NCBI GenBank assembly: GCA_036265105.1 | Contig: DATAPR010000055.1 | Location: forward strand, 42,229 to 106,228 | Length of the DNA: 64,000 nucleotides | DNA from: Sphingomicrobium sp. | GTDB lineage: Bacteria > Pseudomonadota > Alphaproteobacteria > Sphingomonadales > Sphingomonadaceae | Direction: 5' to 3' | Part shown: in pieces, positions 1 through 64,000 of the stretch | Layout: every line of letters begins with the position of its first letter | How positions within the stretch are numbered: the first letter of the stretch is position 1 | The notes under the pieces: model-generated | What the model saw: the letters and a program-made list of their open reading frames with translations, nothing else | What the model was told of the DNA's origin: nothing | Database searches by the model: none | Made by a program: the position numbers and the translations under genes

Positions 1-2
1 AC

Positions 3-1232
3 GCACAACATTCCGTTGCGACAGTTCGGCTTGAAGATCCCCGCCGCCACGCAATTCTCCTGCTGCGTCGTCTGGAGGCAAGCTCGGCAGATGCTGCGGA
101 CTTGCCCGACCGAATTGGCGCCAACCTTGCGGCTGCGCTGTCCTGGACGGGACCGCTCATCCTCCTTGATGACCAGCATCCCTCGGATCCGGCGTTTATT
201 GCGCAGCTTCTCAATCACGGGAGCAACCCGGACTTCGATGGCCTAGACGGCTTTGAATTTGCTCAGCGCAATGCGCCGAACGCGCCTGACTCAGCTATCG
301 CGCAGCTGACGTTTGCGATGGACACGGGACTTGCGATCGTCGACATCCCAAGAGAGCAGCGCGCGGCTGCGGTTGCTGCCGCGCTCCGCGCGGCAGACCG
401 GGCACGACAACTCGCGCCGGACTTTGGCGATGTCTACATCCCCGAGTGTGTGCTCCATTCGCCGACCTTGATTCGCACTTGCGAGGACACTCTACGCACC
501 GGCCTTGCCAAAGACCCGCAGGCGCCCTTCACGCTGCTGTACCTGGCCGAGGTGATGAATAACGCGGGCCGCACGCAAGATGCTGCGTCCCTGGCGGGCG
601 CTTCTCTCGCCGGGGACCGGTACGTGATCGGCAAAATGGGACTAGTCATCCTATTGGACGATGCCCTTGGGAAGCCCGCCGCAGAACGGGCTTATAAGGA
701 AGCGGTGCGCTTGTGGCCGAACTCCAGCGCATTCTTCTGGCGCCGCGCGGAAGGCCTTTTACAGCGCGGTGATTTCCAGGCGCTCGACAGGTTCGAGCGA
801 GAGGTCGGAAAGAGTAATTTCCCGCCGGATTACAATTCTGCCGCGGCGATTAACCAGGCGCTCAGCGCTCATTCGGAGAGTGCACTGGCAGCCGCCTGTC
901 CGAAGACTGCGCAGGGAATCCAGGCGATCCAGTGCATGATCGCATCGAACCTTCTGGGGGACCTCGACGATGCCTTCCTTTTCGCGGCGACCCTCTACCC
1001 CCGATTATACGCTCGAACGCCGGCTCAGGCGGACGCGATCTGGCTCGATAATCCGTACCAGCAGGATACCGTCTACCTCACTTCTCCAGCGACGGCAGCC
1101 ATGCGCCGTGATCGACGGTTCCTTCCTCTTGTCGATGGCCTTGGGCTCCTCGATTATTGGCGCGGAGGCCGGATGCCGGATTTCTGCACGCAGGATCATG
1201 AACCGGTCTGCTCGCAGATTGCCGTCAAATAG
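3..1232 (+). CDS. 5'-truncated TPR-repeat protein, probably of the wHTH/TIR-TolB-TPR regulator class
   Basis: Frame is open from position 3, so the gene starts before the window. Helical TPR-like segments; C-terminal 'AAMRRDRRFLPLVDGLGL' resembles the LR-x-DPRF tail of these proteins. Confidence 0.6.
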   Translation, partial: AQHSVATVRLEDPRRHAILLLRRLEASSADAADLPDRIGANLAAALSWTGPLILLDDQHPSDPAFIAQLLNHGSNPDFDGLDGFEFAQRNAPNAPDSAIAQLTFAMDTGLAIVDIPREQRAAAVAAALRAADRARQLAPDFGDVYIPECVLHSPTLIRTCEDTLRTGLAKDPQAPFTLLYLAEVMNNAGRTQDAASLAGASLAGDRYVIGKMGLVILLDDALGKPAAERAYKEAVRLWPNSSAFFWRRAEGLLQRGDFQALDRFEREVGKSNFPPDYNSAAAINQALSAHSESALAAACPKTAQGIQAIQCMIASNLLGDLDDAFLFAATLYPRLYARTPAQADAIWLDNPYQQDTVYLTSPATAAMRRDRRFLPLVDGLGLLDYWRGGRMPDFCTQDHEPVCSQIAVK

Positions 1233-1446
1233 GGATCGGCACCTCCCTGATCGGACTGCAATCTAAAAAGGTTGCGCCAGCGCTCGGGTCAGAGCCACGC
1301 CATCAGAAATCAGCGGAAAATCGGCTCCGCGCCATGGGCGTTTGTGCTTGCCCCGGCACAATCGGTGGCACGCCCGGGGGCCAGTCTCACTGACAGCTCG
1401 AGCGCACGGGCCGGACCAAATCGGCGGCCCAGTCGGGAGAGCAGTC

Positions 1447-1824
1447 ATGAGCACGATTGGAGTTTACATCCGCAAGTCATCACTGGTGTTCGCAGCCTTT
1501 GGAGCGGCCACGAGCCTAGGTATGCCGCTGTCCAATTACGGATCGGCCGCCGCTCAGAGCGTGTCGCGCGCGGACCAGATAAAATCGGAAGAGGTCCAAT
1601 ACACCGATCTCGACCTTGGCAAGAGGGCCAATCAAGCCGTCCTCAAACGGCGTATCCACTCTGCAGCCGTGCGGGTCTGCGAGTTCGACCGGTTTCTGGA
1701 CACGGCTTGTGCCGACATGGCGACGGTAGACGGATGGAACCAGGCCCTGCGGCTGATCCAGAGCAATGCCTCGGTTGGATCAACCGCGGCGGCCGTTCTG
1801 ATCGTGAGCGGCCCAGCTCATTAG
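1447..1824 (+). CDS. UrcA-family secreted small protein
   Basis: ATG 1447 after GGGAGA; signal-like N-terminus; 'VQYTDLDL...LKRRIHSAAVRVC...C' with the two family Cys. Confidence 0.8.
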   Translation: MSTIGVYIRKSSLVFAAFGAATSLGMPLSNYGSAAAQSVSRADQIKSEEVQYTDLDLGKRANQAVLKRRIHSAAVRVCEFDRFLDTACADMATVDGWNQALRLIQSNASVGSTAAAVLIVSGPAH

Positions 1825-2232
1825 ACTTCTGGAGACTAAGCGGCGAGATCACCGAGACCCTGTCGGGGAGGCTTCCCGGCAGGGCTTTGCATCCGCACCG
1901 CCTTCCACCGCTTGCTACGTCCCGGGGGCCGTTGGAAAATGCCTTTGCGCATGAGGTCGCTGAAGTCATCGGTGCGGGGACGCGTAGCGCGATCCGGTCC
2001 TCGGGCTGGAGCACTTCGTTTACACCGAAGGGGTCGGCGGTTCGCCGTTTCGTCGAGCGGCGGCTCCAGGGCAGGCCGCGTCGAAAGGCCGGTTCGCTGG
2101 CGCGCTCGACTGTGAACTGAAGTTTTCCAAACGATTACAAATGAATCCGGAACGTCGGATGGGTTTTTTGTAACTTTGGGCGCCTCATTCGCCGCGTAAA
2201 AGCGCGGGCATTCGACTTCAAAGGCTGAGCGA

Positions 2233-3810
2233 TTGCCAGATACATTCGCGCCCCGGGCCGTCGCCGGCCCGGAACAGGCTCCGATAACCGACACGACTGA
2301 GAATCCCTCGCCGATAGAAAGCGTCGCTCCGGATTGGGGACGTGCAAAGAGCAGATGGCTGACGCTCGTGCTTCTTGCGATCTGCGCCGGCGCGCTGGCA
2401 GGCGCGATCCGAATCCATTTGGGAGCAGACCTCCTTCATCCGGACAGCCCGTCATATTACGTGTTCGACCCCTCTCGACCGGTCGGTTACCCAGCGTTCC
2501 TCTGGCTGGTTCAATCGCTCAGCGGCAATGTCTCGTGGGCGGCTCCAGCCCAAACCATCCTCGTCGCGATCGCGCTGTTCTTGCTTGGGCTTGCGATCTA
2601 CAGGGCGACGCGGCTCCCCTCGCTGGCGCTGGCGGCCCAGGTCGCGCTGGTATCGTCGGTCGGAATCTGGAACTTCTCGGCGGTAATCATGACAGAGGCG
2701 GTCGCGACTTCAGCCGTCGCGCTGTGGTGTGCTGCGCTGATCCGCAATCTCTTCAAGCCCAGGATTTTTGCAATCTTCGAGCTGATCGTGTTCGCGGCTA
2801 TCGCGACAACCATTCGGCCGGCGCTCGGGGCCCTGTTTGCTGGAACCGCCGTTTTGGCTCTCTTCCTTCCGCAGAGGCGCGAAAAGCTTATCGCGCTTTT
2901 GATGGTATTTGCCGGCTGCGGCGCGGCGTGGGAGGCGTCTCCGGTTGCGCAGTGGACCGTTCACGGATCGATGCACGCGGCAAGCCCATTTGCGCGGGGA
3001 ATTCTCCAGCATTCTTTATTCTGCCCTCTCGGGACGGCGCCCACGACAAGCGAGGGTCGCTTTGTCGAAAGCTACGCCGCGCCGGTTCGAAACTATGTCG
3101 ACCAGGCGCCTCCGGGCGCCCTCTCAAAGGTCCGGATTGAATACAGCACTCGCCTACGCTTCGGACTTATCATTCCCACATTGAGCAGGGTCCACGGGCT
3201 CTCGTGGGGCTGGCAGACCGACCCCTTGCTGCTTCAGATTGCAAAGGAGAGGATTCGCTCGAACCCTCTCTGTTTTGCTGGAAGCGTGCTGAATTCCTAC
3301 TTGAGGCTGGCAACCTTCGGGACGGGCGAAACGCCGCGTGACATCGCGGAGATCCGCACCTTTTTTGCAACTCACCCCCAGGTCCAGATCCCAAATCTTC
3401 CGACGCCGCCAGGCGAACAGAAAGAGGTCCGGCAGCTCGCAAGCGCGCTTCACCAACCGCTTCCCGAGGGCGGGCTCGCTGGTCACACGGCGAAGCTCCC
3501 CGAACATAATAGCCTCCCGGTGATCGTCCTCATGGAAATCATTTACGGTTTCGCTTCGATGTTCGGAATCGCGGCGCTTGGGGCGTGCGTGTTCGCGCGT
3601 CGGCTCCCGAACCGGCTCGCTCCGATCGTCTTGGCCGTGGCTGCGCTTGGAGCTGCCTATCACGGCGCAATGGCCATTACGGCTGTCGTGGAATTCGGGC
3701 TCTCCCGTTACCTGGTTCCGCTTTGGCCAATAGCAGTCTCGATCTGGGCGCTGACTGCGTTCGGGGCTTGGCAATGGGGATCATTCGAGACGGCCGTCCT
3801 CCGACGGTAG
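2233..3810 (+). CDS. Polytopic membrane protein, GT-C-fold glycosyltransferase-like
   Basis: Many hydrophobic helices; first loop 'HPDSPSY...RPVGYPAFL'; 'MTEA' and 'IRP' motifs; large periplasmic loop; terminal 'SRY'. Confidence 0.55.
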   Translation: MPDTFAPRAVAGPEQAPITDTTENPSPIESVAPDWGRAKSRWLTLVLLAICAGALAGAIRIHLGADLLHPDSPSYYVFDPSRPVGYPAFLWLVQSLSGNVSWAAPAQTILVAIALFLLGLAIYRATRLPSLALAAQVALVSSVGIWNFSAVIMTEAVATSAVALWCAALIRNLFKPRIFAIFELIVFAAIATTIRPALGALFAGTAVLALFLPQRREKLIALLMVFAGCGAAWEASPVAQWTVHGSMHAASPFARGILQHSLFCPLGTAPTTSEGRFVESYAAPVRNYVDQAPPGALSKVRIEYSTRLRFGLIIPTLSRVHGLSWGWQTDPLLLQIAKERIRSNPLCFAGSVLNSYLRLATFGTGETPRDIAEIRTFFATHPQVQIPNLPTPPGEQKEVRQLASALHQPLPEGGLAGHTAKLPEHNSLPVIVLMEIIYGFASMFGIAALGACVFARRLPNRLAPIVLAVAALGAAYHGAMAITAVVEFGLSRYLVPLWPIAVSIWALTAFGAWQWGSFETAVLRR

Positions 3811-3839
3811 TCTCATGACCCAACTGGATCTTGCGCCTG

Positions 3840-4907
3840 TTAGTGCTTGCACTCCCGAACCACGTGATCGCTGAGGCAATAGAGGTCGAGGTCATCGGGA
3901 GCGAACACCGGCCCGTTGAAATATTTGCGAACGCCCTCGACGTAGCTTGCGTGCGGCGGCGGGTCGTCCGGGCCATAGTGATAGAGGATGACGGATCTGA
4001 CCTGCGCCCCTGCCGCGAGCTGGCCGATTTCGTTCGTGTCCAGATGCTCTGAAATGAAGTGGGCCCGGAATTCCTGAGTTCGCATAGGCGACCAGTGGCT
4101 GCGCGCTGACATCCCCTTGACGAACTGATCTCGAGTGGCGGCATTCAAGGCGTCGGCTTCGGCAACGAGCACATCCGCGTCCTTGGCAAGGCGTTCGACC
4201 GCTTCGCTTGGACCCGTGTCCCCGGTGAAGACTACCGTCCCGTGGGGAGTATCAACTCTGTAGGAGTAGGACTGAAAGGTTCGCCGCTGCTGGCCCGTCA
4301 TCAGCGCGTAATGCGAGTTCTCGGCCGCAACGACCCGGATCTTGTCATCCTGGAAGATGAGCCCGCCACGGGCAAATTCGTGCGACTGGAATGGGCTTAC
4401 GAAATGGCCGTTGCTGGTTCGGTACGTGTCCGGATTTTCGGCCGCGAACGGGCGCACCGAAATCGTGATGAACCGAAATGCCGCGTCCACGAGCTCCTTC
4501 GTCTGCGGCGGCCCGTAGATGGAGATGGTTTGCGTCGCGCCCTTCAGGTTCAGAAGAAAATAGTCGTTGGCCAAAACGGGGACCAGGCCGAGATCATGGT
4601 CGGAATGGAGGTGCGTCAGGAAGATGGTCTGGATCTGCTGCGAATCTATGCCGGCCTGGAGCATCCGCTGCATGGTGCCGGTTCCGCAATCGAACAGATA
4701 ATAGCGCCCATCGACGATGAGCAGCGTCGCCGGCTTGGAGCGATCCGCGCGCAAGGGCGGGCCGCCGCCCGTCCCTAAAAAGAGAATTTCGGTTTGGCCT
4801 TCCCTCGGGGCAGCCGGCGCTGATTGTACGTCAGGTGCCGCGAAGACCGGCGCCGCGGCGCCCAGCGCCATCGCCAATATGGCGGCTGATGCTACTCGCG
4901 CGACCAT
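3840..4907 (-). CDS. Secreted MBL-fold metallo-hydrolase (RNase Z/AtsA-like)
   Basis: Signal peptide; 'LFLGTGGGP', 'LFDCG', 'THLHSDH' (HxHxDH), 'FTGDT', 'LYHY'. Confidence 0.85.
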   Translation of the reverse strand: MVARVASAAILAMALGAAAPVFAAPDVQSAPAAPREGQTEILFLGTGGGPPLRADRSKPATLLIVDGRYYLFDCGTGTMQRMLQAGIDSQQIQTIFLTHLHSDHDLGLVPVLANDYFLLNLKGATQTISIYGPPQTKELVDAAFRFITISVRPFAAENPDTYRTSNGHFVSPFQSHEFARGGLIFQDDKIRVVAAENSHYALMTGQQRRTFQSYSYRVDTPHGTVVFTGDTGPSEAVERLAKDADVLVAEADALNAATRDQFVKGMSARSHWSPMRTQEFRAHFISEHLDTNEIGQLAAGAQVRSVILYHYGPDDPPPHASYVEGVRKYFNGPVFAPDDLDLYCLSDHVVRECKH

Positions 4908-5043
4908 CCGCTGATCCTACACCCTTTGCTGTCTCCCACAATTGGCTGGCACCTTCCAATGTCCGAGGTCGGAGCAGCTGCGAACATTGACCGTCCGGCG
5001 GTCTCACCTACGATGACGTCGAGCAGGTTGGTGGAGGTATCGT

Positions 5044-5850
5044 TTGCAAAAGAAAGCGATGATCCTTGCCGCGGCGCTGGTGCTCAGCGGAGCATCGACG
5101 CACGCCGCCAGTCCGTTCGACGGCCTGTGGGTCGATGATCTCCAGACTCAGATGGGTGAAGCAGGCTTCGACACCTATGTGGTCGCCAACGGCGGATACG
5201 CGTGCGATAGCTGCCGTCCGCCTCGTAACTATCCCGCCGACGGCAAGATGCGGTCGGTTCCGGGCGACAATTCCGTGCTGTCGGAATCCGTGACTGTAAC
5301 GGGCCCCAGAACCATCGTTACGCGGATTGTCGATCGCGAAATGACTCGTGAGACGACCATGACCGTCGCGCCCGATGATAAAACCGCGACTTACGTATCG
5401 CTCGACAAATGGCCAAGCCGGACGAAGCGCCTGCGCACCGAATATGTGGCGAAACGGGTCGCCCCGTCTCCCCCTGGCGCCAACGCCGTTTCCGGCTCGT
5501 GGCTCGGGATTCGCTACTTGGAAGTTCCGGTGGAATATCGGTCGGTCAATCTCAAGCAAACGGGTAACAGTTTCACGCGCAGCAACTTTCGCCACGGCCG
5601 CTACACAGCGGTGATCGGGGGTCCGCCGGTTTTGCTGACCGGCGACGGCCAAAGCACCTACAAGGCCAGGGTCCGCGCTCCGGATCCGCGAACGCGGGTC
5701 GAGACGATCCTGCTGAACGGAAAGCCCGTCGTGGAACGCACCTACAGATTGTCTTTTGATGGCAAGTCGATGGTGACGACGGTTCGCGATCCAAAGAGCG
5801 GGCACGTCTACAGCATCACGTCTCACCGGAGGTCGGCGGCGCCTTCATAG
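5044..5850 (+). CDS. Secreted hypothetical protein, two tandem beta-rich (lipocalin-like) domains
   Basis: GGAGG RBS before TTG; signal peptide; two G-x-W starts ('FDGLW', 'VSGSW'), each followed by a beta-strand-rich segment. Confidence 0.65.
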   Translation: MQKKAMILAAALVLSGASTHAASPFDGLWVDDLQTQMGEAGFDTYVVANGGYACDSCRPPRNYPADGKMRSVPGDNSVLSESVTVTGPRTIVTRIVDREMTRETTMTVAPDDKTATYVSLDKWPSRTKRLRTEYVAKRVAPSPPGANAVSGSWLGIRYLEVPVEYRSVNLKQTGNSFTRSNFRHGRYTAVIGGPPVLLTGDGQSTYKARVRAPDPRTRVETILLNGKPVVERTYRLSFDGKSMVTTVRDPKSGHVYSITSHRRSAAPS

Positions 5851-5955
5851 AAGCGCGCAATTCCATCGGATCCATGTCAACAGCCAGAAATCGCTGCACG
5901 CCTGATGCGCGCTGAGGCGGGTTAGTGAATGTCGGAAAACTGTGGGAATCGGATC

Positions 5956-5980
5956 GGACCTGCCGCTCCTCGAAAGCGTT
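5956..5980 (+). promoter_or_regulatory. Putative EcfG/SigT general-stress promoter for the DUF6582 gene
   Basis: GGACC-N16-CGTT, one mismatch to the GGAAC-N16/17-CGTT consensus, 21 nt before the ATG at 6002. Confidence 0.45.
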
Positions 5981-6001
5981 TATCGGCGGAAGGAGAAAGT
6001 C

Positions 6002-6208
6002 ATGGCCAAGCTGTCATCATCCGACCGAAACAAACTCCCCAAGAGCAAATTCGCGGAACCTGGCAAGCGTGCTTATCCCGTCGAGGATGCATCTCATGCC
6101 CGCAACGCGAAGGCGCGGGCCAGCCAGGCGGTCAAGGCCGGCCGCATGTCCAAGGGCGAAGAAGCAAAAATAGACAAGAAAGCGAACGCAACTCTCAAGA
6201 AGGGATAG
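6002..6208 (+). CDS. Small basic DUF6582-like protein (68 aa)
   Basis: AAGGAG RBS; 'LPKSKFAEPGKRAYPVEDASHARNAKAR'; 18 of 68 residues are K/R. Confidence 0.75.
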   Translation: MAKLSSSDRNKLPKSKFAEPGKRAYPVEDASHARNAKARASQAVKAGRMSKGEEAKIDKKANATLKKG

Positions 6209-6252
6209 TCGGAACCGGAAAACCATGGACGATGGGCTCCCGAAGGATCGGG

Positions 6253-6807
6253 CTAAGGCTGGACCGTACGGAGCAACATGCTCGTATCATAGCCCATCGC
6301 CCGGGCCCTCCTGACCAGCTGACCAAACTCCTTCGCGCTCGGTGTTGCCTCGCGGGCGAGAATCCAAAGGTAACGTCCTGATGGTTCCCCGACGATCGAC
6401 CAGCTGTAATACTCTGCGTGATCCAGAACCCAATAATCGCCGTAGACTGGCCAGAAGAAACTCACTTTGAGCTTGGCGTTCGAAACGGGATCGACGAGTT
6501 TTGCGATCCCGCGGCTTTGCCGGATTTGGCCATCGGGCTTTCGGCATCGGTTCACCACATCGATCTTGCCGTCTGCGCGCTGGCTGTACGTCGCCGTCAC
6601 GCCTTCGCAGCCGAGCTCGAAGCGCTGTTCGTATCGGGCGATTTCATACCAGAGGCCAAGATAGCGATTGAGTTCAACCGGCGTTGCCGGTTGCGGAACG
6701 TTTCGATTGCCCACCGGATGCCTTCGAGCAAGGCTCATGCCAGCAGCGGCAAGGACGCCCGCCGCCGCGACAGAACTGCCGACCAGGACCCTGGCTTTAT
6801 TGGACAC
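6253..6807 (-). CDS. blc: Bacterial lipocalin (Blc family)
   Basis: 'VELNRYLGLWYEIARY', 'AKLKVSF', 'YWVLD...YSWSIVGEPSGRYLWILAR', 'GYDTS'. Confidence 0.9.
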   Translation of the reverse strand: MSNKARVLVGSSVAAAGVLAAAGMSLARRHPVGNRNVPQPATPVELNRYLGLWYEIARYEQRFELGCEGVTATYSQRADGKIDVVNRCRKPDGQIRQSRGIAKLVDPVSNAKLKVSFFWPVYGDYWVLDHAEYYSWSIVGEPSGRYLWILAREATPSAKEFGQLVRRARAMGYDTSMLLRTVQP

Positions 6808-6854
6808 AGGTCATTCAGTTCGAATGTTTGAAAGGAGTCCAGCGGCGGGCAGTC

Positions 6855-7178
6855 TCATGAGAGTTTGCTTCGCTGTCGATCGACCCACGCCTTTCCCTCG
6901 TCCCCGCCCCACAGTAGCCACGCGATGAATCCGGCCGAGGGGTCTTCATCACAATCCCAGCGATGCGGGGCGGCCTGCTTGTCGACGGAATGCCGGGCGA
7001 AGAAGCTGTACATGGACTTGATGTCTCTGGGTTCCAGTTCCTCGCGGGCGATGAGTTGCGTTGCCCTCCGCACTCCCACGTCTGTTCCGCCGCGACCGAA
7101 TCGTTCCCGAAGCTTAAGACCACGCTTGGCGTTGGCGGCCATTTGCGCAGTGGGCTTCAGTCTTTCGGGAGACATCAC
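6855..7178 (-). CDS. Conserved hypothetical basic protein (GRGGT-x-VG / SFFARH / IAWLLWGG motifs); start GTG 7178 or ATG 7175
   Basis: Protein-like ORF with recognisable conserved motifs, co-directional with blc and the upstream small ORFs. Confidence 0.75.
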   Translation of the reverse strand: MMSPERLKPTAQMAANAKRGLKLRERFGRGGTDVGVRRATQLIAREELEPRDIKSMYSFFARHSVDKQAAPHRWDCDEDPSAGFIAWLLWGGDEGKAWVDRQRSKLS

Positions 7179-7198
7179 GAAAAGCGCAGGGCTAGCGA

Positions 7199-7324
7199 TT
7201 AAGGATGCCGCTCCAGCAACTTGATGATCTGGTTGAGACGCTTTTCATTTTCGTAGGCGCTGACAGCGACCACCAGAGCAATGAATGCGCCAACGACGAT
7301 GATGACCCAATCCAGTTGGTCCAC
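7199..7324 (-). CDS. 41-aa single-pass membrane microprotein MDQLDWVIIVVGAFIALVVAVSAYENEKRLNQIIKLLERHP (absent from ORF track)
   Basis: Hand-translated; GGGAGA RBS before GTG 7324; TAA at 7199-7201; clean TM helix plus amphipathic tail. Confidence 0.6.
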   Translation of the reverse strand: MDQLDWVIIVVGAFIALVVAVSAYENEKRLNQIIKLLERHP

Positions 7325-7361
7325 GCGGCTTCTCCCAATTTTCCGATGAGCGACCTCTCGC

Positions 7362-7442
7362 TCAAAAATGGTGTGTGCACAGCGCCAGAAGTAAAATGAT
7401 GGGGATTGGTACGCCGACCAGCCACAGCAGCACGGAACGCAT
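7362..7442 (-). CDS. 26-aa membrane microprotein MRSVLLWLVGVPIPIILLLALCTHHF (absent from ORF track)
   Basis: Hand-translated; GAGAGG RBS 8 nt upstream; matches the 'LLWLxGVPIPII' small-protein pattern I recall from Proteobacteria. Confidence 0.75.
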   Translation of the reverse strand: MRSVLLWLVGVPIPIILLLALCTHHF

Positions 7443-7520
7443 CCAGCTATCCTCTCATCCCTGTTTCGCAGTGCAGAATTGATCGAACTGCCGATGGTTC
7501 CAGTCTGCGTGAGAGGTCAT

Positions 7521-7560
7521 CGCAAATGAGGGGCCCGGCGTCATCCGACGGGGCCCCTCA
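7521..7560 (-). terminator. Intrinsic terminator after the CsbD gene
   Basis: 10-bp stem TGAGGGGCCC/GGGCCCCTCA plus inner CGTC/GACG, followed by TTT on the minus strand. Confidence 0.7.
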
Positions 7561-7576
7561 AGCAGTCACAGCTGAG

Positions 7577-7822
7577 TTAGCGGTCGTCGTCGCTACGATC
7601 AGCTTCGTCGCCGGCTTCTCGAGCTTCGTCCTTCATGCCGCCCCACATATTCTGGAGCTTGCCTTCGGCCTGATCGGCCTCGCCTTCGTGCTTCATCTTG
7701 GCGTCACCGAACAGCTTGCCGGCGCCTTCCTTCATCTTGCCGCCCATCTCCTTCATGCTGCCTTCGGTGCGGTCGTGATCAATTCCGTTTTTCATGTCCT
7801 CATGTGTGTCATGGTCATTCAT
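7577..7822 (-). CDS. csbD: CsbD-family general stress protein
   Basis: GGAGG RBS before ATG 7822; 'DRTEGSMKEMGGKMKEGAGKLFGDAKMKHEGEADQAEGKLQN-x-WGGMKD'. Confidence 0.9.
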   Translation of the reverse strand: MNDHDTHEDMKNGIDHDRTEGSMKEMGGKMKEGAGKLFGDAKMKHEGEADQAEGKLQNMWGGMKDEAREAGDEADRSDDDR

Positions 7823-7850
7823 GGTTTCCTCCATTCTTCAATGAAGGTTC

Positions 7851-7876
7851 AACGCTTCAGCGGCGGATTTCGTTCT
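7851..7876 (-). promoter_or_regulatory. Putative EcfG/SigT promoter of csbD
   Basis: AGAAC-N17-CGTT on the minus strand, 28 nt upstream of the ATG. Confidence 0.55.
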
Positions 7877-7925
7877 CCAATTTCCTGTTCGGTCGGACTG
7901 AACAAATAGTCGCCGAGGCGACAGA

Positions 7926-7951
7926 GGAACTCATTTCCAAGACCGAGGGTT
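7926..7951 (+). promoter_or_regulatory. EcfG/SigT-type promoter with no downstream ORF
   Basis: Exact GGAAC-N17-GGTT (7926-7930, 7948-7951). Confidence 0.65.
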
Positions 7952-7956
7952 ATCGG

Positions 7957-8047
7957 CCTGGCGTGCGGATTGTTGTGGATCGCCGCACGCCGATTTGTCT
8001 CCGTTTCCAAACTAGGCCCGTCTGCACCCCTTCAGGCGGGCCTTTTT
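7957..8047 (+). ncRNA. Candidate ~90-nt stress-induced small RNA (5' end approximate)
   Basis: EcfG-type promoter; 9-bp GC hairpin (7960-7968/7983-7991); 22-nt pyrimidine-rich linker containing UCUCC; terminator stem 8014-8043 with T-tract; no credible ORF. Confidence 0.55.
8014..8047 (+). terminator. Intrinsic terminator
   Basis: AGGCCCGTCTG/CAGGCGGGCCT stem (one G-U pair) followed by TTTT. Confidence 0.8.
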
Positions 8048-8205
8048 CTTGCCGCCCAGGTAGGTTGCCTCACTAGGAGCGATATCGCGATAACGCTGGG
8101 AGGAGGGGGCTCGGTGAGCCCCACTTGATAACCTCCGCTTTGCTCCAGTTCGGAAGCGCGCAAGGATGAAGCGGTTCGGTTGTGGATGACTCCGGGCCGC
8201 CTTGA

Positions 8206-8403
8206 TTATTGGTCGAGCTTTGGCCGTGTCTCTTCGTGGACGCCTATGGTGTCGGCCTCTTCTTCCAGTCTCTTGATATCGGCCTCGCCGCTGTCGATGA
8301 CCTGCTGCAGAGCATCGATCATTCGCTGGTCGTGGGCGAGACTGATGACCTTTCGAAGCTGTCGAACACGCGCTCGCATGTGGGCGATGAGGTCGCTACT
8401 CAT
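8206..8403 (-). CDS. Small helical hypothetical protein (65 aa)
   Basis: AGGGG RBS before ATG; coiled-coil-like composition. Confidence 0.55.
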   Translation of the reverse strand: MSSDLIAHMRARVRQLRKVISLAHDQRMIDALQQVIDSGEADIKRLEEEADTIGVHEETRPKLDQ

Positions 8404-8517
8404 CGCCGTCCCCTAGGAGCCATCGTTCGCCGCTTCAATTGAGGCTGATCAAGACTTGTCGGCTCGGCCTTCTTGCGGACCTGTTGCACAGTGCAGGAGG
8501 CGCCGACTCTGCTGGGG

Positions 8518-8724
8518 TCAGGGGAAGCCAAGCCTTCGTTCGATGAGGGCGAATCGCCGATCCGAGCGGAGCGGATCGAGAAACGGGTCGACCCGCATCG
8601 ATGCGAGGTCCGAATTTCGCGCAGTCCATGCCAATTCGAGCTCTTTGACCGAATCCTCAATCATCCCGAGCTGGGCATGGATCAGAGCATATTGGAAATG
8701 ATCCGCATCCCCATACGCGGACAT
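8518..8724 (-). pseudogene. C-terminal remnant of a TIR/TolB-TPR-type protein
   Basis: 'GDADHFQYALIHAQLG...DPFLDPLRSDRRF' is the typical final TPR/tail of that family; in-frame stop five codons upstream of the ATG. Confidence 0.55.
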
Positions 8725-8734
8725 CGTTTGCCAA

Positions 8735-8770
8735 AGTCAAATGTAGTCAACTTTAGTCAAATTGACTCAA
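8735..8770. repeat. Four 10-bp-phased AGTCAA hexamers with an overlapping inverted copy
   Basis: AGTCAA at 8735, 8745 and 8755, ACTCAA at 8765, TTGACT at 8762. Confidence 0.8.
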
Positions 8771-8958
8771 ATGGTTACTTGAGCGCACGGCATCCCTGCC
8801 GGGGCGGTTACGCGTTTGACGAGTCGATTGGGTGGGCACCGATCCTCGATTGGCCTTCTCTACGATTCTTTTGAGCGCGCTTGTCGTCCTGACCTGTGAT
8901 GAGTTTCCGCGTGGGCGGGTTTGGCTCGCGCGGCCATTCGACAAAGGGGGCCAGTTCG

Positions 8959-10038
8959 ATGTCAAACAGAACAAACGCGTTGCTTCGCACGGCGGCAGTT
9001 GCCGCCTTCATTCTACCTCTCGCGTTCACGGCAACGAGCGCAGGCGCTGCGACTGCCACACTCGTCGCCGATGGCTTCAACAATCCCCGCGAGCTCAAAT
9101 TCGGGCCGGATGGGGTGCTGTATGTCGCCGAAGGAGGAGTCAGCACCGGCGATTTGAGCACCATCGGAACATGCCCACAGGTTCCTGCGGTCGGTCCTTA
9201 TAAGGCGAGCGCGAGCGGGGGGCGCATTTCGAAGATCGTCAACGGCCAGCGGGTCACGGTCAATGACAGGTTCCCGAGCAGCGAAACCAGCGATGCCTCC
9301 GGGAATCTGACAAGCAGTGTCGCCGACATCGCGTGGATCGGAAAGACGATGTACGCGATCACTGCCGGCCTGGGCTGCTCGCATGGTCTTCAGAACACCG
9401 TGAACGGCGTTTACCGGATCAACGGCAATTCCCCACCGACGCTTGTCGCCGACCTCAGCGCATTCCAAATGGCGAACCCGACCGCCCAGGAATTCCTGGG
9501 TGACTTCGAGCCTGACGGCACCTGGTACAGCATGATCGCGATCCGCGGGGCGCTGTATGCCGTGGAGCCCAATCACGGCGAACTCGATCGTATCTCGACC
9601 AGCGGCGCGATCAGTCGCGTCGCCGATATCAGCGCAAGCCTGGGTCATATCGTTCCGACCGTCGTTGCTAGCCACGGCAACTTCTACGTGGCGAACCTTG
9701 GCACTTTTCCCATCCAGGGCAACTCGAAGGTCCTGAAGGTCACCCCAAGCGGCTATGTGACGCCGGTTGCATGGGGATTGAGTACAGTGCTCGGCATCGC
9801 GTTCGATAATCGCGATCGCATGTACGTGCTCGAAAATACGGTGGGCGCGCCCGGTCCGGCGCCGGGGGATGGCGACATCATCCGCATCGATCCCAACGGA
9901 AAGAAAACGATCATCATCAGCGGCCTCAACCTTCCGGGAGGAATGACAATGGGGCCGGACGGAGCCCTATACATCACCACCTGGAGCTTCGGCGGCGGCC
10001 CCGGAATGGGCCAGGTTTTTAAGGTGACGGGCCTCTAA
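8959..10038 (+). CDS. ScyD/ScyE-family secreted beta-propeller protein
   Basis: AAAGGGGG RBS before ATG 8959; signal peptide; 'ADGFNNPRELKFGPDGVLYVAEGG'; repeated GPDG-x-LY blades. Confidence 0.8.
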   Translation: MSNRTNALLRTAAVAAFILPLAFTATSAGAATATLVADGFNNPRELKFGPDGVLYVAEGGVSTGDLSTIGTCPQVPAVGPYKASASGGRISKIVNGQRVTVNDRFPSSETSDASGNLTSSVADIAWIGKTMYAITAGLGCSHGLQNTVNGVYRINGNSPPTLVADLSAFQMANPTAQEFLGDFEPDGTWYSMIAIRGALYAVEPNHGELDRISTSGAISRVADISASLGHIVPTVVASHGNFYVANLGTFPIQGNSKVLKVTPSGYVTPVAWGLSTVLGIAFDNRDRMYVLENTVGAPGPAPGDGDIIRIDPNGKKTIIISGLNLPGGMTMGPDGALYITTWSFGGGPGMGQVFKVTGL

Positions 10039-10542
10039 AAAAGCGACGTCAATGTGTGGAGTATCGGGCTACGGCCGCTGCTGTTCCCTCGGGCGCCGGC
10101 CAAATCCAGGCCCAAGCCAACGGCGCGGAGTTGTGCTGGACACCGAGCGTGGGTGCAACAGCACGCCTGCTCAGTCCGCGGATATCGGCGGACGCCGATC
10201 GAAGGTGCACACGTGAGGAGGGGGACCGATGCCGGCATGGGTATGAAGCCCTCGGACAAATGGACGATCAGCCTCTCGACTATCATCAGCAGAAGCAGCA
10301 CCAGATCGGGGAAAAGGCGTTCGAAGAAAGAGACTCCATCCATTTGCTCGAGCTTGCGAACGAATTTTCGCGGAGGTCGCCGTTCCAATGGAAGTTGTAA
10401 GATATGTGGTTTCGTCCAGCTCGGCTTCTCAGCCGCGAGCTAAGTGCATGGACCGTTCGACCGACGAAGGATCGGGCAGCCAGCTCGCTGGTACGACCCG
10501 CTCGCTCGTGCATTTGACGGCTGCTCGTGTATGGTGATTTCT

Positions 10543-12201
10543 CTATTCGTATACTCTCGCGAAGAGCGACTTATCGTCGGCGCCCGCCTTTAACAATCCA
10601 GCATACACGCCCTCAGGCAACAGCAATGCCTCGGGGGGCCCAATCCGGAAAACAATTACCGTCGGTCCCCTTTTAAGAGGAACGGGCTGCTTCACGTCCG
10701 AACCATCGAGGTTGAAATAATCCCGCAATAGCACTCCGTTTAGGTCATAGAGTGCGTAGGTCGCTCCGATCGGGACATTGAAGGCAGTTGCTTGACCTCG
10801 CCGCAGACGGATCCCTGCGATGCGGACGTTCGGGGCGACTTGCACATAGCTCTCGCGGATGAGAGGGCCCACAACGGGCTCGATCGCTTCCATTCGATAT
10901 GACCACAAAATGATCTTGGGTGGCGAATGCGCGAAGATCCCCCACGCCTCTGACTGGTGGCCCTCACGCCGAGTTTCAAGGATCGCATGCCGGTCGAGCC
11001 ACAGCGTCGAAGACTCCGCTCGGTTCGGAAGCATCCCGATCCCATCGAAATAGACGTCATGCGGCGCAAGTAGCTTTTCCGCGCGCGCGACCAGTGCGAG
11101 CTGGGCGTGGTTGTCGAGCCGCAAGGTTTGCACGTTTCGCACGAAACTTGCACCGATGGCGATCACAAGCACCGCCCACGCGGCTGCTAGGTAAAGTGGC
11201 TTGCCAGCGAGCGCGTCGAACGCCTCCGGCGCCCACAGCGCCAAGAACGGCAGCGCCATTACGAAAATGTAGGGCCACGGCTGGTTGTGCGCGAAAACGA
11301 GAGCGGTGATAACCACGGAGAAGATTAAAGCGATCCGGCGCGAACCGCTCAGCCTCGGCAACCGCGCCAGCGCCAGCGCCATTCCGCCGAAGCAGAATAG
11401 ATAGAGCAATGAGTTGCGAATAAGCGTCTGCACCACGAAGTGCCTGAGCCCGCCGTACTCGGCCGCGGTTTGCGGCGAGGCGACCCCCAAGGGGCCGAAT
11501 ACTAGATTCTGCGCGATCGGCAGCGGGTGGTTTCCGCCAAAGCCGAAGCAGTAAAGGACGACTGGGACTGACCAGCCGAACACCAGCCATCCGCCGCGCA
11601 CAACCGCTTGGCGGTTGCGCTTATGGAGCAGAGAGTCGCCGACGAGCGCGAGCCCCAATGCCACATCGAGATAGATCGCCTTTTGCGTGGAGAGGAACGC
11701 AAGGCCGCCGAGGATACCCGAGAAGAAGACTCGCCTGGGCCGGGGTTCCCCCCATACGGCCACGAGGAGCGCCGCAGCGCCGAAGAACGTGGCAAGCGGC
11801 TCCGCGCGAGTCTCGAAGACGCGCTCTATGAAATTGGAGAAGCAGAGCAGGATGAGAACGACCAGTCCCGATTGCCTCCGCATCTCGCCAATCGCGCGCG
11901 CTGAGGCATAGACGATCGCCAGCGTCCCGCAGGCCAGCAGCGCAGTCTCCATCCGTCCGACGAGCAGAACTGACTTGGCGTTCCATCCGATTAGATCGGC
12001 GAGCTTGGCAAAAACTGTGAAGCCCACGGTCTTCGACGGCCAGACCGTCCGGAACATGCCGTGTCCCAAATATTTCGCCCATCCGAGCTGAGCGAACTCG
12101 TCCATGATGAAAACCCTGTTCCACGCAAGCGCGAAAAGGACGACGATCTTCGTTGCGATAAACGCGCCAAGAACCATCCCCGCCCGACTCTTCTTCATCA
12201 T
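10543..12201 (-). CDS. GT-C-fold (ArnT/PMT-like) membrane glycosyltransferase-like protein
   Basis: Acidic 'IMDEF' in first loop; about 12 TM helices; 'RAEP' and 'TQK' motifs; soluble C-terminal domain. Confidence 0.6.
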   Translation of the reverse strand: MMKKSRAGMVLGAFIATKIVVLFALAWNRVFIMDEFAQLGWAKYLGHGMFRTVWPSKTVGFTVFAKLADLIGWNAKSVLLVGRMETALLACGTLAIVYASARAIGEMRRQSGLVVLILLCFSNFIERVFETRAEPLATFFGAAALLVAVWGEPRPRRVFFSGILGGLAFLSTQKAIYLDVALGLALVGDSLLHKRNRQAVVRGGWLVFGWSVPVVLYCFGFGGNHPLPIAQNLVFGPLGVASPQTAAEYGGLRHFVVQTLIRNSLLYLFCFGGMALALARLPRLSGSRRIALIFSVVITALVFAHNQPWPYIFVMALPFLALWAPEAFDALAGKPLYLAAAWAVLVIAIGASFVRNVQTLRLDNHAQLALVARAEKLLAPHDVYFDGIGMLPNRAESSTLWLDRHAILETRREGHQSEAWGIFAHSPPKIILWSYRMEAIEPVVGPLIRESYVQVAPNVRIAGIRLRRGQATAFNVPIGATYALYDLNGVLLRDYFNLDGSDVKQPVPLKRGPTVIVFRIGPPEALLLPEGVYAGLLKAGADDKSLFARVYE

Positions 12202-12208
12202 ATCAGTT

Positions 12209-13318
12209 TCATGAGGTCACGGGCCCTTGAGGCAGCTGCGCCAACTCCACCAGGCGGCGCGCCATCGCGGACCAGTCGTAGCGACGCAGCGCATAGCGGG
12301 CCATCTCAGCTCGGTCCGTCTCGGAAAGTTCGATGCTGTCGATTGCGTCGGAGCAGCGCTTGGCAGATTCGCTCGGCTCCGAAAGATCGATCGTGACGCC
12401 ACGGAGCCATCGCGCGGCGTCGGGATCGGCCCGGTTGCTTGGAGCGCCGCAAACAACCGGCAAGCCGCAAGCCATCGCCTCTTGTATGACTAGCGGATAG
12501 CCTTCTCCGACACTTGGAAGGAGAAGCACATCAGTCGAGCGATAAAGCTTTGCGAGATGGGATTGGTCGAGCACGCCTAGGTCACGGACGTTCGCCAAAC
12601 CCCAATCCGCCGGGCGAATGGGCCCACTCCCCACAAGAAGGAAACTTAGGTCTGCCCGCAATGCAGCGAGCGCGCGCAGCACAGTCAAGCCCTTTTTCTC
12701 TACGTACCGTCCCACAAAAAGTATTTGGCGGGCGCTCGAGCTGAGGGTCTTGGGATCCTCGCTTCGGAAGAAGATCGAGCCGTTGACACCATTGAACAGC
12801 AACTCGCTTGATCGGCCGTAATGTCCGAGCAGGTCTTTGCGAACCGTGTCGCTGACGAACACACGAACATCCGCCGCGCCTAACATTGGTCGAGTAATGA
12901 GTCCGTTCGCGATGCTCATAATCCTGCGCATGATCCGGGAGGCGAAAGGAATCCCAGCAATATGCTGGATAAGGATGGCACGTTTGCCCGTCGCCTTCGC
13001 AATGAGCATCGCCAGTACGGAAGTTGCGTAGAGCGCGTCGTGAATCACGACAGCGTCGCTTCGCCGCACCTCACGCGCGAGCGCACAAATACCGCGGAAG
13101 CCCGGAATCGGCATCGGCAAGCCCGTGAGTTTTTCGGTAGGATTGATGCAAGACAACGGCACCACTTCAATCTCGCCGCCGGGAGGGGGATCGGAATTGC
13201 TGGCAGCCCAAACGGCGATCGCTCCAAGGCGGCCGAACTGACGGTTCAGTTCGCCGGCTACGCGCTCGATGCCGCCGCCGTGACTTTCAAAGAAATGGCT
13301 AATCGTCAGGATGCGCAA
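12209..13318 (-). CDS. Glycosyltransferase family 4
   Basis: 'HGGGIERV', 'LFVGRYVEKKG', 'LPSVGEGYPLVIQEAMACGLPVV'. Confidence 0.92.
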   Translation of the reverse strand: MRILTISHFFESHGGGIERVAGELNRQFGRLGAIAVWAASNSDPPPGGEIEVVPLSCINPTEKLTGLPMPIPGFRGICALAREVRRSDAVVIHDALYATSVLAMLIAKATGKRAILIQHIAGIPFASRIMRRIMSIANGLITRPMLGAADVRVFVSDTVRKDLLGHYGRSSELLFNGVNGSIFFRSEDPKTLSSSARQILFVGRYVEKKGLTVLRALAALRADLSFLLVGSGPIRPADWGLANVRDLGVLDQSHLAKLYRSTDVLLLPSVGEGYPLVIQEAMACGLPVVCGAPSNRADPDAARWLRGVTIDLSEPSESAKRCSDAIDSIELSETDRAEMARYALRRYDWSAMARRLVELAQLPQGPVTS

Positions 13319-13327
13319 GTCGATACT

Positions 13328-13993
13328 TTAGGAAGGCTCGAAACGCATTGTCACTTCGAGTGAATTCGGGAAAAGCATCGCAAATGCTCCGGTACGATAT
13401 GGAAACTGTTCAGACCGTGCCGCAATTCGATAGCCGCTCTCCTTCGCGAGCAGTTCCCACTCGGCCCGGCTGAGATAGTGAGCCCGCACCATGCCGCCGA
13501 ATGGTATGTTGCCGATCGCGTCGAGCGTTGCGAGACGAAGATCGTCAAGCTTTCCACGAGTTTCATGATCCTTGATGTACAGCGGTCCATCTACCGCACG
13601 TCGAATCTCGCGCAGCAGTCCGGAGCGAGCGTCAGCGGGAACATGGTGAATCACATTGTTGATCGTCGCGGCATTGAAACTGCCGTCGCTGAAGGGAAGT
13701 TTTCGCCCGTCGTATTGTTGAGTCTGCACGCTTAGGGACGGACAGAAACGATCCACGACGTCCACGACTTGCACCTCGGCTACCGGAAACAACTCCGAGA
13801 TCGCCTCGGCAATCACGCCTGTCCCCCCCCCCACGTCCAGCAACTTCTGAGCATGGCCAAGCCAGACCTGGCGCAGGCTGCTGAGCAATAGCGTCTGATA
13901 CGTAGGCACCTTCTTTCGGTACATCGAAAGGTGGGCTCCGAGGATTCGTTGAACCGAGTTGAGATCGATTGAAGGCTTCGGGACGGTCATCAT
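13328..13993 (-). CDS. Class I SAM-dependent methyltransferase
   Basis: 'LLDVGGGTG', 'YDGRKLPFSDGSFN', 'VIHH'; start at 13993 overlaps the GtrA stop (ATGA). Confidence 0.85.
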   Translation of the reverse strand: MMTVPKPSIDLNSVQRILGAHLSMYRKKVPTYQTLLLSSLRQVWLGHAQKLLDVGGGTGVIAEAISELFPVAEVQVVDVVDRFCPSLSVQTQQYDGRKLPFSDGSFNAATINNVIHHVPADARSGLLREIRRAVDGPLYIKDHETRGKLDDLRLATLDAIGNIPFGGMVRAHYLSRAEWELLAKESGYRIAARSEQFPYRTGAFAMLFPNSLEVTMRFEPS

Positions 13994-14382
13994 CGCGGCC
14001 CGGCGGTCTTGGGGTCGGGCGCCGCGACTGCCCAGCGCCCGAGCACGAAATTTGCCACAACCATGCAGACCGATCCCATCGGCGCAGCAAAAAGCATCGG
14101 CAGTCCAACGGCGGCGTACCAGAACCACGTCGTCAAGTATGCGAGCGGGACGTTCGCCGACATGGCCGTCGCATAACGCACAAGCCGCGAAATGGAGAGC
14201 GGTTGTCGGAACGTGAAAATTGCGTGTAGCGCATAGCCGCAGCTCGCGACTGCGGCGAAAGAGATGAGCACCGCCAACCACAACGGAATGCTCATGCCAT
14301 TTGCAGCAACCAAAATGAGGTTGTGCAACACCAGACAAAATCCCGCTACGACGAGGTAGGTGACTGGAGTGCGCGCGGTCAT
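13990..14382 (-). CDS. gtrA: GtrA-family lipid-linked sugar flippase
   Basis: About 130 aa with four hydrophobic helices, 'FTFR', 'RY'; ATGA-coupled to both neighbours. Confidence 0.8.
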   Translation of the reverse strand: MTARTPVTYLVVAGFCLVLHNLILVAANGMSIPLWLAVLISFAAVASCGYALHAIFTFRQPLSISRLVRYATAMSANVPLAYLTTWFWYAAVGLPMLFAAPMGSVCMVVANFVLGRWAVAAPDPKTAGPR

Positions 14383-15020
14383 TTCCGGACTTTTCTTGCA
14401 CGCACTAGGAATACGCACGCATCGTTGTTTCGGATCGCTGCGGGCGTCATCGAATCTTCCAGCATCGCCCGCAAGTTCATTATTCCCGCCAGCACGGATG
14501 CAAACGCTCCTCCTATGAGAGGTACTTTTCGCAACGCGAATGCAAAACCCGTTAGTCTGATGAGAGTGGTAGTCGCTAGTGGGCCCGCAATCGCGTGAAC
14601 GTCTTCAACTACGAACCTTCGGTCGGACAAGTCGGCAATCAGTCCCGTCCGTGTCCATCGGCGGTGATCTTCAGGATGCGGGTGGTAAAGCCACGTTCCA
14701 TGAGTGGATAGGAGCAGCACCCCGTCGTCCGAAAGGAGCCGATGCATCTCCGAGCAATACGCATCAAGGTCGCGAACGTGTTCGAGCACCTGAATTGACA
14801 GTACCGCAGCCGCCGATCCGTCCGGAAGAGGAACGCGTCCTTGAGCGTCGATCTTCAATGACGCTCCATCATCGATGTCTGCGCCGCGGTAGTCGATTTG
14901 CATCTCATTGAGCATGTCCGCGTAGGGCATCTCACCACAGCCGAGGTCGACCGTTAATGCCTCGGGAGGGATGTGAGCGCTGACTTCGCGTTGCAACAGC
15001 CGGGCGAGCTGTCGCAACAC
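14379..15020 (-). CDS. Class I SAM-dependent methyltransferase (start uncertain, frame open further upstream)
   Basis: 'VDLGCGEMPY', 'VLEHV', 'LSTHGTWLYHPHPED'. Confidence 0.85.
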   Translation of the reverse strand: MLRQLARLLQREVSAHIPPEALTVDLGCGEMPYADMLNEMQIDYRGADIDDGASLKIDAQGRVPLPDGSAAAVLSIQVLEHVRDLDAYCSEMHRLLSDDGVLLLSTHGTWLYHPHPEDHRRWTRTGLIADLSDRRFVVEDVHAIAGPLATTTLIRLTGFAFALRKVPLIGGAFASVLAGIMNLRAMLEDSMTPAAIRNNDACVFLVRARKVRK

Positions 15021-15084
15021 AAGCCAGTCCGTGTCCCAAATGCGAGGTTTAGCGCGACTTCTCCTCAGAGCAGCACCAGGTCGC

Positions 15085-16305
15085 TCAAAAGCCGTGCCGC
15101 TCGTCGAGATTGTCGAGCAGCAGCTTCATTACGAATCCCGACATGACCATCATTACACCCGCGACGCAGCCCGTCGTGACCGCGAAAACGAGGTGCACCG
15201 ATTGCTCCATCGGACCGCCGACGAAAATCCACTTGAACGCTAGCAGCGCATCCGCGCTCAAGGCCGCGGCGGTCAGTAATCCCCCGAGGCCAACCAGCCA
15301 TTCAAGCGGTCGGCCGCGCTTGAGCCAGGGAACGATCCGGCTGGCGCCGGTCGGCTGATAGATGGCGATCGCTACCTTCGCCAGCGCTCCGAGAAGAATT
15401 GCGCAGAGGCCAATCAGGGTCGCCATTGACGACAGAGCTACGAAGTGAATTCCGAAATAGAAGTCCCCGATCTTCATCGGGCCGTCAGCGAGCGCTGCGA
15501 GCCCGAACATCCCTGCAACTAATAGAACGAGCCCTGGGATTAGGTACACAGTATCGGGCGCATAGGCGATGATTAGCCTGAGGTGCCGCCAACCGTCTCG
15601 AAACGATCGCAGGTGCGGCGGTCGGTCGCGTTTGTCGGGGTAAAGCCTGATCGGCACCTCGCGGATGTCGAGCCCGGCGCGCTGGGCGTTGATCACCATT
15701 TCGGACGCGAACTCCATTCCCGGCGAACGCGCTCCCATCTTCTGGTAGGCGTCGCGAGTGAAGCCTCGCATCCCGCAATGGAAGTCGCGGATCGACGAGC
15801 GGTGAAGCCAGCGGGCGACCGCAGACAAGACCGGGTTGCCAACATAACGATGCAGTAGCGGCATCGCGCCCGCCTCTATCCCGCCCGCGAACCGGTTCCC
15901 CATCACCAGATCGGCCCCGTCCTCGAGTGCGTCGATGAAGCCGTCGAGCTCGCTCCAGTCGTAGCTGTCGTCGGCGTCAGCCATGATAAGGTATTTTCCG
16001 CGCGCTGACGTTGCGGCGACCGTAATTGCGGCTCCGTACCCCTTTATTGGCTGGTGAACGACTCGGGCGCCGATCGACTCGGCTATCTCTACCGACTTGT
16101 CGGTGGAACCATTGTCGCCGACGACGACCTCGCCGGCGATGCCGCGTGCAGCGAACGCCGCGAACGCCTTTCGAATACAAATGCCAAGCGTCCGCTCTTC
16201 ATTGAGGCAAGGAATAATTGCCGAAACGAGCGGCGCGGCCGTGCCTTGCGCGAGCGTAACGTTCGAACGAGGGGACATCGTAGTTAGACTCAATCTGCCC
16301 TCCAT
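15085..16305 (-). CDS. GT2 polyprenol-phosphate glycosyltransferase (DPM1-like) with C-terminal TM helices
   Basis: 'IIPCLNEE', 'DNGSTD', 'KGYG', 'DADDSYD', 'GNRF', 'DFHCGMRG', 'MEFASE'; ATG 16305 after AGGGG. The longer ORF to 16953 is not credible. Confidence 0.88.
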   Translation of the reverse strand: MEGRLSLTTMSPRSNVTLAQGTAAPLVSAIIPCLNEERTLGICIRKAFAAFAARGIAGEVVVGDNGSTDKSVEIAESIGARVVHQPIKGYGAAITVAATSARGKYLIMADADDSYDWSELDGFIDALEDGADLVMGNRFAGGIEAGAMPLLHRYVGNPVLSAVARWLHRSSIRDFHCGMRGFTRDAYQKMGARSPGMEFASEMVINAQRAGLDIREVPIRLYPDKRDRPPHLRSFRDGWRHLRLIIAYAPDTVYLIPGLVLLVAGMFGLAALADGPMKIGDFYFGIHFVALSSMATLIGLCAILLGALAKVAIAIYQPTGASRIVPWLKRGRPLEWLVGLGGLLTAAALSADALLAFKWIFVGGPMEQSVHLVFAVTTGCVAGVMMVMSGFVMKLLLDNLDERHGF

Positions 16306-16546
16306 ATGTCCCCTAATCCGCCCGACATCCCTTAACTGGAGAGCCGATCCGGGCGCCAAACGAATTCTTGCTCGAATGCCGATGAATGGCAAGACGAAGG
16401 TCATTTCAAGCACTTGGGACGCCTTGTCCGTTTTCGGGACGATAACTTTGGCGGAGTGCGCCTTCCAATAATCCCTTGACCTTACCCCGTCATAGGCGTG
16501 AAAATGGTGGTGGAACCGAGCCGAAGCCTTTGGGGGGCAACCGGCA

Positions 16547-17575
16547 ATGCAGCCATTTCCGGCCAATTTTCTCGAGAGCATGGACGCGCGTCCGGCGCGC
16601 CGGCGTGCTCTCGTCACGGCGGCGGTCGCCGCTTCCGCAATCTTCGCCATTACTGCGGCAATCGCTCTGCCTTCGGCGGCCCGCCCAAGCGTGGCCCGAG
16701 CAACGGCGCCGCCACCATCGTCCCGCAAGCCGCAATATCTGAGCAACGTCGAACGGCCTCGGGCCGTGGCGGCAGCCATCAACTCAGAATCGAGCCAGCG
16801 CCGCTTCACGGGCCGTGTAGGCCAGGACTTGTCGCGCTCGCTCATCGCCGCTGGGGTGCCGGAGCGCCAAGGCCGCGAATATGTAGCTCTGCTGGGGAAA
16901 GCGATCCAGCTTTCAGACGGTCTTAGCGTCGACGACAAGTTCGATCTCGTCATCCGGCGGAATTCCGACGGTAGCCTCGGCCAGCTGCTCTACGCGGGCA
17001 TGGACCGTATCGCCCGCGCCGACGTCGAGCTGATGAAATGGACTGACGGCAAGCACGTCATTTGGGTTAACGCCGATGGCGCCGGCGGTGGCGCTGGAGG
17101 TAGCCAGGAAATCCGAATGCCAGTGCAGGGACGCCTCACCTCTGGCTTTGGCGAGCGGTTCCATCCGATCCTCGGGTACGAAAGGTTCCATGCAGGGGTC
17201 GACCTCGGCGCGGTGGCGGGGACACCGATTGTCGCGGCGGCGGACGGCAATGTGGTGAGCGCGGGCTGGGCCGGGGGCTACGGCCGCGCGGTCGCGATCG
17301 CGCATGCGGGCGGGATCGAGACCAAGTACGGGCACATGAGCCGCATTTCAGCCTACTCGGGCGAGATCGTGCGTCGCGGGGAGGTGATCGGATATGTCGG
17401 ATCGAGCGGGCTGTCGACTGGGCCGCACCTGCATTTCGAAGTGATGAAAAACGGGCGGCCGGTGAATCCGTTATCAGTGAAGTCGATCGCTGACGGGCCG
17501 GGCCAACTTGAGGGCGCCAAGCTCGCCGCCTTCCGGAACGAACTAAGGAGTCTGCTCGTGGCGAGCGCGAGATAG
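16547..17575 (+). CDS. M23 family peptidoglycan endopeptidase
   Basis: N-terminal TM anchor; 'HAGVD' (HxxxD), 'YGHMS', 'STGPHLHFEV'. Confidence 0.9.
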   Translation: MQPFPANFLESMDARPARRRALVTAAVAASAIFAITAAIALPSAARPSVARATAPPPSSRKPQYLSNVERPRAVAAAINSESSQRRFTGRVGQDLSRSLIAAGVPERQGREYVALLGKAIQLSDGLSVDDKFDLVIRRNSDGSLGQLLYAGMDRIARADVELMKWTDGKHVIWVNADGAGGGAGGSQEIRMPVQGRLTSGFGERFHPILGYERFHAGVDLGAVAGTPIVAAADGNVVSAGWAGGYGRAVAIAHAGGIETKYGHMSRISAYSGEIVRRGEVIGYVGSSGLSTGPHLHFEVMKNGRPVNPLSVKSIADGPGQLEGAKLAAFRNELRSLLVASAR

Positions 17576-17579
17576 GCCG

Positions 17580-18566
17580 ATGACGTTCGAAGCCGACATT
17601 CGTCACGCGGCGGCGGGCTTGTGTCTGCCGAACCCTGTTCTTTCGATCGTAGTTCCGGTGAGGGATGAAGAAGACGCAATCCCAGTTTTCATCGACCGGG
17701 TCGTAAGCGTCGTCACGGCTTTGAACGACGCCGCTGCAGCGAGCTTCGAGATTCTGTTCATCGACGATGGCAGCGCCGATGGATCGCTCGACCTTTTGCG
17801 GAGCGCCAACGCCGTTGACGGGCGCATCCGGGTCCTGTCTTTTTCTCGCAATTTTGGAAAAGAGGCGGCACTCACCGCGGGACTCGACCATGCGCGCGGC
17901 GACGCCGTCGTGCCAATGGACGCGGACCTTCAGGACCCCCCTGAAGTGCTCGGCGCCATGATCGCAAAATGGCGGGAAGGTTTCGAAATCGTCGACGCAA
18001 TTCGGTCGAACCGAGAGGCGGACAGCGCTGGGAAACGGATCACCGCGCACCTTTTTTACAGGGCGCACAACCGTCTGAGCACCGACAAGATCCCCGAAAA
18101 TGCGGGAGATTTCCGCTTGCTCGACCGCAAAGTGGTGGACGTGATCCGGGCAATGCCCGAGCGTAGCCGCTTCATGAAGGGCCTGTTCGCGTGGCCGGGT
18201 TTTCGCCAGGCTGCCGTCACTTATGCTCGACAACCGAGACAGGTCGGAACCACGAAATTCGGTTATTGGAAACTGTGGACGTTCGCACTCGACGGGATCA
18301 CCGCGACTTCCACGCTGCCCCTGCGGGTATGGAGCTACGTTGGGGTATCGATTGCGGCGCTCGCTCTTGCCTATGCGTCTTTCATCGTCGCGAGGACGCT
18401 GATCTTCGGCATCGACGTACCGGGCTATGCATCGTTGATAGTCGCAATTCTGTTCTTGGGGGGGCTGCAATTGCTCTCACTAGGCATAATCGGGGAATAT
18501 ATTGGCCGCATCCTGGTCGAAACAAAACAGCGCCCGCTCTACGTTGTGCGCGAGCAAATCGGCTGA
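17580..18566 (+). CDS. gtrB: GT2 bactoprenol glycosyltransferase (GtrB/YfdH-like)
   Basis: 'FIDDGSADGS', 'FSRNFGKEAALTAGLD', 'DADLQDPP', 'GDFRLLDR', 'RFMKG', two C-terminal TM helices, 'GEYIGR...KQRPLY'. Confidence 0.9.
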   Translation: MTFEADIRHAAAGLCLPNPVLSIVVPVRDEEDAIPVFIDRVVSVVTALNDAAAASFEILFIDDGSADGSLDLLRSANAVDGRIRVLSFSRNFGKEAALTAGLDHARGDAVVPMDADLQDPPEVLGAMIAKWREGFEIVDAIRSNREADSAGKRITAHLFYRAHNRLSTDKIPENAGDFRLLDRKVVDVIRAMPERSRFMKGLFAWPGFRQAAVTYARQPRQVGTTKFGYWKLWTFALDGITATSTLPLRVWSYVGVSIAALALAYASFIVARTLIFGIDVPGYASLIVAILFLGGLQLLSLGIIGEYIGRILVETKQRPLYVVREQIG

Positions 18567-18668
18567 GGGGCGTGCGGGCGGCATGGCAGCTCGGCAGCAC
18601 GAAGATTTATGCTCTTCCCGCCAAAGACCTGAGCCGATCGATTAACTTGGCTAAGGAATCATAAGCGG

Positions 18669-19658
18669 ATGAAGAGCTGGGCCGTTCCCGCGGCGATTAT
18701 CGTCGCGGTTGAGTATTTGTTTGCTCTGCTAATCGGGGCGAGGGTGGGTTTCCACTATCGAATTCCTTTCGTCGCCTACGCAATCATCGGAACCACCATA
18801 GCGGCGGCCGGAGTGGTGGTTTTCATTCTAGGCCGGTTAATTCGATATGCTGCGGGCAGGGAGCGCCGGCCCGCGCGACGGCTGATGGCGGAGCTGCCAA
18901 AATGCCTTCCGTTCCTCGCAGGCACGCTGCTCGTCTCGCTCGAAATCGGAGTGCTCACCTGGACGAAAATCATGCTGCCGATCGCCGTTCCTTTCTGGGC
19001 GGATCCCTTCCTCGCCGACTTCGATCATGGGATCTTTCACGCGGAGCCTTGGAGGATCGCGCATGACCTTTTCGGCTGGGCGGACCCCTTAGTTGATCGC
19101 GCCTATATCACATGGGCGCCTATTAAGTTCGGGACCCTAATAGTCGTCCTCGCAATGCCGGAATCCGCGGTGAAGGCGCGCGCACTGGTTGCTTATTTCG
19201 CGATGATGGCGATGGCCACGATGGGACAGTATCTGCTCTCGTCGGGCGGTCCCGTTTTCTATGCGCAGCTTGGGTTCGGGGATCGCTTTGCGAGTCTTCC
19301 AATCGAGCAATGGGTTGAAAGTACGACTCAATATCTCTGGAGAAATTATGAGCGCGCGGGCGGCGACATCGGCGGTGGAATCTCTGCAATGCCTTCTCTG
19401 CATGTGGCTGTTGCGCTTTGGGTTGCACTCGTCACACGGTCCTATTGGCCGCGACTTGCGGTTGCCGGTTTCTTCTATTTCGCACTGATTGTGGTCGGGT
19501 CGGTGCTCCTTGGATGGCACTACGCAGTCGACGGGATCGTGGGTGTCGCGATCACTCTGGTTGCCTGGCGCGTCGCCGCCGTGCCGACGCGCGAGCGAGC
19601 GACTGAGCCTGGATCGCTTCCACTCGATGCGATTCCGACTTCGACTCCAAAGAACTGA
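18669..19658 (+). CDS. PAP2-superfamily integral membrane enzyme, Aur1/IPC-synthase-like (copy 1)
   Basis: 'GPVFY', 'GISAMPSLHVA', 'LGWHYAVD' (His/His/Asp triad). Confidence 0.8.
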   Translation: MKSWAVPAAIIVAVEYLFALLIGARVGFHYRIPFVAYAIIGTTIAAAGVVVFILGRLIRYAAGRERRPARRLMAELPKCLPFLAGTLLVSLEIGVLTWTKIMLPIAVPFWADPFLADFDHGIFHAEPWRIAHDLFGWADPLVDRAYITWAPIKFGTLIVVLAMPESAVKARALVAYFAMMAMATMGQYLLSSGGPVFYAQLGFGDRFASLPIEQWVESTTQYLWRNYERAGGDIGGGISAMPSLHVAVALWVALVTRSYWPRLAVAGFFYFALIVVGSVLLGWHYAVDGIVGVAITLVAWRVAAVPTRERATEPGSLPLDAIPTSTPKN

Positions 19659-20739
19659 CGCGCGCAATTCTGGCCACGCACAGAATCGCCGCGATCGGGA
19701 CCGTGTTGGGCCCCACATAAAGGTGGAAATAAAACAAGACGGCCGGGAGGCAGGCGACCCACACGAGCAGGGCGAAGCGGCGCTCGCCTCGGCGCAGCAA
19801 CCACGCGAAGGGAACGATTAGCAGCAGCGCGTCGTAAGTGAAGAGGTACGGCGGGACCAGGATGGTCGCGGCGGCAAGCACCGCCCCTCGCGCTTCCCAA
19901 TTTGAGCTCCACGCGCGCCATGTCACGATTGCTGCGGCACCGGCGGCGATCAGCTGCATCACGAAAGCGAGCCTCTGCGCCATTCCGAAAAATCGGCAGA
20001 AGGCGAAGACGCTGGCCATCTCCGTCCACGGCCAGCTGCCCTGCAGTACGAAGTGGCCGAACTCGGTCATCATCCGTGCCCACGCCAGATAAGAATCCGA
20101 TCCGAAGGCGACGAGACCCGCGAGCAATAGCAGAGTCGACGAGAGCGCCGCTCCTGTGAACGGCCGCCACGCCCGCGCAGCTACCAGAGCGACCGGGATC
20201 AGCGGTGCGAGTTGGGGCTTCAGCACGAAGCAGCCAAATAGCATGCCGCCAACGAACGGCCGTTCCTGCAGCGCCTCCAGAGCCCAGGCGAAGATGCCAG
20301 TGAACAGAAACCCGTTCTGCCCGACCAACGCATTCGGAAAGACCGGCGGCAAGACGATCGAGGTCGGCAGCGGCGCGCGTCTGCGCGTCGCCACGAGATA
20401 GAATGCGCCCGTGACTATCTGCCATGCTGCGAATGCGAACCGAAAGCTGAACAGGCCGAAGGGGGTCACGAGCAGCAAGAAAGGCGGCGGATAGGCGAAT
20501 GGCATCAGGCCGGGGAGATGGACGAACGTCAGTTCCGTCGCCCGGTGCGCCTGAAGGTCATAGGCGAGGACGGCTTTGTGATCGATCGCGAGCCGACCAG
20601 CAGCCCAGAAGCTGACGAAGTCGATACCTGGCGTCGTGACGAAGCTGCGCCACGCGGCATAAACCGCCGTCACGACAGCGATTCCACCGATCGACCAGGC
20701 GAGCACCCACCCCCAGCGAATGATCCGATCATTCGTCAT
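19552..20739 (-). CDS. GT87/DUF2029-family polyprenol-dependent glycosyltransferase
   Basis: 'DFVSFWAAG', 'FAYPP', 'GQNG', 'LKPQL', 'YD'; multiple TM helices. Confidence 0.85.
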   Translation of the reverse strand: MTNDRIIRWGWVLAWSIGGIAVVTAVYAAWRSFVTTPGIDFVSFWAAGRLAIDHKAVLAYDLQAHRATELTFVHLPGLMPFAYPPPFLLLVTPFGLFSFRFAFAAWQIVTGAFYLVATRRRAPLPTSIVLPPVFPNALVGQNGFLFTGIFAWALEALQERPFVGGMLFGCFVLKPQLAPLIPVALVAARAWRPFTGAALSSTLLLLAGLVAFGSDSYLAWARMMTEFGHFVLQGSWPWTEMASVFAFCRFFGMAQRLAFVMQLIAAGAAAIVTWRAWSSNWEARGAVLAAATILVPPYLFTYDALLLIVPFAWLLRRGERRFALLVWVACLPAVLFYFHLYVGPNTVPIAAILCVARIARVSSLESKSESHRVEAIQAQSLARASARRRRARQPE

Positions 20740-20819
20740 CTGGCTGTGGTGTCTCTCAATGGGAGCATCATGTCATTGGCCCGATTGGACGATTTGTCGG
20801 CCCGTGGTACCACCGGCGG

Positions 20820-21833
20820 GTGGGGGAGAGGCTTAACACCGAGCGCGGGTGGGCGGTACCGGGCGTATTGCTGACGCTCGCGTCGGCGGCATTCGCACTC
20901 GTCGAGATCCCGGATCGTTCGGGAATTGTTCCCGCACTTCTGTTGCTTCCAATGTGGATGGTCGCTGCTGGAGCAATGGCCTGTGTCATAGTGCTGATCG
21001 CAACCGTGCGTATGATGCTGCGCGGAGCCGATCATCCAGTCGGTTATTGGCTCGGGTTCATCGTAGAACATCGCGCGCGGCTGCTGTTCGTGACGGTGTG
21101 CATGGTCTTGACCGGCCTCAATATGATCACATTTATGTGGATTAAGCCGCTCCTCAATTATCTCGTGCCGTTCTGGGCTGACCCTTATCTTGCCTCGATC
21201 GACCGGGCAATTTTTGGCATTGATCCCTGGCGGCTGTTCGGCTGGCTCAACAACTATCCGATGGCGATCTTCTATCACCGCGCATGGTTCGCGCTGATGA
21301 TCCTCACGCTCCTGACGGTGCTATGGCGCCCGGCTTCAGCCGAGAAGAGCGCAGTTATGCTAACCTATTTCGTTCTCTGGTCGATCTTTGGACCCGCAGT
21401 TCACACACTTATGCCGGCAGCTGGGCCGGTTTTTTACGCGAGGCTCGGATACGGCAACGCTTTCTCGGGCCTCGTATCCGCGCGGGAGACGCGGCAGCTC
21501 GCAGACTATCTCTGGCGGACTTACTCTGGAGCGCGGTTCGGCCCCGCGGCTGGAATTTCGGCGATGCCGTCACTGCATATCGCGACGACCGTTTGGATGG
21601 TCATCGCAGTCGCAATCTTCGAACGCCGCTGGCTCGTCGCCATGATCCCTGCGGCCGCACTGATCTTCGTGCTCTCCATTTCGCTCGGGTGGCATTATGC
21701 GATCGACGGATTCGTCGGGGGGGCCGGAGCCGTTCTAATCTGGTACGTCCTACACGTCTTCATGACGCGCGCGTCCCCTTACAGCGATGGCAAAGGAGTT
21801 GCTGCCCTCGCAGACGAAAGTATACGGGCCTAG
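20820..21833 (+). CDS. PAP2-superfamily integral membrane enzyme, Aur1/IPC-synthase-like (copy 2)
   Basis: 'PFWADP', 'AAGPVFY', 'GISAMPSLHIA', 'LGWHYAID'. Confidence 0.8.
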   Translation: MGERLNTERGWAVPGVLLTLASAAFALVEIPDRSGIVPALLLLPMWMVAAGAMACVIVLIATVRMMLRGADHPVGYWLGFIVEHRARLLFVTVCMVLTGLNMITFMWIKPLLNYLVPFWADPYLASIDRAIFGIDPWRLFGWLNNYPMAIFYHRAWFALMILTLLTVLWRPASAEKSAVMLTYFVLWSIFGPAVHTLMPAAGPVFYARLGYGNAFSGLVSARETRQLADYLWRTYSGARFGPAAGISAMPSLHIATTVWMVIAVAIFERRWLVAMIPAAALIFVLSISLGWHYAIDGFVGGAGAVLIWYVLHVFMTRASPYSDGKGVAALADESIRA

Positions 21834-21917
21834 GGAACCTTGGCGCGAACAAGGTCATTTACCATATCGCAATCGTGAACGGGGTAGGCGCTGACCAGGC
21901 AGGAGGATGCCGCCCCG

Positions 21918-22688
21918 ATGTTATATCAATTGAGTAACCGGATGAGCTCGAGATCGGCGGCGTTGCTGCTGACGATCGATACGCATCTCGACGCCATCCT
22001 CAAATATTGGTTGCTTGTTGCCGGACTCGCATCGGCGGCTCGGATAGCGCTGGCGCCAAATACGGAGCCCGTTGCCAATGTTTCGACCTTCGCTTCTTAC
22101 TTCCTGCTGGTGGTGGCACCGTTCGCGTCGACTTTTCTCGCGTTGCGCTGGTTTGCCGATGGGCACCGCCAGCCACAGCCTGCGACCCGGCTCGCTCGCG
22201 TCGGCCGATGGCGTGTCGTAAACCGCGCCGAGGCCGAAAAGCATCGGCTGTACGGTCCCCGTGGGATCATGGTGTCGCTGATCATCGGCATGATGATCAA
22301 CGTGCCTGTGCGCGCCGCCGAATATTTCGCTGCAATGCCGCCGATCCCGATCGATGCGCCGCGTTGGCTGTCTGCCCTTCATTTCGCAATGACCTTCGAT
22401 GTCGTCGTGTTCACGAGCCTCTACATGGTTGCGTTTGTCGCCGCGCTTCGCCGCGTGCCGCTGTTTCCCCGGCTGCTGGTTGCTATCTGGCTTGCGGACC
22501 TCGCCATGCAGCTCCTGACCGCCCAGATGGTCGGTACAACTCACGTGCCAGCGAACGTCGCGGTCGCGCTCCAGCACCTGCTGGTCGGCAACGTAAAGAA
22601 AGTGCTGATCAGTATGACGCTATGGCTGCCGTACTTGCTCCTTTCCACGCGCGTCAACGTCACTTACCGGCATCGCATTCCCGCGTAG
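21918..22688 (+). CDS. DUF2569-like membrane protein
   Basis: Multi-TM ORF ending 'W-x-PYLLLSTRVNVT', which I associate with DUF2569. Confidence 0.6.
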   Translation: MLYQLSNRMSSRSAALLLTIDTHLDAILKYWLLVAGLASAARIALAPNTEPVANVSTFASYFLLVVAPFASTFLALRWFADGHRQPQPATRLARVGRWRVVNRAEAEKHRLYGPRGIMVSLIIGMMINVPVRAAEYFAAMPPIPIDAPRWLSALHFAMTFDVVVFTSLYMVAFVAALRRVPLFPRLLVAIWLADLAMQLLTAQMVGTTHVPANVAVALQHLLVGNVKKVLISMTLWLPYLLLSTRVNVTYRHRIPA

Positions 22689-22884
22689 CCCGGAGCGATT
22701 GCCCGATTCGCTTCCGTAGCAAAACCGTAACGAAATCCGGCCTTTGGCTTGCGGATTTTGTGGCGCGAGGACGATAGCCGAGTCCGAAAATGGGACGAAT
22801 CGAAGGGTAATTAACTCTCCATAAGGAGGCAGAATATTCTCTTTGCGTTCAATGGTTTAGCAGAGGCCAAGAATTCTCTACTTC

Positions 22885-22924
22885 TTAACCCGATTTAAAA
22901 AACTCTGGTTGACAATGCGTTAAC
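22885..22924 (+). promoter_or_regulatory. Two CtrA-like boxes upstream of the pilins
   Basis: TTAA-N7-TAAA (22885) and TTGA-N7-TTAAC (22909), each one mismatch from TTAA-N7-TTAA. Confidence 0.45.
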
Positions 22925-23097
22925 TGAGTCGCAGCCCATGAGCAGCTGAGCGCTCGGGGGGCAATTGTCGCGAGCCTAATTTTACTCGGTTCCACCGGGT
23001 TCGCGGCGCGAATTCAGCGTCAACTTCCTCCGATTCACGCGCAGCCTGAAATCCGTGCCCACGGGGGGGCATGGGTGCATGTGGAAGGAATAAGACA

Positions 23098-23277
23098 ATG
23101 AAGACCTTCATTCGTATGCTCAAGGACGAGTCCGGCGCTTCGGCGGCGGAATACGCCCTCATTCTCGCGATCGTCGGTTCGGCGATTGCGCTTGCAGCGA
23201 TTACGCTCGGCCACACCATTGGCAATGCCATGAACTCGGCCAGCACCTGCATCAGCTCGAAGGGCACGAACTGCTAA
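23098..23277 (+). CDS. flp: Flp/type IVc pilin 1
   Basis: 'DESG|ASAAEY' prepilin cleavage and Flp motif, hydrophobic helix. Confidence 0.92.
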   Translation: MKTFIRMLKDESGASAAEYALILAIVGSAIALAAITLGHTIGNAMNSASTCISSKGTNC

Positions 23278-23321
23278 GCTGACTAATTGCTGTTTGCGAA
23301 ATGACGCAGAAAGGGATTTCG

Positions 23322-23504
23322 ATGGGAATTCTCATCAAGATGCTGAAGGACCGATCCGGTGCTTCGGCCGCCGAGTATGCGTTAATTCTCGCGATCGTCG
23401 GTTCCGCTATTGCGCTCGCAGCCTTCACGCTCGGGCGAACTATCGGGAACGCGATCAACAGCACAGACGCTTGCATCAGCAGCAAGGGAGGCTCTTGCAG
23501 CTGA
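23322..23504 (+). CDS. flp: Flp/type IVc pilin 2
   Basis: 'DRSG|ASAAEY', paralogue of pilin 1. Confidence 0.92.
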   Translation: MGILIKMLKDRSGASAAEYALILAIVGSAIALAAFTLGRTIGNAINSTDACISSKGGSCS

Positions 23505-23512
23505 GAAAGACC

Positions 23513-23540
23513 TGGGGCCGTCGTTTCGGCGGCGGCCCCA
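23513..23540 (+). terminator. Hairpin between the pilins and cpaB (partial terminator or RNA stabiliser)
   Basis: TGGGGCCGTCG/CGGCGGCCCCA 11-bp stem; no T-tract. Confidence 0.5.
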
Positions 23541-23628
23541 CTCACTCCAGTGTATCGACTGCTTTGTTAAACAGGAGCTTACGCGGGAGTCGAACTTAGG
23601 TTAGAATCCGCGTCCGGGGGGACGGACC

Positions 23629-24549
23629 ATGATGTCACGTCAAACAATGATCGCACTGACTGGCGCGATCGTTTTGGGACTTATCGCGGTGTTCATCGCG
23701 AACTCGTATCTGAACGGCGCGCAGAAGCGTGCCTATGCGGGCGCGACGACGAAGGTCGCGGTCGCGAGCGCGCCGATGGCCTACGGAACCGTCATAACAC
23801 CTGACAAGGTGCGCTTTGCTGACTTTCCGAACTCAAGCATCCCGCCTGGGGCGTTTACCAACGAACAGCAGCTGCTGCCCGCCGGAAAGAAGCGCGTCGC
23901 GCTGATGGAGATCGGTGTCAACGAACCGATCCTGAAGGACAAGATATCGGGCGAAGGTGAGGGCGCATCGATCTCCGCGCTTCTTCCTGACGGAATGCGC
24001 GCGGCTACCGTTCGCATCAACGATGTTTCAGGCGTCGCGGGCTTCATCCAGCCAAACGATCATGTCGACGTTCTGATCACGCGCGACCTCGAAGGTGGCA
24101 ACGCCACTCAGGCAACGGATGTGCTGCTTCAGAACATTCGGGTCATGGCGATCGGCCAGCAGGCAAAGGACGCCAACGGAAAACCAATTTCAGCTCGAAC
24201 AGCAACTTTGGAGGTTGCGCCGATCGATGCACAAAAACTCGCGCTTGGCGAGGCGGCGGGCAGCTTGAGCCTCGTGCTCCGCAAGCCCGGCGAGCCGAGC
24301 AATCCAGTTGTCGAGACCGTCAGTCTCAATGACCTTCGCTACAACATGTACGGCGGTGCGCGCTATCCGGCGCCCGCGGTGGTCGGAAGCCTCGGCACGC
24401 CAGCGGTTCCTGCCGCGGCGCCAAGGCCAGTTCACCGCGTGGGTGTGATCAAAATTAGGCCCGTGCCGCCGGCCGACTTTGGCAAGCAGATCGAAGTGTA
24501 CCGCGGAACGAAGAGCGACCAGGTGAAGGTGGGGGAAAATGGGCGCTAA
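23629..24549 (+). CDS. cpaB: Flp pilus assembly protein CpaB/RcpC
   Basis: SAF-like region; 'GMRAATVRINDVSGVAGFIQPNDHVDVL', 'LLQNIRVMAIGQ'. Confidence 0.92.
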   Translation: MMSRQTMIALTGAIVLGLIAVFIANSYLNGAQKRAYAGATTKVAVASAPMAYGTVITPDKVRFADFPNSSIPPGAFTNEQQLLPAGKKRVALMEIGVNEPILKDKISGEGEGASISALLPDGMRAATVRINDVSGVAGFIQPNDHVDVLITRDLEGGNATQATDVLLQNIRVMAIGQQAKDANGKPISARTATLEVAPIDAQKLALGEAAGSLSLVLRKPGEPSNPVVETVSLNDLRYNMYGGARYPAPAVVGSLGTPAVPAAAPRPVHRVGVIKIRPVPPADFGKQIEVYRGTKSDQVKVGENGR

Positions 24550-26044
24550 GAAGCTGAAACGCTTTACGCTTTGCGCGGCGGCAGTCGGGGCGCTGCTCGC
24601 CGCGCATCCTGCGCTCGCGCAGGTCAGCGTGGCGACGAACATAAGTGCGGGCGAACTCGATGTTCCCGTGAACAAGAGCCAAGTGGTCCGCGTCGACCGC
24701 GCCTACTCCAAGGCGCTCATTGGCAATCCGGACATTGCCGATATCGTGCCGATCAGCGAGACTTCGGTTTACGTTCTTGGAAAGAAGACTGGCACAACCA
24801 GCCTGACGCTTTACGATCGTGCCAATCGTTTGATTGCGGTTGTGGACATTTCCGTTGGTCCCGATGTCACGAGCCTGAAGAGACAGCTAGCGCAGCTACT
24901 TCCGGCCGACGAGATCTCGGCGACGATGTCGAACGATTCGGTCGTGCTCCAGGGGATGGTGCCTAATGCAGTCGATGCCGATCGGGCTGTCCAGATCGCC
25001 GATACGTTCGCACCTGGCAAGGTCGTGAACCTGCTATCCTTGGGGTCAGCCCAACAAGTGATGCTGGACGTCCGCTTCGCCGAGGTGAAGCGCACGGCTC
25101 TTGCTCAGCTCGGGCTCAATTGGAGCGTACTCGGTGACACCGGCAAGCTGCAGGGTAATGTCGGTGATGGCACCAGCACCAGCACGTTTACGGATCCGAC
25201 AACTGGGCAAGTGCTCGGGTCACAAATCCTGCGCGGGAACGTTGCCGGCAGCTTCGCGATCATCTCCCGTACGTTCCGTGCGTTCGGAGCGAACTTCAAC
25301 GTCCAGCTGGATGCGCTCGAAAACAAAGGAGCGATCACGACGCTCGCGGAGCCTACGCTCGTCGCTTTGTCCGGCGAGACGGCGAGCTTCCTCGCTGGCG
25401 GTGAATTCCCAATTCCTGTCTCTCAAGGAAGCAGCGGCACCGCCGGGACGGCGATTACGGTCGAATTCAAGCCGTTCGGGGTAAGTCTTGCATTTACGCC
25501 GACCGTCTTGGCTGACGGTGTTATCAATCTTGTTGTCGAACCTGAGGTGAGCTCAATCGACCCTACTGCTTCGGTCACCATCAACGGCTTGACGATTCCA
25601 GGCCTTCAGACGCGCCGCGCAAAAACGACATTAGAAATCCGCGATGGTGAGAGCTTCGCTATGGCCGGCCTGATCCGCAAGGACTTCCAGGATACAGTTA
25701 AGCAAGTTCCGCTGCTCGGCTCGATACCGATCATTGGCGCGCTGTTCCGTTCCACGGGCTTCCAACACCAGGAGAACGAGCTCGTCATCATCGTCACGCC
25801 GCATTTGGTGCGGCCGGTGCCCGACGGAACCATGAAGTTGCCGACCGATCGCGTTGGGCCGCCAAACGAGGCTGACTTGCTGATCAATGGCCGCACGGAT
25901 ACCGGCGCCCCACCCGCCGCCCGGCCTTTTGTTCAGCCATCGCCATTCCCTCCGCCGCCTCCCCCCCCAACTGGTAGTTCGGGCGGAATGGCGCTCGCAA
26001 AACAGCCTTCGGGTTTCGAAAAGGACTATGGGCATGTCCTCTAA
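24539..26044 (+). CDS. cpaC: Tad secretin CpaC/RcpA
   Basis: 'IGNPDIAD', BON-like domain, 'QVMLDVRFAEV', 'LAEPTLVALSGETASFLAGGEFP', 'ELVIIVTP'. Confidence 0.93.
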   Translation: MGAKKLKRFTLCAAAVGALLAAHPALAQVSVATNISAGELDVPVNKSQVVRVDRAYSKALIGNPDIADIVPISETSVYVLGKKTGTTSLTLYDRANRLIAVVDISVGPDVTSLKRQLAQLLPADEISATMSNDSVVLQGMVPNAVDADRAVQIADTFAPGKVVNLLSLGSAQQVMLDVRFAEVKRTALAQLGLNWSVLGDTGKLQGNVGDGTSTSTFTDPTTGQVLGSQILRGNVAGSFAIISRTFRAFGANFNVQLDALENKGAITTLAEPTLVALSGETASFLAGGEFPIPVSQGSSGTAGTAITVEFKPFGVSLAFTPTVLADGVINLVVEPEVSSIDPTASVTINGLTIPGLQTRRAKTTLEIRDGESFAMAGLIRKDFQDTVKQVPLLGSIPIIGALFRSTGFQHQENELVIIVTPHLVRPVPDGTMKLPTDRVGPPNEADLLINGRTDTGAPPAARPFVQPSPFPPPPPPPTGSSGGMALAKQPSGFEKDYGHVL

Positions 26045-26327
26045 GCAACTCTGGATTGCGGTCGTCGGGTGCGCGGCGCTGGCGGGATGCAATACCGCGC
26101 AGACTCACATTGGGGATGAGGATCCGGGCCTCGGCGAAGCAGTGAAGTATGATGTGGCTATCCAGACCGTAAATCCAGCACCTGTGTACCCGGCGGACTC
26201 AACACAGCCCGGAAGCAATGGCGAGCTCGGAACGAAGGCGGTTGAGCGATACCGAACCGACAAAGTGAAAGCGCCTCAGGCGCAGAATCCCACCCGACCC
26301 GTCACGGGCAGTGGCGGACCCCAATGA
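26028..26327 (+). CDS. Small pilus-associated lipoprotein
   Basis: AAGGA RBS; lipobox 'LAGC'; sits inside the operon. Confidence 0.75.
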   Translation: MGMSSKQLWIAVVGCAALAGCNTAQTHIGDEDPGLGEAVKYDVAIQTVNPAPVYPADSTQPGSNGELGTKAVERYRTDKVKAPQAQNPTRPVTGSGGPQ

Positions 26328-26339
26328 GGATGCTGAGCA

Positions 26340-27977
26340 GTGAAGCACATTGCACGTTCGCTGTGGAGGAATATTGAGGGCGCGGTCGCGCCAACGGTAG
26401 CTCTTTCGCTCACCGCCCTCATCGCCGCGGGCGGCATCGCCTTCGATTACTCGCGCATGGCGACGATGGATACCGAACTGCAAACAGCGGCCGATCAGGC
26501 TGCCCTCGCAGCGGCGGCTCAGCTTGATGGTGGCACGACCGCATGCAAGCGCGCTGTCGCGGCAGCCCAAGGGATGGTCGCGAATCAGACACTGATGGCA
26601 AATGACAATCTCGGTACGTCGGTGACCGTGCCAGATCCTGGTGTCTGCAACGACGACGGGAGCATAACCTTTAGTGCGACTGCGAGCGTACGGTTTTACA
26701 AAGACGTCGACAAGACTCAGCCCGCCGACGATAGCAGCAACGCAAAATTTGTCGAAGTTCAGGTGGCCGACCGACAGGCAAATTATGCTCTGACCCCGAT
26801 CGTGGCCGCGTTCAGATCTGGTGAAATGCATGCGATTGCTTTTGCGGGTCTCAATTCTGCGATCTGCAAAGTGCCGCCTTTGATGATGTGCAATCCCAAC
26901 GAGACCAGTGATCCGGACTTCACGATCGGGAATTACGTCGGCAAAGGCATCCGTCTCGTTTCGAACGATGGCGGAGGTAGTTACGGGCCCGGCAACTTCG
27001 GATTTCTGGACGCGGGAGCGGGAAACGGCGCGTCGACACTTCGGCAACTGCTTGGAAATCTAAACGTACCAGGCAACTGTACGGCAGGTGACGGTGTCAC
27101 CACAGAGCCGGGAAATCTGATCTCGGTCCGCGACGCTCTGAACACTAGATTTGGAGTTTACGACAACGGACTTAATCAGGCCTGCGGCAGCGGCGATGGT
27201 CAGTGTCCTCCTTCTGCGAACATTCGCAAGGACCTGCTGCTCAGGGGCAACGGCGCCAATCTAAACAAGTTGGGCTTCATCACCGGCAATGGCGGCAACG
27301 GCTGGGTTGAAGCATCCAACCCGTATCCCGGGGCTACAAACATCACTGCGGGCGGCGCGTATCACAGTTTGAGCGACACGGAGATCAGCGCGATATCGCC
27401 GATGGGCTACCCGGAGGATGAGTGTCATTCATTCACATCGGGTGGCACCGGAATTTGCACCAACGGCCGCATTGGGGACGGCAATTGGGACCGTTACGCA
27501 TACTTCAAATCGAATTCACAAAACTATAGCGTTACTTCGGCGAATATCAGCACGTTCCTGACCAGCACTTTTGGGACGGCGACCCCAACACGATTCCAGG
27601 TCTACCAATATGAAATGAACAACGCCGCGACCCGCTTGAAGTCGCAAGCGAGCGGGTCGCTGAGCTCTATCTCGAATCCGGCACTTCTCACACTTGAGCC
27701 CGGTGGAATTTCTCCAAGCTCCACGCAGATCGACCGGCGCGTCCTTACTGTCGCGGTAGTCGACTGCACAGCAGAGGGAGTTAAGGGGCACAGCACGGGC
27801 GTCGGGGTGACGAAATGGGTCGACGTCTTTCTGGTACAGCCTTCGGAGGCGCGAACGACTGGTGTGCGCACCTCAAACAGCGACATCTATGTTGAGATGA
27901 TCGGCCAAACCCAGAACGCTACTGATCAGGGGGCAGTACAGCTCGTCAAGAAGAGCGTGCCGTACTTGATCCAATGA
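26340..27977 (+). CDS. tadG: TadG-like pilus tip/minor pilin protein
   Basis: 'G|AVAPTVAL', 'DYSRMATMDTELQTAADQAALAAA'; Cys/Gly/Asn-rich C-terminal domain. Confidence 0.8.
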   Translation: MKHIARSLWRNIEGAVAPTVALSLTALIAAGGIAFDYSRMATMDTELQTAADQAALAAAAQLDGGTTACKRAVAAAQGMVANQTLMANDNLGTSVTVPDPGVCNDDGSITFSATASVRFYKDVDKTQPADDSSNAKFVEVQVADRQANYALTPIVAAFRSGEMHAIAFAGLNSAICKVPPLMMCNPNETSDPDFTIGNYVGKGIRLVSNDGGGSYGPGNFGFLDAGAGNGASTLRQLLGNLNVPGNCTAGDGVTTEPGNLISVRDALNTRFGVYDNGLNQACGSGDGQCPPSANIRKDLLLRGNGANLNKLGFITGNGGNGWVEASNPYPGATNITAGGAYHSLSDTEISAISPMGYPEDECHSFTSGGTGICTNGRIGDGNWDRYAYFKSNSQNYSVTSANISTFLTSTFGTATPTRFQVYQYEMNNAATRLKSQASGSLSSISNPALLTLEPGGISPSSTQIDRRVLTVAVVDCTAEGVKGHSTGVGVTKWVDVFLVQPSEARTTGVRTSNSDIYVEMIGQTQNATDQGAVQLVKKSVPYLIQ

Positions 27978-28489
27978 TTAGTCTGCTTCCCTCCCTCGCG
28001 AGGAACCGAGGCGGTTCCGCTGCAGTCGAGTTGGCGCTCGTAATACCCTTCCTTCTCACGCTCATGCTCGGCGCCGTCGATTTGGGAAATTATTTCCTGT
28101 CCGAGCATGTCGTCGACAAGGCAGTTCGCGATTCCGCACGGTACGCAGCCCGCCTTCCCTTCGTAGATTTTGACTGTGATTCCGGAACAATGACTGATCC
28201 ATCCACCGTGCAGAAGTTGGCCCGCACTGGCGATCCGGCTGGAACCGTGGCCCGTTTAGCTGGATGGACGAGCGACGGGATGACTTCTGTGACCGTCAGC
28301 TGCGACACGGACACGTCGCACATATACGTAAACAATGGAATTTACGCAGATTTTCCAAACGGGGGCGAAGCGCCTACCGTCACAGTCTCTGCGACGGTCC
28401 CCTACAATTCTCTCTTTGGTTCCATAGGGCTCGGCCGGGTGACGCTGAACCTGTACGCCCAGAGCCAGGCCGCGGTGATCGGCTCATGA
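27974..28489 (+). CDS. tadE: TadE-like pseudopilin
   Basis: 'G|SAAVELALVIPFLL', 'AVRDSARYAA'. Confidence 0.85.
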   Translation: MISLLPSLARNRGGSAAVELALVIPFLLTLMLGAVDLGNYFLSEHVVDKAVRDSARYAARLPFVDFDCDSGTMTDPSTVQKLARTGDPAGTVARLAGWTSDGMTSVTVSCDTDTSHIYVNNGIYADFPNGGEAPTVTVSATVPYNSLFGSIGLGRVTLNLYAQSQAAVIGS

Positions 28490-29130
28490 GAGTGATGCTT
28501 TACATTCTTCTTCGAAATCAGCGGGCAGCGGTCGGCGCCGAGTTTGCGCTCGTTTTGCCGCTTCTGCTGATTCTTCTTTTCGGTGTTATCGACGGTGGCC
28601 GTTTCCTCTGGGAGTGCAACGAAGCCGAGAAAGCCACACAAATGGGCGTCCGATACGCGGTAGTGACCGATCCAGTTGCATCTGCTTTGAAGGGGCCGGC
28701 GGACGGGGGCTACAGTTTCTCTGTCAGTGACGGAATTACCCAGGGAACAGTGGTTCCGACCGCGAATTTCGACAATGCTTCTTGCAACAATAGCACATGT
28801 TCTTGCGCGCCGAGCGGCGGAGGGATTTGTGGTGCGATTGGATACGACACGACCGAGTTCAACCGCATCGCCACCCGGATGGCGGCGATGTACGCGCCTA
28901 TCCAAGCCTCCAATGTTCAGGTGGTCTACAAGAACGTAGGCCTCGGATTTGCGGGGGATCCCGACAATCCGAATGTGTCCACTCTTGTGACAGTCAAATT
29001 AACGGGACTGACTTTTCAGCCACTTACGTGTCTGGTGTTCGCTTGCTCCATTTCGATGCCCGATTTCGCGGCTTCGCTGACGCTCGAGGACGCGTCGGAC
29101 AATGGTCAGAGCCCGCCAATAGCCAATTAA
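28486..29130 (+). CDS. TadE/TadF-like pseudopilin
   Basis: 'AAVGAEFALVLPLL', 'KATQMGVRYAVV'; ATGA-coupled start at 28486. Confidence 0.82.
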   Translation: MRVMLYILLRNQRAAVGAEFALVLPLLLILLFGVIDGGRFLWECNEAEKATQMGVRYAVVTDPVASALKGPADGGYSFSVSDGITQGTVVPTANFDNASCNNSTCSCAPSGGGICGAIGYDTTEFNRIATRMAAMYAPIQASNVQVVYKNVGLGFAGDPDNPNVSTLVTVKLTGLTFQPLTCLVFACSISMPDFAASLTLEDASDNGQSPPIAN

Positions 29131-29139
29131 GGAAACATC

Positions 29140-30345
29140 TTGAGCGTCATCAATCCCAACGAAACGGCCCTCAATTGGAAGGCAAGCAAGCGCGAGCAGG
29201 CAGTCCACCTGTACCTAAGCGGCGCCGACGGGGACGCGGCTGAGCTCGCCGCAGCTCGGGTCGCCGGCTTGCCGATCTATCTCAACGTCATTCCGACCTC
29301 CGACTGGATCAATCCAGAGGAACTGAGCGGCGCGGCGGCAGCCGTAATTCAGGTGGATTCCGATAGCGCTGCCTCGATCAAACGTTTCCAGAAGCTCGCA
29401 AGCGCAGTGGAGACGCCGCTGATAGCCGCCTCCTACGAGCCGCCCCTGGCACTCGTTCGATCGCTCATTCGAGCGGGAGCGCATGACGTAGTCCCGCTTC
29501 CGCTGAACTTCGAGGATGTCGAAACATCTCTTGGCCCGCTGATCGAGGACCTTAAACGCCGCCGGTCGGAAGCGGGCATCGCCAGGAATGCAAAGCTCGT
29601 CAGCTTCATCAAAGGCGACGGCGGAGTCGGGGCGACCGCGATCATGTCCCAGCTCGCCATTCGATTCGCGGAGCGCGAGGCTGCGCACAGGCGGGAAACC
29701 TGTCTAATCGATCTCGACGTGCAGTTCGGCGATGTGGCATTCCAGCTCGGATTGCAGCCGAAGCTCTCACTGATCGAGCTGCTGGATGCTGGTGCTCGCC
29801 TCGACGGAGATCTCGTTCGTGCTACCACAACGGACCATGCAAGCGGGCTCAAGGTCATCGCCTCGCCGCCTGAGATGATGCCACTGGAGGGAATCCAAGG
29901 GGACCACGTACTGCGGGTAGTGGACCAGGCGACGCGGGAATTCGGGACGGTGTTTGTCGATCTTCCGAGCAACTGGACGAACTGGTCTCTTTCTCTCGTG
30001 GCGCGGTCGGACCTCGTCATCCTCGTGACGGAGCTGACCGTCACAGGTCTCAATCGCGCTCGCCGCCAGCTGAGCCTTCTGGATTCGCAGGACCTAGGCA
30101 ATCTTGATGTCCGAGTAGTGGTAAATCGGTTTGAGAAGAGCCTCGCGCGGACGATCAGTTTAGCTGACGCTAGTCAGGCGCTCGGTCGCGAGGTCGGATA
30201 TACTATCGCCAACGATTACCAGTTGATGTGTGCCGCGATCGACCGTGGAGTGCCGATCAGGGAGGTCAAGCGCAAGACGGCCGTCGCTAGGGACCTTGAT
30301 ACTCTGGATGCCGGGATAGCCGCGACGCTCGGATTGGGACGGTGA
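29140..30345 (+). CDS. cpaE: CpaE/TadZ MinD-like localisation ATPase
   Basis: Degenerate receiver domain; deviant Walker A 'KGDGGVGAT'; 'LIDLDVQFGD'. Confidence 0.9.
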   Translation: MSVINPNETALNWKASKREQAVHLYLSGADGDAAELAAARVAGLPIYLNVIPTSDWINPEELSGAAAAVIQVDSDSAASIKRFQKLASAVETPLIAASYEPPLALVRSLIRAGAHDVVPLPLNFEDVETSLGPLIEDLKRRRSEAGIARNAKLVSFIKGDGGVGATAIMSQLAIRFAEREAAHRRETCLIDLDVQFGDVAFQLGLQPKLSLIELLDAGARLDGDLVRATTTDHASGLKVIASPPEMMPLEGIQGDHVLRVVDQATREFGTVFVDLPSNWTNWSLSLVARSDLVILVTELTVTGLNRARRQLSLLDSQDLGNLDVRVVVNRFEKSLARTISLADASQALGREVGYTIANDYQLMCAAIDRGVPIREVKRKTAVARDLDTLDAGIAATLGLGR

Positions 30346-31739
30346 GTATGTGGCAGATCCGTAAGCCGACCCGGACCGCCGCAGACGGCGATGAGGCGGC
30401 CCATCGCGCTTCCGAAGAGCACAGGCTCGTAACAGTCGGGGATGCGGGCGCGTTCGGGCACCGAGACAAGCATACTGAGCTCAAAGTCGAGCTGCACCAG
30501 CGGCTCATCGATCTGATCAACCTGCCGGCGCTTGAAAAAATGTCGCGTCAGCAGATCGAGGCGGAAGTCGGTGACATCGTTGCCGAGGAACTCGCCAAAC
30601 AGAATGAGGCTCTGAATCAGTCCGAGCGCAAGCAGCTTGTGGGCGATGTGCTTGACGAGCTTCTCGGCCTCGGCCCACTTGAGCCGCTGCTCAAAGACCC
30701 GACGATTACCGACATCCTCGTCAATGGGCACGATCATGTTTTCGTCGAGCGCTATGGTGTGCTTGAGCCGAGCGGCTCCCGGTTCAAAGATGAAAAGCAC
30801 CTTGTCCGGATTATCCAGAAGATTGTCTCGGCTGTTGGCCGCCGGATCGATGAATCCTCGCCGATGGTCGATGCTCGCCTGGCCGATGGAAGCCGCGTCA
30901 ATGCTGTCGTTCCTCCGCTCGCACTCGACGGCTCCCTCCTCTCAATCCGCAAATTCGCGCGCGTCCCGATCAGCATGGATCGTCTCGTCGAGATTGGCAG
31001 CGTTCCGCTCCAAGTCGCCGAGGTCTTGAAAGCGATCGTCGGCTCAAGGCGGAATGTCCTGATTTCAGGCGGCACTGGATCGGGCAAAACAACTCTTCTG
31101 AATGCCATGTCGGCGTTCATCGATGCCCGCGAACGGATCGTCACTATCGAGGACTCCGCGGAGCTCCAATTGCAACAGGAGCATGTGGTCAGGTTGGAAA
31201 CCCGGCCCGCCAACATCGAGGGCAAGGGCGAAATCGCACAGCGTGACCTAGTCAAGAACGCGCTGCGGATGCGCCCTGACAGGATTATCGTCGGGGAAGT
31301 CCGTGCCGGAGAAGCCTTCGACATGCTGCAGGCAATGAACACGGGCCATGAAGGGTCGATGACTACAGTGCACGCGAACACTCCGCGCGACGCACTGTCC
31401 CGCGTAGAGCAGATGATAGGCATGAGCGGCATCGACATTCCGCCTCGCTCCTCGCGCGCACAAATTTCATCTGCGCTCAACGTCGTCGTGCAGGTCGCGA
31501 GGCTGGCCGATGGGCGGCGCAAGGTCATCAGCGTCTCTGAGCTGACCGGCATGGAGGGAGAGGTCATCACGATGCAGGAAATCTTCCGCTTCCGGCAGAG
31601 CGGCGTCAGCAGTGAGGGGATCGTTCAGGGTCGCTTCGAAGCAACGGGCATTCGGCCGCGCTTTCTCGAACAGGTGATGTCGCACGGAATGACATTGTCG
31701 GCGGATCTGTTTCGGCCGGATACGAAGTTCGACGCATGA
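30342..31739 (+). CDS. cpaF: CpaF/TadA pilus assembly ATPase
   Basis: 'GGTGSGKTT', 'TIEDSAEL', 'ALRMRPDRIIVGEVR', 'NTGHEGS'. Confidence 0.95.
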   Translation: MSMWQIRKPTRTAADGDEAAHRASEEHRLVTVGDAGAFGHRDKHTELKVELHQRLIDLINLPALEKMSRQQIEAEVGDIVAEELAKQNEALNQSERKQLVGDVLDELLGLGPLEPLLKDPTITDILVNGHDHVFVERYGVLEPSGSRFKDEKHLVRIIQKIVSAVGRRIDESSPMVDARLADGSRVNAVVPPLALDGSLLSIRKFARVPISMDRLVEIGSVPLQVAEVLKAIVGSRRNVLISGGTGSGKTTLLNAMSAFIDARERIVTIEDSAELQLQQEHVVRLETRPANIEGKGEIAQRDLVKNALRMRPDRIIVGEVRAGEAFDMLQAMNTGHEGSMTTVHANTPRDALSRVEQMIGMSGIDIPPRSSRAQISSALNVVVQVARLADGRRKVISVSELTGMEGEVITMQEIFRFRQSGVSSEGIVQGRFEATGIRPRFLEQVMSHGMTLSADLFRPDTKFDA

Positions 31740-32740
31740 GTCCGACCTGGATCCGGACGTTCATCCTCGTCCTTATCTTTGCTGCTGCAGCTCTCGCCGG
31801 GGAGAGCTTACTCCGCGCCTACGCCACCGCGCGGGCGGAGGGGCGCGCGATCAACTTACGCCTGACGCTCATCGGCCGCGGCCGGACTCACGGCGAAGCA
31901 ATGAACATTCTTCGACGCGCCAATACGTCGATACCAAAGGGTCTTCCCCCCTTCCTGAACGATATCGCTCAGCGATTCGAGCGCATGCTGATGCAGGCTC
32001 AGCTGATCATCCCGACGGGACGGCTAATGCTCTTCATTTTGATTGCGCCCTTCGCAATATTCTTCGGGTTGCTTCTCCTGATGTCGGCCTGGTGGGGGAT
32101 GGGCGCGAGCATCGGACGGATTGTTATTAGCGCTGCGTTCGCGCTGCTACTTGGAGCGATCCTCCCGCTCATGGCGATAAACTTCAAGGCCAGCCGGACT
32201 CGCAAGCGGATGGAGGAACAATTCCCGGTTGCGCTTGACGTCTTCGTTCGAGGTCTGCGCGCAGGACACCCGATTGCTGCGGCGCTTGAGTTGCTGACGA
32301 TTGAAATGCCTGATCCTATCGGTTCGCAATTCGGACTTGCGGTCGACGAGGTCACCTACGGCGCCGAGCTTCGCGACGCGCTTCAAAACATGGCCGAACG
32401 ATGGGATCTCGACGACATGCGTATGTTTGTCGTTTCCCTGTCGGTGCAGAACGAGACCGGCGGCAATCTCGCCGAGATTCTTGAGAATCTCTCGAAGGTC
32501 GTGCGCGATCGTCATGCGATGATGCTGAAAGTGCGAGCACTTTCGAGTGAGGGGCGTATGACAGCGGTGATGCTGACCGCTCTGCCAATCTTGTCCTTCA
32601 CGGCGCTATTCATGGTGAACGCCCGGTTCTTCCTGGACGTCGCTGACGATCCAATGTTTGTGCCGGGTTTTGCAATATTGATTACTCTTTATGTCATCGG
32701 ATTCGTATGGATCCGGAAGCTGGTCGATTTGAAAGTATGA
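31736..32740 (+). CDS. tadB: TadB inner-membrane platform protein
   Basis: 'EQFPVALD...LRAGHP', 'ETGGNLAEIL', 'ALSSEGR'. Confidence 0.92.
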   Translation: MSPTWIRTFILVLIFAAAALAGESLLRAYATARAEGRAINLRLTLIGRGRTHGEAMNILRRANTSIPKGLPPFLNDIAQRFERMLMQAQLIIPTGRLMLFILIAPFAIFFGLLLLMSAWWGMGASIGRIVISAAFALLLGAILPLMAINFKASRTRKRMEEQFPVALDVFVRGLRAGHPIAAALELLTIEMPDPIGSQFGLAVDEVTYGAELRDALQNMAERWDLDDMRMFVVSLSVQNETGGNLAEILENLSKVVRDRHAMMLKVRALSSEGRMTAVMLTALPILSFTALFMVNARFFLDVADDPMFVPGFAILITLYVIGFVWIRKLVDLKV

Positions 32741-32743
32741 TCA

Positions 32744-33721
32744 ATGGTTGAACTTGTTGCCGAAAATCCTCTTCTCAGGCTGTTGCTGTTGCTTCTCCTG
32801 TTCACGTTTGTCGCCATCGCGGTCTATTTGATCACTCAAACCTTCTCAGCGAAGCAGCTCGCCAGAGAGAGGCTTCTCGAGCCAGTGAGCATGGGGCCTG
32901 GAACGCCAGCGCTAGGATCCCTGCGCGCCGAACGGACAGAGAGCGCGTGGCTGAGACTCGTCAACACCATAGAGAGCCGCGGCCTCAGTCTCGTCGATAC
33001 GAAGGATGTGGCCCTTCGCCAAAAGCTGATCGCTGCCGGTTATCCCGCACCGTATGCTCCCCGGCTCTACACGCTCGTCCGTCTCGTGTCGGTTGTCTTA
33101 CTTCCGATCATGGTCCTGATTTTCTTTTGGCTTACGGCTTCGAGCCCGGGCACGATCAAGCTCTATTTTTCCTTGATCATCGCGGCCGCGATGGGGCTTT
33201 ACCTCCCGTCGTTATTCATTCGCGCCAAGGCGGATCGCCGGCAGCGTGAGCTTATCAACGCCTTCCCTGACGCGCTGGACCTGATGTTGGTCTGCGTAGA
33301 AGCTGGGCTCAGCCTTGAAGCTGCATTCTCCCGCGTCGGCATGGAAATGACCACCTCGCATCCCTTGCTCGCCGAGCAATTTGGCGCAGTCGTTCTCGAA
33401 CTCCGGGCCGGTCGCAGCATCGAGGATGCACTTCGCCGGCTGGCCGACCGGGCCGGCGCCGATGACATCCGGGCATTCGCGACATTGCTTATCCAGTCGA
33501 CCAAGCTCGGATCATCCATTTCTCAGACGCTACGCACCTATGCTGCCGAGATGCGTGAAAAGCGCAGAATGAGAGCCGAAGAGAAAGCCCATCGCCTGCC
33601 CGTGCTCATTTCGATTCCGCTGGTTGCCTGCATGCTTCCAACGATGATTGGCGTTCTCATGCTTCCCGCGGCGATCCGGGTCATACGGGGGGTAATTCCG
33701 GCACTTCACGGGGGAGGATAG
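32744..33721 (+). CDS. tadC: TadC inner-membrane platform protein
   Basis: 'FPDALDLMLVCVEAGLSLE', 'AEEKA', 'IPL...LP'. Confidence 0.92.
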   Translation: MVELVAENPLLRLLLLLLLFTFVAIAVYLITQTFSAKQLARERLLEPVSMGPGTPALGSLRAERTESAWLRLVNTIESRGLSLVDTKDVALRQKLIAAGYPAPYAPRLYTLVRLVSVVLLPIMVLIFFWLTASSPGTIKLYFSLIIAAAMGLYLPSLFIRAKADRRQRELINAFPDALDLMLVCVEAGLSLEAAFSRVGMEMTTSHPLLAEQFGAVVLELRAGRSIEDALRRLADRAGADDIRAFATLLIQSTKLGSSISQTLRTYAAEMREKRRMRAEEKAHRLPVLISIPLVACMLPTMIGVLMLPAAIRVIRGVIPALHGGG

Positions 33722-33722
33722 A

Positions 33723-35285
33723 ATGAACGGGGGGGGCAAAACGTCGCTTCTATTTTCCTGCGTTGCGCTTGCCAGCTGTGCAACCGCGACGAAGGAAGTG
33801 AAGTTTACTGCGATCCCCGATCCTTCGGCGGTTCTATCGCAAGGCGGCGACGAGATCGCGGTCGCAAGAGGTCAAATGGTGCTCGGCAACGTCGGCCTTG
33901 CGCTCGAGGGCTTCCGGAAGGCCCAGCGCGCAAATCCTTCCAATCCGGCTGCGCTCGCGGGAATTGGAGATTGCTACACCGTGATGGGCCGCTTCGATCT
34001 CGCTCAGTCGAATTATGAAGCCGCATTGGCACTGGCGCCGCACAATCAGCGGCTTCTCCTTGGTCTAGCAACAATCTTCGACCGAGAGGGGAAACCAGAA
34101 CTCGCAATGGCTGCCCGGGCAGAAGCAGCAATTGTCCCGCGAACTATAGCTCAATCGCCAAGTGCCGTTGCTGCATCAGCCCCAACGCAAAAAGTGGCCA
34201 TTGCCTCAGCAAGAGAGCCGGCCACTGCACTGACCGCTCGGGCGACGGGTTCGGTCCCAGTGCCGGCCGAAAAGATCGTCGAGATTCCACGTCCTTCCAT
34301 TGGGAGTGTGACGGTTGAGCTGCCGCGCGCACGGCCTGTCGAGCATGTCCAGGCGCAATCGGCCACGCTAGCGCCGACGGAGATTCGTATTGCGCAGCCG
34401 ACCGCGGCAGTTCTGGCCGCAGTCCCAGTGCCCACTTCCGAGCAAACCGCACACGCACGAGTTGTGCAGGCCGAGATTCCGCGGCCTTCCATCGGCAGCG
34501 TTACGGTTGAATTGCCGCCGGCGCGACCTGTTCAGCAGGTCCAGGCACTCGCATTTGCGCCGCCGACAATTGAGATCGAAGCTCCGATCACACTGGCGGC
34601 CATTCAATCGCCCTTGCCGGCTGCACCGGCGCGCCCGGAACAAACAGCCGATATTCCGCGCCCGTCCCTCAAGAGCGCCATGCTTGACGTGCCAGTGCCG
34701 CGACGTGCCGAGCGCGTCGAGGCCAACGCGGCCTCATTGGCAGCGACGAAGATTGAGGCCGTACCTGCGGAGGCCGAAGCCAATCCTTCCAATACGGCTC
34801 CTCGTCCTGCATTGCCTCGAAAGCCGATGCCCAGCGAGAATGGCCTTGTTGCCATGGCGCTCGCGCCGGCGCCCCGCCTAGAGCGGCTTACATCGGGCGA
34901 AGTCGCGCTCGTCACGACGGACAAGCCGCTTTGGCGCTCATCAACCAGCATTCAGACTGCATCTGCACCCACTGTCCGGTGGGTTGCACTCGCGTCGCCG
35001 TCGGATCGCCCGAACGTCCAGATCCTCAACGCTGCGCGCAGCCAGGGGCTCGCGGCGTCGGCTCGGACTGTTCTTCTTGATCGCGGATGGCGCAGGATCG
35101 CCGTCGGCGACGCCCCGGCAATGCTTCACAAGAGCGTGGTCCTCTATCCCAAGAGCCGAGCGGCACTGGGCCACCGGCTTGCAGCGCAATTCGGGGTAGG
35201 CGCTCAGCTGGCGGAGCGGAACAACGTGGTGCTTGTCCTTGGGCGTGATTCTGTTGACAGGATTAGCGGTCGGCGAGGGTCATGA
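33723..35285 (+). CDS. Lipoprotein with N-terminal TPRs, Pro/Ala-rich repeats and C-terminal LytR_C-like domain
   Basis: 'LASC' lipobox; TPR helices; 'VQILNAARSQGLAA...L...GW...GDA...SVVLYP' tail. Confidence 0.75.
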   Translation: MNGGGKTSLLFSCVALASCATATKEVKFTAIPDPSAVLSQGGDEIAVARGQMVLGNVGLALEGFRKAQRANPSNPAALAGIGDCYTVMGRFDLAQSNYEAALALAPHNQRLLLGLATIFDREGKPELAMAARAEAAIVPRTIAQSPSAVAASAPTQKVAIASAREPATALTARATGSVPVPAEKIVEIPRPSIGSVTVELPRARPVEHVQAQSATLAPTEIRIAQPTAAVLAAVPVPTSEQTAHARVVQAEIPRPSIGSVTVELPPARPVQQVQALAFAPPTIEIEAPITLAAIQSPLPAAPARPEQTADIPRPSLKSAMLDVPVPRRAERVEANAASLAATKIEAVPAEAEANPSNTAPRPALPRKPMPSENGLVAMALAPAPRLERLTSGEVALVTTDKPLWRSSTSIQTASAPTVRWVALASPSDRPNVQILNAARSQGLAASARTVLLDRGWRRIAVGDAPAMLHKSVVLYPKSRAALGHRLAAQFGVGAQLAERNNVVLVLGRDSVDRISGRRGS

Positions 35286-36106
35286 TCCTCATCCTTTTGG
35301 CCGCAGCGAGCGTTGCAGCGCAGAAGCCCCCAGCGACACCGCCGCCAACCGCACCTCCTGATCCATCTATTCTCAACGATGCTTCCCAGGCGATCGATTC
35401 CGGGAGGATCGAGGAGGCGACGATCCTCATCGCTCGGGCGATCTCGGAAGGGTTTCGGGGAGCTCCGATCGAGCGACTGACGGCGAATGTCTCGTTCGCG
35501 TCCGGCAAGTATCTGGAGGCGTTCGTCGCCTACCAACATCTCGCGAAATCTTCCGACAAGCAGATCGGCGACTGCGAGAAGGGTGCCATTGCAGCGCTGC
35601 AGCTCGGCAGGGTTGATGATGCACGGCCACTCGTCGAGTGCGCAGTCGCAAACGACCGTCCCTCGTGGCGAGCGTGGAATGCGCGCGGTGTTCTTGCCGA
35701 TTTCACGAACGACTGGAAAGGCGCGGACGAAGCCTATGCTCGCGCCCATGAGCTCGCTCCAAAGGAAGCCCGCATCATCAACAACCAGGGCTGGTCGAAG
35801 CTTCTACGCGGCGACTGGGCTGCAGCTGTTCCCTTCTTCGAAGAAGCCACGTCTCTCGACCCTAAGTCGGAGCGCATCGCCAACAATCTCGAGCTCGCTA
35901 AGGAAGCGCTCGCAGCCGATCTTCCTCAACGGGGGGCTGGCGAAAGCGATCATGACTGGGCGGTTCGCCTCAATGATGCCGGCGTCGCCGCGGAGCTGCT
36001 GGGCGACAAGCAGCGCGCGATCGCGGCATTCTCTCAGGCTCTCGACGCAAGTCCGGCGTGGTACGACCGAGCTTCGAACAACCTCAAAGCGGTGAGCCAG
36101 AATTGA
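35282..36106 (+). CDS. TadD/CpaO-like TPR protein
   Basis: 'AWNARGVLAD', 'NNQGWSKLLRG', 'NNLELA'. Confidence 0.8.
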   Translation: MILILLAAASVAAQKPPATPPPTAPPDPSILNDASQAIDSGRIEEATILIARAISEGFRGAPIERLTANVSFASGKYLEAFVAYQHLAKSSDKQIGDCEKGAIAALQLGRVDDARPLVECAVANDRPSWRAWNARGVLADFTNDWKGADEAYARAHELAPKEARIINNQGWSKLLRGDWAAAVPFFEEATSLDPKSERIANNLELAKEALAADLPQRGAGESDHDWAVRLNDAGVAAELLGDKQRAIAAFSQALDASPAWYDRASNNLKAVSQN

Positions 36107-36627
36107 ACCTGATCTCCGCTGCTCCGCTATGGCTGATTGTCATCCTTTGCGTAGCGATGCTTGCTGCTGCACTCGAAGACGCAGCGCGTTTCCGCATCTC
36201 CAACATCACGAGCCTGGTTGTCCTGGCCGGGGCCATTGCGGCCGCTGTGATTGAAGGCCCTTCATTCGCGCTCTGGCAAAATGTCGTCGCTCTTATCGTG
36301 ATCCTCGTGGCTGGGACGGCCGCCTTCTCGGGGGGCTGGCTCGGAGGAGGGGACGTCAAGCTCTTTGCGGCTGCGGGCCTTTGGTTCGACCTTAAGTCGG
36401 CGGTCTGGTTCGTTGCGTTGACCTTCTTCGCTGGGGGCATCGTGGCCCTTGGATATCTCGCCAGCCGCCCGTTCCGAAAACGCTCTCAGAGCATGAAGAA
36501 TACAAGGGTTCCCTACGGGATCGCGATCGCCCTTGGAGCCCTAAGCATGGTCCTCATCGAGGGGGGAGCCTTCGCTCACCACGAGCGGCCACTGCCAGCA
36601 ATCAGGATCAATCCCAGCCGCGGCTAG
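36103..36627 (+). CDS. cpaA: A24 prepilin peptidase CpaA/TadV
   Basis: 'ED...RISN', 'GGGDVKL', 'VPYGIAIALG'; TTG start overlaps the previous stop. Confidence 0.9.
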   Translation: MNLISAAPLWLIVILCVAMLAAALEDAARFRISNITSLVVLAGAIAAAVIEGPSFALWQNVVALIVILVAGTAAFSGGWLGGGDVKLFAAAGLWFDLKSAVWFVALTFFAGGIVALGYLASRPFRKRSQSMKNTRVPYGIAIALGALSMVLIEGGAFAHHERPLPAIRINPSRG

Positions 36628-36656
36628 CGACTCGGAAGCGACCTTTCCGAGTCGCT
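36626..36656 (+). terminator. Hairpin at the end of the tad operon
   Basis: AGCGACTCGGAA/TTCCGAGTCGCT perfect 12-bp stem. Confidence 0.6.
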
Positions 36657-36782
36657 GCGCCGAGGTTCGCTACAAGGGCCGCGATTCCCATTGTGGCACA
36701 GCCGCCAAGGCAATTTTTTCTACTTTCCCGGGGTGTGTTTGGGGTCTTCCAACGCGCGACCAGAATCGGCGTAACGACAGTG

Positions 36783-36970
36783 TTAAACATAATGTAAATG
36801 GTTAACGACAACAAAAACGGAGGGACGTTTGGCGTAACACGATGGTCTATCTTTACTCAACTGACGAAGAATTAGGGAAGTATTGCAGGTCATTCTGCAG
36901 TGAAAATCATTATATGTTAGAAAGAGGACAATCGTTTTTGTACGAAGATGATACTTTAGTTAACGTTTAA
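36783..36970 (+). promoter_or_regulatory. AT-rich upstream region of the adhesin with CtrA-like boxes
   Basis: TTAA-N7-GTAA (36783) and TTAG-N7-TTAA (36956). Confidence 0.35.
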
Positions 36971-37194
36971 TACTTTGAATTTGCATGGACCAGAATCGGT
37001 AAATGACTCGCTGGGTTCCATCGCCACCTTGCAAACCATGCTGACTAGTGTTCTTGTCCGATGATTGACGGGGGTGTCGGGGCTCTTCCGTTAACCTTTG
37101 CTGTTCAACGGCCTAGCTGAGCCCCTGCGCGCTCGTCTGCGCGATTGATACGGTCTCGCGGCTTTTTGCCGTGAGGTCATTACGGGGGTGACAT

Positions 37195-40100
37195 ATGCGG
37201 TACGACGACGCTTCGCAGCCGGTTTCCAATGGCCATTCAGAGCCAGTCGCACGGCCTGACGTAGACATTCTGCCGCCAGGCAGCTTCGGTCCCGCCACGG
37301 GCAACGCCATCACGGGCGAGGGAACGAACTCGGGTCATGCTGGAGCCGACAGTGTCGGCGCTTCACCTGCGATCACGCAGGTCCAGGGCGCGGGCGGCCA
37401 GACTGTTGTCGGGAACGGCAACTTCCAGGCGCCTGGTCAGTACGGCGTCCTCCAGATGGATGCGCAGGGCAATTTCAACTACGTCCGCAATCCGAACACC
37501 CCAGACGGCGTCAAGGACGTCTTCAACTACACGGTTGCTGATGCGAGCGGCGGAAACTCGTCGACGACTCTGACGATCGACATCGCGCAGGTCGCCGCGG
37601 CTGCGGCAGGGCAGGGCGTGGTCGCTCTTCCGGCCGGCGTCCAGCTGTCGGACATTCACGTCAACGGGCACGATCTCATCATCAACATGCCCGACGGCAC
37701 CCAGATGGTGATCCCGAACGGAGCGGTTTTCGTCCCCGAGATCACGATCGGTGACGTCCAGGTCCCGCCGACCAACCTTGCGGCGCTTCTCATCGATTCA
37801 GAGCCGCAGCCCGCGGCGGGCTCATCGCCCAGCAGCGGCGGCGACTGGAACGATCCCATTCCACCGCTCGATCCGGGGGTTCCCCTCGGCGACCTCATCC
37901 CGCCGACCGAGCTCACCTATACGCCGCCGACCTTCGTCGAACCCGCTGGGTTCATTCACGAGCCGCCGACGGTCGTCATCGAAACGCCGGACAACCCGCC
38001 TCCGGGCGTGGTCGACGCTTCGGAGCAGGTCTTCGAGAAGGGTCTTCCCGAGCGCGACGGCGGAAAGCCCGCAGGTTCGGGCGAGATCGCCGATGGTGAT
38101 CCCAACAACAACAGCGATCCGAGCGAAACGAACACCGGGACGATCGTGTTCACCGCGCAGGGCGGTCTCCAGGTCATCTCGGTCGACGGCGTTGCGATCA
38201 CGCAGGTCGGTCAGACCATCCAGGGCCAGTACGGCACGATGACGATCACCGGCATCGACCTGACCCATGACACGATCACCTACAGCTACACGCTCGCCGA
38301 CAACACGAGCGGCGACAATACGGCGGACCACTTCACCGTCGTCGTAACCGACAAGACCGGCGACACTGCAACCGCAACGCTGACGGTCAACATTGTCGAC
38401 GATGTTCCGACGGCACGCGACGACACCGATTCGCTCGATTCGAACCTGACAGCCACCGGCAACGTCATGACCGGCGTTGGAACGACCTCGGGCGCGGCCG
38501 GCGCGGACACGGTTGGCGCTGACAATGCGTCGCTGACCAGCGTCTCGAGCAATTTCACTCACGCGTCGGATGCGACATTCGATTCCAGCGGCAATCTCAT
38601 CGTTCACGGTGAATTCGGAACGCTGACGATCAAGGCTGACGGAACCTACAGCTATACGCTCGATGCAAACTCGCACGGCGGCGGAAACGACGTCTTCACC
38701 TACACGATCACGGACGGTGACGGAGATACGTCATCCGCCACGCTGACGATCGACGTCCCGCTCCAGAACAGCCCGCCCACGGCCGAGAGCTCGACGGTGA
38801 ACGTTTCGGAAGAAGGCCTTCCTGGCGGAAATCCCGACAGCACCGGCACTCCGGATACGACCAACAGCGCGACCGGAGCTGGCACGATCAACGCGTCCGA
38901 TCCGGACGGCGATCCGCTGACGATCAAGCTCACCGCTCCAACCGGTACCTACACTTCGCACGGTCAGGTTGTGAACTGGGCCGTCTCTTCCGATGGTCAC
39001 ACTCTGGTTGGCTACACAGGTAGCGATTCGACCACGAACCATGTCATTGAAGTGACGATCACCGACAGTGGCACGTACAGCGTCCAGCTGCTCCAGGCGT
39101 TCGACGATCCCAATCCGAACATCGAGGATTCGATCAGCTTCACGGTCCCGGTGACCGTCAGTGACAACCACGGCGCCAGCACCGGGGTCAGCATCACGGT
39201 CACGGTCGAGGACGATAGTCCGGTCGTAAGCCCGTCGGTCAACTCCGATGCGTCGGCGACTCTCGATGAGAGCGGCACCGGCGCGGGCGCAGCAACGATC
39301 GACACGGGCTCAATCGTCAAGGGCGATGATCCTGACGTGGCCGGTTCGGGCGCGATCAGCTCGGCGACATCGGGCAGCGCGATCGTCAACGCCAACGTCT
39401 CATTCGGAGGCGATGGGCCGGCAGCGAGCAATTCGCTGACCTATGCGCTGAGCATCACCAACGCAGCCTCGGGGCTCGAGGTGACGGACGGAAGCGCGAT
39501 CACTCTCCAGATGGTCAACGGCGTCATTGTCGGCGTCGTCCAGGGCGGTGCGTTCAACGGCGAAGCGGCTTTTGCGATCTCGATCAACTCGGCGACCGGC
39601 GTCGTGACAGTCGAGCAGTATCTCTCGCTCGATCATCCCAACACGAGCGATCCCAATGACGCGGTCCAGATGGCTCTGGGCTCGGTCGGAGTGACGGTCA
39701 CCGCGACCGATTACGACGGCGATCATGTGACGTCCGGTGCGGTTGACGTTTCGCACCAGATCACGTTCCTGGATGATGGTCCCTCGATCAATCCGGTCGT
39801 CAATTCCGACGCCACGGTAACGCTCGACGAGAGCGGCCTTGGCGCGGGCGCAGCGACGATCGACACCGGTTCAATCGTCAAGGGCGACGATCCTGACGTT
39901 GCGGGCTCTGGTGCTATCAGTAGCGCGACGTCCGGAACCGCGGTGGTCACCGCCAATGCGGCGTTCGGTGCCGATGGTCCGGCCGTCAGCGGATCCCTGA
40001 CCTATGCCCTCTCCATCACCAGCGCGACCTCGGGTCTTGAAGTGACGGACGGAAGCGCGATCACCCTCCAGATGGTCAATGGCGTCATTGTCGGCGTTGT

Positions 40101-43100
40101 CCAGGGCGGTGCCTTCGACGGCGAAGCCGCTTTCGCGATCTCGATCAACTCGACGACGGGCGTCGTGACGGTTGAGCAGTATCTCTCACTCGACCATCCC
40201 AACCCCAATGATCCCAACGACGCCGTTCAGATGCTGACCGGTACTGTTGGAGTGACAGTCACGGCGACAGACGGCGACGGCGACCATGTCACCTCGGGCG
40301 CGGTCGACGTTTCGCACGAGATCACGTTCCTGGATGATGGTCCATCGGTCAGTCCGGTCGTCAATTCCGACGCCACGGTGACTCTCGACGAGAGCGGTCT
40401 TGGAGCAGGCACAGCGACGATTGACACCGGCTCAATCGTCAAGGGCGATGATCCTGACGTGGCCGGTTCGGGAGCGATCAGCGCGGCGACTTCCGGATCC
40501 GCGATCGTCACGGCCAATGCGGCGTTCGGCGCCGACGGCCCGGCCGTCAGCGGCTCGCTCACTTACGCACTCTCAATCACCAGTGCGACCTCGGGTCTCG
40601 AAGTGACGGACGGAAGCGCGATCAGCCTCCAGATGGTCAACGGCGTCATTGTCGGCGTGGTCCAGGGCGGCGCCTTCAATGGCGAGGCGGCTTTTGCGAT
40701 CTCGATCAACTCGACGACGGGTGTGGTGACGGTTGAGCAGTACCTCTCGCTCGATCATCCCAACCCCAATGACCCCAACGACGCCGTTCAGATGCTGACC
40801 GGTACTGTTGGTGTGACCGTGACCGCGACGGACGGCGACGGCGACCATGTGACTTCTGGCGCGGTCGATGTGTCGCACGAAATCACGTTCCTGGACGATG
40901 GTCCTTCGGTCAATCCGGTCGTCAATTCTGACGCTTCGGTCACGCTCGACGAGAGTGGTCTCGGCGCTGGCGCAGCGACGATCAACACGGGTTCAATCGT
41001 CAAGGGCGATGATCCTGATGTGGCGGGTTCGGGCGCGATCAGCTCGGCGACTTCCGGAAGCGCGATCGTCACCCCCAATGCGGCGTTCGGTGCGGACGGC
41101 CCTGCGGTCAGCGGCTCGCTGACCTACGCCCTCAGCATCACGAACGCAGTTTCCGGTCTCGAGGTTACGGACGGCAGCGCGATCAACCTTCAAATGGTCA
41201 ACGGCGTCATCGTCGGCGTGGTCAGCGGCGGGGCCTTCAATGGTGAGGCGGCTTTCGCGATCTCGATCAACTCGACGACGGGTGTCGTGACCGTCGAGCA
41301 GTACCTCTCGCTCGATCATCCGAACCCCAACGACCCGAACGACGCAGTCCTGCTCGCTTCGGGATCGGTCGGAGTGACCGTGACCGCGACGGATGGCGAC
41401 GGCGACCATGTGACTTCGGGCGCAGTCGACGTATCCCACCAGATCACCTTCCTCGACGATGGTCCCTCGATCAGTCCAGTCGTCAATGCCGACGCAACGG
41501 TCACTCTCGACGAGAGCGGTCTTGGAGCAGGCGCGGCGACGATCAGCACCGGCTCGATCGTCAAGGGCGATGATCCAGATGTCGCCGGCTCAGGAGCGAT
41601 CAGCTCTGCGACGTCGGGTTCGGCAATTGTTAGCGCCCATGCGGCGTTCGGCGCCGATGGTCCGGCGGTCACCGGGTCGCTGACCTACGCACTTTCCATC
41701 ACGAACGCAGTTTCGGGTCTTGAAGTGACCGACGGAAGCGCGATCAACCTTCAGCTGGTCAACGGCGTGATCGTCGGCGTGGTCAGCGGCGGTGCGTTCA
41801 ACGGCGAGGCGGCCTTTGCCATCTCGATCAACTCGAGCACCGGCGTTGTGACGGTCGAGCAGTATCTCTCGCTCGACCATCCCAACACGAGCGATCCGAA
41901 CGACGCAGTCCTTCTCGCTTCGGGATCGGTCGGTGTGACCGTCACCGCGACGGACGGCGACGGGGATCATGTGACCTCTGGCGCGGTTGATGTGTCGCAC
42001 CAGATCACGTTCCTGGACGATGGTCCTTCGGTTAGCCCGGTCGTCAACGCCGACGCAACGGTCACGCTCGACGAGAGCGGCCTTGGCGCGGGCGCAGCGA
42101 CGATCAGCACGGGTTCAATCGTCAAGGGCGACGATCCTGACGTTGCAGGTTCTGGCGCGATCAGCTCTGCGAATTCGGGCTCGGCGATCGTTAGCGCCCA
42201 TGCGGCGTTCGGTGCGGATGGCCCCGCGGTCAGCGGCTCGCTGACCTATGCGCTCTCCATCACGAACGCAGTCTCCGGTCTTGAAGTGACTGATGGAAGC
42301 GCCATCAACCTCCAGATGGTCAACGGCGTCATCGTCGGCGTGGTGAGCGGCGGTGCCTTCAACGGTGAGGCGGCGTTTGCGATCTCGATCAACTCGACGA
42401 CTGGTGTCGTGACAGTCGAGCAGTATCTCTCGCTCGATCATCCCAACACGAGCGACCCGAACGACGCAGTCCTTCTCGCTTCGGGATCGGTCGGAGTGAC
42501 GGTCACTGCGACCGATGGCGATGGCGATCATGTGACCTCGGGCGCTGTCGACGTATCCCACCAAATCACCTTCCTGGACGACGGTCCCTCGGTCAGTCCA
42601 GTCCTCAATGCCACCGCTACGGTCTTGCTCGACGAGAGCGGCCTCGGGGCGGGCGCAGCGACGATCAACACGGGTTCGATCGTTAAGGGCGACGATCCAG
42701 ATGTTGCCGGCTCGGGCGCGATCAGCTCGGCGAATTCGGGCTCGGCGGTCGTTAGCGCCCATGCGGCGTTCGGTGCCGACGGCCCGGCGGTCACCGGCTC
42801 GCTGACCTATGCATTGAGTATCACGAACGCAGTCTCCGGTCTGATGGTGACCGACGGCAGCGCGATCAACCTCCAGATGGTGAATGGCGTGATCGTCGGC
42901 GTGGTGAGCGGCGGTGCGTTCAACGGCGAAGCGGCTTTTGCGATCTCGATCAATTCGAGCACCGGCGTTGTGACAGTCGAGCAGTACCTCTCGCTCGATC
43001 ATCCCAACACGAGCGACCCCAACGACGCAGTTCTGCTCGCTACGGGATCGGTCGGGGTGACCGTCACCGCGACGGACGGCGACGGGGATCATGTGACCTC

Positions 43101-46092
43101 AGGCGCAGTCGACGTGTCGCATCAGATCACGTTCCTCGACGACGGACCGCAAATGGATCCGGGTCTCAACGCCAGTGCGACCGTAACGCTCGACGAGAGC
43201 GGCCTTGGAGCGGGCGCTGCAACGATCAACACCGGCTCGATCGTCAAGGGCGACGATCCTGATGTGACGGGTTCCGGAGCAATCAGCAGCGCCAACTCGG
43301 GTAGCGCAGTCGTTACGGCCAATGCGGCGTTCGGTGCCGATGGTCCCGCGGTCACCGGATCGCTGACCTATGCCCTCTCCATCACCAATGCGACCTCCGG
43401 TCTTGAAGTGACCGATGGAAGCGCGATCAACCTTCAGATGGTGAACGGTGTCATCGTCGGGGTGGTCAGCGGCGGTGCCTTCAACGGTGAGGCGGCTTTC
43501 GCGATCTCGATCAATTCGAGCACCGGCGTTGTGACGGTCGAGCAATATCTCTCGCTCGACCATCCCAACACGAGCGATCCCAACGATGCCGTTCAGATGG
43601 CGCTGGGCTCGGTCGGAGTGACGGTAACGGCGACGGACGGCGACGGGGATCATGTGACTTCCGGGGCGATCGACGTTTCGCACCAGATCACGTTCCTCGA
43701 CGATGGCCCCTCGGTCAGTCCAGCTCTCAACGCCAGCGCGACCGTAGCGCTCGATGAGAGCGGTCTCGGCGCAGGCCCTGCAACGATCAACACCGGCTCA
43801 ATCGTCAAGGGCGATGATCCAGATGTTGCTGGATCAGGCGCGATCAGCTCGGCGATGTCGGGCTCGGCACTCGTCACCGCCAATGCGTTGTTCGGTGCTG
43901 ACGGTCCGGCGCTCAGCAATTCGCTGGCCTATGCGCTCTCCATCACCAACGCGACCTCGGGTCTCGAAGTGACGGACGGTCATGCGATCACCCTGCAGAT
44001 GGTGAATGGTGTGATTGTCGGCGTCGTCCAGGGCGGGGCGTTCAACGGCGAGGCGGCCTTTGCCATCTCGATCAACGCCGCGACCGGCGTCGTGACCGTC
44101 GAGCAGTATCTCTCACTCGATCATCCGAACACCAGCGATCCGAACGACATTGTCCAGCTCGCTTCGGGATCGATCGGGGTGACTATCACTGCGACGGATG
44201 GCGACGGCGATCATATCACTTCGGGCGCGGTCGACGTCTCGCACCAGATCAGCTTTGCTGACGATGGGCCGACGCTTGGCACCGTTCAGGACCAGGTCGT
44301 CTCGAACGATCCGACCCAGACTCCGGCAGTTGGCTCCCTGCATTTCGCGGCAGGTGCGGACGGCCCGGGAACGACGATGACGATCACTGCTGACACCACC
44401 GGAATTACCTCCGGCGGATTTGGCCTCGTCACTCACCAGGTCGGAAATGTTCTCACCGCCTACGAGGACGTAAACCACAACGGCGTCTACGATTCTGGCG
44501 ATACCACTGCGGTCTTCACAATCACGGTCGATCCAAGCGGCGGTACGTCGGGCACCTATACGTTCGACCTGCTCCAGGCGCTCGATCCGACCGTCACCCC
44601 GTTCAACATCGGTTCGGGCAGTTCGTTCGGCGCGGGCCCATCGCAGAGCGTGGTGGTCACGGATACGGCCAGCGGCACCAACCTGGTCTTCGTGACCGGG
44701 TGGAGCCCGACGGACACGAGCCACGAGTTTACGACGGGGGAAAACACCGCGTGGCTTGGCGGCGGCGATCCTTCGCTCAGCCAGACATCGAACGTCAACG
44801 GTTCGACGGCGGGTTGGGGACTTGCCAACAACAACTTCGACGCCGGCGAGTTCATGCGCTTCGACTTCGGAACGCTGGACGATTATGACGGCGGCGGACC
44901 CTATACGCCTCCGGGAACGCCGACCATCGCGGTCGTCGATTTCGCGACCTTCTCGTTCAAGAACTTCTCAACCGGCGATACGGTCGAGTTCGTCGCTCAC
45001 TATACGGACGGAAGCACGGCAGATTTCGTTCTCTCCGACGGATCGGCGAGCACGCTCACGATCAACGCCCCCGCCGGCCTGCACATTGCATGGATCGACG
45101 TTTACGAATCGGCGGGCAGCATCAAGCTGAACCTCGATCAGGTTGGCGTTGTCACATCGACGGTCAACGACACCATCAATGCGACGGTGCAGCTGACGGA
45201 CGGAGACGGCGATCCGACCACGACCGGAGGCTTCACGATCCAGGTTACGGATGGCGGCACGCCCGCTCAGCCCAACCTGCAAGTGCAGAACAATGTCGTC
45301 ACGACCAACTCGGTCGTCTCGACCACGAGCCTCGTTTCGAGCAACGACAATCAGACGCACGGCGACCACCGCTCATTCGGGGTCGGTCAGAATGCGGCAG
45401 TGATGGCGGCGCTCGCAGCGGCAGGTATCGAGGCCGAGCACGGCAAGCTCGACTTCCACGGGCCTGCTGGCGGGACCGGTCATTCGCAGACGATGACTCC
45501 GCTTGTGGCCGCTTCGGCCGGAGCGGCGAGCTTCAGCTCGGGTTACACTGCCTCTCCGACCCACATCGTGGAGACGACGAGCGGATCCACTCCAGTCGAG
45601 GGACACCAAGCCGCTGGTCGGTTCCATGAGATCCTCGAGCAGATGCATGGTCTTGGCCACGCCGACGCTCACACTCCGGTGCTGACGACGCTTCTCAATG
45701 GCTCCTCGCCGATATCCCATGGTTCGGTCGTCCATACAGGATCGATCATGGCCTCGGGTGTCGCAATGCCGTCGGCCCAGCAGCTGATTGCAGCGATGGG
45801 TGGACACGCACAGCCGCAGAACAGCGTTGCTGGAGTGGATCACAGCCAGGCGGTCAGCCAGGTTCTGGCGGATGCACTGCACGGCGGCGAAGGTCACGGG
45901 CCGAGCATCGACGGGCTTCTAAGTGGCCCGACGAGCCATGTGACGCACGACGTGATCGAGGCCCTGGCAAGCCATGCTGGAAGCGCTGTTCCATTCTCGA
46001 ACAGCAGCGTGCTCGCCGCTTTCCACGGCACGCATAACATGTTCTCCATGAACGGGATGGCGCACCACGACGCGGCACCGCATCACGGATGA
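37195..46092 (+). CDS. Giant T1SS-secreted LapA-like adhesin (2965 aa) with Ig-like/VCBS-like domains and DUF5801-like repeats
   Basis: Acidic Gly/Ser/Thr/Val-rich sequence; TDGDGD and F-x-DDGP motifs; retention-module-like region with PAAG; directly upstream of a T1SS. Confidence 0.88.
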   Translation: MRYDDASQPVSNGHSEPVARPDVDILPPGSFGPATGNAITGEGTNSGHAGADSVGASPAITQVQGAGGQTVVGNGNFQAPGQYGVLQMDAQGNFNYVRNPNTPDGVKDVFNYTVADASGGNSSTTLTIDIAQVAAAAAGQGVVALPAGVQLSDIHVNGHDLIINMPDGTQMVIPNGAVFVPEITIGDVQVPPTNLAALLIDSEPQPAAGSSPSSGGDWNDPIPPLDPGVPLGDLIPPTELTYTPPTFVEPAGFIHEPPTVVIETPDNPPPGVVDASEQVFEKGLPERDGGKPAGSGEIADGDPNNNSDPSETNTGTIVFTAQGGLQVISVDGVAITQVGQTIQGQYGTMTITGIDLTHDTITYSYTLADNTSGDNTADHFTVVVTDKTGDTATATLTVNIVDDVPTARDDTDSLDSNLTATGNVMTGVGTTSGAAGADTVGADNASLTSVSSNFTHASDATFDSSGNLIVHGEFGTLTIKADGTYSYTLDANSHGGGNDVFTYTITDGDGDTSSATLTIDVPLQNSPPTAESSTVNVSEEGLPGGNPDSTGTPDTTNSATGAGTINASDPDGDPLTIKLTAPTGTYTSHGQVVNWAVSSDGHTLVGYTGSDSTTNHVIEVTITDSGTYSVQLLQAFDDPNPNIEDSISFTVPVTVSDNHGASTGVSITVTVEDDSPVVSPSVNSDASATLDESGTGAGAATIDTGSIVKGDDPDVAGSGAISSATSGSAIVNANVSFGGDGPAASNSLTYALSITNAASGLEVTDGSAITLQMVNGVIVGVVQGGAFNGEAAFAISINSATGVVTVEQYLSLDHPNTSDPNDAVQMALGSVGVTVTATDYDGDHVTSGAVDVSHQITFLDDGPSINPVVNSDATVTLDESGLGAGAATIDTGSIVKGDDPDVAGSGAISSATSGTAVVTANAAFGADGPAVSGSLTYALSITSATSGLEVTDGSAITLQMVNGVIVGVVQGGAFDGEAAFAISINSTTGVVTVEQYLSLDHPNPNDPNDAVQMLTGTVGVTVTATDGDGDHVTSGAVDVSHEITFLDDGPSVSPVVNSDATVTLDESGLGAGTATIDTGSIVKGDDPDVAGSGAISAATSGSAIVTANAAFGADGPAVSGSLTYALSITSATSGLEVTDGSAISLQMVNGVIVGVVQGGAFNGEAAFAISINSTTGVVTVEQYLSLDHPNPNDPNDAVQMLTGTVGVTVTATDGDGDHVTSGAVDVSHEITFLDDGPSVNPVVNSDASVTLDESGLGAGAATINTGSIVKGDDPDVAGSGAISSATSGSAIVTPNAAFGADGPAVSGSLTYALSITNAVSGLEVTDGSAINLQMVNGVIVGVVSGGAFNGEAAFAISINSTTGVVTVEQYLSLDHPNPNDPNDAVLLASGSVGVTVTATDGDGDHVTSGAVDVSHQITFLDDGPSISPVVNADATVTLDESGLGAGAATISTGSIVKGDDPDVAGSGAISSATSGSAIVSAHAAFGADGPAVTGSLTYALSITNAVSGLEVTDGSAINLQLVNGVIVGVVSGGAFNGEAAFAISINSSTGVVTVEQYLSLDHPNTSDPNDAVLLASGSVGVTVTATDGDGDHVTSGAVDVSHQITFLDDGPSVSPVVNADATVTLDESGLGAGAATISTGSIVKGDDPDVAGSGAISSANSGSAIVSAHAAFGADGPAVSGSLTYALSITNAVSGLEVTDGSAINLQMVNGVIVGVVSGGAFNGEAAFAISINSTTGVVTVEQYLSLDHPNTSDPNDAVLLASGSVGVTVTATDGDGDHVTSGAVDVSHQITFLDDGPSVSPVLNATATVLLDESGLGAGAATINTGSIVKGDDPDVAGSGAISSANSGSAVVSAHAAFGADGPAVTGSLTYALSITNAVSGLMVTDGSAINLQMVNGVIVGVVSGGAFNGEAAFAISINSSTGVVTVEQYLSLDHPNTSDPNDAVLLATGSVGVTVTATDGDGDHVTSGAVDVSHQITFLDDGPQMDPGLNASATVTLDESGLGAGAATINTGSIVKGDDPDVTGSGAISSANSGSAVVTANAAFGADGPAVTGSLTYALSITNATSGLEVTDGSAINLQMVNGVIVGVVSGGAFNGEAAFAISINSSTGVVTVEQYLSLDHPNTSDPNDAVQMALGSVGVTVTATDGDGDHVTSGAIDVSHQITFLDDGPSVSPALNASATVALDESGLGAGPATINTGSIVKGDDPDVAGSGAISSAMSGSALVTANALFGADGPALSNSLAYALSITNATSGLEVTDGHAITLQMVNGVIVGVVQGGAFNGEAAFAISINAATGVVTVEQYLSLDHPNTSDPNDIVQLASGSIGVTITATDGDGDHITSGAVDVSHQISFADDGPTLGTVQDQVVSNDPTQTPAVGSLHFAAGADGPGTTMTITADTTGITSGGFGLVTHQVGNVLTAYEDVNHNGVYDSGDTTAVFTITVDPSGGTSGTYTFDLLQALDPTVTPFNIGSGSSFGAGPSQSVVVTDTASGTNLVFVTGWSPTDTSHEFTTGENTAWLGGGDPSLSQTSNVNGSTAGWGLANNNFDAGEFMRFDFGTLDDYDGGGPYTPPGTPTIAVVDFATFSFKNFSTGDTVEFVAHYTDGSTADFVLSDGSASTLTINAPAGLHIAWIDVYESAGSIKLNLDQVGVVTSTVNDTINATVQLTDGDGDPTTTGGFTIQVTDGGTPAQPNLQVQNNVVTTNSVVSTTSLVSSNDNQTHGDHRSFGVGQNAAVMAALAAAGIEAEHGKLDFHGPAGGTGHSQTMTPLVAASAGAASFSSGYTASPTHIVETTSGSTPVEGHQAAGRFHEILEQMHGLGHADAHTPVLTTLLNGSSPISHGSVVHTGSIMASGVAMPSAQQLIAAMGGHAQPQNSVAGVDHSQAVSQVLADALHGGEGHGPSIDGLLSGPTSHVTHDVIEALASHAGSAVPFSNSSVLAAFHGTHNMFSMNGMAHHDAAPHHG
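39211..44259 (+). repeat. Nine tandem 561-bp (187-aa) coding repeats
   Basis: DD(S/G)P codons at 39211, 39772, 40333, 40894, 41455, 42016, 42577, 43138, 43699 and 44260, an exact 561-bp period. Confidence 0.95.
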
Positions 46093-46165
46093 GGATTGGA
46101 GTGACACAATAACCCCGGCCGCCATGCGTAACTTTGGCGGCCGAGATGACCAACAGGGGGGATTT

Positions 46166-47620
46166 ATGTCTTACAAGTCTTGGATGCTTACCATTCCGGG
46201 GGCCTTGCTGGTCTCCACTTCTCCGGCGTGGGCGGTCGATCTACGTGACGCCGTCCAGTCCGCTCTCGCGACGAACCCTGAAATCCGCCAGGCCGTCTCG
46301 AACAGGGCAGCGACCGAAGAAGAGCTTCAGCAGGGCAAGGGCCTTTATTATCCGACCATCTCGGTCGAGGGCTCGGCCGGCGTTGAGGATCTCCATAATC
46401 CCACGAGGGAACAGCTCGGCATCGCAAACCACACGTTGTGGCCGATCGAGGGCGACCTGATCCTTGACGAACTGGTTTATGACAGCGGGGGCCGCGAGGC
46501 CGAAATCCGCCGCCAGGCCGCTCGTTCGGATTCGGCTGCGGCACGGGTTCAGGAGCGCTCCGAGTTCGTCGCTCAGAATACTGCTCGCACCTACATCGAT
46601 TATGTTCTCCAGCAGCGGCTCGTTGCCATCGCGCAGGACAACGTAACGTTCCACGAGAAGCTCGCCGGCGACCTTCGCGAAGGTGTCGCCAAGGGTTCGA
46701 TCAGCATTGCCGACCAGCAGCAGGCCGAAGAGCGGCTTCAGGCTGCTCGGGCCAAGGTGACTCAGGCCCAGGAAGACCTGGAGAGCGCTGGAATCACCTT
46801 CCGCACCTACACCGGAATTCCGATCGACACCGTGTCGCTTCCACCGGATCTCTCGCCCTGCATGCCGGCCACTCTCGAGGATGCCGAGGCAGCCGCCCGC
46901 AACGAAAATCCGCGGGTTCGCGAAGCGGAGGCCGACCTTGCAACGTCGCGCGAGGAAATTCGCGCCGCCAAGGCAGCGCTCGGTCCGAAGTTCAGCATCG
47001 AGGGCCGCGCTCGCGCAGGCCATGACATCGACGGGTTCGAGGGCCGCACGACCGACCTCCAGGCCCGCGGAGTTGTCCGCTGGACGCTGTACAATGGCGG
47101 AACCAAGGAAGCGAACGTCCGCGAGCAGCAGGAGCGCGCCAATGAAGTTCACGGGCGCCTGTTCCAGCAGACTCGGGCTGCCGAGGAAGACGTAAGGACG
47201 GCCTGGAGCCGACTTCAGAACCAGACGTCGCTGACGAGCGAGCTCGAGACTCAGGGCCGGATTTCCGACGACCTGCTTCTCTCCTACCGCGAGCAGTTCA
47301 ACATCGGGCGCCGTTCACTTCTCGACGTCCTCGATGCGCAGAACTCCCGCTATGTCGTGCAGCAGCAGGTGGAGACCGCGCGTCTCGCCAAGCTCTATGC
47401 GCAATATCAGGTCCTGGCTTCCGAGAACCGGCTGATCCAGTGCCTGGGGGTGCAGCCGGCGGCGGCTGCCCGGCAGACGGAGATGGTTCGCTATCACGTC
47501 AATCCGATCCCGCCCGCCGACCTTCAGGAAAACAGCATCCCGACGCCGGCTTTGGCGCCTGCGCCTCCGCCCCCTCCGGGCGAGGCTCCTCCGCCACCGC
47601 CGCCGCCTTCGGGCCGCTAA
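46166..47620 (+). CDS. TolC/LapE-family T1SS outer-membrane channel
   Basis: AGGGGG RBS; signal peptide; 'QFNIGRRSLLDVLDAQN'. Confidence 0.92.
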   Translation: MSYKSWMLTIPGALLVSTSPAWAVDLRDAVQSALATNPEIRQAVSNRAATEEELQQGKGLYYPTISVEGSAGVEDLHNPTREQLGIANHTLWPIEGDLILDELVYDSGGREAEIRRQAARSDSAAARVQERSEFVAQNTARTYIDYVLQQRLVAIAQDNVTFHEKLAGDLREGVAKGSISIADQQQAEERLQAARAKVTQAQEDLESAGITFRTYTGIPIDTVSLPPDLSPCMPATLEDAEAAARNENPRVREAEADLATSREEIRAAKAALGPKFSIEGRARAGHDIDGFEGRTTDLQARGVVRWTLYNGGTKEANVREQQERANEVHGRLFQQTRAAEEDVRTAWSRLQNQTSLTSELETQGRISDDLLLSYREQFNIGRRSLLDVLDAQNSRYVVQQQVETARLAKLYAQYQVLASENRLIQCLGVQPAAAARQTEMVRYHVNPIPPADLQENSIPTPALAPAPPPPPGEAPPPPPPPSGR

Positions 47621-47645
47621 AAGCTAAGAGAATCGAGGACGGGTA

Positions 47646-49844
47646 GTGAGTTTCATGCATTGGCTTGATGTAGAGCCGTCGCGCGAGATCGATCCCGTCC
47701 TCGACTGCCTGACCTTCCTGGCTCGGCAGGCGGACCGGCCGTCATCGCCGGTCCTTCTCAGAGCGGGTCTAGCGGTCTCGGCCGACGGGCGCTTGCCGTT
47801 CCACCAGGTCGAGCCCGCGCTCGAGCAGGTCGGAATGCGTGCGGATCCCATCACTCGTGGTCTCAAGGGGTGGCCGTCGGGCAAATGCCCGGCGATCCTC
47901 GAGCTCGAGGACGAGCGCGCGGCCGTACTTCTCGAGGTTCGCGATCGCGACGGCCTGATCTACGCGCCAGGCCTTTCCGAGCCGATGTGGGTGAGGCTTT
48001 CCGAGGTCCAGCCAGTCTATACAGGCCGCGCGGTCGTGGTCGAAACCGATCCGACTCGCGAACGCTCGAACGAGCGTCCTTGGGACGTCGCCAAACGCCG
48101 CCACTGGTTCTGGTCCGAAATCTACAAGGTTCGCCGCGAATTCTGGCCGGTTCTGTTGGCCGCTCTCATCGTCAACTTGCTCGCCTTCGCGATGCCGCTG
48201 TTCACGATGAACGTCTACGACCGCGTCATTCCGAACAAGGCGGCCGCAACGCTCTGGGTGCTCGCGGTCGGAGTTCTCCTTGCGCTCTCCTTCGACTTTA
48301 CCCTTCGAATCGCCCGTTCGCGGCTGATCGACGAGGTCGCCCGCAAGCTCGACGCAAAGCTTTCGCAGAAGCTGTTCGAGAAGGTCATGAACCTTCCGAT
48401 GTCGGACCGCCAGGGGAGCACAGGTGCGCTTGCCCGGCGGGTCTCCGACTATGAGATGGTGCGCGACTTCTTCGCGTCGACAACCGTCGTTCTCGCCGTC
48501 GACCTCACCTTCATGATCCTCTTCCTCGCGTTCATCACCTTTGTCGGCGGATGGCTCGTTCTCGTGCCTCTTACCGGCATCGTGGTTATGCTGATCGCGG
48601 GCCTCAGCCTTCAGCGGCAGATGGGCAAGGTCGCCCTCGACGCGCAGGCGGATTCGAGCCTTCAGCATTCGGTTCTCGTTGAAGCGATTTCTGGCGCCGA
48701 GACGCTGAAGTCGGCTCGCGCCGAAGGGCAGATGCTTGGACGCTGGCGCCGCTATTCATCGATGAGCGCCGCGACGAGCGAGCGGATGCGCAAGCTTTCC
48801 GCGGTCGCCGTCAACCTCGCGAGCATTTCTCAGCAGTCGATCAGCGTTGGTCTTCTCGTCGGGGGATTCTACCGCTTCCAGACCGGCGACATGTCGATGG
48901 GCGCGATCATCGCCATCATCATGATTTCGGGTCGCTCGCTCCAGCCCGTCGGGCAGCTCGCCTTCCTCGTCACGCGGGGCAAGCAGGCGTTCGCGACCTT
49001 GACCTCGCTCCAGCGGATGATGGAAGCCGACGACGAGCGCCAGGGAGCGATGCGCAGCATCGTTCCCGAGATCCGGGCCGGGCACATCGAGCTCAAGGAC
49101 CTCACGTTCCGCTATCCCGGCGCATCGCGCGACTCTCTTTCGGCCGTCAACCTCAAGATCGAACCGGGTGAGCGGATCGGCATCATCGGCCGCGTCGCTT
49201 CGGGCAAGTCGACTCTCGGCCGAGTGCTGTGCGGGCTTTATCCGCCAAGCGGCGGCGAGATGCTCATCGATGGTCTCGATAGCCGTCAATACCATCCCCA
49301 TCAGCTTCGCGAGGCGTTCCGCTTTGTCAGCCAGGATGCCGACGTCTTCAGCGGCACGGTTCGCGACAACCTCATGCTTGGCGCCGCGCAGGCGGACGAC
49401 CAGCAGCTGATCGACGCCGTGGTTCGCTCAGGGGCCGACATCTTCCTCTCCCGCGACGCGGCGGGCTTCGATTTGCCGGTCGGAGAGCGGGGTGGCCGTC
49501 TGTCGGGCGGTCAGCGTTCCTTGCTCGTCCTTGCCCGGGCGCTCGTCACTCCGTCGAAAATGCTGTTCCTCGATGAGCCGACCGGCTCGATGGACACGCA
49601 GACCGAGCTCTATTTCATCGAGCATCTGAAGACGGCGCTTGCGCCCGGCCAGTCGCTCGTCGTTGCGACTCACCGTCACAACATGCTCTCGATCCTCAAC
49701 CGCCTGCTCGTGATCGACAATGGCAGGATCATCGCCGACGGTCCGCGTGACGAGATCTTGAAGCACCTCACGACCGCGGCGCAGGCGCCCAAAGCGCCCG
49801 ACGAGCGGATCGCTGCGCAGGTGCAGAAAGTCGTGAAGTCGTGA
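47646..49844 (+). CDS. T1SS ABC transporter with C39-like domain (LapB-like)
   Basis: N-terminal CLD; 'MNVYDRVIPN'; Walker A 'GRVASGKS'; 'LSGGQ'; 'LDEPT'. Confidence 0.93.
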   Translation: MSFMHWLDVEPSREIDPVLDCLTFLARQADRPSSPVLLRAGLAVSADGRLPFHQVEPALEQVGMRADPITRGLKGWPSGKCPAILELEDERAAVLLEVRDRDGLIYAPGLSEPMWVRLSEVQPVYTGRAVVVETDPTRERSNERPWDVAKRRHWFWSEIYKVRREFWPVLLAALIVNLLAFAMPLFTMNVYDRVIPNKAAATLWVLAVGVLLALSFDFTLRIARSRLIDEVARKLDAKLSQKLFEKVMNLPMSDRQGSTGALARRVSDYEMVRDFFASTTVVLAVDLTFMILFLAFITFVGGWLVLVPLTGIVVMLIAGLSLQRQMGKVALDAQADSSLQHSVLVEAISGAETLKSARAEGQMLGRWRRYSSMSAATSERMRKLSAVAVNLASISQQSISVGLLVGGFYRFQTGDMSMGAIIAIIMISGRSLQPVGQLAFLVTRGKQAFATLTSLQRMMEADDERQGAMRSIVPEIRAGHIELKDLTFRYPGASRDSLSAVNLKIEPGERIGIIGRVASGKSTLGRVLCGLYPPSGGEMLIDGLDSRQYHPHQLREAFRFVSQDADVFSGTVRDNLMLGAAQADDQQLIDAVVRSGADIFLSRDAAGFDLPVGERGGRLSGGQRSLLVLARALVTPSKMLFLDEPTGSMDTQTELYFIEHLKTALAPGQSLVVATHRHNMLSILNRLLVIDNGRIIADGPRDEILKHLTTAAQAPKAPDERIAAQVQKVVKS

Positions 49845-50863
49845 AAATCGCGGCTCGCAAAGTCATTTCTGCACGTCTCGCGGCGAGCGCCGCCGCGCTC
49901 GTCGGAGTGGTTGCGGTTTCGGCCCTTCTTGTTAGCGCCCGCCAGCCCGCGAGCGCTGCGGTGACGGTGATGATTCCAAAGGCGAGGGCCGCGGCGCTCA
50001 TCCAGGCCACCAGCGGCGATTCGATGACGGACATGCGCGCTGTCGGTGATGAGGCCCGCCTCATCAACGCTGCGCTGCCCTTTGCCAACGGGCCGTTACA
50101 TTCGGCTCAGCGCTTCGTTCTTGCCGGAACCGATCTCGACCAGCAGCGGGCGCTCCTCTGTCTCACCCAGGCGGTCTATTACGAGGCCGGTTTCGAGCCG
50201 CTCGAAGGCCGCCGGGCCGTGGCGCAAGTGGTTCTCAACAGGCTTCGCCATCCGGCTTTCCCGAAATCCGTCTGCGGGGTGGTCTACGAGGGCGCGGGAA
50301 GCGGGACCTGCCAGTTCACATTCGTTTGCGACGGGGCGCTCTATCGCAAGCCCGCAATCGATGCCTGGCGCGAAGCCGAGCAGGTCGCCCGAGCCGCTCT
50401 CTCCGGCTATGTCGAAACCTCGGTTGGCGAAGCCACGCATTACCACGCCGACTATGTCGCGCCGCGCTGGGCGCCGCTGCTGGCGAAGGTCGCCACGATC
50501 GGACAGCATATTTTCTACCGCTGGCCCGGCGAATGGGGCCAGCCTGCGGCCTTCACCGGTCACTATATCGGCGAGCCGCGCGATCCTTTGGCGATGCGGC
50601 CACCGCCGCCGGCTCCAGGGACGCAGGCCAGTGATGGACCCGTAACGCTGGCGCAGGTCGATGCCGGGCCACCAGTCGCCCGAGCAGCCGACGATGTTGG
50701 AGGCCTGCTGGACACCTCCAAGGGCTGGACTCTCAATATTCCTAGTCCCGAAGATAGCGACAGCGCGGCATCGAAGATGATCGCCGTCCAGCAGGGATCC
50801 TCTCAAGCGCCGCGGGAAGTTGCCGCGGCTCAGCCTGTAGCCGCATCGACGAGCAGCAGGTAA
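49841..50863 (+). CDS. Cell-wall hydrolase (SleB/Hydrolase_2 family)
   Basis: 'CLTQAVYYEAGFE', 'VLNR', 'CGVVYEG', 'CQFTF', 'ATHYHADYVAPRW'. Confidence 0.9.
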   Translation: MKIAARKVISARLAASAAALVGVVAVSALLVSARQPASAAVTVMIPKARAAALIQATSGDSMTDMRAVGDEARLINAALPFANGPLHSAQRFVLAGTDLDQQRALLCLTQAVYYEAGFEPLEGRRAVAQVVLNRLRHPAFPKSVCGVVYEGAGSGTCQFTFVCDGALYRKPAIDAWREAEQVARAALSGYVETSVGEATHYHADYVAPRWAPLLAKVATIGQHIFYRWPGEWGQPAAFTGHYIGEPRDPLAMRPPPPAPGTQASDGPVTLAQVDAGPPVARAADDVGGLLDTSKGWTLNIPSPEDSDSAASKMIAVQQGSSQAPREVAAAQPVAASTSSR

Positions 50864-50889
50864 ACTTAGAATTCCGGAGCAAGCGTATC

Positions 50890-52173
50890 ATGGCTACCCT
50901 TCCATTCATCGGACCCGCAATCAGACACCGCAAGCCAATGACCGGCGCGCGGATGATCATCGTTGCGACGGCGGCTGCGTTCCTGCTCTTTCTTATCTGG
51001 TCGAGCCTCGCTCAGGTTGACGAAGTGACCCGCGGCGAGGGCAGGGTCATCCCGTCGAGCAAGCTTCAGATCATCACGGCGGGCGATACGGCGACGGTCA
51101 GCGAGATCCTCGTCCGATCGGGCCAGAGGGTTCACAAGGGCGAGCTTCTCGTTCGCCTCGACAATCCGGAGAGCGAATCGCAGCTGGGTCAGCTTCAGGC
51201 AGAGACGCAGTCGCTCCAGGCGCGCTCAGCCAGACTGACTGCCGAGGGAATGGGCGGAAGCGACGCGTGCCAGGGCCCCGACTGCGCCGGTGAAGCAGCC
51301 CTTCGGGCAGCCCGGCAGTCGGCGCTTCGAAGCAAGGTCGAGGCATCGCAAGCAACGGCCGAACAAGCTCGGCGCGATGGAGCGGAAGCCGCAGGCACGG
51401 TCAGCAGCCTCCAAAGCACGCTCGCGCTCGCTCAGCACCAGGTGCAGATGATGACGCCGCTCGCCGCGAAGAACATCGTCCCCCAGACCGACCTTATCGA
51501 GAAGCAGCGCGAAGTCGTCGACATCCAGGGACGCATAGCCGCCGCCCGCGAACAGCAGGGCAAGGCCGCCGCGGCTGTTCAGGAAGCTGAGGCACAGGCC
51601 TCGCAGGCGACGTTCGAGTTCAAGCAGCAGGCGCTCGACGAGCGAAGCCAGGTGAATGCCAAGATCGCGGTCAACGAGCAGTCGCTCCGCGGCGCCGAAG
51701 GCAAACTCAGTCGCACCGAGATCCGCTCGCCGGTCGACGGCGTCGTCAATGATGTCCAGGTGACGACCATCGGCTCCTACGTTCAGCCGGGCCAGAAGAT
51801 CATGGAAGTCGTGCCTCTGGGCGACAAGCTTCTCGTGGAAACCCGAGTGAAGCCGAGCGACATTGCTTTCATCAAGGTCGGCGACCGGGCGCTCGTGAAG
51901 GTGACCGCCTACGACTTCTCGATCTACGGCGGCCTGCAGGGCCGTGTCGTCCAGGTTTCCGCGGATTCAATCTACGACGACAAGGAGAAGGAAGCCTATT
52001 TCACGGTCGTCGTTCAAACGGACAAGAGCTATCTCATGTCCCTAGGCCGTCCGCTTCCGATCACTCCGGGAATGATGACCAGCACCCAGATCATCACCGG
52101 GCGGAAGAGCATTCTGACCTATCTCTTGAAGCCGGCATTGAAGGCGAACAGCGACGCGCTTCGCGAACGCTGA
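50890..52173 (+). CDS. HlyD-family T1SS membrane fusion protein (LapC-like)
   Basis: 'VDEVTRGEGRVIP', 'IRSPVDGVV', 'DIAFI...KVTAYD', 'PGM...I-x-TG-x-KSILTYLLKP'. Confidence 0.93.
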   Translation: MATLPFIGPAIRHRKPMTGARMIIVATAAAFLLFLIWSSLAQVDEVTRGEGRVIPSSKLQIITAGDTATVSEILVRSGQRVHKGELLVRLDNPESESQLGQLQAETQSLQARSARLTAEGMGGSDACQGPDCAGEAALRAARQSALRSKVEASQATAEQARRDGAEAAGTVSSLQSTLALAQHQVQMMTPLAAKNIVPQTDLIEKQREVVDIQGRIAAAREQQGKAAAAVQEAEAQASQATFEFKQQALDERSQVNAKIAVNEQSLRGAEGKLSRTEIRSPVDGVVNDVQVTTIGSYVQPGQKIMEVVPLGDKLLVETRVKPSDIAFIKVGDRALVKVTAYDFSIYGGLQGRVVQVSADSIYDDKEKEAYFTVVVQTDKSYLMSLGRPLPITPGMMTSTQIITGRKSILTYLLKPALKANSDALRER

Positions 52174-53039
52174 TCGTTCTCGGCAATCGCAACCGGAGCA
52201 ACCGGAGCCGTCTCCCGATGGATCCGGTATCCGTGAGTCCATTCGCCATATGACGCGAAGGTGAGGATGGGCCGGTAATCGTCGACGTTCCTTGAATCGA
52301 GCACTTCGTCGGTGCTGTCGTCGAGGACGTACATGTGACCCGCGGCGCGTGCGACGAGCACCGCATGGTCGGCGCGCCGATCCAGATCATGAACGATCGT
52401 CAGATAAAGATCGTGCTGAGGAAAACCGGCGGCGCGGAGCAGCTGCATCTTGGCGATCGCATAATCCTCGCAATCGCCAAGGCCGCTGCTCAGGGTCTCG
52501 TTGGCCGATGACCAGACATCAGGACGACCCCAATGCTTCTGATCGTCCTCATACGTAACCCGGTGATTGACGAAATTGTTCACCCGCTCGAGCATCTCGA
52601 CCGCAGCAAATCCCTTGAGGGCGGCAGCAAAGCGCGCGGGCGATCCCGTGACTTGAGCATGTTCGACCGAATGCCATTTTGCATCGAGCGGCGTATGGCC
52701 CACCCTCAGAGCGACCGAGCCGAAGACGTCGGGGCGTCCGGTCAAGGCACCATCGTCTTGTGCCGGCACGTGTACGATCGCCTGCACGAGCGGCGGCGCC
52801 GAATAGGATGCGGACGCAAAGGATGCAGATGTGACGGCTGCGAACGCCGGCGCTGCATGCTGTTCGGAAAGGATAGCCTCCAGCGCGCTCGGCGCGCCGA
52901 GGATCGACTCGCTTTTCGACCATGCGAGAGATCCGGCGGTGCCGGGCAGCGACTGCGCCGAAGCGCTTCCGGGGAAAGCGAATGCGCAAAGTGCGGCCGA
53001 AAGCCCGATCGAAGCGCGAGTGATGCTGCGGATCGCCAT
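52119..53039 (-). CDS. lapG: Transglutaminase-like periplasmic cysteine protease (BTLCP, LapG-like)
   Basis: Signal peptide; 'VNNFVN', 'GDCEDYAIAK' (Cys), 'HAVL' (His), 'VLD' (Asp). Confidence 0.88.
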   Translation of the reverse strand: MAIRSITRASIGLSAALCAFAFPGSASAQSLPGTAGSLAWSKSESILGAPSALEAILSEQHAAPAFAAVTSASFASASYSAPPLVQAIVHVPAQDDGALTGRPDVFGSVALRVGHTPLDAKWHSVEHAQVTGSPARFAAALKGFAAVEMLERVNNFVNHRVTYEDDQKHWGRPDVWSSANETLSSGLGDCEDYAIAKMQLLRAAGFPQHDLYLTIVHDLDRRADHAVLVARAAGHMYVLDDSTDEVLDSRNVDDYRPILTFASYGEWTHGYRIHRETAPVAPVAIAENDQRSRSASLFAFNAGFKR

Positions 53040-53225
53040 GCATCGGCATCTCGCAAACTAAGTCGAAGATTAGCTTAGGGTCTGTGGTTACCGACAAATT
53101 TACTATCCATTCCGGAGCGTTCGTCATGCGCCGGATCAACCTCTGATTCGCTGCAGAGGTTCTTGCGGGATGGCAGGGCGCTCATTGACCCTGGTTTGAT
53201 CCAGCAAGATGAAAGGAACGTGGAA

Positions 53226-54302
53226 ATGGGAGATGAGCCTTTCGAGCTAAGGCTCGGCCACACGGGTAGCGAACCGACATATCTCGATGCGGTATTGCGC
53301 GTCGCACGACGTGCGAAAATGCCAAAAAAGGGTCGGAGGAGATTTTCCGGGAGCCGTCTCGGACGAGGCGCCGTGGCAGCACGAATGCTTGCTTTGCGCG
53401 GCCGTCACGCCGCCATCCGGACCCGCCGTGCGCATGTCCGCATGACGATGGTGAGGGTTGGACGATTGGGAAGGTTGCTCGCGCACCTTACATACCTCCA
53501 GCGCAACGGTGTCGCTCGCGACGGCGGCCGTGGGCAGCTTTATTCCGCTTCGCAGGACCATGCCGATGGACGTCAGTTCGCTGAACGCTGTCTTGGCGAT
53601 CGTCATCAGTTCAGATTCGCCGTCTCAGCAGAAGACGCAGACGAATATGAGGACCTTCAACCACTCATCCGTCGGTTCATGGGGCGTATGGAAGAGGATC
53701 TGGGAACGGGCCTCGATTGGGTCGCCGTAAACCACCTCGACACGTTCAGTCCGCATACCCACGTCGTTCTTCGCGGCAAGGATGACCTTGGCGGCAATTT
53801 GATCATCTCGCCTCAATACATCATGCGTGGCATGAGAGAGCGTGTCGCCGAGATCGCGAACCTGGATCTTGGACCGCGGATCGATCTGGAAAGCAAGCGG
53901 ACCCTGTTGCTTGAGGTCAGTGCGGAGCGGTTGACTTCGATCGATCTCAAGCTTCTGCGCGACATGGACAGCGAGCGGGTGGTGTCCGCTTTTTCAGCAA
54001 GCGACATGTTCGATCATTCGATACGGACCGGACGCCTGCACAAGCTCGAGAGATTTGGCTTAGCGGAGAATCTCGAGCGTGGGAGCTGGCGGCTCAGCGA
54101 GGAGCTCGAACGCACTCTGCACGCAATCGGGAAGCGTGCGGAGATGTTCAAAACACCGGGGCATGCGATTCCGATTGGGTATGATCGCGATTTTGGGACC
54201 GAGCCATCAGGGCCAGCGATGGGCGGCGAAGAGTCAGGACCGGTCGGACGACCCGCAAACATCGCTTGGTCCCTCGCTCACCGGCATGAAATTGAGCGCT
54301 AG
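53226..54302 (+). CDS. VirD2-like MOBP relaxase of Tn4371-type ICEs, apparently lacking the C-terminal DUF3363 domain
   Basis: 'HLTYLQRNG' (catalytic Tyr), 'HQFRFAVSAED', 'LDWVAVNH...PHTHVVLRG' (HUH); similarity ends after 'LERTLHAIGKRAEMFKT'. Confidence 0.8.
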   Translation: MGDEPFELRLGHTGSEPTYLDAVLRVARRAKMPKKGRRRFSGSRLGRGAVAARMLALRGRHAAIRTRRAHVRMTMVRVGRLGRLLAHLTYLQRNGVARDGGRGQLYSASQDHADGRQFAERCLGDRHQFRFAVSAEDADEYEDLQPLIRRFMGRMEEDLGTGLDWVAVNHLDTFSPHTHVVLRGKDDLGGNLIISPQYIMRGMRERVAEIANLDLGPRIDLESKRTLLLEVSAERLTSIDLKLLRDMDSERVVSAFSASDMFDHSIRTGRLHKLERFGLAENLERGSWRLSEELERTLHAIGKRAEMFKTPGHAIPIGYDRDFGTEPSGPAMGGEESGPVGRPANIAWSLAHRHEIER

Positions 54303-54461
54303 TAGACGGCTGCCGACACAATCCACCCTCCATTGAGGCGCCATAACATCTTCAGATTCGTCGGACGGCTGCTCGTTGCGTCCGGAAGGTACTTCACCCG
54401 ACTCGCGGCAGTCTTCGATCCCTAGCTGCGTCGTCGGCTCATTCCGGCGTGGAGCTTTCGG

Positions 54462-56483
54462 ATGACGCCCACCAAGCTGTTGATCGGCCAGATTCTGATC
54501 GTGTTCGCGATCGTCGTGCTTGGACTGTGGGCCGCGACGCAATTGGCCGCATCGATGCTCGCGTACCAGGCTGCGCTTGGTCCCTATTGGTTCCAGTTAG
54601 GGGAGTTGCGAATCTACCGTCCATGGGCGTTGTTTCCCTGGTGGTTCCATTTTGACGCTTACGCACGGAGCGTATTCGACAAGGCCGGGGCCCTCGCCGG
54701 AGCAAGCGGACTTCTCGGCTGCGCGGCCGCAATCGCTGGTTCGCTGTGGCGCGCGCGGCAATCGGGCGCGGTCACGACTTATGGCTCGGCAAGATGGGCG
54801 AATGAACACGAAGTGCAGGCGGCCGGCTTGTTCGGGGATGCCGGCGTCTTCATCGGATCACTCGATGGATCCTACCTTCGCCATAACGGGCCGGAGCATG
54901 TCATGGCGATCGCGCCAACCCGGAGTGGAAAGGGCGTCGGACTCGTAGTGCCGACGCTTCTTAGCTGGACAGGGTCGGCCGTAATTCATGACATCAAGGG
55001 CGAGAATTGGGCGCTGACCGCCGGCTGGCGCTCGCGTTTCTCGCACTGCCTTCTGTTCAATCCAACGGATGCGAGGTCCGCCCATTACAACCCGCTTCTC
55101 GAAGTGCGCCGCGGCCCCGAGGAAGTCCGTGACGTCCAGAATATCGCAGACATCCTCGTCGATCCGGAAGGGGCTCTCGAGCGGCGCAATCATTGGGAAA
55201 AGACGTCGCATGGGCTCCTGGTCGGAGCGATCCTACACGTCCTGTACGCCGATGAGGAGAAGAGCCTGGCGCGCGTCGCGACGTTCTTGAGCGACCCGAC
55301 GCGAAGCTTCGCGGCGACGCTCCAGGCGATGATGACCACCAATCACTTGGGCACGAAGCAAGCTCCACTTGTTCACCCTGTCGTAGCGTCTGCCGCTCGC
55401 GAACTTCTCAACAAGTCCGGCAACGAGCGATCGGGCGTACTTTCGACCGCAATGTCTTTCTTGGGCCTCTACCGGGATCCGACGATCGCGACCGTGACTC
55501 GCGACTGCGATTGGAGGATTGACGATTTGGTTGGTGCGGATCGGCCGGTCTCGCTCTACCTCGTCATCCCGCCTTCCGACATTTCGCGCACCAAGCCGCT
55601 GGTGCGGCTCCTCCTCAACCAGATAGGCCGTCGCCTCACCGAGCGCCTGCAGACTGCTGGGGAAGAGTTGCAGCCGCGTCTGCTGATGATGCTTGACGAA
55701 TTTCCAGCACTCGGCCGGCTGGATTTCTTCGAGACGGCACTCGCCTTCATGGCCGGCTATGGAATTCGCGCCTTTCTCATTGCGCAATCCCTTAATCAGA
55801 TCGCCAGGGCCTACGGCGAGAACAACTCGATCCTGGACAATTGCCATGTCAGGATCGCTTTCGCGACCAACGACGAGCGAACCGCGCGACGCATCTCGGA
55901 TGCTTTGGGCACCGGGACCGAGTTGCATTCGATGCGCAACTACGCCGGACACCGCCTGGCACCATGGCTCGCACACATAATGGTCAGCCGCCAGGAGACA
56001 GCAAGGGCCCTCTTAACTCCTGGCGAGATCATGCAGCTGCCTCCGGGCGAGGAACTCGTGCTGCTCTCCGGAATGCCGCCGATCCGCGCAAAGAAGCTGC
56101 GCTTCTTCGAGGATGGACGATTCGTCGCTCGAGTTTGTCCGCCGCCAATGCTTGCCGAGGGGAATTATGCGGACCGACCGCCAAAACGTCCCCATGATTG
56201 GTCGGCATGCCGCGCCGAATCCATCGTCGTGGATGCGGCGCTGGAAGATCTCCACGGCGAAGGAAGCCTGCAGCAGGATCACCGTCTGCGAAAAAATGCC
56301 GGTCAGGATCTTCCGTTGGTTGATCCGTACGCCTCTGACCCTCTGGGACTCGGCGCGGACGACGACGATTGCATCGTCGAGCCAGCTTCATTCGAGCGCA
56401 AGCCCGGACTTGCGCCTGTCATCACTGCTGACGGCATCAACCAGGGATCGGATCGCGGCAGCGACCTGATGCCGAGCTTTTAG
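54462..56483 (+). CDS. traG: Type IV coupling protein TraG/VirD4
   Basis: 'MTPTKLLIGQ' N-terminus; Walker A 'APTRSGKG'; 'DIKGEN'; 'MLDEFPALG'. Confidence 0.95.
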   Translation: MTPTKLLIGQILIVFAIVVLGLWAATQLAASMLAYQAALGPYWFQLGELRIYRPWALFPWWFHFDAYARSVFDKAGALAGASGLLGCAAAIAGSLWRARQSGAVTTYGSARWANEHEVQAAGLFGDAGVFIGSLDGSYLRHNGPEHVMAIAPTRSGKGVGLVVPTLLSWTGSAVIHDIKGENWALTAGWRSRFSHCLLFNPTDARSAHYNPLLEVRRGPEEVRDVQNIADILVDPEGALERRNHWEKTSHGLLVGAILHVLYADEEKSLARVATFLSDPTRSFAATLQAMMTTNHLGTKQAPLVHPVVASAARELLNKSGNERSGVLSTAMSFLGLYRDPTIATVTRDCDWRIDDLVGADRPVSLYLVIPPSDISRTKPLVRLLLNQIGRRLTERLQTAGEELQPRLLMMLDEFPALGRLDFFETALAFMAGYGIRAFLIAQSLNQIARAYGENNSILDNCHVRIAFATNDERTARRISDALGTGTELHSMRNYAGHRLAPWLAHIMVSRQETARALLTPGEIMQLPPGEELVLLSGMPPIRAKKLRFFEDGRFVARVCPPPMLAEGNYADRPPKRPHDWSACRAESIVVDAALEDLHGEGSLQQDHRLRKNAGQDLPLVDPYASDPLGLGADDDDCIVEPASFERKPGLAPVITADGINQGSDRGSDLMPSF

Positions 56484-56495
56484 AAAGGAGCGACC

Positions 56496-56900
56496 ATGGC
56501 GCGCACCGAGCTTGTCCGCCACTATCTTACCCTGAAGCGCGATCTTAGCGATCGCCTCGAGGAGGCGTCGCGGGCCCCAGGCGTCTACAAGAATGCAATT
56601 ATCGCGGCAGCCATTGACGCGTGGCTCGATCGCAAAGCCACGGACGAGCTGGAATTGAGGTTCGGGCGGCGCCTCGACAAAATTTCGTACCAACTCGCTC
56701 GGATCGAGCGGAATGGGCGGGTCGAGCTCGAAAGTATCGCACTCTTCGTACGCTATATGCTGACCGTGAATGCGCCGCTTCCGGAAGCCGACGAAGCGGC
56801 ACGGGCGATCGGGAGTGATCGGTTCACCGCTTTCGTCGAACGCGTTGGACGGCATCTGGCCAAAGGCCGGCTCAGCTTCCTGCCCGGGGAAGAAGGATGA
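56496..56900 (+). CDS. CopG/ribbon-helix-helix protein
   Basis: Usual position between traG and trbB; 'AAIDAWLD...RRLDKI...LARIER'. Confidence 0.8.
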   Translation: MARTELVRHYLTLKRDLSDRLEEASRAPGVYKNAIIAAAIDAWLDRKATDELELRFGRRLDKISYQLARIERNGRVELESIALFVRYMLTVNAPLPEADEAARAIGSDRFTAFVERVGRHLAKGRLSFLPGEEG

Positions 56901-57886
56901 GCGCTGTTGAATCGGCTGAGCGCCAGCGGGCGATGCTTCGTACGGCGATGGGACCAAAGATCGCCGCGGCTCTCGCCGACGACGAGGTCTTCGAAGTGAT
57001 GGTCAATCCGGACGGAGAAATTCGTCTCGATCGGCTGGGTTCAGGGCGCTGCACTACCGGCGCGTGCCTCGAGCCCGGCGAAGTCGAGCGCATCATTCGG
57101 CTGGTTGCGAGCCATGCGCGCACCGAGGTGCATGGCAACGCGCCGATTGTCAGCGCCGAGCTCCCACCGCTTGGAGACGGGCTCGCCGGCGAACGTTTCG
57201 AGGGTGTACTTCCGCCAGTCGCAAGCGGACCCTGCTTCTCGATCCGCAAGCCTGCATTCCGGATCTATACACTCGCCGACTACGAACGAGACGGGATCAT
57301 GACCGCCGAAGTCGCGCGGCTGCTTTCCCACGCGGTCGCCGATCATCGCAACATTCTCGTGGCAGGGGGCACCAGCTCGGGGAAAACCACGCTTGCCAAC
57401 GCCCTTCTCGCCGAGCTTGGCGCCCGCGACGAACGGGTGATCCTGATCGAGGACACCCGCGAGCTGCAATGCTCGGCGCCAGATACGGTGGCGCTTCGTA
57501 CCCGGTCGGGCGTGGTCAGCATGGCCGACCTCGTTCGCTCGACACTTCGCCTACGCCCCGACCGGATCATCGTTGGCGAAGTGCGAGGCGGCGAGGCCCT
57601 CGACATGCTCAAGGCGTGGAACACCGGTCATCCGGGGGGAATCGCGACCGTCCACGCCAACAGCTCGCGCTCCGCGCTCTACCGCCTCGAACAGCTGATC
57701 CAGGAGGCGGTGATCACGGTCCCGCGACGGCTCATCGCTGACGCGATCGACCTGATCGTCTTCATCGAAGGCCGGGGCGCGTCCCGTCGGATCGGCTGTC
57801 CCGAAACTGTCGAGGGCGTCGATTCCGCCGGCGACTATGCGCTTCGGCCCGCCGCCACCCAAACCCTGGTCATGGAAGGAGAGTGA
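56897..57886 (+). CDS. trbB: Conjugal transfer ATPase TrbB
   Basis: 'GGTSSGKTT', 'LIEDTREL', 'LRLRPDRIIVGEVRG', 'WNTGHPGG'. Confidence 0.95.
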   Translation: MSAVESAERQRAMLRTAMGPKIAAALADDEVFEVMVNPDGEIRLDRLGSGRCTTGACLEPGEVERIIRLVASHARTEVHGNAPIVSAELPPLGDGLAGERFEGVLPPVASGPCFSIRKPAFRIYTLADYERDGIMTAEVARLLSHAVADHRNILVAGGTSSGKTTLANALLAELGARDERVILIEDTRELQCSAPDTVALRTRSGVVSMADLVRSTLRLRPDRIIVGEVRGGEALDMLKAWNTGHPGGIATVHANSSRSALYRLEQLIQEAVITVPRRLIADAIDLIVFIEGRGASRRIGCPETVEGVDSAGDYALRPAATQTLVMEGE

Positions 57887-58218
57887 CGATGCCCAAACTT
57901 CGCTCGATCCGCGCTGTTGCTTTTCGGACCGGCCTTTTCCTCGCCGCGTCGATTTTCGCCGCGAATGCACATGCGGCCGGCTCCGGAATGCCGTGGGAGG
58001 AACCGCTCGAGAAAGTACTCGAATCGGTTCAGGGGCCGGTCGCCAAGATTGTTGCGGTCATCATTATCATCACCACCGGATTGACCCTTGCCTTCGGCGA
58101 GACGGCCGGAGGGTTTCGCCGGCTGATCCAGATCATCTTCGGGCTGTCGATCGCCTTTGCGGCCTCCTCCTTCTTCCTCTCATTTTTCAGCTTCGGCGGC
58201 GGAGCAATGATCTCGTGA
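57883..58218 (+). CDS. trbC: TrbC/VirB2 pilin
   Basis: 'AGSGMPWEEPL...SVQGPVAK', 'GLTLAFG', 'GLSIAFAASSFFLSFF'. Confidence 0.93.
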   Translation: MTMPKLRSIRAVAFRTGLFLAASIFAANAHAAGSGMPWEEPLEKVLESVQGPVAKIVAVIIIITTGLTLAFGETAGGFRRLIQIIFGLSIAFAASSFFLSFFSFGGGAMIS

Positions 58219-58487
58219 GCGACGGGTATCTGCATCCCGAAGGCTTCGAGGTGCCCGTCCACCGGGCCCTGGTCGAGCCAATGCTCCTGGGCGGAGCGCC
58301 TCGCTCAATCGCAATCCTCAACGGAACTGTCTCGGCGGCTCTCGGTCTCGGGCTCCAGCAGTGGATTGCCGGCCTGCTGCTTTGGGCCCTCGGCCACTCA
58401 TTCGCGGTGTTTGCCGCCAAGCGCGATCCGGATTTCGCGGCGGTGATGCTCCGGCACCTCAGGCAACGGGGATATTTCGAATGCTGA
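58215..58487 (+). CDS. trbD: TrbD/VirB3
   Basis: GTG overlaps the trbC stop; 'GFEVPVHRALVEPMLLGGAPR...KRDPDF'. Confidence 0.9.
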   Translation: MSDGYLHPEGFEVPVHRALVEPMLLGGAPRSIAILNGTVSAALGLGLQQWIAGLLLWALGHSFAVFAAKRDPDFAAVMLRHLRQRGYFEC

Positions 58488-60919
58488 ACCTTCGCGAATA
58501 TCGTCGGCATGCCGACAGGCTCGCGGATCATCTGCCATGGGCGGCTCTCGTCGCGCCTGGCGTGGTTCTCAACAAGGACGCTAGCTTCCAGCGGACCTGC
58601 AGGTTCCGCGGACCCGATCTCGAAAGCGCGACGGACGCCGAACTGCTCGCCGTGACGGCGAGGGTCAACAACATGCTGAAGCGGTTCGGTTCAGGCTGGA
58701 CGCTGTTCTTCGAGGCCGAGCGAACGCTGGCGTTGGGTTATCCCGCCAGCCATTTTCCGGACCCTGCGTCCTGGCTGGTCGACAAGGAGCGCCAGGCAAG
58801 CTTCGACGGAGGGCGCGACCATTATGAGAGCCGCTATCACCTGACTTTGGTGTGGCTTCCGCCACCAGACAGCGAGACGCGTGCGGAACATGCGCTGGTC
58901 GACGGCTCGAAGCGACAGGGCCACGACTGGCACGAGGCCCTCGCGCGCTTCACCGCGGAAACCGATCGAGCTCTGGACCTTCTCACCGAGCTGATGCCGG
59001 AGGTCCACGTCCTCGGCGACCAGGAAACGCTGACCTTTCTGCACGGCTGCGCCTCTGCGCACTCGCAGAAGGTCGCAGTCCCCGAAACGCCGATGTACCT
59101 GGATGCCTTCATCGCCGACGCGGACCTGACCGGCGGCCTCGAGCCGATGCTCGGCCAGCTTCATTTGCGAACGCTGACGGTACTCGGATTTCCCGCGCTG
59201 AGTCGCCCTGGCATTCTCGATGCGCTTAACCACCAGGATTTTGAATATAGGTGGGTGAGCCGCTTTATCGCGCTCGACCGAACAGATGCGACGCGGGCCC
59301 TGACGAGGCTTCGCCGCCAATGGTTCAACAAGCGAAAGTCGGTAACCGCGCTTCTGCGCGAGGTGATGTACAACCAGCCGGTCCAGCTCACGGACAGTGA
59401 TGCCGACAACAAGGCCGCGGATGCCGACCTTGCTCTTCAGGAGCTCGGCGGGGACGATGTCGCTTTCGGATATCTGACGACGACCATCACCGTTGCTGCC
59501 GCCGATCCGACTGCCGCGGACGAAAAGGTCCGCAGCGTCGAGCGCATCGTGAACGGCCTCGGATTCACGGCAAAGCGTGAACATCTGAACGCCGTCGAGG
59601 CGTGGCTGTCGAGCCTTCCCGGCCAGCTCTACGCCAATGTTCGCCAGCCTCTCGTTCATACCCTCAATCTTGCCCATCTCATGCCGTTGTCGTCGGTCTG
59701 GGCTGGGCCCGCGAACAATGCGCATCTGGGGGGACCGCCGCTCCTGTTCGCGGAGACCGGCGGATCGACGCCGTTCCGTCTTTCGACCCATGTCGGCGAT
59801 GTCGGGCACATGCTGATCGTCGGTCCGACCGGCGCCGGCAAATCGGTCTTGCTGGCACTTCTTGCACTGCAGTTCCGGCGCTATCCCGGTTCTCGCGTTT
59901 TCATCTTCGACAAGGGCTGGTCCGCGCGCGCCGCAGTGCTCGCAATGGGCGGAACGCATCACGAGCTCGGCGCTGCCGGGACCGAAGGTGCACTCGCCTT
60001 TCAGCCGCTGCGCAGGATTGATGAGCCAAGCGAGCTCAGCTGGGCAGCCGAGTGGGTCGCGGGGCTTTTCGAGCATGAAAAGGTCCCGGTCACCCCCGAG
60101 ATCAAGGATTCGCTCTGGTCAGCGCTTCTCAGTCTCGCGACGGCGCCCGCTTCCCAGCGGACCCTTACGGGTCTTTCGCTGCTCCTTCAGTCGAACCGGC
60201 TCAAATCCGCGCTTCAGCCCTACACTCTGGAAGGACCCTTCGGCGCTCTCCTCGATGCCTCCGACGACCGGCTCGCGCTCGCCGATGTTCACTGCTTCGA
60301 AACCGAGACGTTGATGGGCCAACCGGGAGCCGCGCGGCCTGTGCTCGCCTACCTTTTCCACCGCCTCGAACAGCGATTCGATGGAAGCCCGACCCTCCTG
60401 ATCCTCGACGAGGCGTGGCTGTTCCTCGACAATCCTCTCTTCGCCGCGCGCATCCGCGAATGGCTGAAGGTGCTTCGAAAGAAGAATGTGGCGGTCGTTT
60501 TCGCGACCCAGTCGCTCGCCGACATTTCGGGAAGCACCATCGCTCCGGCAATCATCGAGAGCTGTCCGCAACGCATCTTTCTGCCCAATGACCGAGCGAT
60601 CGAGCCACAAGCACGCGAAGCTTATGAGCGGTTCGGGCTCAACGGCCGGCAGATCGACCTCATCGCAAGGGCCACGCCCAAGCGCGACTATTACCTTCAA
60701 TCACGGCGCGGCAATCGCTTGTTCGATCTCGCTCTGGGCGACGTTTCGCTTGCCCTGTGTGGCGCGTCCGATCCGTCCTCACAGCGTCTCATCGATCGTC
60801 TCCTCGACGAGGGCGATGACACGTTCCTCGCCCGCTTCCTGGGGGCTCGCGGCCTCGATTGGACCGCGGCTCTTATCGACCAATTCCCATCCTCGATCGG
60901 CGAAGGAGAAGTCCAATGA
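58481..60919 (+). CDS. trbE: TrbE/VirB4 ATPase
   Basis: 'MLNLREY', 'LPWAALV', Walker A 'GPTGAGKS', 'LDEAW', 'FATQSLAD'. Confidence 0.95.
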   Translation: MLNLREYRRHADRLADHLPWAALVAPGVVLNKDASFQRTCRFRGPDLESATDAELLAVTARVNNMLKRFGSGWTLFFEAERTLALGYPASHFPDPASWLVDKERQASFDGGRDHYESRYHLTLVWLPPPDSETRAEHALVDGSKRQGHDWHEALARFTAETDRALDLLTELMPEVHVLGDQETLTFLHGCASAHSQKVAVPETPMYLDAFIADADLTGGLEPMLGQLHLRTLTVLGFPALSRPGILDALNHQDFEYRWVSRFIALDRTDATRALTRLRRQWFNKRKSVTALLREVMYNQPVQLTDSDADNKAADADLALQELGGDDVAFGYLTTTITVAAADPTAADEKVRSVERIVNGLGFTAKREHLNAVEAWLSSLPGQLYANVRQPLVHTLNLAHLMPLSSVWAGPANNAHLGGPPLLFAETGGSTPFRLSTHVGDVGHMLIVGPTGAGKSVLLALLALQFRRYPGSRVFIFDKGWSARAAVLAMGGTHHELGAAGTEGALAFQPLRRIDEPSELSWAAEWVAGLFEHEKVPVTPEIKDSLWSALLSLATAPASQRTLTGLSLLLQSNRLKSALQPYTLEGPFGALLDASDDRLALADVHCFETETLMGQPGAARPVLAYLFHRLEQRFDGSPTLLILDEAWLFLDNPLFAARIREWLKVLRKKNVAVVFATQSLADISGSTIAPAIIESCPQRIFLPNDRAIEPQAREAYERFGLNGRQIDLIARATPKRDYYLQSRRGNRLFDLALGDVSLALCGASDPSSQRLIDRLLDEGDDTFLARFLGARGLDWTAALIDQFPSSIGEGEVQ

Positions 60920-61641
60920 AGGCATTTTATACTGCGCTGCGTATCGCCTCGCTGACGTCGACCCTTGGTCTTTCGGCGGCACTTCCGACTGTACCGGTCA
61001 ATGCCACAGAAATGCCGGTCTTCGATGCGGCAAACTATTCACAGAACCTTATCGAGGCAGCTCGAGCTCTCGAACAAATCAACAATCAGGTGACGTCGCT
61101 CCGAAACGAAGCCGGGATGCTTCAGAATATGGCGACCAATCTCCAGAAGATCGATTTTCCCCAGCTTCAACAGCTCACCTCCTCGATGCAGCAGATCAAC
61201 CAGCTCATCACCAGAGCGCAGGGGATCGACTTCACCGTCCAGGGCCTCGACCAAAGGGTCCAGCAGCTGTTCCCGGGCGCGCTCCAGCAGGCCCTCACGA
61301 GTGATCAGCAGGTCACGAACGCTCGCGCCCGGCTCGACGCAGCGCGCTCCGCATATCTTCAGTCAATTCAGATGCAGGCCCAAGTGGCCGAGAACGTCCA
61401 AGCCGATGCCGGAGCGCTCGCTGACCTTGCCAAAAGCAGCCAGGGAAGCGTCGGAGCGCTCCAGGTCGGCCAGGCATCAAACCAGCTGCTTGCACTCAGC
61501 ATCAAGCAGCAGCTGCAGATCCAGAATCTGATGGCGACCGAATTTCGCGAGACCGCGATCGAACGTGCCCGACATGCGCAGGCTGAAGAGGACGGACGCG
61601 CAACCACCCGGCGGTTCCTCGAGGGGCCGACTTCCAACTGA
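60916..61641 (+). CDS. trbJ: TrbJ/VirB5
   Basis: Signal peptide; 'VFDAANYSQN...ARALEQINNQ', 'GALQVGQASNQLLAL'. Confidence 0.9.
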   Translation: MKAFYTALRIASLTSTLGLSAALPTVPVNATEMPVFDAANYSQNLIEAARALEQINNQVTSLRNEAGMLQNMATNLQKIDFPQLQQLTSSMQQINQLITRAQGIDFTVQGLDQRVQQLFPGALQQALTSDQQVTNARARLDAARSAYLQSIQMQAQVAENVQADAGALADLAKSSQGSVGALQVGQASNQLLALSIKQQLQIQNLMATEFRETAIERARHAQAEEDGRATTRRFLEGPTSN

Positions 61642-61683
61642 GCTCATGGGCGAGGGCGGCATAGCGCCCGCCGTCCACAGCCC

Positions 61684-61722
61684 GCCGCGGGGCCTCGACT
61701 CCCCCTTCGGAGGCCCCGCGGC
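61684..61722 (+). other. Perfect 13-bp GC-rich hairpin between trbJ and trbL
   Basis: GCCGCGGGGCCTC (61684-61696) / GAGGCCCCGCGGC (61710-61722). Confidence 0.75.
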
Positions 61723-61749
61723 ACCCCAAGGATCTTGAAATGCATCTCA

Positions 61750-63048
61750 ATGAATGATCTCAACATCATCGACCGCTTCATGGCGGCTTTCATCCAGTAC
61801 ATCGACAGCGGCTTCGGGCTGCTGCGCGGCGACGTCGCCTTCCTGACCACAACGCTCGTCGGGATCGACATCACGCTGGCCGGACTGTTCTGGGCGCTCG
61901 GCGGCGAGAATGACGTCATCGGCCGCTTCCTCAAGAAGATCCTCTACGTCGGTGCGTTCGCGCTGATCATCGGCAGCTTCTCGACGCTGGCGGACATCAT
62001 CTTCCGTTCCTTCGCCGGGCTCGGGATTACCGCTGGGGGAGGGCGGATTTCAGCCGACGATCTGCTTCGGCCAGGATTCATCGCCCAAGCCGGTTTCGAC
62101 GCCGCCAAGCCGCTGCTCGAGCAGGTCAGCCAGCTGACGGGTGTCACCGGGTTCTTCGAGAATTTCCTCACGATCGCGGTTCTGATGATCGCGTGGCTGT
62201 TCGTGATCATCGCCTTCTTCGTGCTCTCGATTCAGCTCTTCATCACCATCATCGAATTCAAGCTGACGAGCCTTGCGGGTTTCGTGCTCGTCCCCTTCGC
62301 CCTCTGGAACCGGACCAGCTTCCTTGCCGAGCGGGTACTCGGCAACGTCGTCTCTTCGGGGATCAAGGTGATGGTGCTCGCCGTGATCGTCGGCATCGGC
62401 TCGGGCTTTTTCAGTGAATTCAGGGCTGCAAGCACTCCTGGTGGTCAGCCCGATCTCACGCAGGCCATGAGCCTCGTGCTGGCAAGCCTCGCTCTTTTCG
62501 GCCTCGGGATCTTCGGTCCCGGTATCGCTTCAGGTCTCATCGCCGGAGCGCCGCAGCTCGGCGCCGGAGCTGCCATCGGAACAGCGGCAGCGGCGGTCGG
62601 TACCGCGGTCGTCGGCGGCGCTGCCGCTGCAAGCGGAGCGCGTGCCATCGGCGGTGCAGCGCTCGGTGCAGTTCGCGCCGGAACGACCTTAGGTTCGGCT
62701 GCCTCCACCGCTTACCGGCTCGGTCAGGAGACATCGGCAGAGGCAAGCCTTGGCGCGGGACTGAGCGGTGTCGCAAGCGCCGGCATGAGCGCGGCCCGAA
62801 CCAAGCTTGGGAACCTTGGCGGCATCGGCGCCGCCGCCGAGCGGGGACAGCAGGGGGCGCTCCTTGCAGGGTCCGCCCCTTCAGGTGAGGCGAAAGAGGC
62901 TCCCCCCGCAGCGGTCCCGGACTGGGCTCGGCGCCTTCGCTCGGAACAGGCCGTTCGCCATCACCGCCATGTCGCCCTGCAGGCGATCCGCGACGGCGAC
63001 CGCGCGGGCGTCGGAGCGCATCCCGACATCAAGGAAAGGGAGGAGTAG
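61750..63048 (+). CDS. trbL: TrbL/VirB6
   Basis: 'IIDRF...YIDSGFGLL', 'IEFKLTSLAGFVLVPF', Gly/Ala-rich tail. Confidence 0.93.
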   Translation: MNDLNIIDRFMAAFIQYIDSGFGLLRGDVAFLTTTLVGIDITLAGLFWALGGENDVIGRFLKKILYVGAFALIIGSFSTLADIIFRSFAGLGITAGGGRISADDLLRPGFIAQAGFDAAKPLLEQVSQLTGVTGFFENFLTIAVLMIAWLFVIIAFFVLSIQLFITIIEFKLTSLAGFVLVPFALWNRTSFLAERVLGNVVSSGIKVMVLAVIVGIGSGFFSEFRAASTPGGQPDLTQAMSLVLASLALFGLGIFGPGIASGLIAGAPQLGAGAAIGTAAAAVGTAVVGGAAAASGARAIGGAALGAVRAGTTLGSAASTAYRLGQETSAEASLGAGLSGVASAGMSAARTKLGNLGGIGAAAERGQQGALLAGSAPSGEAKEAPPAAVPDWARRLRSEQAVRHHRHVALQAIRDGDRAGVGAHPDIKEREE

Positions 63049-63858
63049 ATGAAGTTCAGGCGTGCAGTGCAGCGCTATGGGCGCACCCCCGAACCGCAAA
63101 CGCCGTACCAGCGCGCGGCGCAGGTCTGGGACGAGCGTCTGGGCTCGGCCCGAGTTCAGGCCCGCAACTGGAGGCTCATGGCCTTTGGCGGCCTGGTTCT
63201 CTCGGCCGCGCTTTCGGGCTGCCTCTTTTGGCAGTCGATGCAAAGCCGGGTGGTTCCCTACGTCGTTGCCGTCGACCATCTGGGCGAGGCGCGCGCTGTC
63301 GCTCCCGCTGACCGCGATTATCAGCCGACCGATCCGCAGATCGCCTGGTTCCTCGCAAGGTTCATCACCGACGTTCGATCGGTTTCGCTCGATCCCGTAC
63401 TGATGCGCCAGGATTGGCTTTCCGCGTACGACTTTGCGAGCGCGCGCGGAGCACGGTTTCTGAGCGCCTACGCCCGTGACGCAAACCCCTTCGGGGAGAT
63501 CGGGACGCGCACCGTATCGGTGCAGCTGACGAGCGTCGTAAGGGCTTCAGATCGCTCATTCGAACTCAAATGGACCGAGAGCGAATTCGAGCGAGGCTCT
63601 CCTGCCGGGACTTCGCACTGGACCGGTATCCTCTCAATTGTTCGAAAGCCGCCTTCGTCCGCAGATGCGCTTCGGAGAAACCCGCTTGGCCTCTATGTCG
63701 ACGGGATCGACTGGAGCCAGGAAATCGAGACTGCGGAGCCGAAATCCACGGTCAGCCCGGTGCCGACCGCTTCAGCCAATCCGATGCTCGGTTCCCCGCT
63801 CAACCCAGCCTTTCCGCAAGTGGCGCAGCCTAGCCCCTCAACCAGGAGCATCCCATGA
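63049..63858 (+). CDS. trbF: TrbF/VirB8
   Basis: 'TPYQRAAQVWDERLGSARVQARNWR', 'NPLGLYV'. Confidence 0.93.
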   Translation: MKFRRAVQRYGRTPEPQTPYQRAAQVWDERLGSARVQARNWRLMAFGGLVLSAALSGCLFWQSMQSRVVPYVVAVDHLGEARAVAPADRDYQPTDPQIAWFLARFITDVRSVSLDPVLMRQDWLSAYDFASARGARFLSAYARDANPFGEIGTRTVSVQLTSVVRASDRSFELKWTESEFERGSPAGTSHWTGILSIVRKPPSSADALRRNPLGLYVDGIDWSQEIETAEPKSTVSPVPTASANPMLGSPLNPAFPQVAQPSPSTRSIP

Positions 63859-64000
63859 ACCGCTCAGTCATCCTCGCCTCGTTGATCGGCCTTTGCAGCT
63901 CAGCCAGCGAAGCAACATCCTCGCCCCTGGCCGCAGGACTTCTCGCCCCAAGCCCCCCTTCGGCAGCGGCGGGACGCGCGGCAATGGTCGCAGCGCCCGT
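63855..64000 (+). CDS. trbG: 5' part of probable TrbG/VirB9 (runs off the window)
   Basis: ATGA overlap with the trbF stop; signal-peptide-like MNRSVILASLIGLCS; identity inferred from gene order. Confidence 0.55.
   Translation, partial: MNRSVILASLIGLCSSASEATSSPLAAGLLAPSPPSAAAGRAAMVAAP

Follow-up and report, generated by a model that had tools for sequence, protein, structure and literature searches.

Does the gap behind csbD in a Sphingomicrobium sp. genome hold a small RNA gene governed by the general stress response? Within the stretch of DNA analysed here (the window, 64,000 nt), this gap is free of called genes, and a candidate unit lies in it back to back with csbD (Table 1). Small stress-type genes are found nearby: Pfam identifies a DUF6582 gene and a lipocalin gene in addition to csbD itself. 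sRNA genes with EcfG-type promoters are well known from Caulobacter and Sinorhizobium (PMC5869019, PMC3616915); two studies of sphingomonad EcfG regulons defined these from protein-coding genes only (PMC6599016, PMC7083833). The closest named relatives of the window proteins come from Sphingomicrobium MAGs (ScyD, 86% identity; CsbD, 67-70%), a genus of the order Sphingomonadales, so that "sphingomonad", as the host was called in the original prediction, is a reasonable label.

The original prediction described an exact GGAAC-N17-GGTT promoter (7926-7951), a 9-bp GC hairpin, an exposed pyrimidine-rich linker of 22 nt with the word UCUCC, and an intrinsic terminator: together a unit of about 90 nt, divergent from csbD and devoid of coding potential. 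All of these elements are present, the hairpin being one closing U-G pair longer, and no coding-like ORF lies across 7835-8205. The 5' hairpin begins 8-9 nt past the -10 element; its stem pairs GGCGUGCGG (7960-7968) with CCGCACGCC (7983-7991) and closes on the G/U-rich loop AUUGUUGUGGAUCG. The linker is predicted to be unpaired, with ensemble probabilities of 0.83-0.98 over 7993-8008. The terminator hairpin (8014-8043) folds at -21.0 kcal/mol (z = -4.95) and is followed by UUUUUCUU. As a whole the unit (7957-8049) folds at -40.2 kcal/mol (z = -4.46), which is matched by 0 of 200 shuffled sequences.

Table 1. Positions and properties of the candidate unit, its neighbours and other features of the window.
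Feature	Position	Strand	Remarks
DUF6582 gene	5942-6208		small stress-type gene
Lipocalin gene	6253-6807		small stress-type gene
41-aa ORF	7199-7324	-	one hydrophobic helix; downstream of csbD
csbD	7577-7822	-	81 aa, Pfam CsbD; typical general-stress gene
Mechanical ORF	7804-8076		90 aa; crosses the unit
csbD promoter	7851-7875	-	EcfG-type, GAAC-N17-CGTT; divergent from the candidate's promoter
-35 element of candidate	7926-7930	+	GGAAC, exact EcfG-type match
-10 element of candidate	7948-7951	+	GGTT, 17 nt after the -35 element
Predicted transcript	7958-8049	+	about 90-92 nt; predicted start 6-9 nt after the -10 element, end in the U-tract
5' hairpin	7959-7992	+	10 pairs, -19.2 kcal/mol, z about -3.8; pair probabilities near 1
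Mechanical ORF	7970-8128		52 aa; crosses the unit
Linker	7992-8013	+	GAUUUGUCUCCGUUUCCAAACU; 15 of 22 pyrimidines, with UCUCC and GUUUCC; unpaired part about 21 nt (7993-8013)
Intrinsic terminator	8014-8049	+	11-pair hairpin (8014-8043), loop CACCCCUU, then UUUUUCU
Hairpin GGGGCUC/GAGCCCC	8079-8122	-	overlaps the anti-Shine-Dalgarno-like run CCCCCUCCUCCC
Perfect palindrome	8079-8088		GCGATATCGC; after the GGGGCUC/GAGCCCC hairpin
65-aa gene	8206-8403	-	convergent with the unit; next feature downstream of it
ORF	8473-8874	+	no Pfam match; overlaps the next ORF; in this region the gene caller picked a 127-aa ORF on contig L001 (strand equivalent to plus)
68-aa ORF	8518-8724	-	no Pfam match; looks like a C-terminal piece of a TPR-type protein and may be a gene remnant
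scyD	8896-10038	+	ScyD/ScyE family; about 850 nt downstream of the unit
Family-2 glycosyltransferase gene	17580-18566	+	
Second GGAAC-N17-GGTT	17631-17656	-	antisense within the glycosyltransferase gene
Rest of window	23629-36627, 37195-52173, 53163-63858		Tad pilus; type I secretion; conjugation
Hairpin and T5 terminator	34194-34225	-	between the last tad gene (end 33721) and ORF 34390-34881

This arrangement looks like an independent, non-coding transcription unit that starts at an EcfG-type promoter and is bounded by an intrinsic terminator. The predicted build, with its start-proximal 5' hairpin, exposed C/U stretch and U-tailed terminator, is that typical of base-pairing sRNAs, and the linker (7993-8013) is a putative seed. 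The features of the Hfq class are likewise present: an A/U-rich stretch (AAACUA) upstream, the terminator hairpin, and the U-tail UUUUUCUU.

The promoter motif matches the alphaproteobacterial general-stress (EcfG) consensus, GGAAC-N16/17-(C/G)GTT, and is suitably placed before the predicted 5' end of the RNA. Promoters of identical architecture, GGAAC-N17-GGTT, are EcfG-dependent in Sphingomonas melonis Fr1 (PMC6599016, Table 1). Judged by the promoter motif alone, the unit would thus belong to the EcfG regulon. The motif by itself occurs at chance level, twice in the window against 1.8 copies expected, and the second copy, within the glycosyltransferase gene, is most likely a chance match.

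The csbD promoter on the other strand provides a point of reference. The -35 elements of the two promoters are 50 bp apart, and both have a spacer of 17 nt. The csbD motif, GAACGAA...GCGTTGA, is kept upstream of csbD in all nine relatives examined (L002, L008, L010, L090, L091, L093, L185, L186, and L187), with a spacer of 16 nt in at least four of those counted (L002, L008, L091, and L185); the similarity among these upstream regions ends just upstream of the -35 element. The general-stress promoter of csbD is therefore old, and the divergent unit is not shared. The ribosome-binding site of csbD reads GGAGGAAAC.

The frequency of the bare motif gives weight to a first alternative: that the promoter motif is a chance occurrence or is unused, no plus-strand RNA is made, and the hairpin at 8014-8043 is the 3' end signal of the 65-aa gene or a two-way terminator. 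AAC...GTT motifs are partly palindromic, moreover, and the stop codon of that gene precedes the hairpin by 163 nt. Against this, the hairpin is built for the plus strand. Read on the minus strand it is weaker (-17.8 kcal/mol), with an A-C mismatch in place of the plus-strand G-U pair, and it is followed by UAGUUUGG; the U-tract is found on the plus strand only. No comparable terminator accompanies the homologues of the 65-aa gene. The combination of elements also argues against accident. This terminator is the sole perfect canonical one found in a scan of the 64 kb, and, with no plus-strand gene upstream, a transcript is needed for it to terminate. In the preceding 150 nt of the same strand the motif is expected 0.002 times (0.01 times for a looser motif), and the pairing of motif and terminator is unique to this site in the roughly 150 kb scanned (the window and the loci of relatives). 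It is improbable that motif, hairpin, and terminator should be placed together in this way by chance. We regard this alternative as unlikely.

If the unit is transcribed, is it shared with other sphingomonads? Homologues were sought in vain next to csbD and next to the 65-aa gene in relatives, with linker words, and in plasmids, and these locus, exact-word, and plasmid searches brought to light no conservation with structure-preserving changes among relatives. The csbD synteny search covered the loci of nine csbD homologues and of the window's own protein, which gave L001 only; this contig, from a Logan assembly, is the only other one to carry the exact csbD protein, and being 100% identical across the region it carries no information. 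In the csbD relatives (73-82% protein identity) the unit is absent: nhmmer, BLAST, and a covariance model built from a single sequence (R1) returned terminator look-alikes only, and other genes or unrelated sequence stand upstream of csbD. The 65-aa gene has homologues (up to 86% identity) that adjoin cox genes, with no such unit nearby.

Searches independent of synteny gave the same picture. The 17-mer linker word TTTGTCTCCGTTTCCAA had 78 matches in 185,579 species genomes, all in unrelated contexts, against about 69 expected. In the JGI metagenomes the 22-mer linker word had no match and the 17-mer TGTCTCCGTTTCCAAAC had 78, which is chance level. Such exact-word scans detect perfectly conserved linkers only, so that diverged homologues would be missed. 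BLAST against plasmids returned csbD coding matches and two similar terminators only, the latter downstream of DUF736 genes on Sphingopyxis and Porphyrobacter plasmids.

The neighbouring scyD gene has relatives far closer than those of csbD (82% at most) or of the 65-aa gene (86% at most): two are 91% and 88% identical (on contigs of 136 and 331 kb), and a third, in a Sphingomicrobium MAG, 86%. Because no database entry exceeds 82% identity for CsbD or 86% for the 65-aa protein, the protein matches suggest that the block comprising csbD, the candidate, and the 65-aa gene is absent or diverged in these close scyD relatives. Given this disparity, the block may be a recent insertion or a fast-changing islet.

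The original prediction placed the unit in the sphingomonad general stress response, as an sRNA arm. Part of that interpretation stands: the unit looks non-coding and terminator-bounded, has an EcfG-type promoter, and belongs to no Rfam family. The notion of a conserved sphingomonad sRNA arm is not supported, since no relative or collection searched yielded a homologue; an orphan candidate is not evidence for such a general arm. What is left as the best reading, with a chance of being right that we put at about even, is a strain- or species-specific (orphan) sRNA gene driven by EcfG.

From this anatomy we infer a transcript, its EcfG dependence, a trans-acting function, and targets, along the following lines. 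Under general stress, RNA polymerase carrying EcfG would start at about 7958-7960, downstream of the GGAAC-N17-GGTT motif, and csbD would be co-induced with the sRNA from the shared divergent control region. Transcription would stop at the intrinsic terminator. The resulting non-coding RNA, of about 90 nt, would have a protective hairpin at its 5' end, then about 21 nt of exposed C/U-rich sequence, and last the U-tailed terminator. It would most likely act by base pairing between the exposed stretch and purine-rich sites in mRNAs, for example ribosome-binding sites, possibly helped by Hfq. The words UCUCC and GUUUCC could pair with ribosome-binding sites of the GGAGA or GGAAAC type, and the C-rich terminator loop might also take part. 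Linker duplexes were computed against 48 5' regions, all within the window. The best reached -20.5 kcal/mol, and 196 of 200 shuffled linkers did at least as well, a result that is uninformative either way on an anti-Shine-Dalgarno seed. It is possible, though on balance doubtful, that the unit is the first EcfG-dependent trans-acting sRNA of Sphingomonadales: a young, lineage-specific riboregulator, born beside csbD, that supplies the activator-only general-stress sigma factor with a repressing arm by pairing its exposed UCUCC/GUUUCC stretch, and perhaps the C-rich loop of the terminator, with ribosome-binding sites.

A second alternative concedes transcription and denies function. The unit could be a relic or by-product in a rearrangement-prone spot: the promoter and terminator left by a lost stress gene, or a terminator that insulates the 65-aa gene, with a short RNA that would lack any regulatory target. 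The unit is unique to the window's genome, and the relatives of both flanking genes have different neighbourhoods; a gene fragment (8518-8724) lies close by, and the duplex scan of the window's 5' regions showed no target signal. The structure speaks for the opposite view. The 5' hairpin stands at the exact predicted 5' end, and a clean unpaired stretch separates two stable helices. This hairpin-linker-helix build is usual for working sRNAs, and a deletion scar would not be expected to yield it. Nor does the unit show any trace of a decayed reading frame, as judged by a protein search with the 90-aa ORF that crosses it, a search that served also as a proxy for conserved DNA. A relic is thus improbable as an explanation, and an orphan sRNA gene is preferred.

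Might this orphan sRNA be a known RNA in disguise? Rfam at gathering thresholds matched no family anywhere in the window, in agreement with the original prediction, which recognised no named family and called for this search. Permissive scans of the region returned sub-threshold matches only: the betaproteobacterial toxic sRNA RF02278 (22.9 bits, gathering value 50), its central hairpin deleted in the alignment; Atu_C4 RF02499 (17.9 bits, gathering value 80); mmgR/SuhB RF00519 (17.4 and 16.8 bits, gathering value 41); and ar14 RF02344, a family with CCUCCUCCC loops (16.2 bits on the plus and 15.6 bits on the minus strand, gathering value 58.8). That the unit is a diverged member of one of these four families is very unlikely: the matches are driven by GUUUCC or UCUCC plus the terminator, the scores all lie far under the gathering values, and the alignments delete the family-defining CCUCC-type loops.

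The mmgR/SuhB family deserves a closer comparison. Both the family and the candidate are alphaproteobacterial and have a single-stranded U/C-rich stretch (GUUUCC...) right before the terminator, but the candidate lacks the family's conserved CUCCC core and its first hairpin. SuhB is Hfq-associated, and no other sRNA of Sphingopyxis granuli TFA has been characterised; it is activated there by a LysR-type regulator, not by EcfG, and its regulon is largely separate from that of EcfG (bioRxiv 10.64898/2025.12.09.693200).

A coding role for the unit, as the gene of a very small protein, is barely credible, and so is a role as leader for a plus-strand gene further on: two mechanical ORFs do cross the region, but both lack a ribosome-binding site, run past the terminator, and are not coding-like in composition; the 90-aa ORF had just two matches among 1.84 billion representative proteins, both long proteins aligned in many short stretches, which we read as repeat or low-complexity noise; and what follows the unit downstream is an opposite-strand gene.

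How does an orphan, EcfG-driven sRNA compare with characterised systems? GsrN of Caulobacter crescentus is a sigma-T/EcfG-dependent sRNA (PMC5869019). Both GsrN and the candidate are non-coding, about 100 nt long, and preceded by an EcfG-type promoter that fits the consensus; GsrN adds a post-transcriptional layer to the general stress response. GsrN pairs through an exposed pyrimidine-rich sequence; the exposed pyrimidine-rich linker of the candidate would do likewise. The two differ in the 5' hairpin, which in GsrN carries the defining C-rich loop and in the candidate the G/U-rich AUUGUUGUGGAUCG; the sole C-rich loop of the candidate is that of its terminator, unlike GsrN. Genes of the GsrN type usually, although not always, adjoin phyR-nepR-ecfG. 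No such locus was seen among 50 window ORFs in Pfam scans, which found no sigma-70 or PhyR-type domain and would miss small nepR-like ORFs. BLAST matches to GsrN are confined to Caulobacteraceae, and no gsrN-like gene was seen in Erythrobacter litoralis, a member of the Sphingomonadales (PMC5869019). The Rfam scans of the window gave no GsrN match, and the comparison drawn here is with the published description of GsrN.

The RpoE2 (sigma-E2) sRNAs of Sinorhizobium meliloti offer a second comparison. In that species 23 sRNAs have predicted sigma-E2 promoters, eight of them with expression evidence; these too are short, intergenic, and preceded by a GGAAC...GTT general-stress promoter (PMC3616915). 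Most of them, like the candidate, are without known function. The RpoE2 sRNAs have mapped 5' ends and array evidence, whereas the candidate is known from its sequence, and no sequence relationship was found between them.

In enterobacteria, the sigma-E-dependent sRNAs MicA, RybB, and MicL provide an activator-only ECF sigma factor with a repressing arm. Each is transcribed from its own ECF promoter and ends at an intrinsic terminator, and all are conserved across genera. The candidate would share this logic, but the sigma factor and the phylum are different, there is no sequence similarity, and the candidate is not conserved.

If real, the unit would extend to Sphingomonadales the pattern of general-stress sigma factors with their own sRNAs, seen in GsrN and the RpoE2-dependent sRNAs; since the unit lacks conservation, little can be learnt from it about sphingomonads as a group. 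It is of use mainly as a clean candidate that lends itself to testing, and it may be an instance of an sRNA gene born recently beside a conserved stress promoter. Were this true, it would be an example of how new sRNA genes arise next to existing stress promoters.

Several minor observations were made along the way. Beyond the terminator, where the 3' region of the 65-aa gene lies, the minus-strand hairpin at 8079-8122 might belong to a 3'UTR or bind a protein. The CCUCCUCCC motif suggested a minus-strand RNA over 8005-8205, which was considered and rejected: its fold is unremarkable (z = -1.27) and its ar14 score is just 15.6 bits. At the position that corresponds to the 41-aa ORF on the far side of csbD, the relative L091 also has a called gene of 41 aa (3011-3136).

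Several csbD relatives show a strong minus-strand terminator pointing at the csbD end (L002, 2770-2850; L185, 559-633; L186, 629-703; also L003). It has the form GGCCCGGCGG...CCGCCGGGCC GUUUUCCUUUU and lies inside a gap of about 600 nt without a called gene. There may be a convergent non-coding RNA in these relatives, not homologous to the window's unit. In L097, GGAAC-N16-CGTT occurs on the plus strand (about 996-1021), some 120 nt upstream of the cytochrome oxidase subunit II gene that adjoins the 65-aa gene homologue, so that in this relative an EcfG-type promoter may serve the cox operon.

The remainder of the window carries, in addition to glycosyltransferases, a Tad/Flp pilus cluster (RcpC, secretin, CpaF-type ATPase, TadB/C, and prepilin peptidase). 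The good hairpin and T5 terminator that follow the last tad gene have no obvious minus-strand gene feeding into them. A type I secretion set is made up of a 2965-aa protein and, after it, an outer-membrane factor, an ABC transporter, and HlyD. Conjugation genes for a VirD4/TraG coupling protein and VirB8 suggest an integrated or plasmid-like element at the right end of the window.

Follow-up and report, generated by a model that had tools for sequence, protein, structure and literature searches.

A variable glycosyltransferase gene island beside the Flp pilin genes of a Sphingomicrobium Tad locus

Known systems for glycosylation outside the cytoplasm

Several described systems use lipid-linked sugars to decorate acceptors at the periplasmic face of the membrane. 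In group IV Pseudomonas aeruginosa, the GT-C enzyme TfpW is encoded next to the pilin gene and arabinosylates Ser/Thr of the type IVa pilin, using a polyprenyl-phosphate-linked sugar that is made in the cytoplasm and flipped by a GtrA-like protein, for which other flippases can substitute (bioRxiv 10.1101/2020.04.19.049825). In the GtrA/GtrB/GtrC O-antigen glucosylation systems of Shigella and Salmonella phages, a GT2 polyprenyl-phosphate sugar synthase, a GtrA flippase and a polytopic periplasm-facing transferase modify a pre-made acceptor. In the mycobacterial PIM/LM/LAM pathway, Ppm1 acts together with PimE, a polyprenyl-phosphomannose-dependent enzyme, and other GT87 enzymes (PMC12041525), whereas the Haloferax Agl pathway combines the GT2 AglJ, further GTs, the methyltransferase AglP and the GT-C AglB. 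Pilins can carry both a glycan and a phospho-head-group, as in Neisseria (PglL and PptA). Similarly, Flp1 of A. actinomycetemcomitans is reported to be glycosylated and to carry phosphorylcholine, with pptA homologs named as candidate phosphorylcholine transferases (PMC6182317). We found no paper that assigns a glycosyltransferase to Flp.

Here, we analyzed a 64,000-nt stretch of DNA (the window) from the soil bacterium Sphingomicrobium sp. (contig DATAPR010000055.1), in which membrane sugar-transfer genes lie beside a Tad pilus locus. A first-pass annotation had described positions 10543–21833 as one complete lipid-carrier-dependent glycosylation toolkit, coupled to attachment, that puts methylated sugars on Flp/TadG, a Ser/Thr-rich adhesin or a sphingolipid. 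The gene content it listed was confirmed in full. Its interpretation was only partly supported: the region is indeed not an ordinary polysaccharide locus, its lipid-carrier/GT-C chemistry acts outside the cytoplasm, and a link to the Tad pilus exists, with Flp as the best-supported acceptor, but the 11 kb comprise two modules rather than one toolkit.

Gene content of the region

All gene classes listed gave significant family matches within 10543–21833, and no wzx, wzy, wzc or ABC exporter gene lies within these coordinates. The GtrA gene (13990–14382, minus strand) is easily missed, since it lies in another frame inside the spurious N-terminal extension of ORF 13328–14401. Two further ORFs, 20736–21278 (minus strand) and the first ∼216 codons of 15085–16953 (minus strand), run antisense to real genes and are spurious. 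The first-pass annotation had also not listed an M23 peptidoglycan endopeptidase gene (16547–17575, plus strand; Pfam Peptidase_M23, 1.4e-34), which splits the region into Module A (10543–16305, minus strand) and Module B (17580–21833). In the related tad loci where this peptidase gene was detected, it lies on the far side of the island from flp, with GT-C and PAP2_3 genes in between, and thus forms a conserved boundary of the flp-side island.

Downstream, the Tad locus (23098–36627) was confirmed as well. It starts with two pilin genes on the plus strand, flp-1 (23098–23277; …SGASAAEYALILAIVG… with tail NSASTCISSKGTNC) and flp-2 (23322–23504; tail NSTDACISSKGGSCS), which share the same Flp processing motif. 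The flp-2 product, a candidate acceptor, matched Pfam Flp_Fap at 7.9e-07 (29.2 bits, below the cut-off of 32.2). The assembly genes follow at 23629–36627 (plus strand) and encode RcpC/CpaB, a secretin, TadG, TadE, a TadE-like and a TadZ-like protein, TadA, TadB, TadC, two TPR proteins and a prepilin peptidase, as supported by Pfam matches to RcpC, Secretin, Tad, TadE, T2SSE, T2SSF, TPR and Peptidase_A24.

Module A is a portable six-gene cassette

Module A has the order GT2-MT-GtrA-MT-GT4-GT-C. Its GT2 (15085–16305, minus strand; Pfam Glycos_transf_2, 6.7e-24) has four C-terminal membrane helices (hydrophobic segments at ORF residues 460–614) and is a candidate polyprenyl-phosphate hexose synthase of the DPM-synthase/AglJ-like type. 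Its NCBIfam matches to AglJ (5e-40), dolichyl-phosphate hexose transferase (8.7e-28) and PpgS (1.1e-19) were all below the respective cut-offs, and its homologs carry GT2_TM_C. It is followed by SAM-dependent methyltransferase 2 (14379–15020, minus strand, 213 aa; Methyltransf_23, 5.2e-11, and Methyltransf_11), the candidate flippase GtrA (130 aa, four hydrophobic segments; GtrA_DPMS_TM, PF04138, 1.7e-10, 41.6 bits against a cut-off of 26.1) and SAM-dependent methyltransferase 1 (13328–13993, minus strand, 221 aa from the ATG at 13993; Methyltransf_11/25/23). GtrA is joined to both neighboring genes by ATGA start/stop overlaps, and the six genes are translationally coupled. The last two genes encode a predicted cytoplasmic, nucleotide-sugar-dependent GT4 (12209–13318, minus strand; Glyco_trans_1_4, 4.8e-19, Glycos_transf_1 and Glyco_transf_4) and a 552-aa GT-C enzyme (10543–12201, minus strand) with a membrane domain and periplasmic DUF7056 (2.4e-18) and DUF7055 (1.2e-11) domains, and a PMT_2 match of 6e-05. 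The AlphaFold2 model of the latter had a mean pLDDT of 77, and its best Foldseek matches were AglB, ArnT, ALG9, Pmt4 and PglB with a TM of about 0.5.

To determine whether Module A is tied to the pilus, we compared related loci, which are denoted by L-numbers. The full cassette recurs in the same order at 55–77% identity in Mesorhizobium (L049) and in another contig (L050). In these cassettes, the GT4 is 66%, methyltransferase 1 66–70%, GtrA 55–59% and methyltransferase 2 76–77% identical, while the GT2 is 73–81% identical to the cassette homologs, and homologs of the GT-C enzyme in Sphingomonadales and Mesorhizobium are 55–68% identical. A related but diverged form is present in Sphingomonas L048, with strong matches only for the GT2 (81%) and the GT-C (56%), weak ones for GtrA (24%) and one methyltransferase (26%), and no GT4 match. 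All three lie in unrelated surroundings without tad genes or an adhesin gene within 10 kb. Conversely, no Module A gene was seen in the roughly 35 related tad loci examined, and the closest relative, L001 (proteins 70–86% identical), has a Wzx/Wzy/Bac_transf cluster at that position instead. Methylated sugars on the pilus, as proposed by the first-pass annotation, therefore have no support, and only the GT87/PAP2_3/GtrB-like half of the region is linked to flp.

We infer that Module A builds a methylated mono- or disaccharide on polyprenyl phosphate, flips it and transfers it to an unidentified periplasmic acceptor. The module is not specifically tied to the pilus. It has all three parts of the Gtr systems, but adds a GT4 and two methyltransferases, and the serotype-specific Gtr transferases are not GT87 and do not carry DUF7055/7056; moreover, sphingomonads are not known to have O-antigen. 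It also resembles the Agl pathway, in that an AglJ-like GT2 would start a glycan on a polyprenyl monophosphate alongside GT and methyltransferase genes, with AglB and ArnT among the best structural matches of its GT-C. However, all NCBIfam scores are far below the family cut-offs, the TM is only about 0.5, and there is no evidence for en bloc transfer or for a protein acceptor.

Module B lies in a hypervariable island upstream of flp

Module B is located directly upstream of the two flp genes and starts with a GT2 with two C-terminal helices (17580–18566, plus strand; Glycos_transf_2, 3.8e-29). This candidate polyprenyl-phosphate sugar synthase is GtrB/ArnC/PgfS-like, with NCBIfam matches to PgfS (2.5e-83, 280 bits) and ArnC (9.3e-51), both below cut-off, and is present in the island of L001, L003 and L017. 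Two PAP2_3 membrane enzymes of about 330 aa, a (18669–19658, plus strand; 5.4e-26) and b (20820–21833, plus strand; 2e-17), flank a 395-aa GT87-family GT-C enzyme (19552–20739, minus strand; 5.2e-27, 95.6 bits). Enzyme b has the same direction as the flp genes and is 83% identical to its ortholog in L001 and 56–60% in L021, L113 and L114. Between the island and flp lies a gene for a conserved 256-aa polytopic membrane protein (21918–22688, plus strand), with a weak DUF2569 match (1.9e-4, below cut-off) and 2528 homologs, at least 120 of them 71–86% identical. It occupies this position between flp and the GT-C genes in most related loci but is absent in L074, L075, L076, L086 and L100.

The AlphaFold2 model of the GT87 enzyme was confident (mean pLDDT 90.8), and its best PDB match was PimE (9dm5, TM 0.67/0.69), albeit at 17% identity and with no match to PimE detectable by sequence search. 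An Asp in the first periplasmic loop (D40), as in PimE-type enzymes, and a Lys (K174) are invariant in our GT87 alignment. In the alignment of PAP2_3 enzyme a, the S-x-H (GISAMPSLH) and H-x3-D (GWHYAVDG) motifs are invariant and no conserved Arg is present. This His-His-Asp set without the arginines typical of PAP2 phosphatases resembles the head-group transferases AUR1/Ipt1 and the sphingomyelin synthases, which belong to Pfam PAP2_3 and relatives.

Of 41 species-level loci fetched through GT87 alone, 20 have an flp gene within 4 kb, and only one (L033) has flp genes further out within the 10-kb flanks. GT87 genes were found next to flp genes in four arrangements. First, they lie beside the tad machinery in Sphingomonadaceae. 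Of 19 loci fetched through RcpC alone that have at least 2.9 kb upstream, 14 carry one or more GT87 genes between M23 and flp; the other five carry PAP2_3, in three of them together with large unannotated polytopic proteins. Second and third, GT87 is paired with orphan flp genes in housekeeping surroundings without tad machinery within 10 kb, either as purM-purN-ndk-GT87 convergent with flp (L007, L009, L013, L016, L037, L046, L047) or as two flp genes divergent from GT87 (L023, L030, L032), and these fall in different GT87 subclades. Fourth, in Burkholderia cepacia complex replicons (Betaproteobacteria, about 31% identity), three flp genes face a GT87-GT87-GT2(-GtrA) operon beside the tad machinery, with a GT2 of the Module B type following the two GT87 genes. 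This operon, which like Module A has all three Gtr-type parts, is annotated in three records (the second GT87 is not annotated in L135) and was recovered by BLAST in L136, where the GtrA gene was not detected. In B. cenocepacia J2315, the corresponding genes include BCAS0294, BCAS0295 and BCAS0299 (PMC3417382).

This recurrence should be read with some caution. Most tad-linked cases come from Sphingomonadaceae and share ancestry, and most tad-linked GT87 genes form one clade, consistent with vertical inheritance. The number of truly independent events is about four, and about half of the GT87 homologs sampled have no flp gene nearby, indicating that the family has other roles too. The adjacency could also reflect gene order without shared function, with the island as a general hotspot for genes acting on an exopolysaccharide, periplasmic glucan or other envelope glycan, lodged between conserved genes (M23, the 256-aa protein) that happen to flank tad. 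The rapid turnover of island content, as at polysaccharide loci, the adjoining Wzx/Wzy/Bac_transf cluster in L001 and the single main clade fit this view. We nevertheless consider it unlikely: orphan flp-GT87 pairs exist away from M23, the 256-aa gene and tad, the Burkholderia arrangement arose in a different class with different flanking genes, and in L074, L075, L076, L086 and L100 the GT87 gene lies within about 1 kb of flp with no detected gene between them.

Candidate acceptors

Taken together, the gene identities, the two-module structure, the portability of Module A and the repeated GT87-flp adjacency are established by our analysis, whereas the acceptor, the sugar and the role of the PAP2_3 enzymes are inferred. 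The best explanation, to which we assign a probability of about 0.5, is that the region holds two independent periplasmic glycosylation modules that happen to be neighbors and that Module B modifies the Flp pilin, and possibly the TadE/F/G minor pilins, before assembly. In this view, the GT2 would load a hexose onto polyprenyl phosphate at the cytoplasmic face. The lipid-linked sugar would then be flipped, for which Module A's GtrA or a housekeeping flippase could serve, as Module B has none of its own. The GT87 enzyme would transfer it at the periplasmic face onto the short Ser/Thr-rich, disulfide-looped C-terminal tail of membrane-anchored Flp, or onto a group already attached there, and the AUR1-like PAP2_3 enzymes would add or remodel a phospho-head-group taken from a membrane phospholipid. 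The changing enzyme content of the island would give strain-specific pilus surfaces, for example against pilus-binding phages.

Such a modification would be analogous to TfpW arabinosylation of Pseudomonas pilin, but the assignment rests on gene neighborhood alone, without biochemical or mass-spectrometric evidence. In contrast to the TfpW system, the pilus here is Tad/Flp (type IVc) with a 45–55 residue pilin that has no globular domain, the GT-C enzyme is GT87 (PimE-like) rather than Emb/TfpW-like, no DprE1/DprE2 arabinose-donor genes are present, and PAP2_3 enzymes are. Likewise, the island contains neither pptA nor pglL; PptA is not a PAP2 enzyme, and PglL is a Wzy_C oligosaccharyltransferase that uses diphosphate-linked glycans. 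Every characterized GT87 enzyme acts on lipid-anchored glycans (PIM, LM/LAM, arabinogalactan) and none on a protein (PMC12041525), and cryo-EM of the Caulobacter Tad pilus showed no extra density for a modification (PMC10710030).

The serious, though less likely, rival is that Module B builds or tailors an envelope glycolipid or sphingolipid, an option also raised by the first-pass annotation. For example, the PAP2_3 enzymes might put a phospho-head-group on ceramide, which the GT87 enzyme would mannosylate from polyprenyl-phosphomannose made by the GT2, in parallel to fungal IPC, MIPC and M(IP)2C or mycobacterial PIMs; the position beside flp would then reflect co-regulation or inherited gene order. 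PimE acts on a phosphoinositol glycolipid (PMC12041525) and, as in mycobacteria, a polyprenyl-phosphate sugar synthase is encoded alongside. PAP2_3 relatives with known function act on ceramide, and Sphingomonadaceae have sphingolipid outer membranes. The two PAP2_3 paralogs flanking a mannosyltransferase-like gene also recall yeast Aur1 and Ipt1, and many GT87 paralogs are not near flp. Unlike in the mycobacterial pathway, the host is a Gram-negative alphaproteobacterium, and the genes sit beside pilin rather than phosphatidylinositol or lipoglycan genes. However, this reading does not explain the four flp layouts, including orphan flp genes and Burkholderia, which has LPS rather than glycosphingolipids. 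Several islands have GT87 without PAP2_3 (L004, L074, L075), Burkholderia has no PAP2_3, and no sphingolipid synthesis gene was seen near any of the loci.

Finally, we considered whether all eleven genes form one pathway that puts methylated sugars on the giant adhesin (37195–46092, 2965 aa) or on TadG. The adhesin is 21.7% Ser+Thr and lies 15 kb away in the window, and the S. mutans Pgf system (GtrB-like PgfS plus GT-C proteins) glycosylates Thr-rich adhesins, PgfS being the best NCBIfam match of the Module B GT2. We regard this as very unlikely, as Module A, which holds the methyltransferases, occurs elsewhere without tad genes or an adhesin gene within 10 kb, and the related tad loci with GT87 islands were not seen to carry this adhesin in the stretches examined. 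Furthermore, type I substrates cross both membranes in one step and do not meet periplasm-facing GT-C enzymes, and the adhesin has a dedicated TolC/ABC/HlyD type I system, to which the only ABC exporter in the window (47646–49844) belongs, as well as a LapG-like protease.

Gene content of the region

ORF listing, translation and profile scans gave a gene map in which six genes lie on the minus strand: a PMT_2-like GT-C glycosyltransferase with DUF7056 and DUF7055 (10543-12201), a GT4 (12209-13318), a SAM methyltransferase (13328-13993), GtrA (13990-14382), a second SAM methyltransferase (14379-15020) and a GT2 with four C-terminal membrane helices (15085-16305). After a 240-bp divergent gap, the plus strand carries an M23 peptidase (16547-17575), a GtrB/ArnC/PgfS-like GT2 with two C-terminal helices (17580-18566) and a PAP2_3 protein (18669-19658), followed by a GT87 gene on the minus strand (19552-20739). 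Back on the plus strand we found a second PAP2_3 gene (20820-21833), a conserved 256-aa membrane protein (21918-22688), two flp pilin genes (23098-23277 and 23322-23504) and the rest of a complete Tad locus ending with the prepilin peptidase at 36627. All expected Tad components (Flp pilin, prepilin peptidase, CpaB/RcpC, secretin, TadZ, TadA, TadB, TadC and TadE/F/G) were found within 23098-36627, although TadZ is supported only weakly by Pfam (AAA_31, 0.0034) and otherwise by its expected position. The 3′ ends of the convergent PAP2_3 and GT87 reading frames overlap by 107 bp (19552-19658), so that either both C-terminal tails are really encoded on opposite strands or one gene ends earlier than its ORF suggests.

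The inventory of glycosylation genes in the first-pass annotation is therefore correct. Its GtrA gene lies in a different frame inside the spurious N-terminal extension of ORF 13328-14401 and is missed by a hydrophobicity filter on stop-to-stop ORFs. The conserved cassette in Mesorhizobium (see below) pointed to the gap between the two methyltransferase genes, where GtrA was found with 41.6 bits against PF04138 (cut-off 26.1) and with a start and a stop that overlap the neighbouring genes as ATGA. ORF 20736-21278 (minus strand) and the long N-terminus of ORF 15085-16953 (minus strand) run antisense to real genes. No Wzx flippase, Wzy polymerase, Wzc/Wza or ABC glycan exporter was detected within 10543-21833. 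Scans for promoters and terminators gave nothing above chance, and the window was found in only one soil metagenome run, with no RNA data.

Two modules rather than one toolkit

The first-pass annotation had treated the region as one complete lipid-carrier-dependent toolkit. To examine this, we compared the genomic contexts of homologs of the 552-aa GT-C, which are 55-68% identical across Sphingomonadales and Mesorhizobium. The contexts of three of them showed the left half of the region (Module A) recurring as a unit. In Mesorhizobium (locus L049), GT2 with GT2_TM_C, methyltransferase, GtrA, methyltransferase, GT4 and GT-C are present in the same order, and all six proteins are 55-77% identical to those of the window; a further locus, L050, matched equally well. 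A Sphingomonas genome (L048) carries a related but diverged form, in which only the GT2 (81%) and the GT-C (56%) matched strongly, GtrA (24%) and one methyltransferase (26%) matched weakly, and no GT4 match was found. The flanking genes differ each time (dnaE and an IS66 transposase; TamB and glnA; thyA), and none of them is a tad gene.

Conversely, no Module A gene appeared in any related tad locus fetched through GT87 or RcpC. In the closest relative (L001, proteins 70-86% identical), the position beyond the M23 gene that Module A occupies here holds a cluster of Wzx (Polysacc_synt), Wzy_C, Bac_transf, Alg14/Glyco_tran_28_C, GT2 and methyltransferase genes (L001:13311-21182), so the far side of the M23 gene is also a swap site for surface-glycan gene sets. 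Module A is therefore a portable, translationally coupled cassette whose place beside tad is particular to this genome. It has all three parts of a Gtr-type system (GtrA, a GT2 polyprenyl-phosphate sugar synthase with C-terminal membrane helices, and a polytopic transferase) in one operon with overlapping genes, whereas Module B, the right half, has no flippase gene. The two GT2 proteins scored 138 bits against AglJ (15085-16305) and 280 bits against PgfS and 173 bits against ArnC (17580-18566), all below the equivalog cut-offs, which supports the class but not the exact enzyme. The predicted structure of the Module A GT-C (mean pLDDT 77) has the expected fold, with AglB, ArnT, ALG9, Pmt4 and PglB as its best matches at a TM of about 0.5. 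We infer from sequence alone that the AglJ-like GT2 would start a glycan on polyprenyl phosphate, the GT4 and the two methyltransferases would elaborate it in the cytoplasm, GtrA would flip it and the GT-C would transfer it to an unidentified periplasmic acceptor. This acceptor must exist both in Mesorhizobium and, if sphingomonads lack LPS as is generally held, in bacteria without LPS.

A hypervariable island on the flp side

The right half lies between the M23 gene and the flp genes. GT87 homologs on long contigs showed the order tad machinery, RcpC, flp (1-3 copies), the 256-aa protein, GT87, variable genes and M23, and this held at 72%, 67% and 46% GT87 identity. A scan of one genome per species with a GT87 alignment returned 41 loci, almost all from Sphingomonadales, of which 20 have an flp gene within 4 kb of the GT87 gene. 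In the remaining flanks (10 kb per side where available), only one locus (L033) has flp genes further away.

To remove the bias of anchoring on GT87, we fetched 80 metagenome loci through RcpC alone, 19 of which have at least 2.9 kb upstream. Fourteen of these carry one to three GT87 genes between M23 and flp, including divergent ones confirmed by Pfam. The other five carry PAP2_3, in three of them together with other large polytopic membrane proteins that have no Pfam match. In all, PAP2_3 genes occur in at least thirteen islands. Gene content changes from locus to locus while the flanks stay the same, which is the behaviour of a hypervariable surface-modification island.

Three kinds of large (450-510 aa) polytopic membrane proteins without a Pfam match recur in flp-side islands or beside orphan flp genes: L057:2781-4253(-), L072:3577-5106(-), L118:935-2419(-) and L104:4047-5558(-); L072:2183-3541(-) and L118:2383-3816(-); and L046:11541-13019(+). 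Two of these kinds, the 492-aa protein beside the orphan flp in L046 and ∼500-aa proteins in tad islands, share a D-x-D-V-S-W motif after the first helix, reminiscent of the first-loop acidic motif of GT-C enzymes, but they are not detectably related to each other. They may be unclassified GT-C families. We also considered the 256-aa membrane protein (weak DUF2569), which has no known function, as a pilus or glycosylation component. However, it is far more conserved than anything else in the island (the 120 listed of 2528 homologs are 71-86% identical) and is missing from several flp-GT87 arrangements, and we therefore treat it as a landmark only.

GT87-flp pairing beyond the sphingomonad tad locus

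A neighbour-joining tree placed most tad-linked GT87 genes in one clade, which on its own would allow simple vertical inheritance. Three further observations argue for a functional link. First, a subclade nested within it has left the tad locus and sits in housekeeping surroundings (purM, purN, ndk), yet is still paired, convergently and 110-170 bp apart, with an orphan flp gene of a different, Caulobacter PilA-like type (L007, L009, L013, L016, L037, L046 and L047). An unannotated 492-aa polytopic membrane protein lies on the other side of that flp gene, and no tad gene lies within 10 kb. Second, in the sister clade, three loci (L023 from the isolate Sphingosinicella sp. LHD-64, L030 and L032) have two flp genes divergent from GT87, next to accA. 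Third, a translated search of plasmid and chromid records found GT87 genes of about 31% identity in Burkholderia pyrrocinia, B. stagnalis, B. arboris, B. cenocepacia and Burkholderia sp. FXe9.

In the three annotated Burkholderia records, the order is secretin, CpaB, ATPase (not listed in the FXe9 record), prepilin peptidase, three flp genes and then, divergently, GT87, GT87, GT2 and GtrA; in the FXe9 record the second GT87 was seen only as a BLAST fragment. The same order was recovered by BLAST in B. stagnalis, except that the GtrA gene was not detected. By gene content, this is a complete lipid-carrier glycosylation unit facing the pilin genes in a different class of Proteobacteria. In B. 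cenocepacia J2315, the corresponding genes include BCAS0294 (GtrA-like), BCAS0295 (glycosyltransferase) and BCAS0299 (Flp subunit), next to aidA, and a published expression table lists them together with aidA (PMC3417382). In the Burkholderia chromids (L132, L134, L135 and L136) the operon is followed by the inclusion-body/AidA (PixA) genes, which are quorum-sensing-regulated in B. cenocepacia. We found no functional study of these genes. GT87 homologs without nearby flp also exist, in Cupriavidus, in S. parapaucimobilis and in about half of the sphingomonad loci, and the family is therefore not exclusively pilus-linked.

Predicted enzymes of the island

The GT87 protein scored 95.6 bits against PF09594 (cut-off 25, E 5.2e-27). 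Its structure was predicted with confidence (mean pLDDT 90.8), and the best match among solved structures was PimE (9dm5; TM 0.67/0.69, E 6.4e-06), a polyprenyl-phosphomannose-dependent alpha-1,2-mannosyltransferase whose catalytic base is D58 at the tip of the first juxtamembrane helix and whose K195 binds the phosphate (PMC12041525). In 19 homologs of the window protein, D40 in the first periplasmic loop, before helix 41-52, and K174 are invariant, as judged from the alignment and the predicted model rather than from a superposition on PimE. Sequence searches of GT87, the 552-aa GT-C and PAP2_3 against solved structures found nothing useful.

The two PAP2_3 proteins scored 92 and 64 bits against PF14378 (cut-off 27). 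Alignment of 14 island PAP2_3 proteins showed invariant S243-x-H245 (GISAMPSLH) and H284-x3-D288 (GWHYAVDG) motifs, whereas the arginines of the phosphatase motifs are missing: motif 1 reads K100-x6-V-P and motif 3 lacks Arg. This pattern is typical of head-group transferases such as IPC and sphingomyelin synthases rather than of phosphatases. The strongly basic loop after the second helix would place these motifs on the periplasmic side. The Module B GT2 is a generic GtrB-type enzyme. Its 55-56% identity to the Burkholderia GT2 could have indicated a dedicated ortholog, but we rejected this reading because generic GtrB-like genes from Salmonella, Cupriavidus and others reach 48-54%.

Flp as the candidate acceptor

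The two window pilins, and 68 of 69 distinct Flp sequences from the RcpC-anchored loci (L051-L130), share a conserved hydrophobic N-terminal part, while their C-terminal tails vary and contain two cysteines enclosing a loop, C-x(5-14)-C, rich in Ser, Thr, Pro, Gly and Asn (11-48% Ser+Thr). The Caulobacter-type orphan and Burkholderia pilins seen here lack the cysteines but also end in Ser/Thr-rich tails. A disulfide-bonded tail, as the two cysteines would suggest, is not known to be common in Flp pilins. Before assembly, an Flp pilin is a single membrane helix with this tail in the periplasm, and we infer that it can therefore reach a GT-C active site laterally, much as a lipid-anchored acceptor would.

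There are precedents for such a modification. TfpW, a GT-C enzyme encoded next to pilA, glycosylates Pseudomonas pilin from a lipid-linked donor and works with a GtrA-like protein for which ArnE/F can substitute. Flp1 of A. actinomycetemcomitans has been reported as glycosylated since 2000 and as carrying phosphorylcholine, for which pptA homologs were named as candidate transferases (PMC6182317), and RcpC has been 'implicated' in Flp glycosylation. Against generality, the Caulobacter Tad pilus shows no extra density. As in the TfpW system, a GT-C gene recurrently adjoins the pilin gene, in four arrangements and two classes of Proteobacteria. However, the enzyme here is a GT87, EmbA was only a weak structural match (TM 0.31) and no DprE-like genes were found in the region. 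It may therefore work like TfpW but is not a member of that group.

Of the acceptors proposed in the first-pass annotation, Flp (or the minor pilins) best fits the neighbourhood evidence. A sphingolipid or other glycolipid fits the family precedents for both GT87 and PAP2_3 and is a serious rival, but it explains neither the orphan flp pairs nor the Burkholderia operon. The giant adhesin is Ser/Thr-rich, but the type I secretion system that serves it bypasses the periplasm, and we consider it an unlikely acceptor. The proposal of methylated sugars on the pilus has no support, because the methyltransferases belong to the unlinked Module A.

Taken together, the gene set described in the first-pass annotation is indeed there, whereas its interpretation as one pathway coupled to attachment holds only in part: the region joins a portable GtrA/GT2/GT-C cassette of unidentified target with an flp-linked, hypervariable GT87/PAP2_3 island. 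We are highly confident that the two-module structure and the flp linkage are real, and put the probability that Flp is the acceptor at about one half. Every functional statement, including the sugar donor and acceptor of the GT87 enzyme, the substrate of the PAP2_3 enzymes and the modification of the pilin itself, is inferred from sequence and gene context. While glycosylation of a pilin by a pilin-linked GT-C enzyme is known, we found no paper describing the recurrent GT87-flp pairing or assigning a glycosyltransferase to Flp modification, and literature searches on GT87 with pili, PAP2_3, PF14378 and DUF7055/7056 returned nothing relevant. A more far-reaching reading, which remains tentative, is that Flp pilins of both Sphingomonadaceae and the Burkholderia cepacia complex are modified after translation by dedicated flp-linked GT87 glycosyltransferases, with AUR1-like PAP2_3 phosphotransferases also taking part in the sphingomonads, giving strain-variable glycan or phospho-glycan coats on the pilus. 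To our knowledge, these would be the first enzymes assigned to Flp glycosylation, the first GT87 enzymes with a protein acceptor and the first PAP2_3 enzymes acting on a protein or its glycan.

Tad/Flp pili drive attachment, biofilm formation and colonisation in a very wide range of bacteria. The candidate genes occur in culturable and genetically tractable strains (Sphingomonas daechungensis, S. hankyongi, S. arvum, and B. cenocepacia BCAS0294-0297), which makes the question directly testable. If confirmed, the system would extend GT87 and possibly PAP2_3 chemistry from lipids to a protein acceptor, and would also offer an explanation for the hypervariable pilin tails and island content, for example pressure from pilus-binding phages, as shown for glycosylated Pseudomonas pili. 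The analysis also shows that a tidy-looking 'complete toolkit' can be two unrelated modules, which matters for annotation by neighbourhood.

Other features of the window

Downstream of the Tad locus (37195-53039), a giant 2965-aa adhesin carries ten DUF5801 repeats plus Big_9 and cadherin-like domains, and no GGxGxD repeats. It is followed by TolC (46124), an ABC exporter (47646), a cell-wall hydrolase (49841), HlyD (50890) and a LapG-like transglutaminase-fold protease (52119-53039, minus strand). The ABC protein thus belongs to a type I secretion system, and the whole looks like a LapA/LapG-type retention and release system. Further to the right (54462-63858) lie genes of a conjugative type IV secretion system, namely a TraG/VirD4 coupling protein (54462-56483), a TrbB-like ATPase (56897-57886), TrbE/VirB4 (58361-60919), TrbL/VirB6 (61735-63048) and VirB8 (63049-63858), preceded by a DUF3363 protein (53163-54302). 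The right end of the window is probably an integrative conjugative element or a plasmid-derived region.

Follow-up and report, generated by a model that had tools for sequence, protein, structure and literature searches.

PAP2_3 paralogues of the Aur1 type and a GT87 glycosyltransferase as candidate enzymes for the decoration of Tad pili

In a comparison of more than 100 loci, the PAP2_3 and GT87 genes described here had just one widely conserved neighbour, a Flp pilin gene or a Tad locus. In the window, i.e. the entire 64,000-nucleotide stretch of sphingomonad DNA that was analysed, two PAP2_3 paralogues and a GT87 gene lie upstream of a Tad operon, and these genes are candidates for enzymes that decorate Tad pili. 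A great many bacteria use Tad/Flp pili to adhere and to form biofilms. To our knowledge, no dedicated enzyme has been demonstrated for the glycosylation or the phosphorylcholine modification of a Flp pilin. A precedent for such modification is Flp1 of A. actinomycetemcomitans, which bears both sugars and phosphorylcholine (PMC6182317); as evidence to the contrary, the Tad pilus of Caulobacter displays no extra density for modifications (PMC10710030).

Genomic context of the PAP2_3 and GT87 genes

The three genes lie between a glycosylation block and the Tad/Cpa operon, which is neighboured by the gene for a giant adhesin of 2965 amino acids (table 1). Upstream, the M23 peptidase gene is followed after 4 bp by a GT2 gene and, after another 102 bp, by PAP2_3 copy 1; downstream, at a distance of 1.2 kb, follow the genes of two Flp pilins, both with Ser/Thr-rich tails containing Cys-x7-Cys. 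The GT2 protein scores 280 bits as PgfS and 173 bits as ArnC (NCBIfam), both below the equivalog cut-offs; it and GtrA, both detected by profile, could supply a polyprenyl-phosphate-linked sugar donor. As in the preliminary description, GT87 is antisense between the two PAP2_3 paralogues, and its 3' end overlaps that of copy 1 by 107 bp (19552-19658). This overlap was rejected as a functional feature because neither of the C-terminal tails involved is conserved among orthologues: in the orthologue alignment, conservation of GT87 stops near residue 355, and copy 1 beyond about residue 305 is variable and of low pLDDT. An enzymatic role of the DUF2569-like protein in forming disulfides of the Cys-loop pilins was rejected because its sequence contains zero cysteines. 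A scan for promoters and terminators gave counts equal to those in shuffled sequences and was uninformative. The source metagenome was the one sequencing run found to contain the locus.

Table 1. Genes of the cassette and its surroundings (positions in the window).
Feature	Positions	Strand	Description and basis
PMT_2/DUF7055/7056 GT-C	10543-12201	-	upstream glycosylation block (10543-16260)
GT4	12209-13318	-	upstream glycosylation block
Methyltransferase	13328-13900	-	upstream glycosylation block
GtrA	13990-14418	-	upstream glycosylation block
Methyltransferase, second	14379-15020	-	upstream glycosylation block
AglJ/DPM-like GT2	15085-~16260	-	upstream glycosylation block
M23 peptidase	16547-17575	+	conserved as the upstream border of sphingomonad cassettes (20 loci)
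GT2 polyprenyl-phosphate-sugar synthase	17580-18566	+	ArnC/PgfS/GtrB-like (Pfam, NCBIfam)
PAP2_3 copy 1	18669-19658	+	329 aa, 8-TM Aur1/LPT-type membrane enzyme (Pfam, alignments, AF2, PDB profile, fold, topology)
GT87 GT-C glycosyltransferase	19552-20739	-	395 aa, PimE-like (Pfam, alignment A4, AF2, fold)
PAP2_3 copy 2	20820-21833	+	337 aa, older paralogue in a separate clade, motifs as in copy 1
DUF2569-like polytopic protein	21918-22688	+	conserved between cassette and flp (15 loci)
Flp pilin 1	23071-23277	+	G/ASAAEY motif; tail NSASTCISSKGTNC
Flp pilin 2	23301-23504	+	tail NSTDACISSKGGSCS
Tad/Cpa pilus operon	23629-36627	+	cpaB, cpaC, tadG, tadE/F, cpaE, cpaF, tadB, tadC, TPR proteins, prepilin peptidase
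Prepilin peptidase	36058-36627	+	in Tad/Cpa operon

An open reading frame with a Flp motif occurs within 1.5 kb of PAP2_3 in 26 of 103 loci, compared with 0.83% expected by chance. In 14 of these 26 loci the distance is only about 100-670 bp, and this group includes orphan flp genes beside the closest orthologues of copy 1. Such tight pairs of orphan flp and PAP2_3 are found in housekeeping surroundings, with neither a glycan gene nor Tad machinery, and third-party gene calls agree with the adjacency. Tad genes are located within 8 kb of PAP2_3 in about 30 of 80 loci, which are spread over the tree and include those of Vibrio, Magnetovibrio, Algiphilus, Kiloniellaceae, Dongiaceae and Mesorhizobium. 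In a class sample that was drawn independently and evenly, 8 of 18 informative PAP2_3 loci, representing seven families, showed Tad linkage, and RcpC, a marker of Tad, is present in 19 of 21 carrier genomes (16/16 of those at least 90% complete), against a Tad base rate of 46-48% (RcpC in 183 of 401 genomes overall). By this measure the subfamily is confined to Tad-positive genomes. Culturable carriers include Sphingomonas hankyongi SE220, Novosphingobium tardum, Aurantiacibacter odishensis, Magnetovibrio blakemorei MV-1 and Vibrio diabolicus. About two-thirds of the PAP2_3 loci have no flp in the retrieved flanks, where some contigs are short. GT87 relatives adjoin flp in all five of five contigs. 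Of the Tad loci in this genome, only the one that has Ser/Thr-rich pilins with Cys-x7-Cys has the cassette beside it; the second Tad locus and the six other flp genes are without it. The flp linkage, which is the strongest signal at the locus, had been absent from the preliminary description.

A fixed PAP2_3-GT87-PAP2_3 module was rejected. GT87 and PAP2_3 are neighbours at only about 3/80 related loci and at none of the 21 loci of the independent sample, two PAP2_3 genes of a sister contig enclose an antisense gene for an unrelated protein of 469 amino acids, and no GT87-PAP2 fusion was found among the 120 best GT87 relatives. In the reading that we favour, at even odds, all three genes are members of a variable cassette that encodes membrane enzymes facing the periplasm and heads the Tad operon. 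TfpW of P. aeruginosa is a GT-C enzyme encoded beside pilA (bioRxiv 10.1101/2020.04.19.049825), and TfpO and TfpW/TfpX provide a parallel in being variable, strain-specific GT-C-type enzymes beside a pilin gene which use lipid-linked sugar donors and shift in content between relatives. They differ, however, in serving a type IVa rather than a Tad/IVc pilus, and the GT-C families of the present cassettes are others (GT87, PMT_2, OST-like), joined by a phosphotransferase component. Similarly, the three components of GtrA/GtrB/Gtr-type GT-C periplasmic glycosylation, i.e. GtrA, a GtrB-like GT2 and GT-Cs, all lie within the 10.5-21.8 kb block. In contrast to those systems, the window has several GT-Cs and two LPT-type enzymes, linked to a pilus operon and not to O-antigen genes, in a host without LPS.

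Enzyme families and active sites

Profile, fold and catalytic triad agree that the PAP2_3 copies are of the Aur1/LPT type. Copies 1 and 2 match PF14378 with 92 and 64 bits (gathering cut-off 27 bits), are 39% identical over 222 amino acids (BLAST, E=1e-42) and are the only PF14378 genes in the 2.72-Mb genome. The PSLH and HY-x-x-D motifs previously read in both proteins are indeed there, as P242-S-L-H245 and H284-Y-A-V-D288 in copy 1 and, in the BLAST register, as PSLH with H253 and H292-Y-A-I-D296 in copy 2, which also has K109. Among 90 sequences H245 is invariant, conservation of H284 and D288 is 90% or more, and the copy 1 triad H245/H284/D288 aligns to H255/H294/D298 of Aur1, which are essential (PMC13133130). 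The earlier label 'Aur1-like' holds: among PDB entries, yeast Aur1 and then SMSr match best, in profile as well as in fold. With the diverse profile A2 (90 sequences), a PDB search found Aur1 at E=4e-7 versus LpxE at 0.3; Aur1 was reached by this profile only, and searches with single sequences or the narrow profile A1 gave no matches. The AF2 model of copy 1 (pLDDT 94.4) retrieved Aur1 (9vj4/9ivc) first, with probability 1.0 and TM 0.44-0.54, then SMSr and then PgpB/LpxE. In the predicted topology, K100, D112, H245 (C2) and H284/D288 (C3) of copy 1 are on the periplasmic side, and positive-inside analysis predicts the same for every PAP2_3 motif, i.e. an active site on the exoplasmic or periplasmic face.

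The PAP2/LPT superfamily also includes PgpB, LpxE and Rv3807c, and the PAP2_3 proteins could be lipid phosphate phosphatases that act on OST-released undecaprenyl-PP or another lipid phosphate, in carrier recycling or, as with Rv3807c, donor maturation. Their recurrent adjacency to GT-C and OST-like membrane proteins would fit this, and of the C1 motif a remnant, K-x6-[V/S]-P, retains an invariant K100. However, no conserved arginine is present in alignments A1 or A2 (90 sequences), i.e. both phosphomonoester-binding arginines of PAP2 phosphatases (C1 KX6RP, C3 SRX5H) are missing family-wide; six residues before H284 there is a Ser, and the PF01569 match of the PAP2_3 proteins spans the C2-C3 part only. 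Moreover, transferases are closer in sequence and fold than phosphatases are, the genome encodes BacA and a canonical PAP2 elsewhere, the locus has no UbiA-type phosphoribosyl donor enzyme, and GtrB-type donors yield Und-P, so that no phosphatase is required (PMC11127046). A phosphatase would also leave the flp-PAP2_3 pairs without any glycosylation gene unexplained. Carrier recycling, the alternative offered in the preliminary description, is weakened by the missing arginines and by the presence of BacA and the canonical PAP2, and we consider a phosphatase role improbable.

The GT87 protein matches PF09594 with 95.6 bits (gathering cut-off 25 bits), and its AF2 model (pLDDT 90.9) finds PimE (9dm5, TM 0.68-0.70) as the nearest solved structure, which supports a GT-C enzyme of the polyprenyl-phosphate-sugar type, in line with the previous description as GT87. 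PimE was found by this fold search, and the GT87 profile gave no match to PDB sequences. With PimE and other GT87 polyprenyl-P-mannose mannosyltransferases it shares the Pfam family, the PimE fold, the Asp of the first periplasmic loop (D40, invariant in the 20 sequences of alignment A4) and a polyprenyl-P-sugar synthase encoded nearby. It differs from PimE in being only about 16% identical and in belonging to a proteobacterial, flp-linked clade; the acceptor of PimE is phosphatidylinositol mannoside. The solved GT87 relatives PimE, PIG-M and ALG3 all use lipid-linked rather than protein acceptors. NCBIfam has no model for the PAP2_3 subfamily or the GT87 family.

Ceramide, envelope glycan or pilin as the possible target

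The Pfam family PAP2_3 also contains Aur1, the catalytic subunit of fungal IPC synthase, and BT_1522, the PI-dihydroceramide synthase of Bacteroides, and with Aur1, their top PDB match, the window proteins further share the H-H-D register, the exoplasmic active site and the missing phosphatase arginines. The preliminary description had proposed a route to glycosylated phosphosphingolipids, in which PAP2_3 proteins would transfer phospho-headgroups to ceramide, as Aur1/SMS-type enzymes do, and GT87 would then glycosylate the product. In line with the earlier remark that sphingomonads make ceramides, the host is a sphingolipid maker, with SPT present and LpxC absent, and SPT is enriched among carriers of the subfamily (11/21 versus 53/401, OR 8.9, p=1e-5). 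The closest relatives of solved structure are Aur1 and SMSr, the Aur1 homologue BT_1522 is needed for PI-dihydroceramide in Bacteroides, and Novosphingobium and Sphingomonas contain orphan PI-DHC-like and phosphohexose-DHC lipids whose synthase is not known (PMC9246714); the lipid-linked acceptors of GT87 relatives point in the same direction. Yet SPT is missing in 10 of the 21 carriers in the class sample, i.e. about half lack ceramide synthesis, and an SPT orthologue is also missing in at least seven named carriers, among them Vibrio, Magnetovibrio, Mesorhizobium, Algiphilus, Micavibrio and Kiloniellaceae. Conversely, the subfamily is missing from two genomes of the host's own family that do have SPT. 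In the host, SPT is on a contig other than the window's, the conserved neighbour is flp and not a sphingolipid gene, and the adjacency to GT87 is not conserved. The analogy with fungal IPC and then MIPC is without a donor, because the 99.7%-complete genome gave no match for inositol-phosphate synthase (PF01658), which was matched in the B. thetaiotaomicron control; an IPC route was therefore rejected. Identity to Aur1 is only about 15-17%, with the modest TM given above, and there is no Kei1 partner for the window proteins. A role in ceramide modification thus has a low probability.

The cassette might also decorate an envelope glycan or glycolipid that is merely co-regulated with pili, such as an adhesive polysaccharide, the glycan of a glycosphingolipid or a different surface polymer that works alongside Tad pili and the giant adhesin in attachment. 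Its position next to a glycosylation block with GT4, GT2s, GtrA and PMT_2 would agree with this, as would the lipid-linked acceptors of GT87 relatives and a second recurring context of PAP2_3, which consists of GtrA, a GT2 and an OST-like protein of 600 amino acids. In several genomes no Tad genes accompany this context; one instance is contig C42 of the host genome, which has two copies of the OST-like partner, and the window has none. What such a role leaves unexplained is the tight pairing with orphan flp where there is neither a glycan gene nor Tad machinery, and we regard it as unlikely. Phospho-decoration of a glycan, a secondary idea of the preliminary description, is compatible with the evidence. 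Considering the context without Tad, the SPT enrichment and the lipid-linked GT87 acceptors, the true target could therefore be a lipid or glycan whose sole link to pili is shared regulation.

Proposed modification of Flp pilins by Tad-linked cassettes

On the basis of genomic context, we see evenly balanced prospects for the reading that the variable periplasmic cassette adds sugars and phospho-headgroups to Flp pilin or another component of the Tad pilus. If so, the GT2 enzyme would load a sugar onto polyprenyl phosphate, GtrA would flip the polyprenyl-P-sugar and GT87 would transfer the sugar on the periplasmic side. PAP2_3, with H284 as the putative nucleophile, would attack a phosphodiester donor, i.e. 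a membrane phospholipid (PE, PG or PC) or possibly a polyprenyl-P-sugar, split off the alcohol of the lipid and hand over the phospho-headgroup to a target hydroxyl group. The likeliest target would be the Ser/Thr-rich, membrane-proximal C-terminal tail of Flp or a glycan on Flp, and the two paralogues may correspond to two sites or two headgroups. More tentatively, the PAP2_3 subfamily may possibly be the first protein modifier with an LPT fold (Aur1/SMS-type), which would transfer a lipid phospho-headgroup (P-ethanolamine, P-glycerol, P-choline or sugar-phosphate) to Ser/Thr of Flp in the inner membrane, with flp-linked GT87, PMT_2 and OST-like GT-Cs adding or extending sugars in a widespread, strain-variable and hitherto unrecognised system for Tad pili. 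We know of no LPT-fold enzyme that modifies a protein. A functional parallel would be PptA of Neisseria, from which pilins receive ChoP/PE (PMC10434233), i.e. a periplasmic phospho-headgroup transfer, probably from phospholipid, to pilin Ser. PptA, however, has the alkaline-phosphatase/EptA fold and not that of LPT, its substrate is a type IVa pilin, and pptA is located away from the pilin gene.

A bacterial Aur1-like gene in a sphingolipid producer is thus not automatically that of a ceramide enzyme. The conserved flp-PAP2_3 pair and the flp-linked GT87 are concrete candidates for the decoration of Flp pilins. If this role is true, chemistry of the Aur1/SMS type would have a protein substrate in addition to lipids, and Tad pili would join type IVa pili in having variable cassettes for pilin decoration.

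Enzyme classes of the PAP2_3 and GT87 proteins

The two PAP2_3 genes and the antisense GT87 gene between them lie where the preliminary description had placed them (see table), and both PAP2_3 proteins keep the PSLH and HYxxD motifs claimed for them. The two copies share 39% identity (E=1e-42) and fall in separate, well-supported clades of the family tree; the 2.72-Mb genome encodes no other PF14378 protein. The convergent overlap of copy 1 and GT87 is indeed 107 bp long; since it is confined to C-terminal tails that are unconserved in both proteins, we assign no function to it.

With a profile built from 90 diverse family members, the top-scoring PDB sequence was that of yeast Aur1 (E=4e-7, across the PSLH and HYxxD region), as against E=0.3 for the phosphatase LpxE. 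The solved folds nearest to the confident AlphaFold model (pLDDT 94.4, pTM 0.90) are Aur1 (9vj4, 9ivc), then SMSr, then PgpB and LpxE. The catalytic triad H255/H294/D298, which is essential in Aur1 (PMC13133130), corresponds to H245/H284/D288 in copy 1. Over the 90 aligned sequences K100, S243 and H245 never vary, D112, H284 and D288 hardly do, and no arginine is conserved, with the C1 motif reduced to K-x6-[V/S]-P and Ser at the C3 arginine position. As two arginines bind phosphate in PAP2 enzymes, the loss of both would fit a phosphodiester substrate, i.e. transfer, better than a phosphomonoester, i.e. hydrolysis. From helices and K/R distribution, eight transmembrane segments with both termini inside and periplasmic positions for all conserved motifs are predicted. 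Profile, fold, triad, arginine loss and topology thus support the term 'Aur1-like' as family membership and probable chemistry. The more mundane alternative, that these proteins recycle lipid carriers, loses weight because the arginines are missing, because the genome encodes BacA and a canonical PAP2 at other sites and because pairs of PAP2_3 and the Flp pilin gene (flp) occur without any glycosylation gene.

The GT87 model (pLDDT 90.9) superposes on PimE (9dm5; TM 0.68-0.70), followed by the Dol-P-Man enzymes PIG-M, ALG3 and ALG9, and its D40, the Asp of the first periplasmic loop, is invariant. An ArnC/PgfS-like GT2 gene lies 102 bp upstream of copy 1, and GtrA, a second, DPM/AglJ-like GT2, a PMT_2-type GT-C, a GT4 and two methyltransferases are also encoded nearby; the two GT2 enzymes and GtrA could supply lipid-linked sugars. 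The annotated reading frame of the DPM/AglJ-like GT2 (622 aa) is probably over-extended: its GT2 domain begins only at residue 244, and the 240 residues at the N-terminus, rich in Arg and Ala, overlap with other frames.

Features of the cassette, its surroundings and compared loci (L, compared loci; C, contigs of the window's own genome; other positions refer to the window)
Feature	Position	Strand	Properties
GT2 reading frame	15085-16953	-	true start likely near 16260
M23 (LytM-type) peptidase	16547-17575	+	
PAP2_3 copy 1	18669-19658	+	Pfam PF14378, 92 bits
GT87	19552-20739	-	Pfam PF09594, 95.6 bits
PAP2_3 copy 2	20820-21833	+	Pfam PF14378, 64 bits
DUF2569-like protein	21918-22688	+	256 aa, polytopic, weak DUF2569 match, cysteine-free
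flp class 2, two genes	23071-23504	+	GASAAEYALIL with Ser/Thr-rich Cys-x7-Cys tails; only beside cassette
Repeat-rich protein	37195-46092	+	2965 aa, putative giant adhesin
flp class 1, six genes	C24, C34, C36, C47, C62		standard GATAIEYGLIA...TTFNNVSNNLN; orphans or near second Tad locus on C41
Antisense-slot protein	L113:6005-7414	-	468-469 aa, polytopic, no Pfam match, N-terminal 'DGD' loop
Antisense-slot protein	L114:1765-3171	+	468-469 aa, polytopic, no Pfam match, N-terminal 'DGD' loop
unk600 members	L012:10604-12397, L082:5434-7341, L031:6122-7924		
unk600 members, own contig C42	L087:5853-7676 and 11426-13210		

Genomic partners of the PAP2_3 genes

PAP2_3 and GT87 do not form a fixed module. 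Among 80 related PAP2_3 loci drawn from named genomes, only three, all of close sphingomonads, have GT87 near PAP2_3; a second sample, drawn independently and evenly from the class, gave no such adjacency (0/21 loci), and no GT87-PAP2 domain fusion occurs among the best 120 GT87 relatives. A sister metagenomic contig repeats exactly the order seen in the window, M23, PAP2_3, antisense gene, PAP2_3, DUF2569-like, flp, flp, rcpC, its antisense gene encoding a polytopic 469-aa protein. Such 468-469-aa proteins, unrelated to GT87 by profile comparison, sit between two PAP2_3 genes in the very slot of GT87. Tandem PAP2_3 copies themselves are common (~23/81 loci).

The link of PAP2_3 is with the pilin gene itself. 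When every ORF up to 5 kb from any PAP2_3 gene was clustered without bias, M23 peptidase, CpaB, CpaC and the DUF2569-like protein ranked highest. Tad genes are no more than 8 kb away in ~30/80 loci, including three of Vibrio as well as Algiphilus, Kiloniellaceae, Dongiaceae and Mesorhizobium, and two Magnetovibrio loci with PAP2_3 directly after tadC; these loci are scattered over the family tree. In the independent class sample, 8 of 18 informative loci, from seven families, were Tad-linked, and one genome carried two copies, each at a different tad locus. A Flp-motif ORF is found within 1.5 kb in 26/103 loci, with a gap of only ~100-670 bp in 14 of them. With 0.83% of the window's genome lying this close to such an ORF, the binomial probability is 7e-31, or ~1e-16 if only ~12 lineages are counted. 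Third-party annotation, in which Pfam labels the genes Flp_Fap, agrees on this adjacency, and the closest orthologues of copy 1 adjoin an orphan flp in housekeeping surroundings. RcpC/CpaB, expected in carriers of the subfamily if the enzyme serves Tad pili, is present in 19/21 of them (base rate 183/401) and in all 16 with a completeness of 90% or more, the two exceptions being MAGs of 71% and 82% completeness.

The GT87 clade shows the same neighbour, with a Flp gene within ~3 kb in 5/5 long contigs and two relatives 36-56 bp from an orphan flp. Between M23 and DUF2569-like/flp, sphingomonads carry changing mixes of GT87, PMT_2 and PAP2_3. Eight flp genes of two classes are present in the window's genome, and the cassette adjoins the only Tad locus with Ser/Thr-rich Cys-x7-Cys pilin tails, a class also found beside the cassette in other sphingomonad loci; the second Tad locus and the six other flp genes have no cassette alongside.

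Several neighbouring genes deserve mention in their own right. The M23 gene is the conserved upstream edge of the cassette in ~20 sphingomonad loci, and its product may open peptidoglycan for the pilus. The DUF2569-like gene, always between enzyme cassette and flp (at least 15 sphingomonad loci plus L110, L111, L113 and the P0237 contig), probably encodes an unrecognised Tad accessory protein. The putative adhesin gene lies directly 3' of the Tad operon and prepilin peptidase gene.

A second recurring PAP2_3 context combines GtrA, an ArnC-like GT2 and 'unk600', a protein of ~600 aa with 10-12 transmembrane segments, no Pfam match and an invariant GDTDD motif at the N-terminus. Its C-terminal domain is weakly similar to that of the oligosaccharyltransferase AglB (E ~0.008), and it is a candidate OST-like GT-C. 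Kiloniellaceae and two further proteobacterial MAGs have it immediately next to PAP2_3 and Tad genes; in the window's genome it lies with GtrA, GT2 and CFA synthase, away from the cassette.

Ceramide or pilin as proposed acceptor

The preliminary description was right about the enzyme classes; the pathway and partner it proposed, a ceramide route in which PAP2_3 and GT87 make glycosylated phosphosphingolipids, are wrong or unproven. In favour of that route, the Aur1 homologue BT_1522 is required for PI-dihydroceramide in Bacteroides, and Novosphingobium and Sphingomonas contain PI-DHC-like and phosphohexose-DHC lipids with no known synthase (PMC9246714). Moreover, carriers of the subfamily have serine palmitoyltransferase (SPT) more often than the whole set of 401 class genomes (11/21 vs 53/401, OR 8.9, p=1e-5), a real enrichment and a caveat to any pilus reading. 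However, 10/21 carriers lack SPT, and SPT-less, LpxC-positive carriers include Vibrio, Magnetovibrio, Mesorhizobium, Algiphilus, Micavibrio and Kiloniellaceae. The subfamily is absent from two genomes of the window's family that do have SPT, and no sphingolipid gene recurs among the ORFs clustered within 5 kb of PAP2_3. The host, a soil-metagenome MAG (99.7% complete), is a typical LPS-free sphingomonad nearest to Sphingomicrobium/Sphingomonas: SPT is present (69% identity to the Sphingomonas enzyme), and neither LpxC nor, again counting against a ceramide route, inositol-phosphate synthase was found in its genome. Overall, we consider this route unlikely.

Our best reading, held with about even confidence, is a modification cassette linked to Flp/Tad: the block at ~10.5-22.7 kb would be a variable periplasmic cassette for the adjoining Tad pilus. 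GT2 enzymes would load polyprenyl phosphate, GtrA would flip it, and GT87 and other GT-Cs would transfer the sugar. Both PAP2_3 enzymes would take a phospho-headgroup off a membrane phosphodiester and pass it to a target hydroxyl via a phospho-His284 intermediate. A pilin embedded in the membrane, its Ser/Thr-rich tail lying at the periplasmic interface, would then take the geometric place that ceramide has for Aur1. All these substrate assignments are inferred.

The Caulobacter Tad pilus, in which no modification density was seen (PMC10710030), counts against this pilus reading, and further caveats are that solved GT87-like enzymes use lipid-linked acceptors and that many PAP2_3 family members have no flp within the fetched flanks. 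Our literature search found no paper tying PAP2 enzymes to Tad/Flp. Published precedents make the mechanism plausible: in A. actinomycetemcomitans, Flp1 bears phosphorylcholine as well as being glycosylated (PMC6182317), Neisseria PptA, though different in fold from PAP2_3, gives ChoP/PE to pilins (PMC10434233), and the gene for the GT-C TfpW adjoins pilA in P. aeruginosa (bioRxiv 10.1101/2020.04.19.049825). On this best reading, the Flp/Tad-linked cassette would belong to an already known kind of system, that of pilin-modification genes.

Follow-up and report, generated by a model that had tools for sequence, protein, structure and literature searches.

Inside-out signalling by c-di-GMP has its textbook example in the release of Lap-type adhesins; to our knowledge, published surveys of Lap systems have been confined to genomes in which lapD and lapG occur together. 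How would such an adhesin be released where the gene for a LapG-like protease has no receptor gene beside it? This question is raised by a locus in a soil sphingomonad, Sphingomicrobium sp. (contig DATAPR010000055.1), which we analysed within a stretch of 64,000 nucleotides, referred to here as the window. An initial annotation of this DNA had described a self-contained Lap-like system whose release is controlled in some way other than through LapD.

A giant adhesin and its export genes

A forward-strand gene (37195-46092) encodes a giant type I secreted adhesin of 2965 aa, built of DUF5801/T1SS-143 repeats (nine Pfam DUF5801 matches, E 3e-266, and twelve matches to NCBIfam T1SS_rpt_143) and ending in a His/Ala/Gly/Ser-rich C-terminus. 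On the same strand lie genes for a TolC-family outer-membrane channel (OEP) of a type I secretion system (46124-47620; PF02321, E 1e-36; TIGR01844, 208 bits), an LssB/LapB-type ABC permease/ATPase with an N-terminal C39-like domain (47646-49844; TIGR03375, 759.5 bits against a cut-off of 693, residues 16-710 covered), a membrane-anchored SleB-like cell-wall hydrolase of the Hydrolase_2 family (49841-50863; PF07486, E 2e-27), whose start overlaps the ABC stop by 4 bp, and a HlyD-family periplasmic adaptor (MFP; 50890-52173; TIGR01843, 348 bits against a cut-off of 209) with the C-terminus ...YLLKPALKANSDALRER. Convergent to the adaptor gene is a reverse-strand gene (52119-53039) for a BTLCP cysteine protease of 306 aa. 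The two overlap by exactly 55 bp (52119-52173), covering the adaptor's last 18 codons. The adhesin, TolC, ABC and MFP genes, the convergent LapG-like protease and the length of the overlap had all been named in the initial annotation and are borne out by the open reading frames and family matches; the hydrolase gene between ABC and MFP had been missed, and the interval delimited there, 46166-53039, leaves the adhesin gene outside. Glycosyltransferase and methyltransferase genes lie in the window's first 23 kb. A plasmid origin of the locus was considered, and megablast against plasmids gave no meaningful match.

The N-terminus of the adhesin was examined in an alignment of 120 homologues. Residues 1-130 (37195-37584) form an extra VCBS/Ig-like domain, recognised by sequence pattern and alignment and found in most, not all, of the homologues. 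It lies ahead of a retention-module-like domain (aa ~140-200; 37612-37794), the best-conserved N-terminal block at ~60 aa, with the consensus LPAGVxLSDIxVxGxDLVIxMPDGTQMVIPxGAVFVPxxxIGDVxVPxxNLAALLI. AlphaFold2 predicts this block as a small six-strand domain with a helix, at moderate confidence (pLDDT 65-79); it has no significant fold match in the PDB (none at E<0.2), and a PDB sequence search returned no matches. The predicted BTLCP cleavage site, P206-A-A-G209 (37810-37821), fits the published LapG motif [T/A/P]AA[G/V] (10.1101/198937). PAAG occupies the aligned position in 99 of 119 adhesin homologues, with the variants PASG, TTAG, TGAG, PAVG and PAAN, and is followed by a conserved SSGG within a linker that AlphaFold2 predicts to be disordered (pLDDT <50). 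A poly-Ala AAAG at residue 136 was rejected as a cleavage site, being not conserved. With 2965 aa and PAAG at 206, the adhesin resembles the LapA-like proteins of Smith et al. (10.1101/198937), which exceed 1000 aa and carry an N-terminal di-alanine. The C-terminal RTX motifs of that definition are absent: neither the published RTX pattern nor GGxGxD is matched in the adhesin. Some of its homologues carry HemolysinCabind.

The order BTLCP-MFP-(Hydrolase_2)-ABC-OEP recurs in ~25 Sphingomonadales loci, and BTLCP-MFP-ABC-OEP in Mesorhizobium, Devosia, Nitratireductor and Bradyrhizobium, making the protease-pump pairing common to Sphingomonadales and Rhizobiales. Cultured relatives that have the locus include Sphingomonas alba SE158, S. 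swuensis, S. lutea and S. segetis. The hydrolase gene keeps the same position in the sphingomonad loci, while rhizobial loci are without it. This recurring pairing, together with the conserved PAAG after a retention-module-like domain, supports reading the locus as a putative Lap-type retain-and-release system.

A LapG-fold protease with a disordered linker

The protease matches PF06035 (BTLCP / Peptidase_C93; E 1e-21, 77.7 bits, gathering cut-off 27) and comprises a signal peptide (aa 1-28), a disordered linker (aa 29-~100) and a LapG-fold core (aa ~105-265). Its Cys-His-Asp triad is intact, as had been noted at the outset: C190 (52470-52472), H225 (52365-52367) and D240 (52320-52322) are invariant in 26 homologues. 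The GDCED calcium motif is identical to that of LapG, with D189 and D192 invariant and E191 nearly so among the same homologues. A phmmer comparison with LapG (4u65_E) gave E 3e-14, and LapG was the top match when the protease model was searched with Foldseek (rmsd 1.9 Å, 132 columns, 32% identity). Against the NCBIfam LapG equivalog NF045674 the score is 82.8 bits, for a cut-off of 320, and the match spans profile positions 61-189 of 221; the protease therefore does not count as a LapG equivalog. Read by eye, the N-terminus shows a hydrophobic core behind a basic n-region, with the signal peptide ending between ASA and QS; A28 and Q29 are invariant. These features point to export to the periplasm.

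After the signal peptide come ~70 Ala/Ser/Pro-rich residues that AlphaFold2 predicts to be disordered. Homologue alignment reveals a conserved motif at aa 41-60 of this linker, WSKSESILGAPSALEAILSEQ (52860-52919, reverse strand; consensus sK(S/T)xAILGGxPSALxxIxxQQ), which is kept in Sphingomonas, Sphingomicrobium, Rhizorhapis, Erythrobacter, Sphingopyxis and Alteraurantiacibacter, the rest of the linker being variable, and which is absent from rhizobial BTLCPs. The long N-terminal extension had been suggested as a means of control. It is real and carries an order-wide motif, but as an autoinhibitory element it found no favour in the AlphaFold2 model, a weak test, in which residues 1-103 have pLDDT <50 and do not dock onto the core. 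The motif may nevertheless be a docking element or an aid to control. The invariant C-terminal tail of the protease, QRSRSASLFAFNAGFKR, was also examined as a functional motif and rejected: it results from reading the adaptor's conserved ...SDALRER stop region in antisense, and the HlyD-type ...LRER end that it mirrors is enough to account for its conservation.

[quoted passage not shown] It differs in that lapD is not beside the protease gene, and in the protease itself, the core of which is ~32% identical to LapG and below the equivalog cut-off and which has a ~70-aa disordered linker with its own motif. In contrast to LapA, the adhesin lacks RTX repeats, and its retention-module-like domain is preceded by an additional Ig-like one; the secretion operon here also includes a cell-wall hydrolase gene.

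As the protease is not a LapG equivalog, it might have its target elsewhere in the envelope, for instance in the export of capsule or polysaccharide, with its adjacency to secretion genes being incidental. HvyA of Caulobacter crescentus (PMC4241560) is an alphaproteobacterial BTLCP with such a different role; like the protease described here it is periplasmic and has a signal peptide, a triad and no LapD partner, but it belongs to a capsule export locus and blocks capsulation, with no known adhesin substrate or type I secretion neighbours. The glycosyltransferases and methyltransferases at the start of the window would also suit this explanation. We nevertheless regard it as improbable, given that the type I secretion adjacency is kept in two orders despite rearranged surroundings, and that the adjoining adhesin has a conserved canonical cleavage motif.

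Search for a c-di-GMP receptor

Pfam scans of the main open reading frames and a six-frame motif search found no GGDEF, EAL or HD-GYP proteins in the 64 kb, and tblastn with a bona fide LapD found no LapD-like sequence in the window at E<=10; the three approaches agree with the initial annotation that no GGDEF/EAL receptor is encoded there. Nor did tblastn with a verified LapD find a LapD-like sequence in 94 loci; the query was able to detect an EAL domain at 25% identity. A scan of 80 loci for GGDEF and DDFGTG gave isolated GGDEF-pattern matches in four, none within a GGDEF/EAL protein, and no DDFGTG. Among ~90 alphaproteobacterial BTLCP loci (+-10 kb) an EAL protein lies near the protease in only one, L071, from a Rickettsiales MAG. 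The earlier observation that LapD is not encoded beside the protease thus extends from this locus to the ~90 related alphaproteobacterial ones. With no receptor gene nearby, either here or in the relatives examined, release of the adhesin is probably governed by other means.

The DvhA/DvhG/DvhD system of Desulfovibrio vulgaris Hildenborough (PMC13090378) demonstrates that LapD itself is dispensable for such systems: DvhG, a BTLCP whose N-terminal linker is long and disordered, works with a non-LapD receptor. The likeness to our locus lies in a Lap-like logic assembled from divergent parts, including a BTLCP with a linker of this kind. DvhG, however, is anchored by a transmembrane helix, in contrast to the apparently cleavable signal peptide of the window's protease, and its HD-GYP/dCache receptor DvhD is encoded in cis, whereas no such gene occurs near the protease here: HD, HD-GYP and dCache families are missing among the neighbours in the window and in the loci L001-L012.

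The main rival explanation is that this is an ordinary receptor-gated Lap or Dvh system with an unlinked receptor gene, whose LapD-like (LapD_MoxY_N-HAMP-GGDEF-EAL) or DvhD-like (dCache-PAS-HD-GYP) product would sequester or inhibit the protease at high c-di-GMP. A LapG-like catalytic core and calcium site would fit such a partner, non-LapD receptors are known (PMC13090378), and the LapD, GGDEF and EAL searches covered the window and +-10 kb of related loci. Known systems, on the other hand, place the receptor gene beside the protease gene, and an EAL neighbour is found only in L071 among the ~90 loci; what sister lineages conserve beside the protease is a catalytically dead BTLCP and a lipoprotein, not a receptor. 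We consider an unlinked receptor possible but on this evidence unlikely.

Upstream genes, promoter region and control of release

In close relatives, two genes lie directly upstream of the protease gene, one for a DUF4142 lipoprotein and one for a BTLCP paralogue that is catalytically dead; Cys and His are both missing in all 120 of the paralogue's best homologues. In other sphingomonads the upstream neighbours are housekeeping genes. In the window this position is taken by the remnant of an ICE (53163-56483, forward strand), which we treat as context outside the system and which encodes a truncated RlxS relaxase of 379 aa (NF041267 profile positions 2-316 of 654) and an IncP-type TraG (1089 bits), followed by Trb genes; L009 and L010 have a full-length RlxS of 578-579 aa. 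The ICE junction is shared by four independent assemblies. With a relaxase gene beginning 123 bp away and TraG and Trb genes behind it, the protease gene could be viewed as cargo of the conjugative element rather than as part of the adhesin locus. Synteny refutes this, and we give it next to no weight: ICE-free relatives have the same protease-adaptor arrangement between chromosomal flanks (Ppx, FtsJ, tRNA-Gln, RNase E), and homology with them runs ~95 bp upstream of the start codon, to the junction.

Comparison shows that one ICE-associated deletion beside a tRNA-Gln hotspot, marked by the ICE remnant, took the dead BTLCP and DUF4142 genes in the lineage of the window; a relocated copy of the paralogue elsewhere in the genome is conceivable. 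The locus is accordingly "self-contained" only secondarily; this is a derived state, because sister lineages keep the two further genes upstream. Within the ICE lineage the protease has a dN/dS of 0.10-0.15 at dS 0.4-0.7 and has remained under purifying selection since the deletion.

The rearrangement that took everything upstream spared a ~95-bp conserved promoter or regulatory region of the protease gene (53040-53135, reverse strand), recognised by cross-locus alignment. The alignment joins the ICE-adjacent loci (the window, L007, L009 and L010) with L011, L014 and L017, in which the upstream genes are still present. It contains an inverted repeat, CTAAG-N11-CTTAG (53058-53078), and a direct repeat, GTAAA-N7-GTAAC (53087-53103), each found once in the window for 0.13 and 0.05 matches expected, and without an exact match to any known operator. 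A scan of 51900-53400, this region included, found no sigma-70 promoters or terminators. A CtrA box was considered upstream of the protease gene, where TAAA-N7-GTAAC agrees with 7/9 consensus positions of TTAA-N7-TTAAC, a resemblance only. CCRGAATSGR, found upstream of the adhesin and protease genes (6 matches against 2.3 expected), is not claimed because the pattern was picked after viewing the data. The conserved region lends support to the earlier suggestion that release is controlled in another way, for example transcriptionally. Antisense control through the convergent overlap, put forward alongside it, is not supported by comparison: the 55-bp overlap is absent in the more distant sphingomonads L021, L025 and L047. 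Transcripts were sought for this overlap, and the sequence was matched by DNA soil metagenomes only.

We hold with moderate confidence that the locus is a Lap-type retain-and-release adhesin system without a cis LapD-type receptor, in which release would be set by the transcriptionally determined amount of protease. By homology and synteny, the LssB-type ABC transporter, HlyD adaptor and TolC channel would export the 2965-aa adhesin C-terminus first, and its N-terminal Ig-like and retention-module-like domains would remain in the periplasm and hold the adhesin in TolC. The exported, calcium-dependent BTLCP would then cut the disordered linker between the two alanines of P206-A-A-G209, freeing the adhesin. 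The amount of protease, set via its own conserved promoter region, would decide release, with the conserved linker motif possibly serving as a docking element and any c-di-GMP receptor lying outside the module. Control of release is thus most likely transcriptional, possibly with help from the linker motif, and HvyA (PMC4241560), a BTLCP controlled through transcription and protein abundance, provides an alphaproteobacterial precedent.

A more speculative proposal, which we think doubtful, is that sphingomonads run a c-di-GMP-independent Lap switch in which the dead LapG paralogue and the DUF4142 lipoprotein ancestrally govern the active protease. The paralogue would be a decoy shielding PAAG, or a partner holding the protease, in place of LapD, and the lineage of the window would be a natural double knockout that has fallen back on transcriptional control alone. 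The combination of adhesin, pump and protease occurs widely in soil Alphaproteobacteria with no receptor gene beside it. Should release depend on transcription or on a pseudo-protease, these abundant inhabitants of soil and rhizosphere would follow a different logic of attachment, and new, testable regulators of periplasmic proteolysis would be at hand in the linker motif and the dead paralogue.

Gene content and conservation of the locus

The region comprises five co-directional genes (the adhesin gene being counted with them) and one convergent gene, as defined by open reading frames and profile searches. The adhesin (37195-46092, + strand; 2965 aa) contains nine DUF5801 and twelve T1SS-143 repeat matches and is followed on the same strand by genes encoding a TolC-family channel (46124-47620; family match), an LssB/LapB-type ABC permease/ATPase (47646-49844; TIGR03375, 759 bits, exceeding the cut-off of this model), a SleB-like cell-wall hydrolase of the Hydrolase_2 family (49841-50863), with a 4-bp overlap between its start and the ABC stop, and an HlyD-family adaptor (50890-52173; family match). 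A gene for a 306-aa BTLCP protease (PF06035; 52119-53039, - strand) converges on the adaptor gene with an overlap of exactly 55 bp (52119-52173). Open reading frames, family matches and alignment confirm the adhesin, TolC, ABC and adaptor genes and the convergent LapG-like protease with an intact triad and 55-bp overlap described in the initial annotation, which left the Hydrolase_2 gene between the ABC and adaptor genes unmentioned. This gene is kept within the type I secretion operon throughout the Sphingomonadales and is missing in rhizobial versions; its product may create an opening in the peptidoglycan for a secretion system with a folded plug lodged in it. A complete Tad/Flp pilus locus (23629-36627), encoding CpaB, a secretin, TadG/E, the CpaF ATPase, TadB/C, TPR proteins and a prepilin peptidase, immediately precedes the adhesin gene in the same orientation, so that the genes for two adhesion devices adjoin each other.

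Members of the protease family abound in soil metagenomes, with Sphingomicrobium and Sphingomonas as the named matches. The order adhesin-channel-ABC-Hydrolase_2-adaptor, with the BTLCP gene convergent on the adaptor gene, is conserved in relatives, and the identical 55-bp overlap is common to the close ones. In a scan of species-representative genomes, BTLCP genes adjoin the adaptor-Hydrolase_2-ABC-channel genes in approximately 25 Sphingomonadales loci, including those of Sphingomonas, Sphingomicrobium, Rhizorhapis, Sphingobium, Sphingopyxis, Erythrobacter, Croceicoccus and Alteraurantiacibacter, and adjoin adaptor-ABC-channel genes without the hydrolase in Mesorhizobium, Devosia, Nitratireductor, Sinorhizobium, Neorhizobium and Bradyrhizobium. 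This recurrent pairing with the secretion genes rules out that the protease gene belongs to the neighbouring conjugative element. BTLCPs have been noted previously to be widespread in Alphaproteobacteria, close to envelope transport systems (PMC4241560).

A LapG-like protease and its putative substrate

The protease starts with what resembles a signal peptide, ending in ASA|QS; approximately 70 Ala/Ser/Pro-rich residues and then the catalytic core follow. Its closest solved relatives by sequence are LapG of P. fluorescens (E 3e-14) and L. pneumophila (E 7e-12), with which the GDCEDYAI motif and the His and Asp positions align; C190, H225 and D240 do not vary in the protease alignment, nor do D189 and D192 of the calcium site. 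AlphaFold2 modelling with 26 homologues gave a confident structure for residues ~105 to 262 and disorder at 1-103 and 269-306; the best PDB match of the model is LapG (rmsd 1.9 Å over 132 columns, 32% identity). Sequence and model thus indicate LapG fold and chemistry, yet not LapG orthology, since the score against the NCBI LapG equivalog model is 82.8 bits, under the cut-off of 320.

Within the disordered linker a motif, sK(S/T)xAILGGxPSALxxIxxQQ, is conserved across the Sphingomonadales, while the remainder varies freely. Long linkers, with different motifs, are also present in rhizobial BTLCPs tied to type I secretion, and some of these proteins start with a lipobox. A lipobox replaces the plain signal peptide in some type I-linked BTLCPs of Bradyrhizobium and Sphingobium (related loci L046:9680-10663 and L026:2527-3561), which would be membrane-tethered via the long linker, much like DvhG, a BTLCP for which a long disordered linker has been described (PMC13090378).

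When the N-termini of 120 adhesin homologues were aligned, the strongest conservation was found in a block of approximately 60 residues (aa ~140-200), which is followed by EPQ-PAAG-xxx-SSGGNF; a poly-Ala stretch at residues 133-138 proved not to be conserved. PAAG (residues 206-209; window 37810-37821) is present in 99 of the 119 homologues, with near variants in the rest, and fits the published LapG motif [T/A/P]AA[G/V] (10.1101/198937). The SSGG that follows parallels the poly-Gly linker of LapA. For the adhesin N-terminus, AlphaFold2 predicts with moderate confidence a small domain rich in beta strands and a helix, and places PAAG in a disordered stretch. Because the domain has no significant match among solved structures, we only infer that the conserved block is a "retention module". 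No RTX nonapeptides were found in the adhesin, and its C-terminal end (window 44900-46092), a His/Ala/Gly/Ser-rich region of approximately 300 aa, is unusual as a type I secretion signal region.

That the adhesin is the probable substrate of the protease is argued chiefly from the recurrent pairing of protease and pump genes and from the conserved PAAG. The locus follows the logic of the P. fluorescens Lap system (PMC3032545; 10.1101/198937), and we consider a Lap-like cleavage mechanism quite probable.

Receptor search and clues to control

Pfam scans of the main open reading frames in the window detected glycosyltransferases, methyltransferases, an M23 peptidase, Tad proteins and Trb proteins, and no GGDEF, EAL, HD-GYP, PilZ or dCache domains; a six-frame motif search of the window likewise gave no GGDEF/EAL signatures. 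As a positive control we used the lapG-lapD pair of a Salinivibrio plasmid, the LapD of which was verified by Pfam (LapD_MoxY_N, HAMP, GGDEF, EAL). In a tblastn search (E<=10) against the window and all 94 loci this LapD matched only itself and one EAL protein of a Rickettsiales MAG (25% identity), a match which demonstrates that the search is sensitive enough for such domains. All three approaches therefore uphold the absence of a GGDEF/EAL receptor from these 64 kb. Among ~90 alphaproteobacterial BTLCP loci, only that of the Rickettsiales MAG has an EAL gene within 10 kb (L071:4766-5488) and could be a receptor-linked variant. Other sphingomonads carry housekeeping genes on the upstream side of the protease gene (alpha/beta hydrolases, lysyl-tRNA synthetase, a GyrB/ParE homologue and a HAD hydrolase).

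Precedents exist for control other than by LapD: in DvhG/DvhD an unrelated receptor replaces it (PMC13090378), and Caulobacter HvyA is an alphaproteobacterial BTLCP controllable by abundance alone (PMC4241560). The main rival explanation, that a receptor for the protease is encoded elsewhere in the genome, unlinked to the locus, appears rather unlikely to us; Lap-like cleavage combined with receptor-independent control is the reading we favour, with moderate confidence.

Control by antisense overlap, as proposed initially, is given little weight, because the conserved C-terminal tail of the protease (QRSRSAS...) is antisense to the conserved HlyD-type C-terminus of the adaptor (...SDALRER stop region) and more distant sphingomonads lack the overlap. 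Conservation of one frame is here imposed by the opposite strand (52119-52173). The retained region upstream of the protease gene contains a direct repeat of variable spacer sequence, GTAAA-N7-(G/C)TAAC (53087-53103), and an inverted repeat, CTAAG-N11-CTTAG (53058-53078), each unique in the window (0.13 and 0.05 matches expected by chance, respectively). The direct repeat is similar to a CtrA box without matching the consensus, and no sigma-70 consensus promoter was found in this region. Upstream of the adhesin gene, an AT-rich region carries the 12-base direct repeat GACCAGAATCGG twice (36758-36769 and 36988-36999). TTAA-N7-TTAA-like sites with one mismatch each are present upstream of the adhesin gene (two, 36783-36970) and of the Tad locus (two, 22885-22923), a number not above chance (4 versus 2.4 expected).

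A pseudo-protease in relatives and its loss beside the conjugative element

Among the nearest relatives, those without the conjugative element (loci L001-L006, L011, L012, L014, L015 and L017 from other assemblies) have the protease gene as the third of a co-directional trio, preceded by genes for a BTLCP paralogue of ~235 aa and a DUF4142 protein with a lipoprotein signal (L002:8570-9879; L011:3287-4687; L014:8573-9912). The paralogue lacks the catalytic Cys and His (GAGDAKNRAIV; GGPLTVL), which are substituted by Ala, Met, Ser, Thr, Gly or Val and by Leu, Ile, Met or Gln, respectively. Both residues are missing in all of its 120 best database homologues despite 63-89% identity within the family; it is thus a conserved pseudo-protease. 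A tRNA-Gln(CTG) gene adjoins the trio (L002:8336-8409; L014:8348-8421; L017:3962-4035; L001:6897-6970); it lies just upstream in L002 and L014, and in L017 and L001 it is separated from the paralogue by inserted DNA of differing length, which suggests an integration hotspot.

The first two trio genes are gone from the window and its closest kin (L007-L010), where the protease gene borders directly on a gene for the RlxS relaxase, with TraG and Trb genes beyond it. DNA alignment reveals that trio and element-adjacent loci share the ~95 bp preceding the protease start codon, beyond which homology switches to element sequence at the identical point in four independent assemblies. The simplest history would be a two-step loss, whereby the element integrated at tRNA-Gln and a single deletion then took its rdfS-traF side plus the paralogue and DUF4142 genes. 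Neither rdfS, traF nor an integrase was found on the side of the remnant facing the protease gene. The ICE remnant (53163-64000) encodes RlxS, IncP-type TraG, TrbB, TrbE, TrbL and a VirB8-like protein; RlxS is further truncated in the window (379 aa, versus 578-579 aa in L009 and L010). The dN/dS of the protease in the element-adjacent lineage (0.10-0.15 at dS 0.4-0.7) equals that elsewhere, which indicates that it remains functional without its former neighbours in cis.

The "self-contained" system of the initial annotation has no receptor gene in cis and is secondarily reduced, since relatives still encode the paralogue and the DUF4142 protein. The proposal of Lap-like release under non-LapD control is partly supported, by the PAAG-bearing adhesin and the missing cis receptor; antisense overlap counts for little, the protease is not a LapG orthologue, and the self-contained state is derived. 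No published description was found that unites all features of these type I adhesin-PAAG-BTLCP loci, namely a PAAG adhesin with a BTLCP and no cis receptor, an operon-encoded cell-wall hydrolase, the linker motif, and an ancestral pseudo-protease with a lipoprotein. The most interesting lead lies outside the window, in the relatives, where a dead paralogue of LapG has been conserved.
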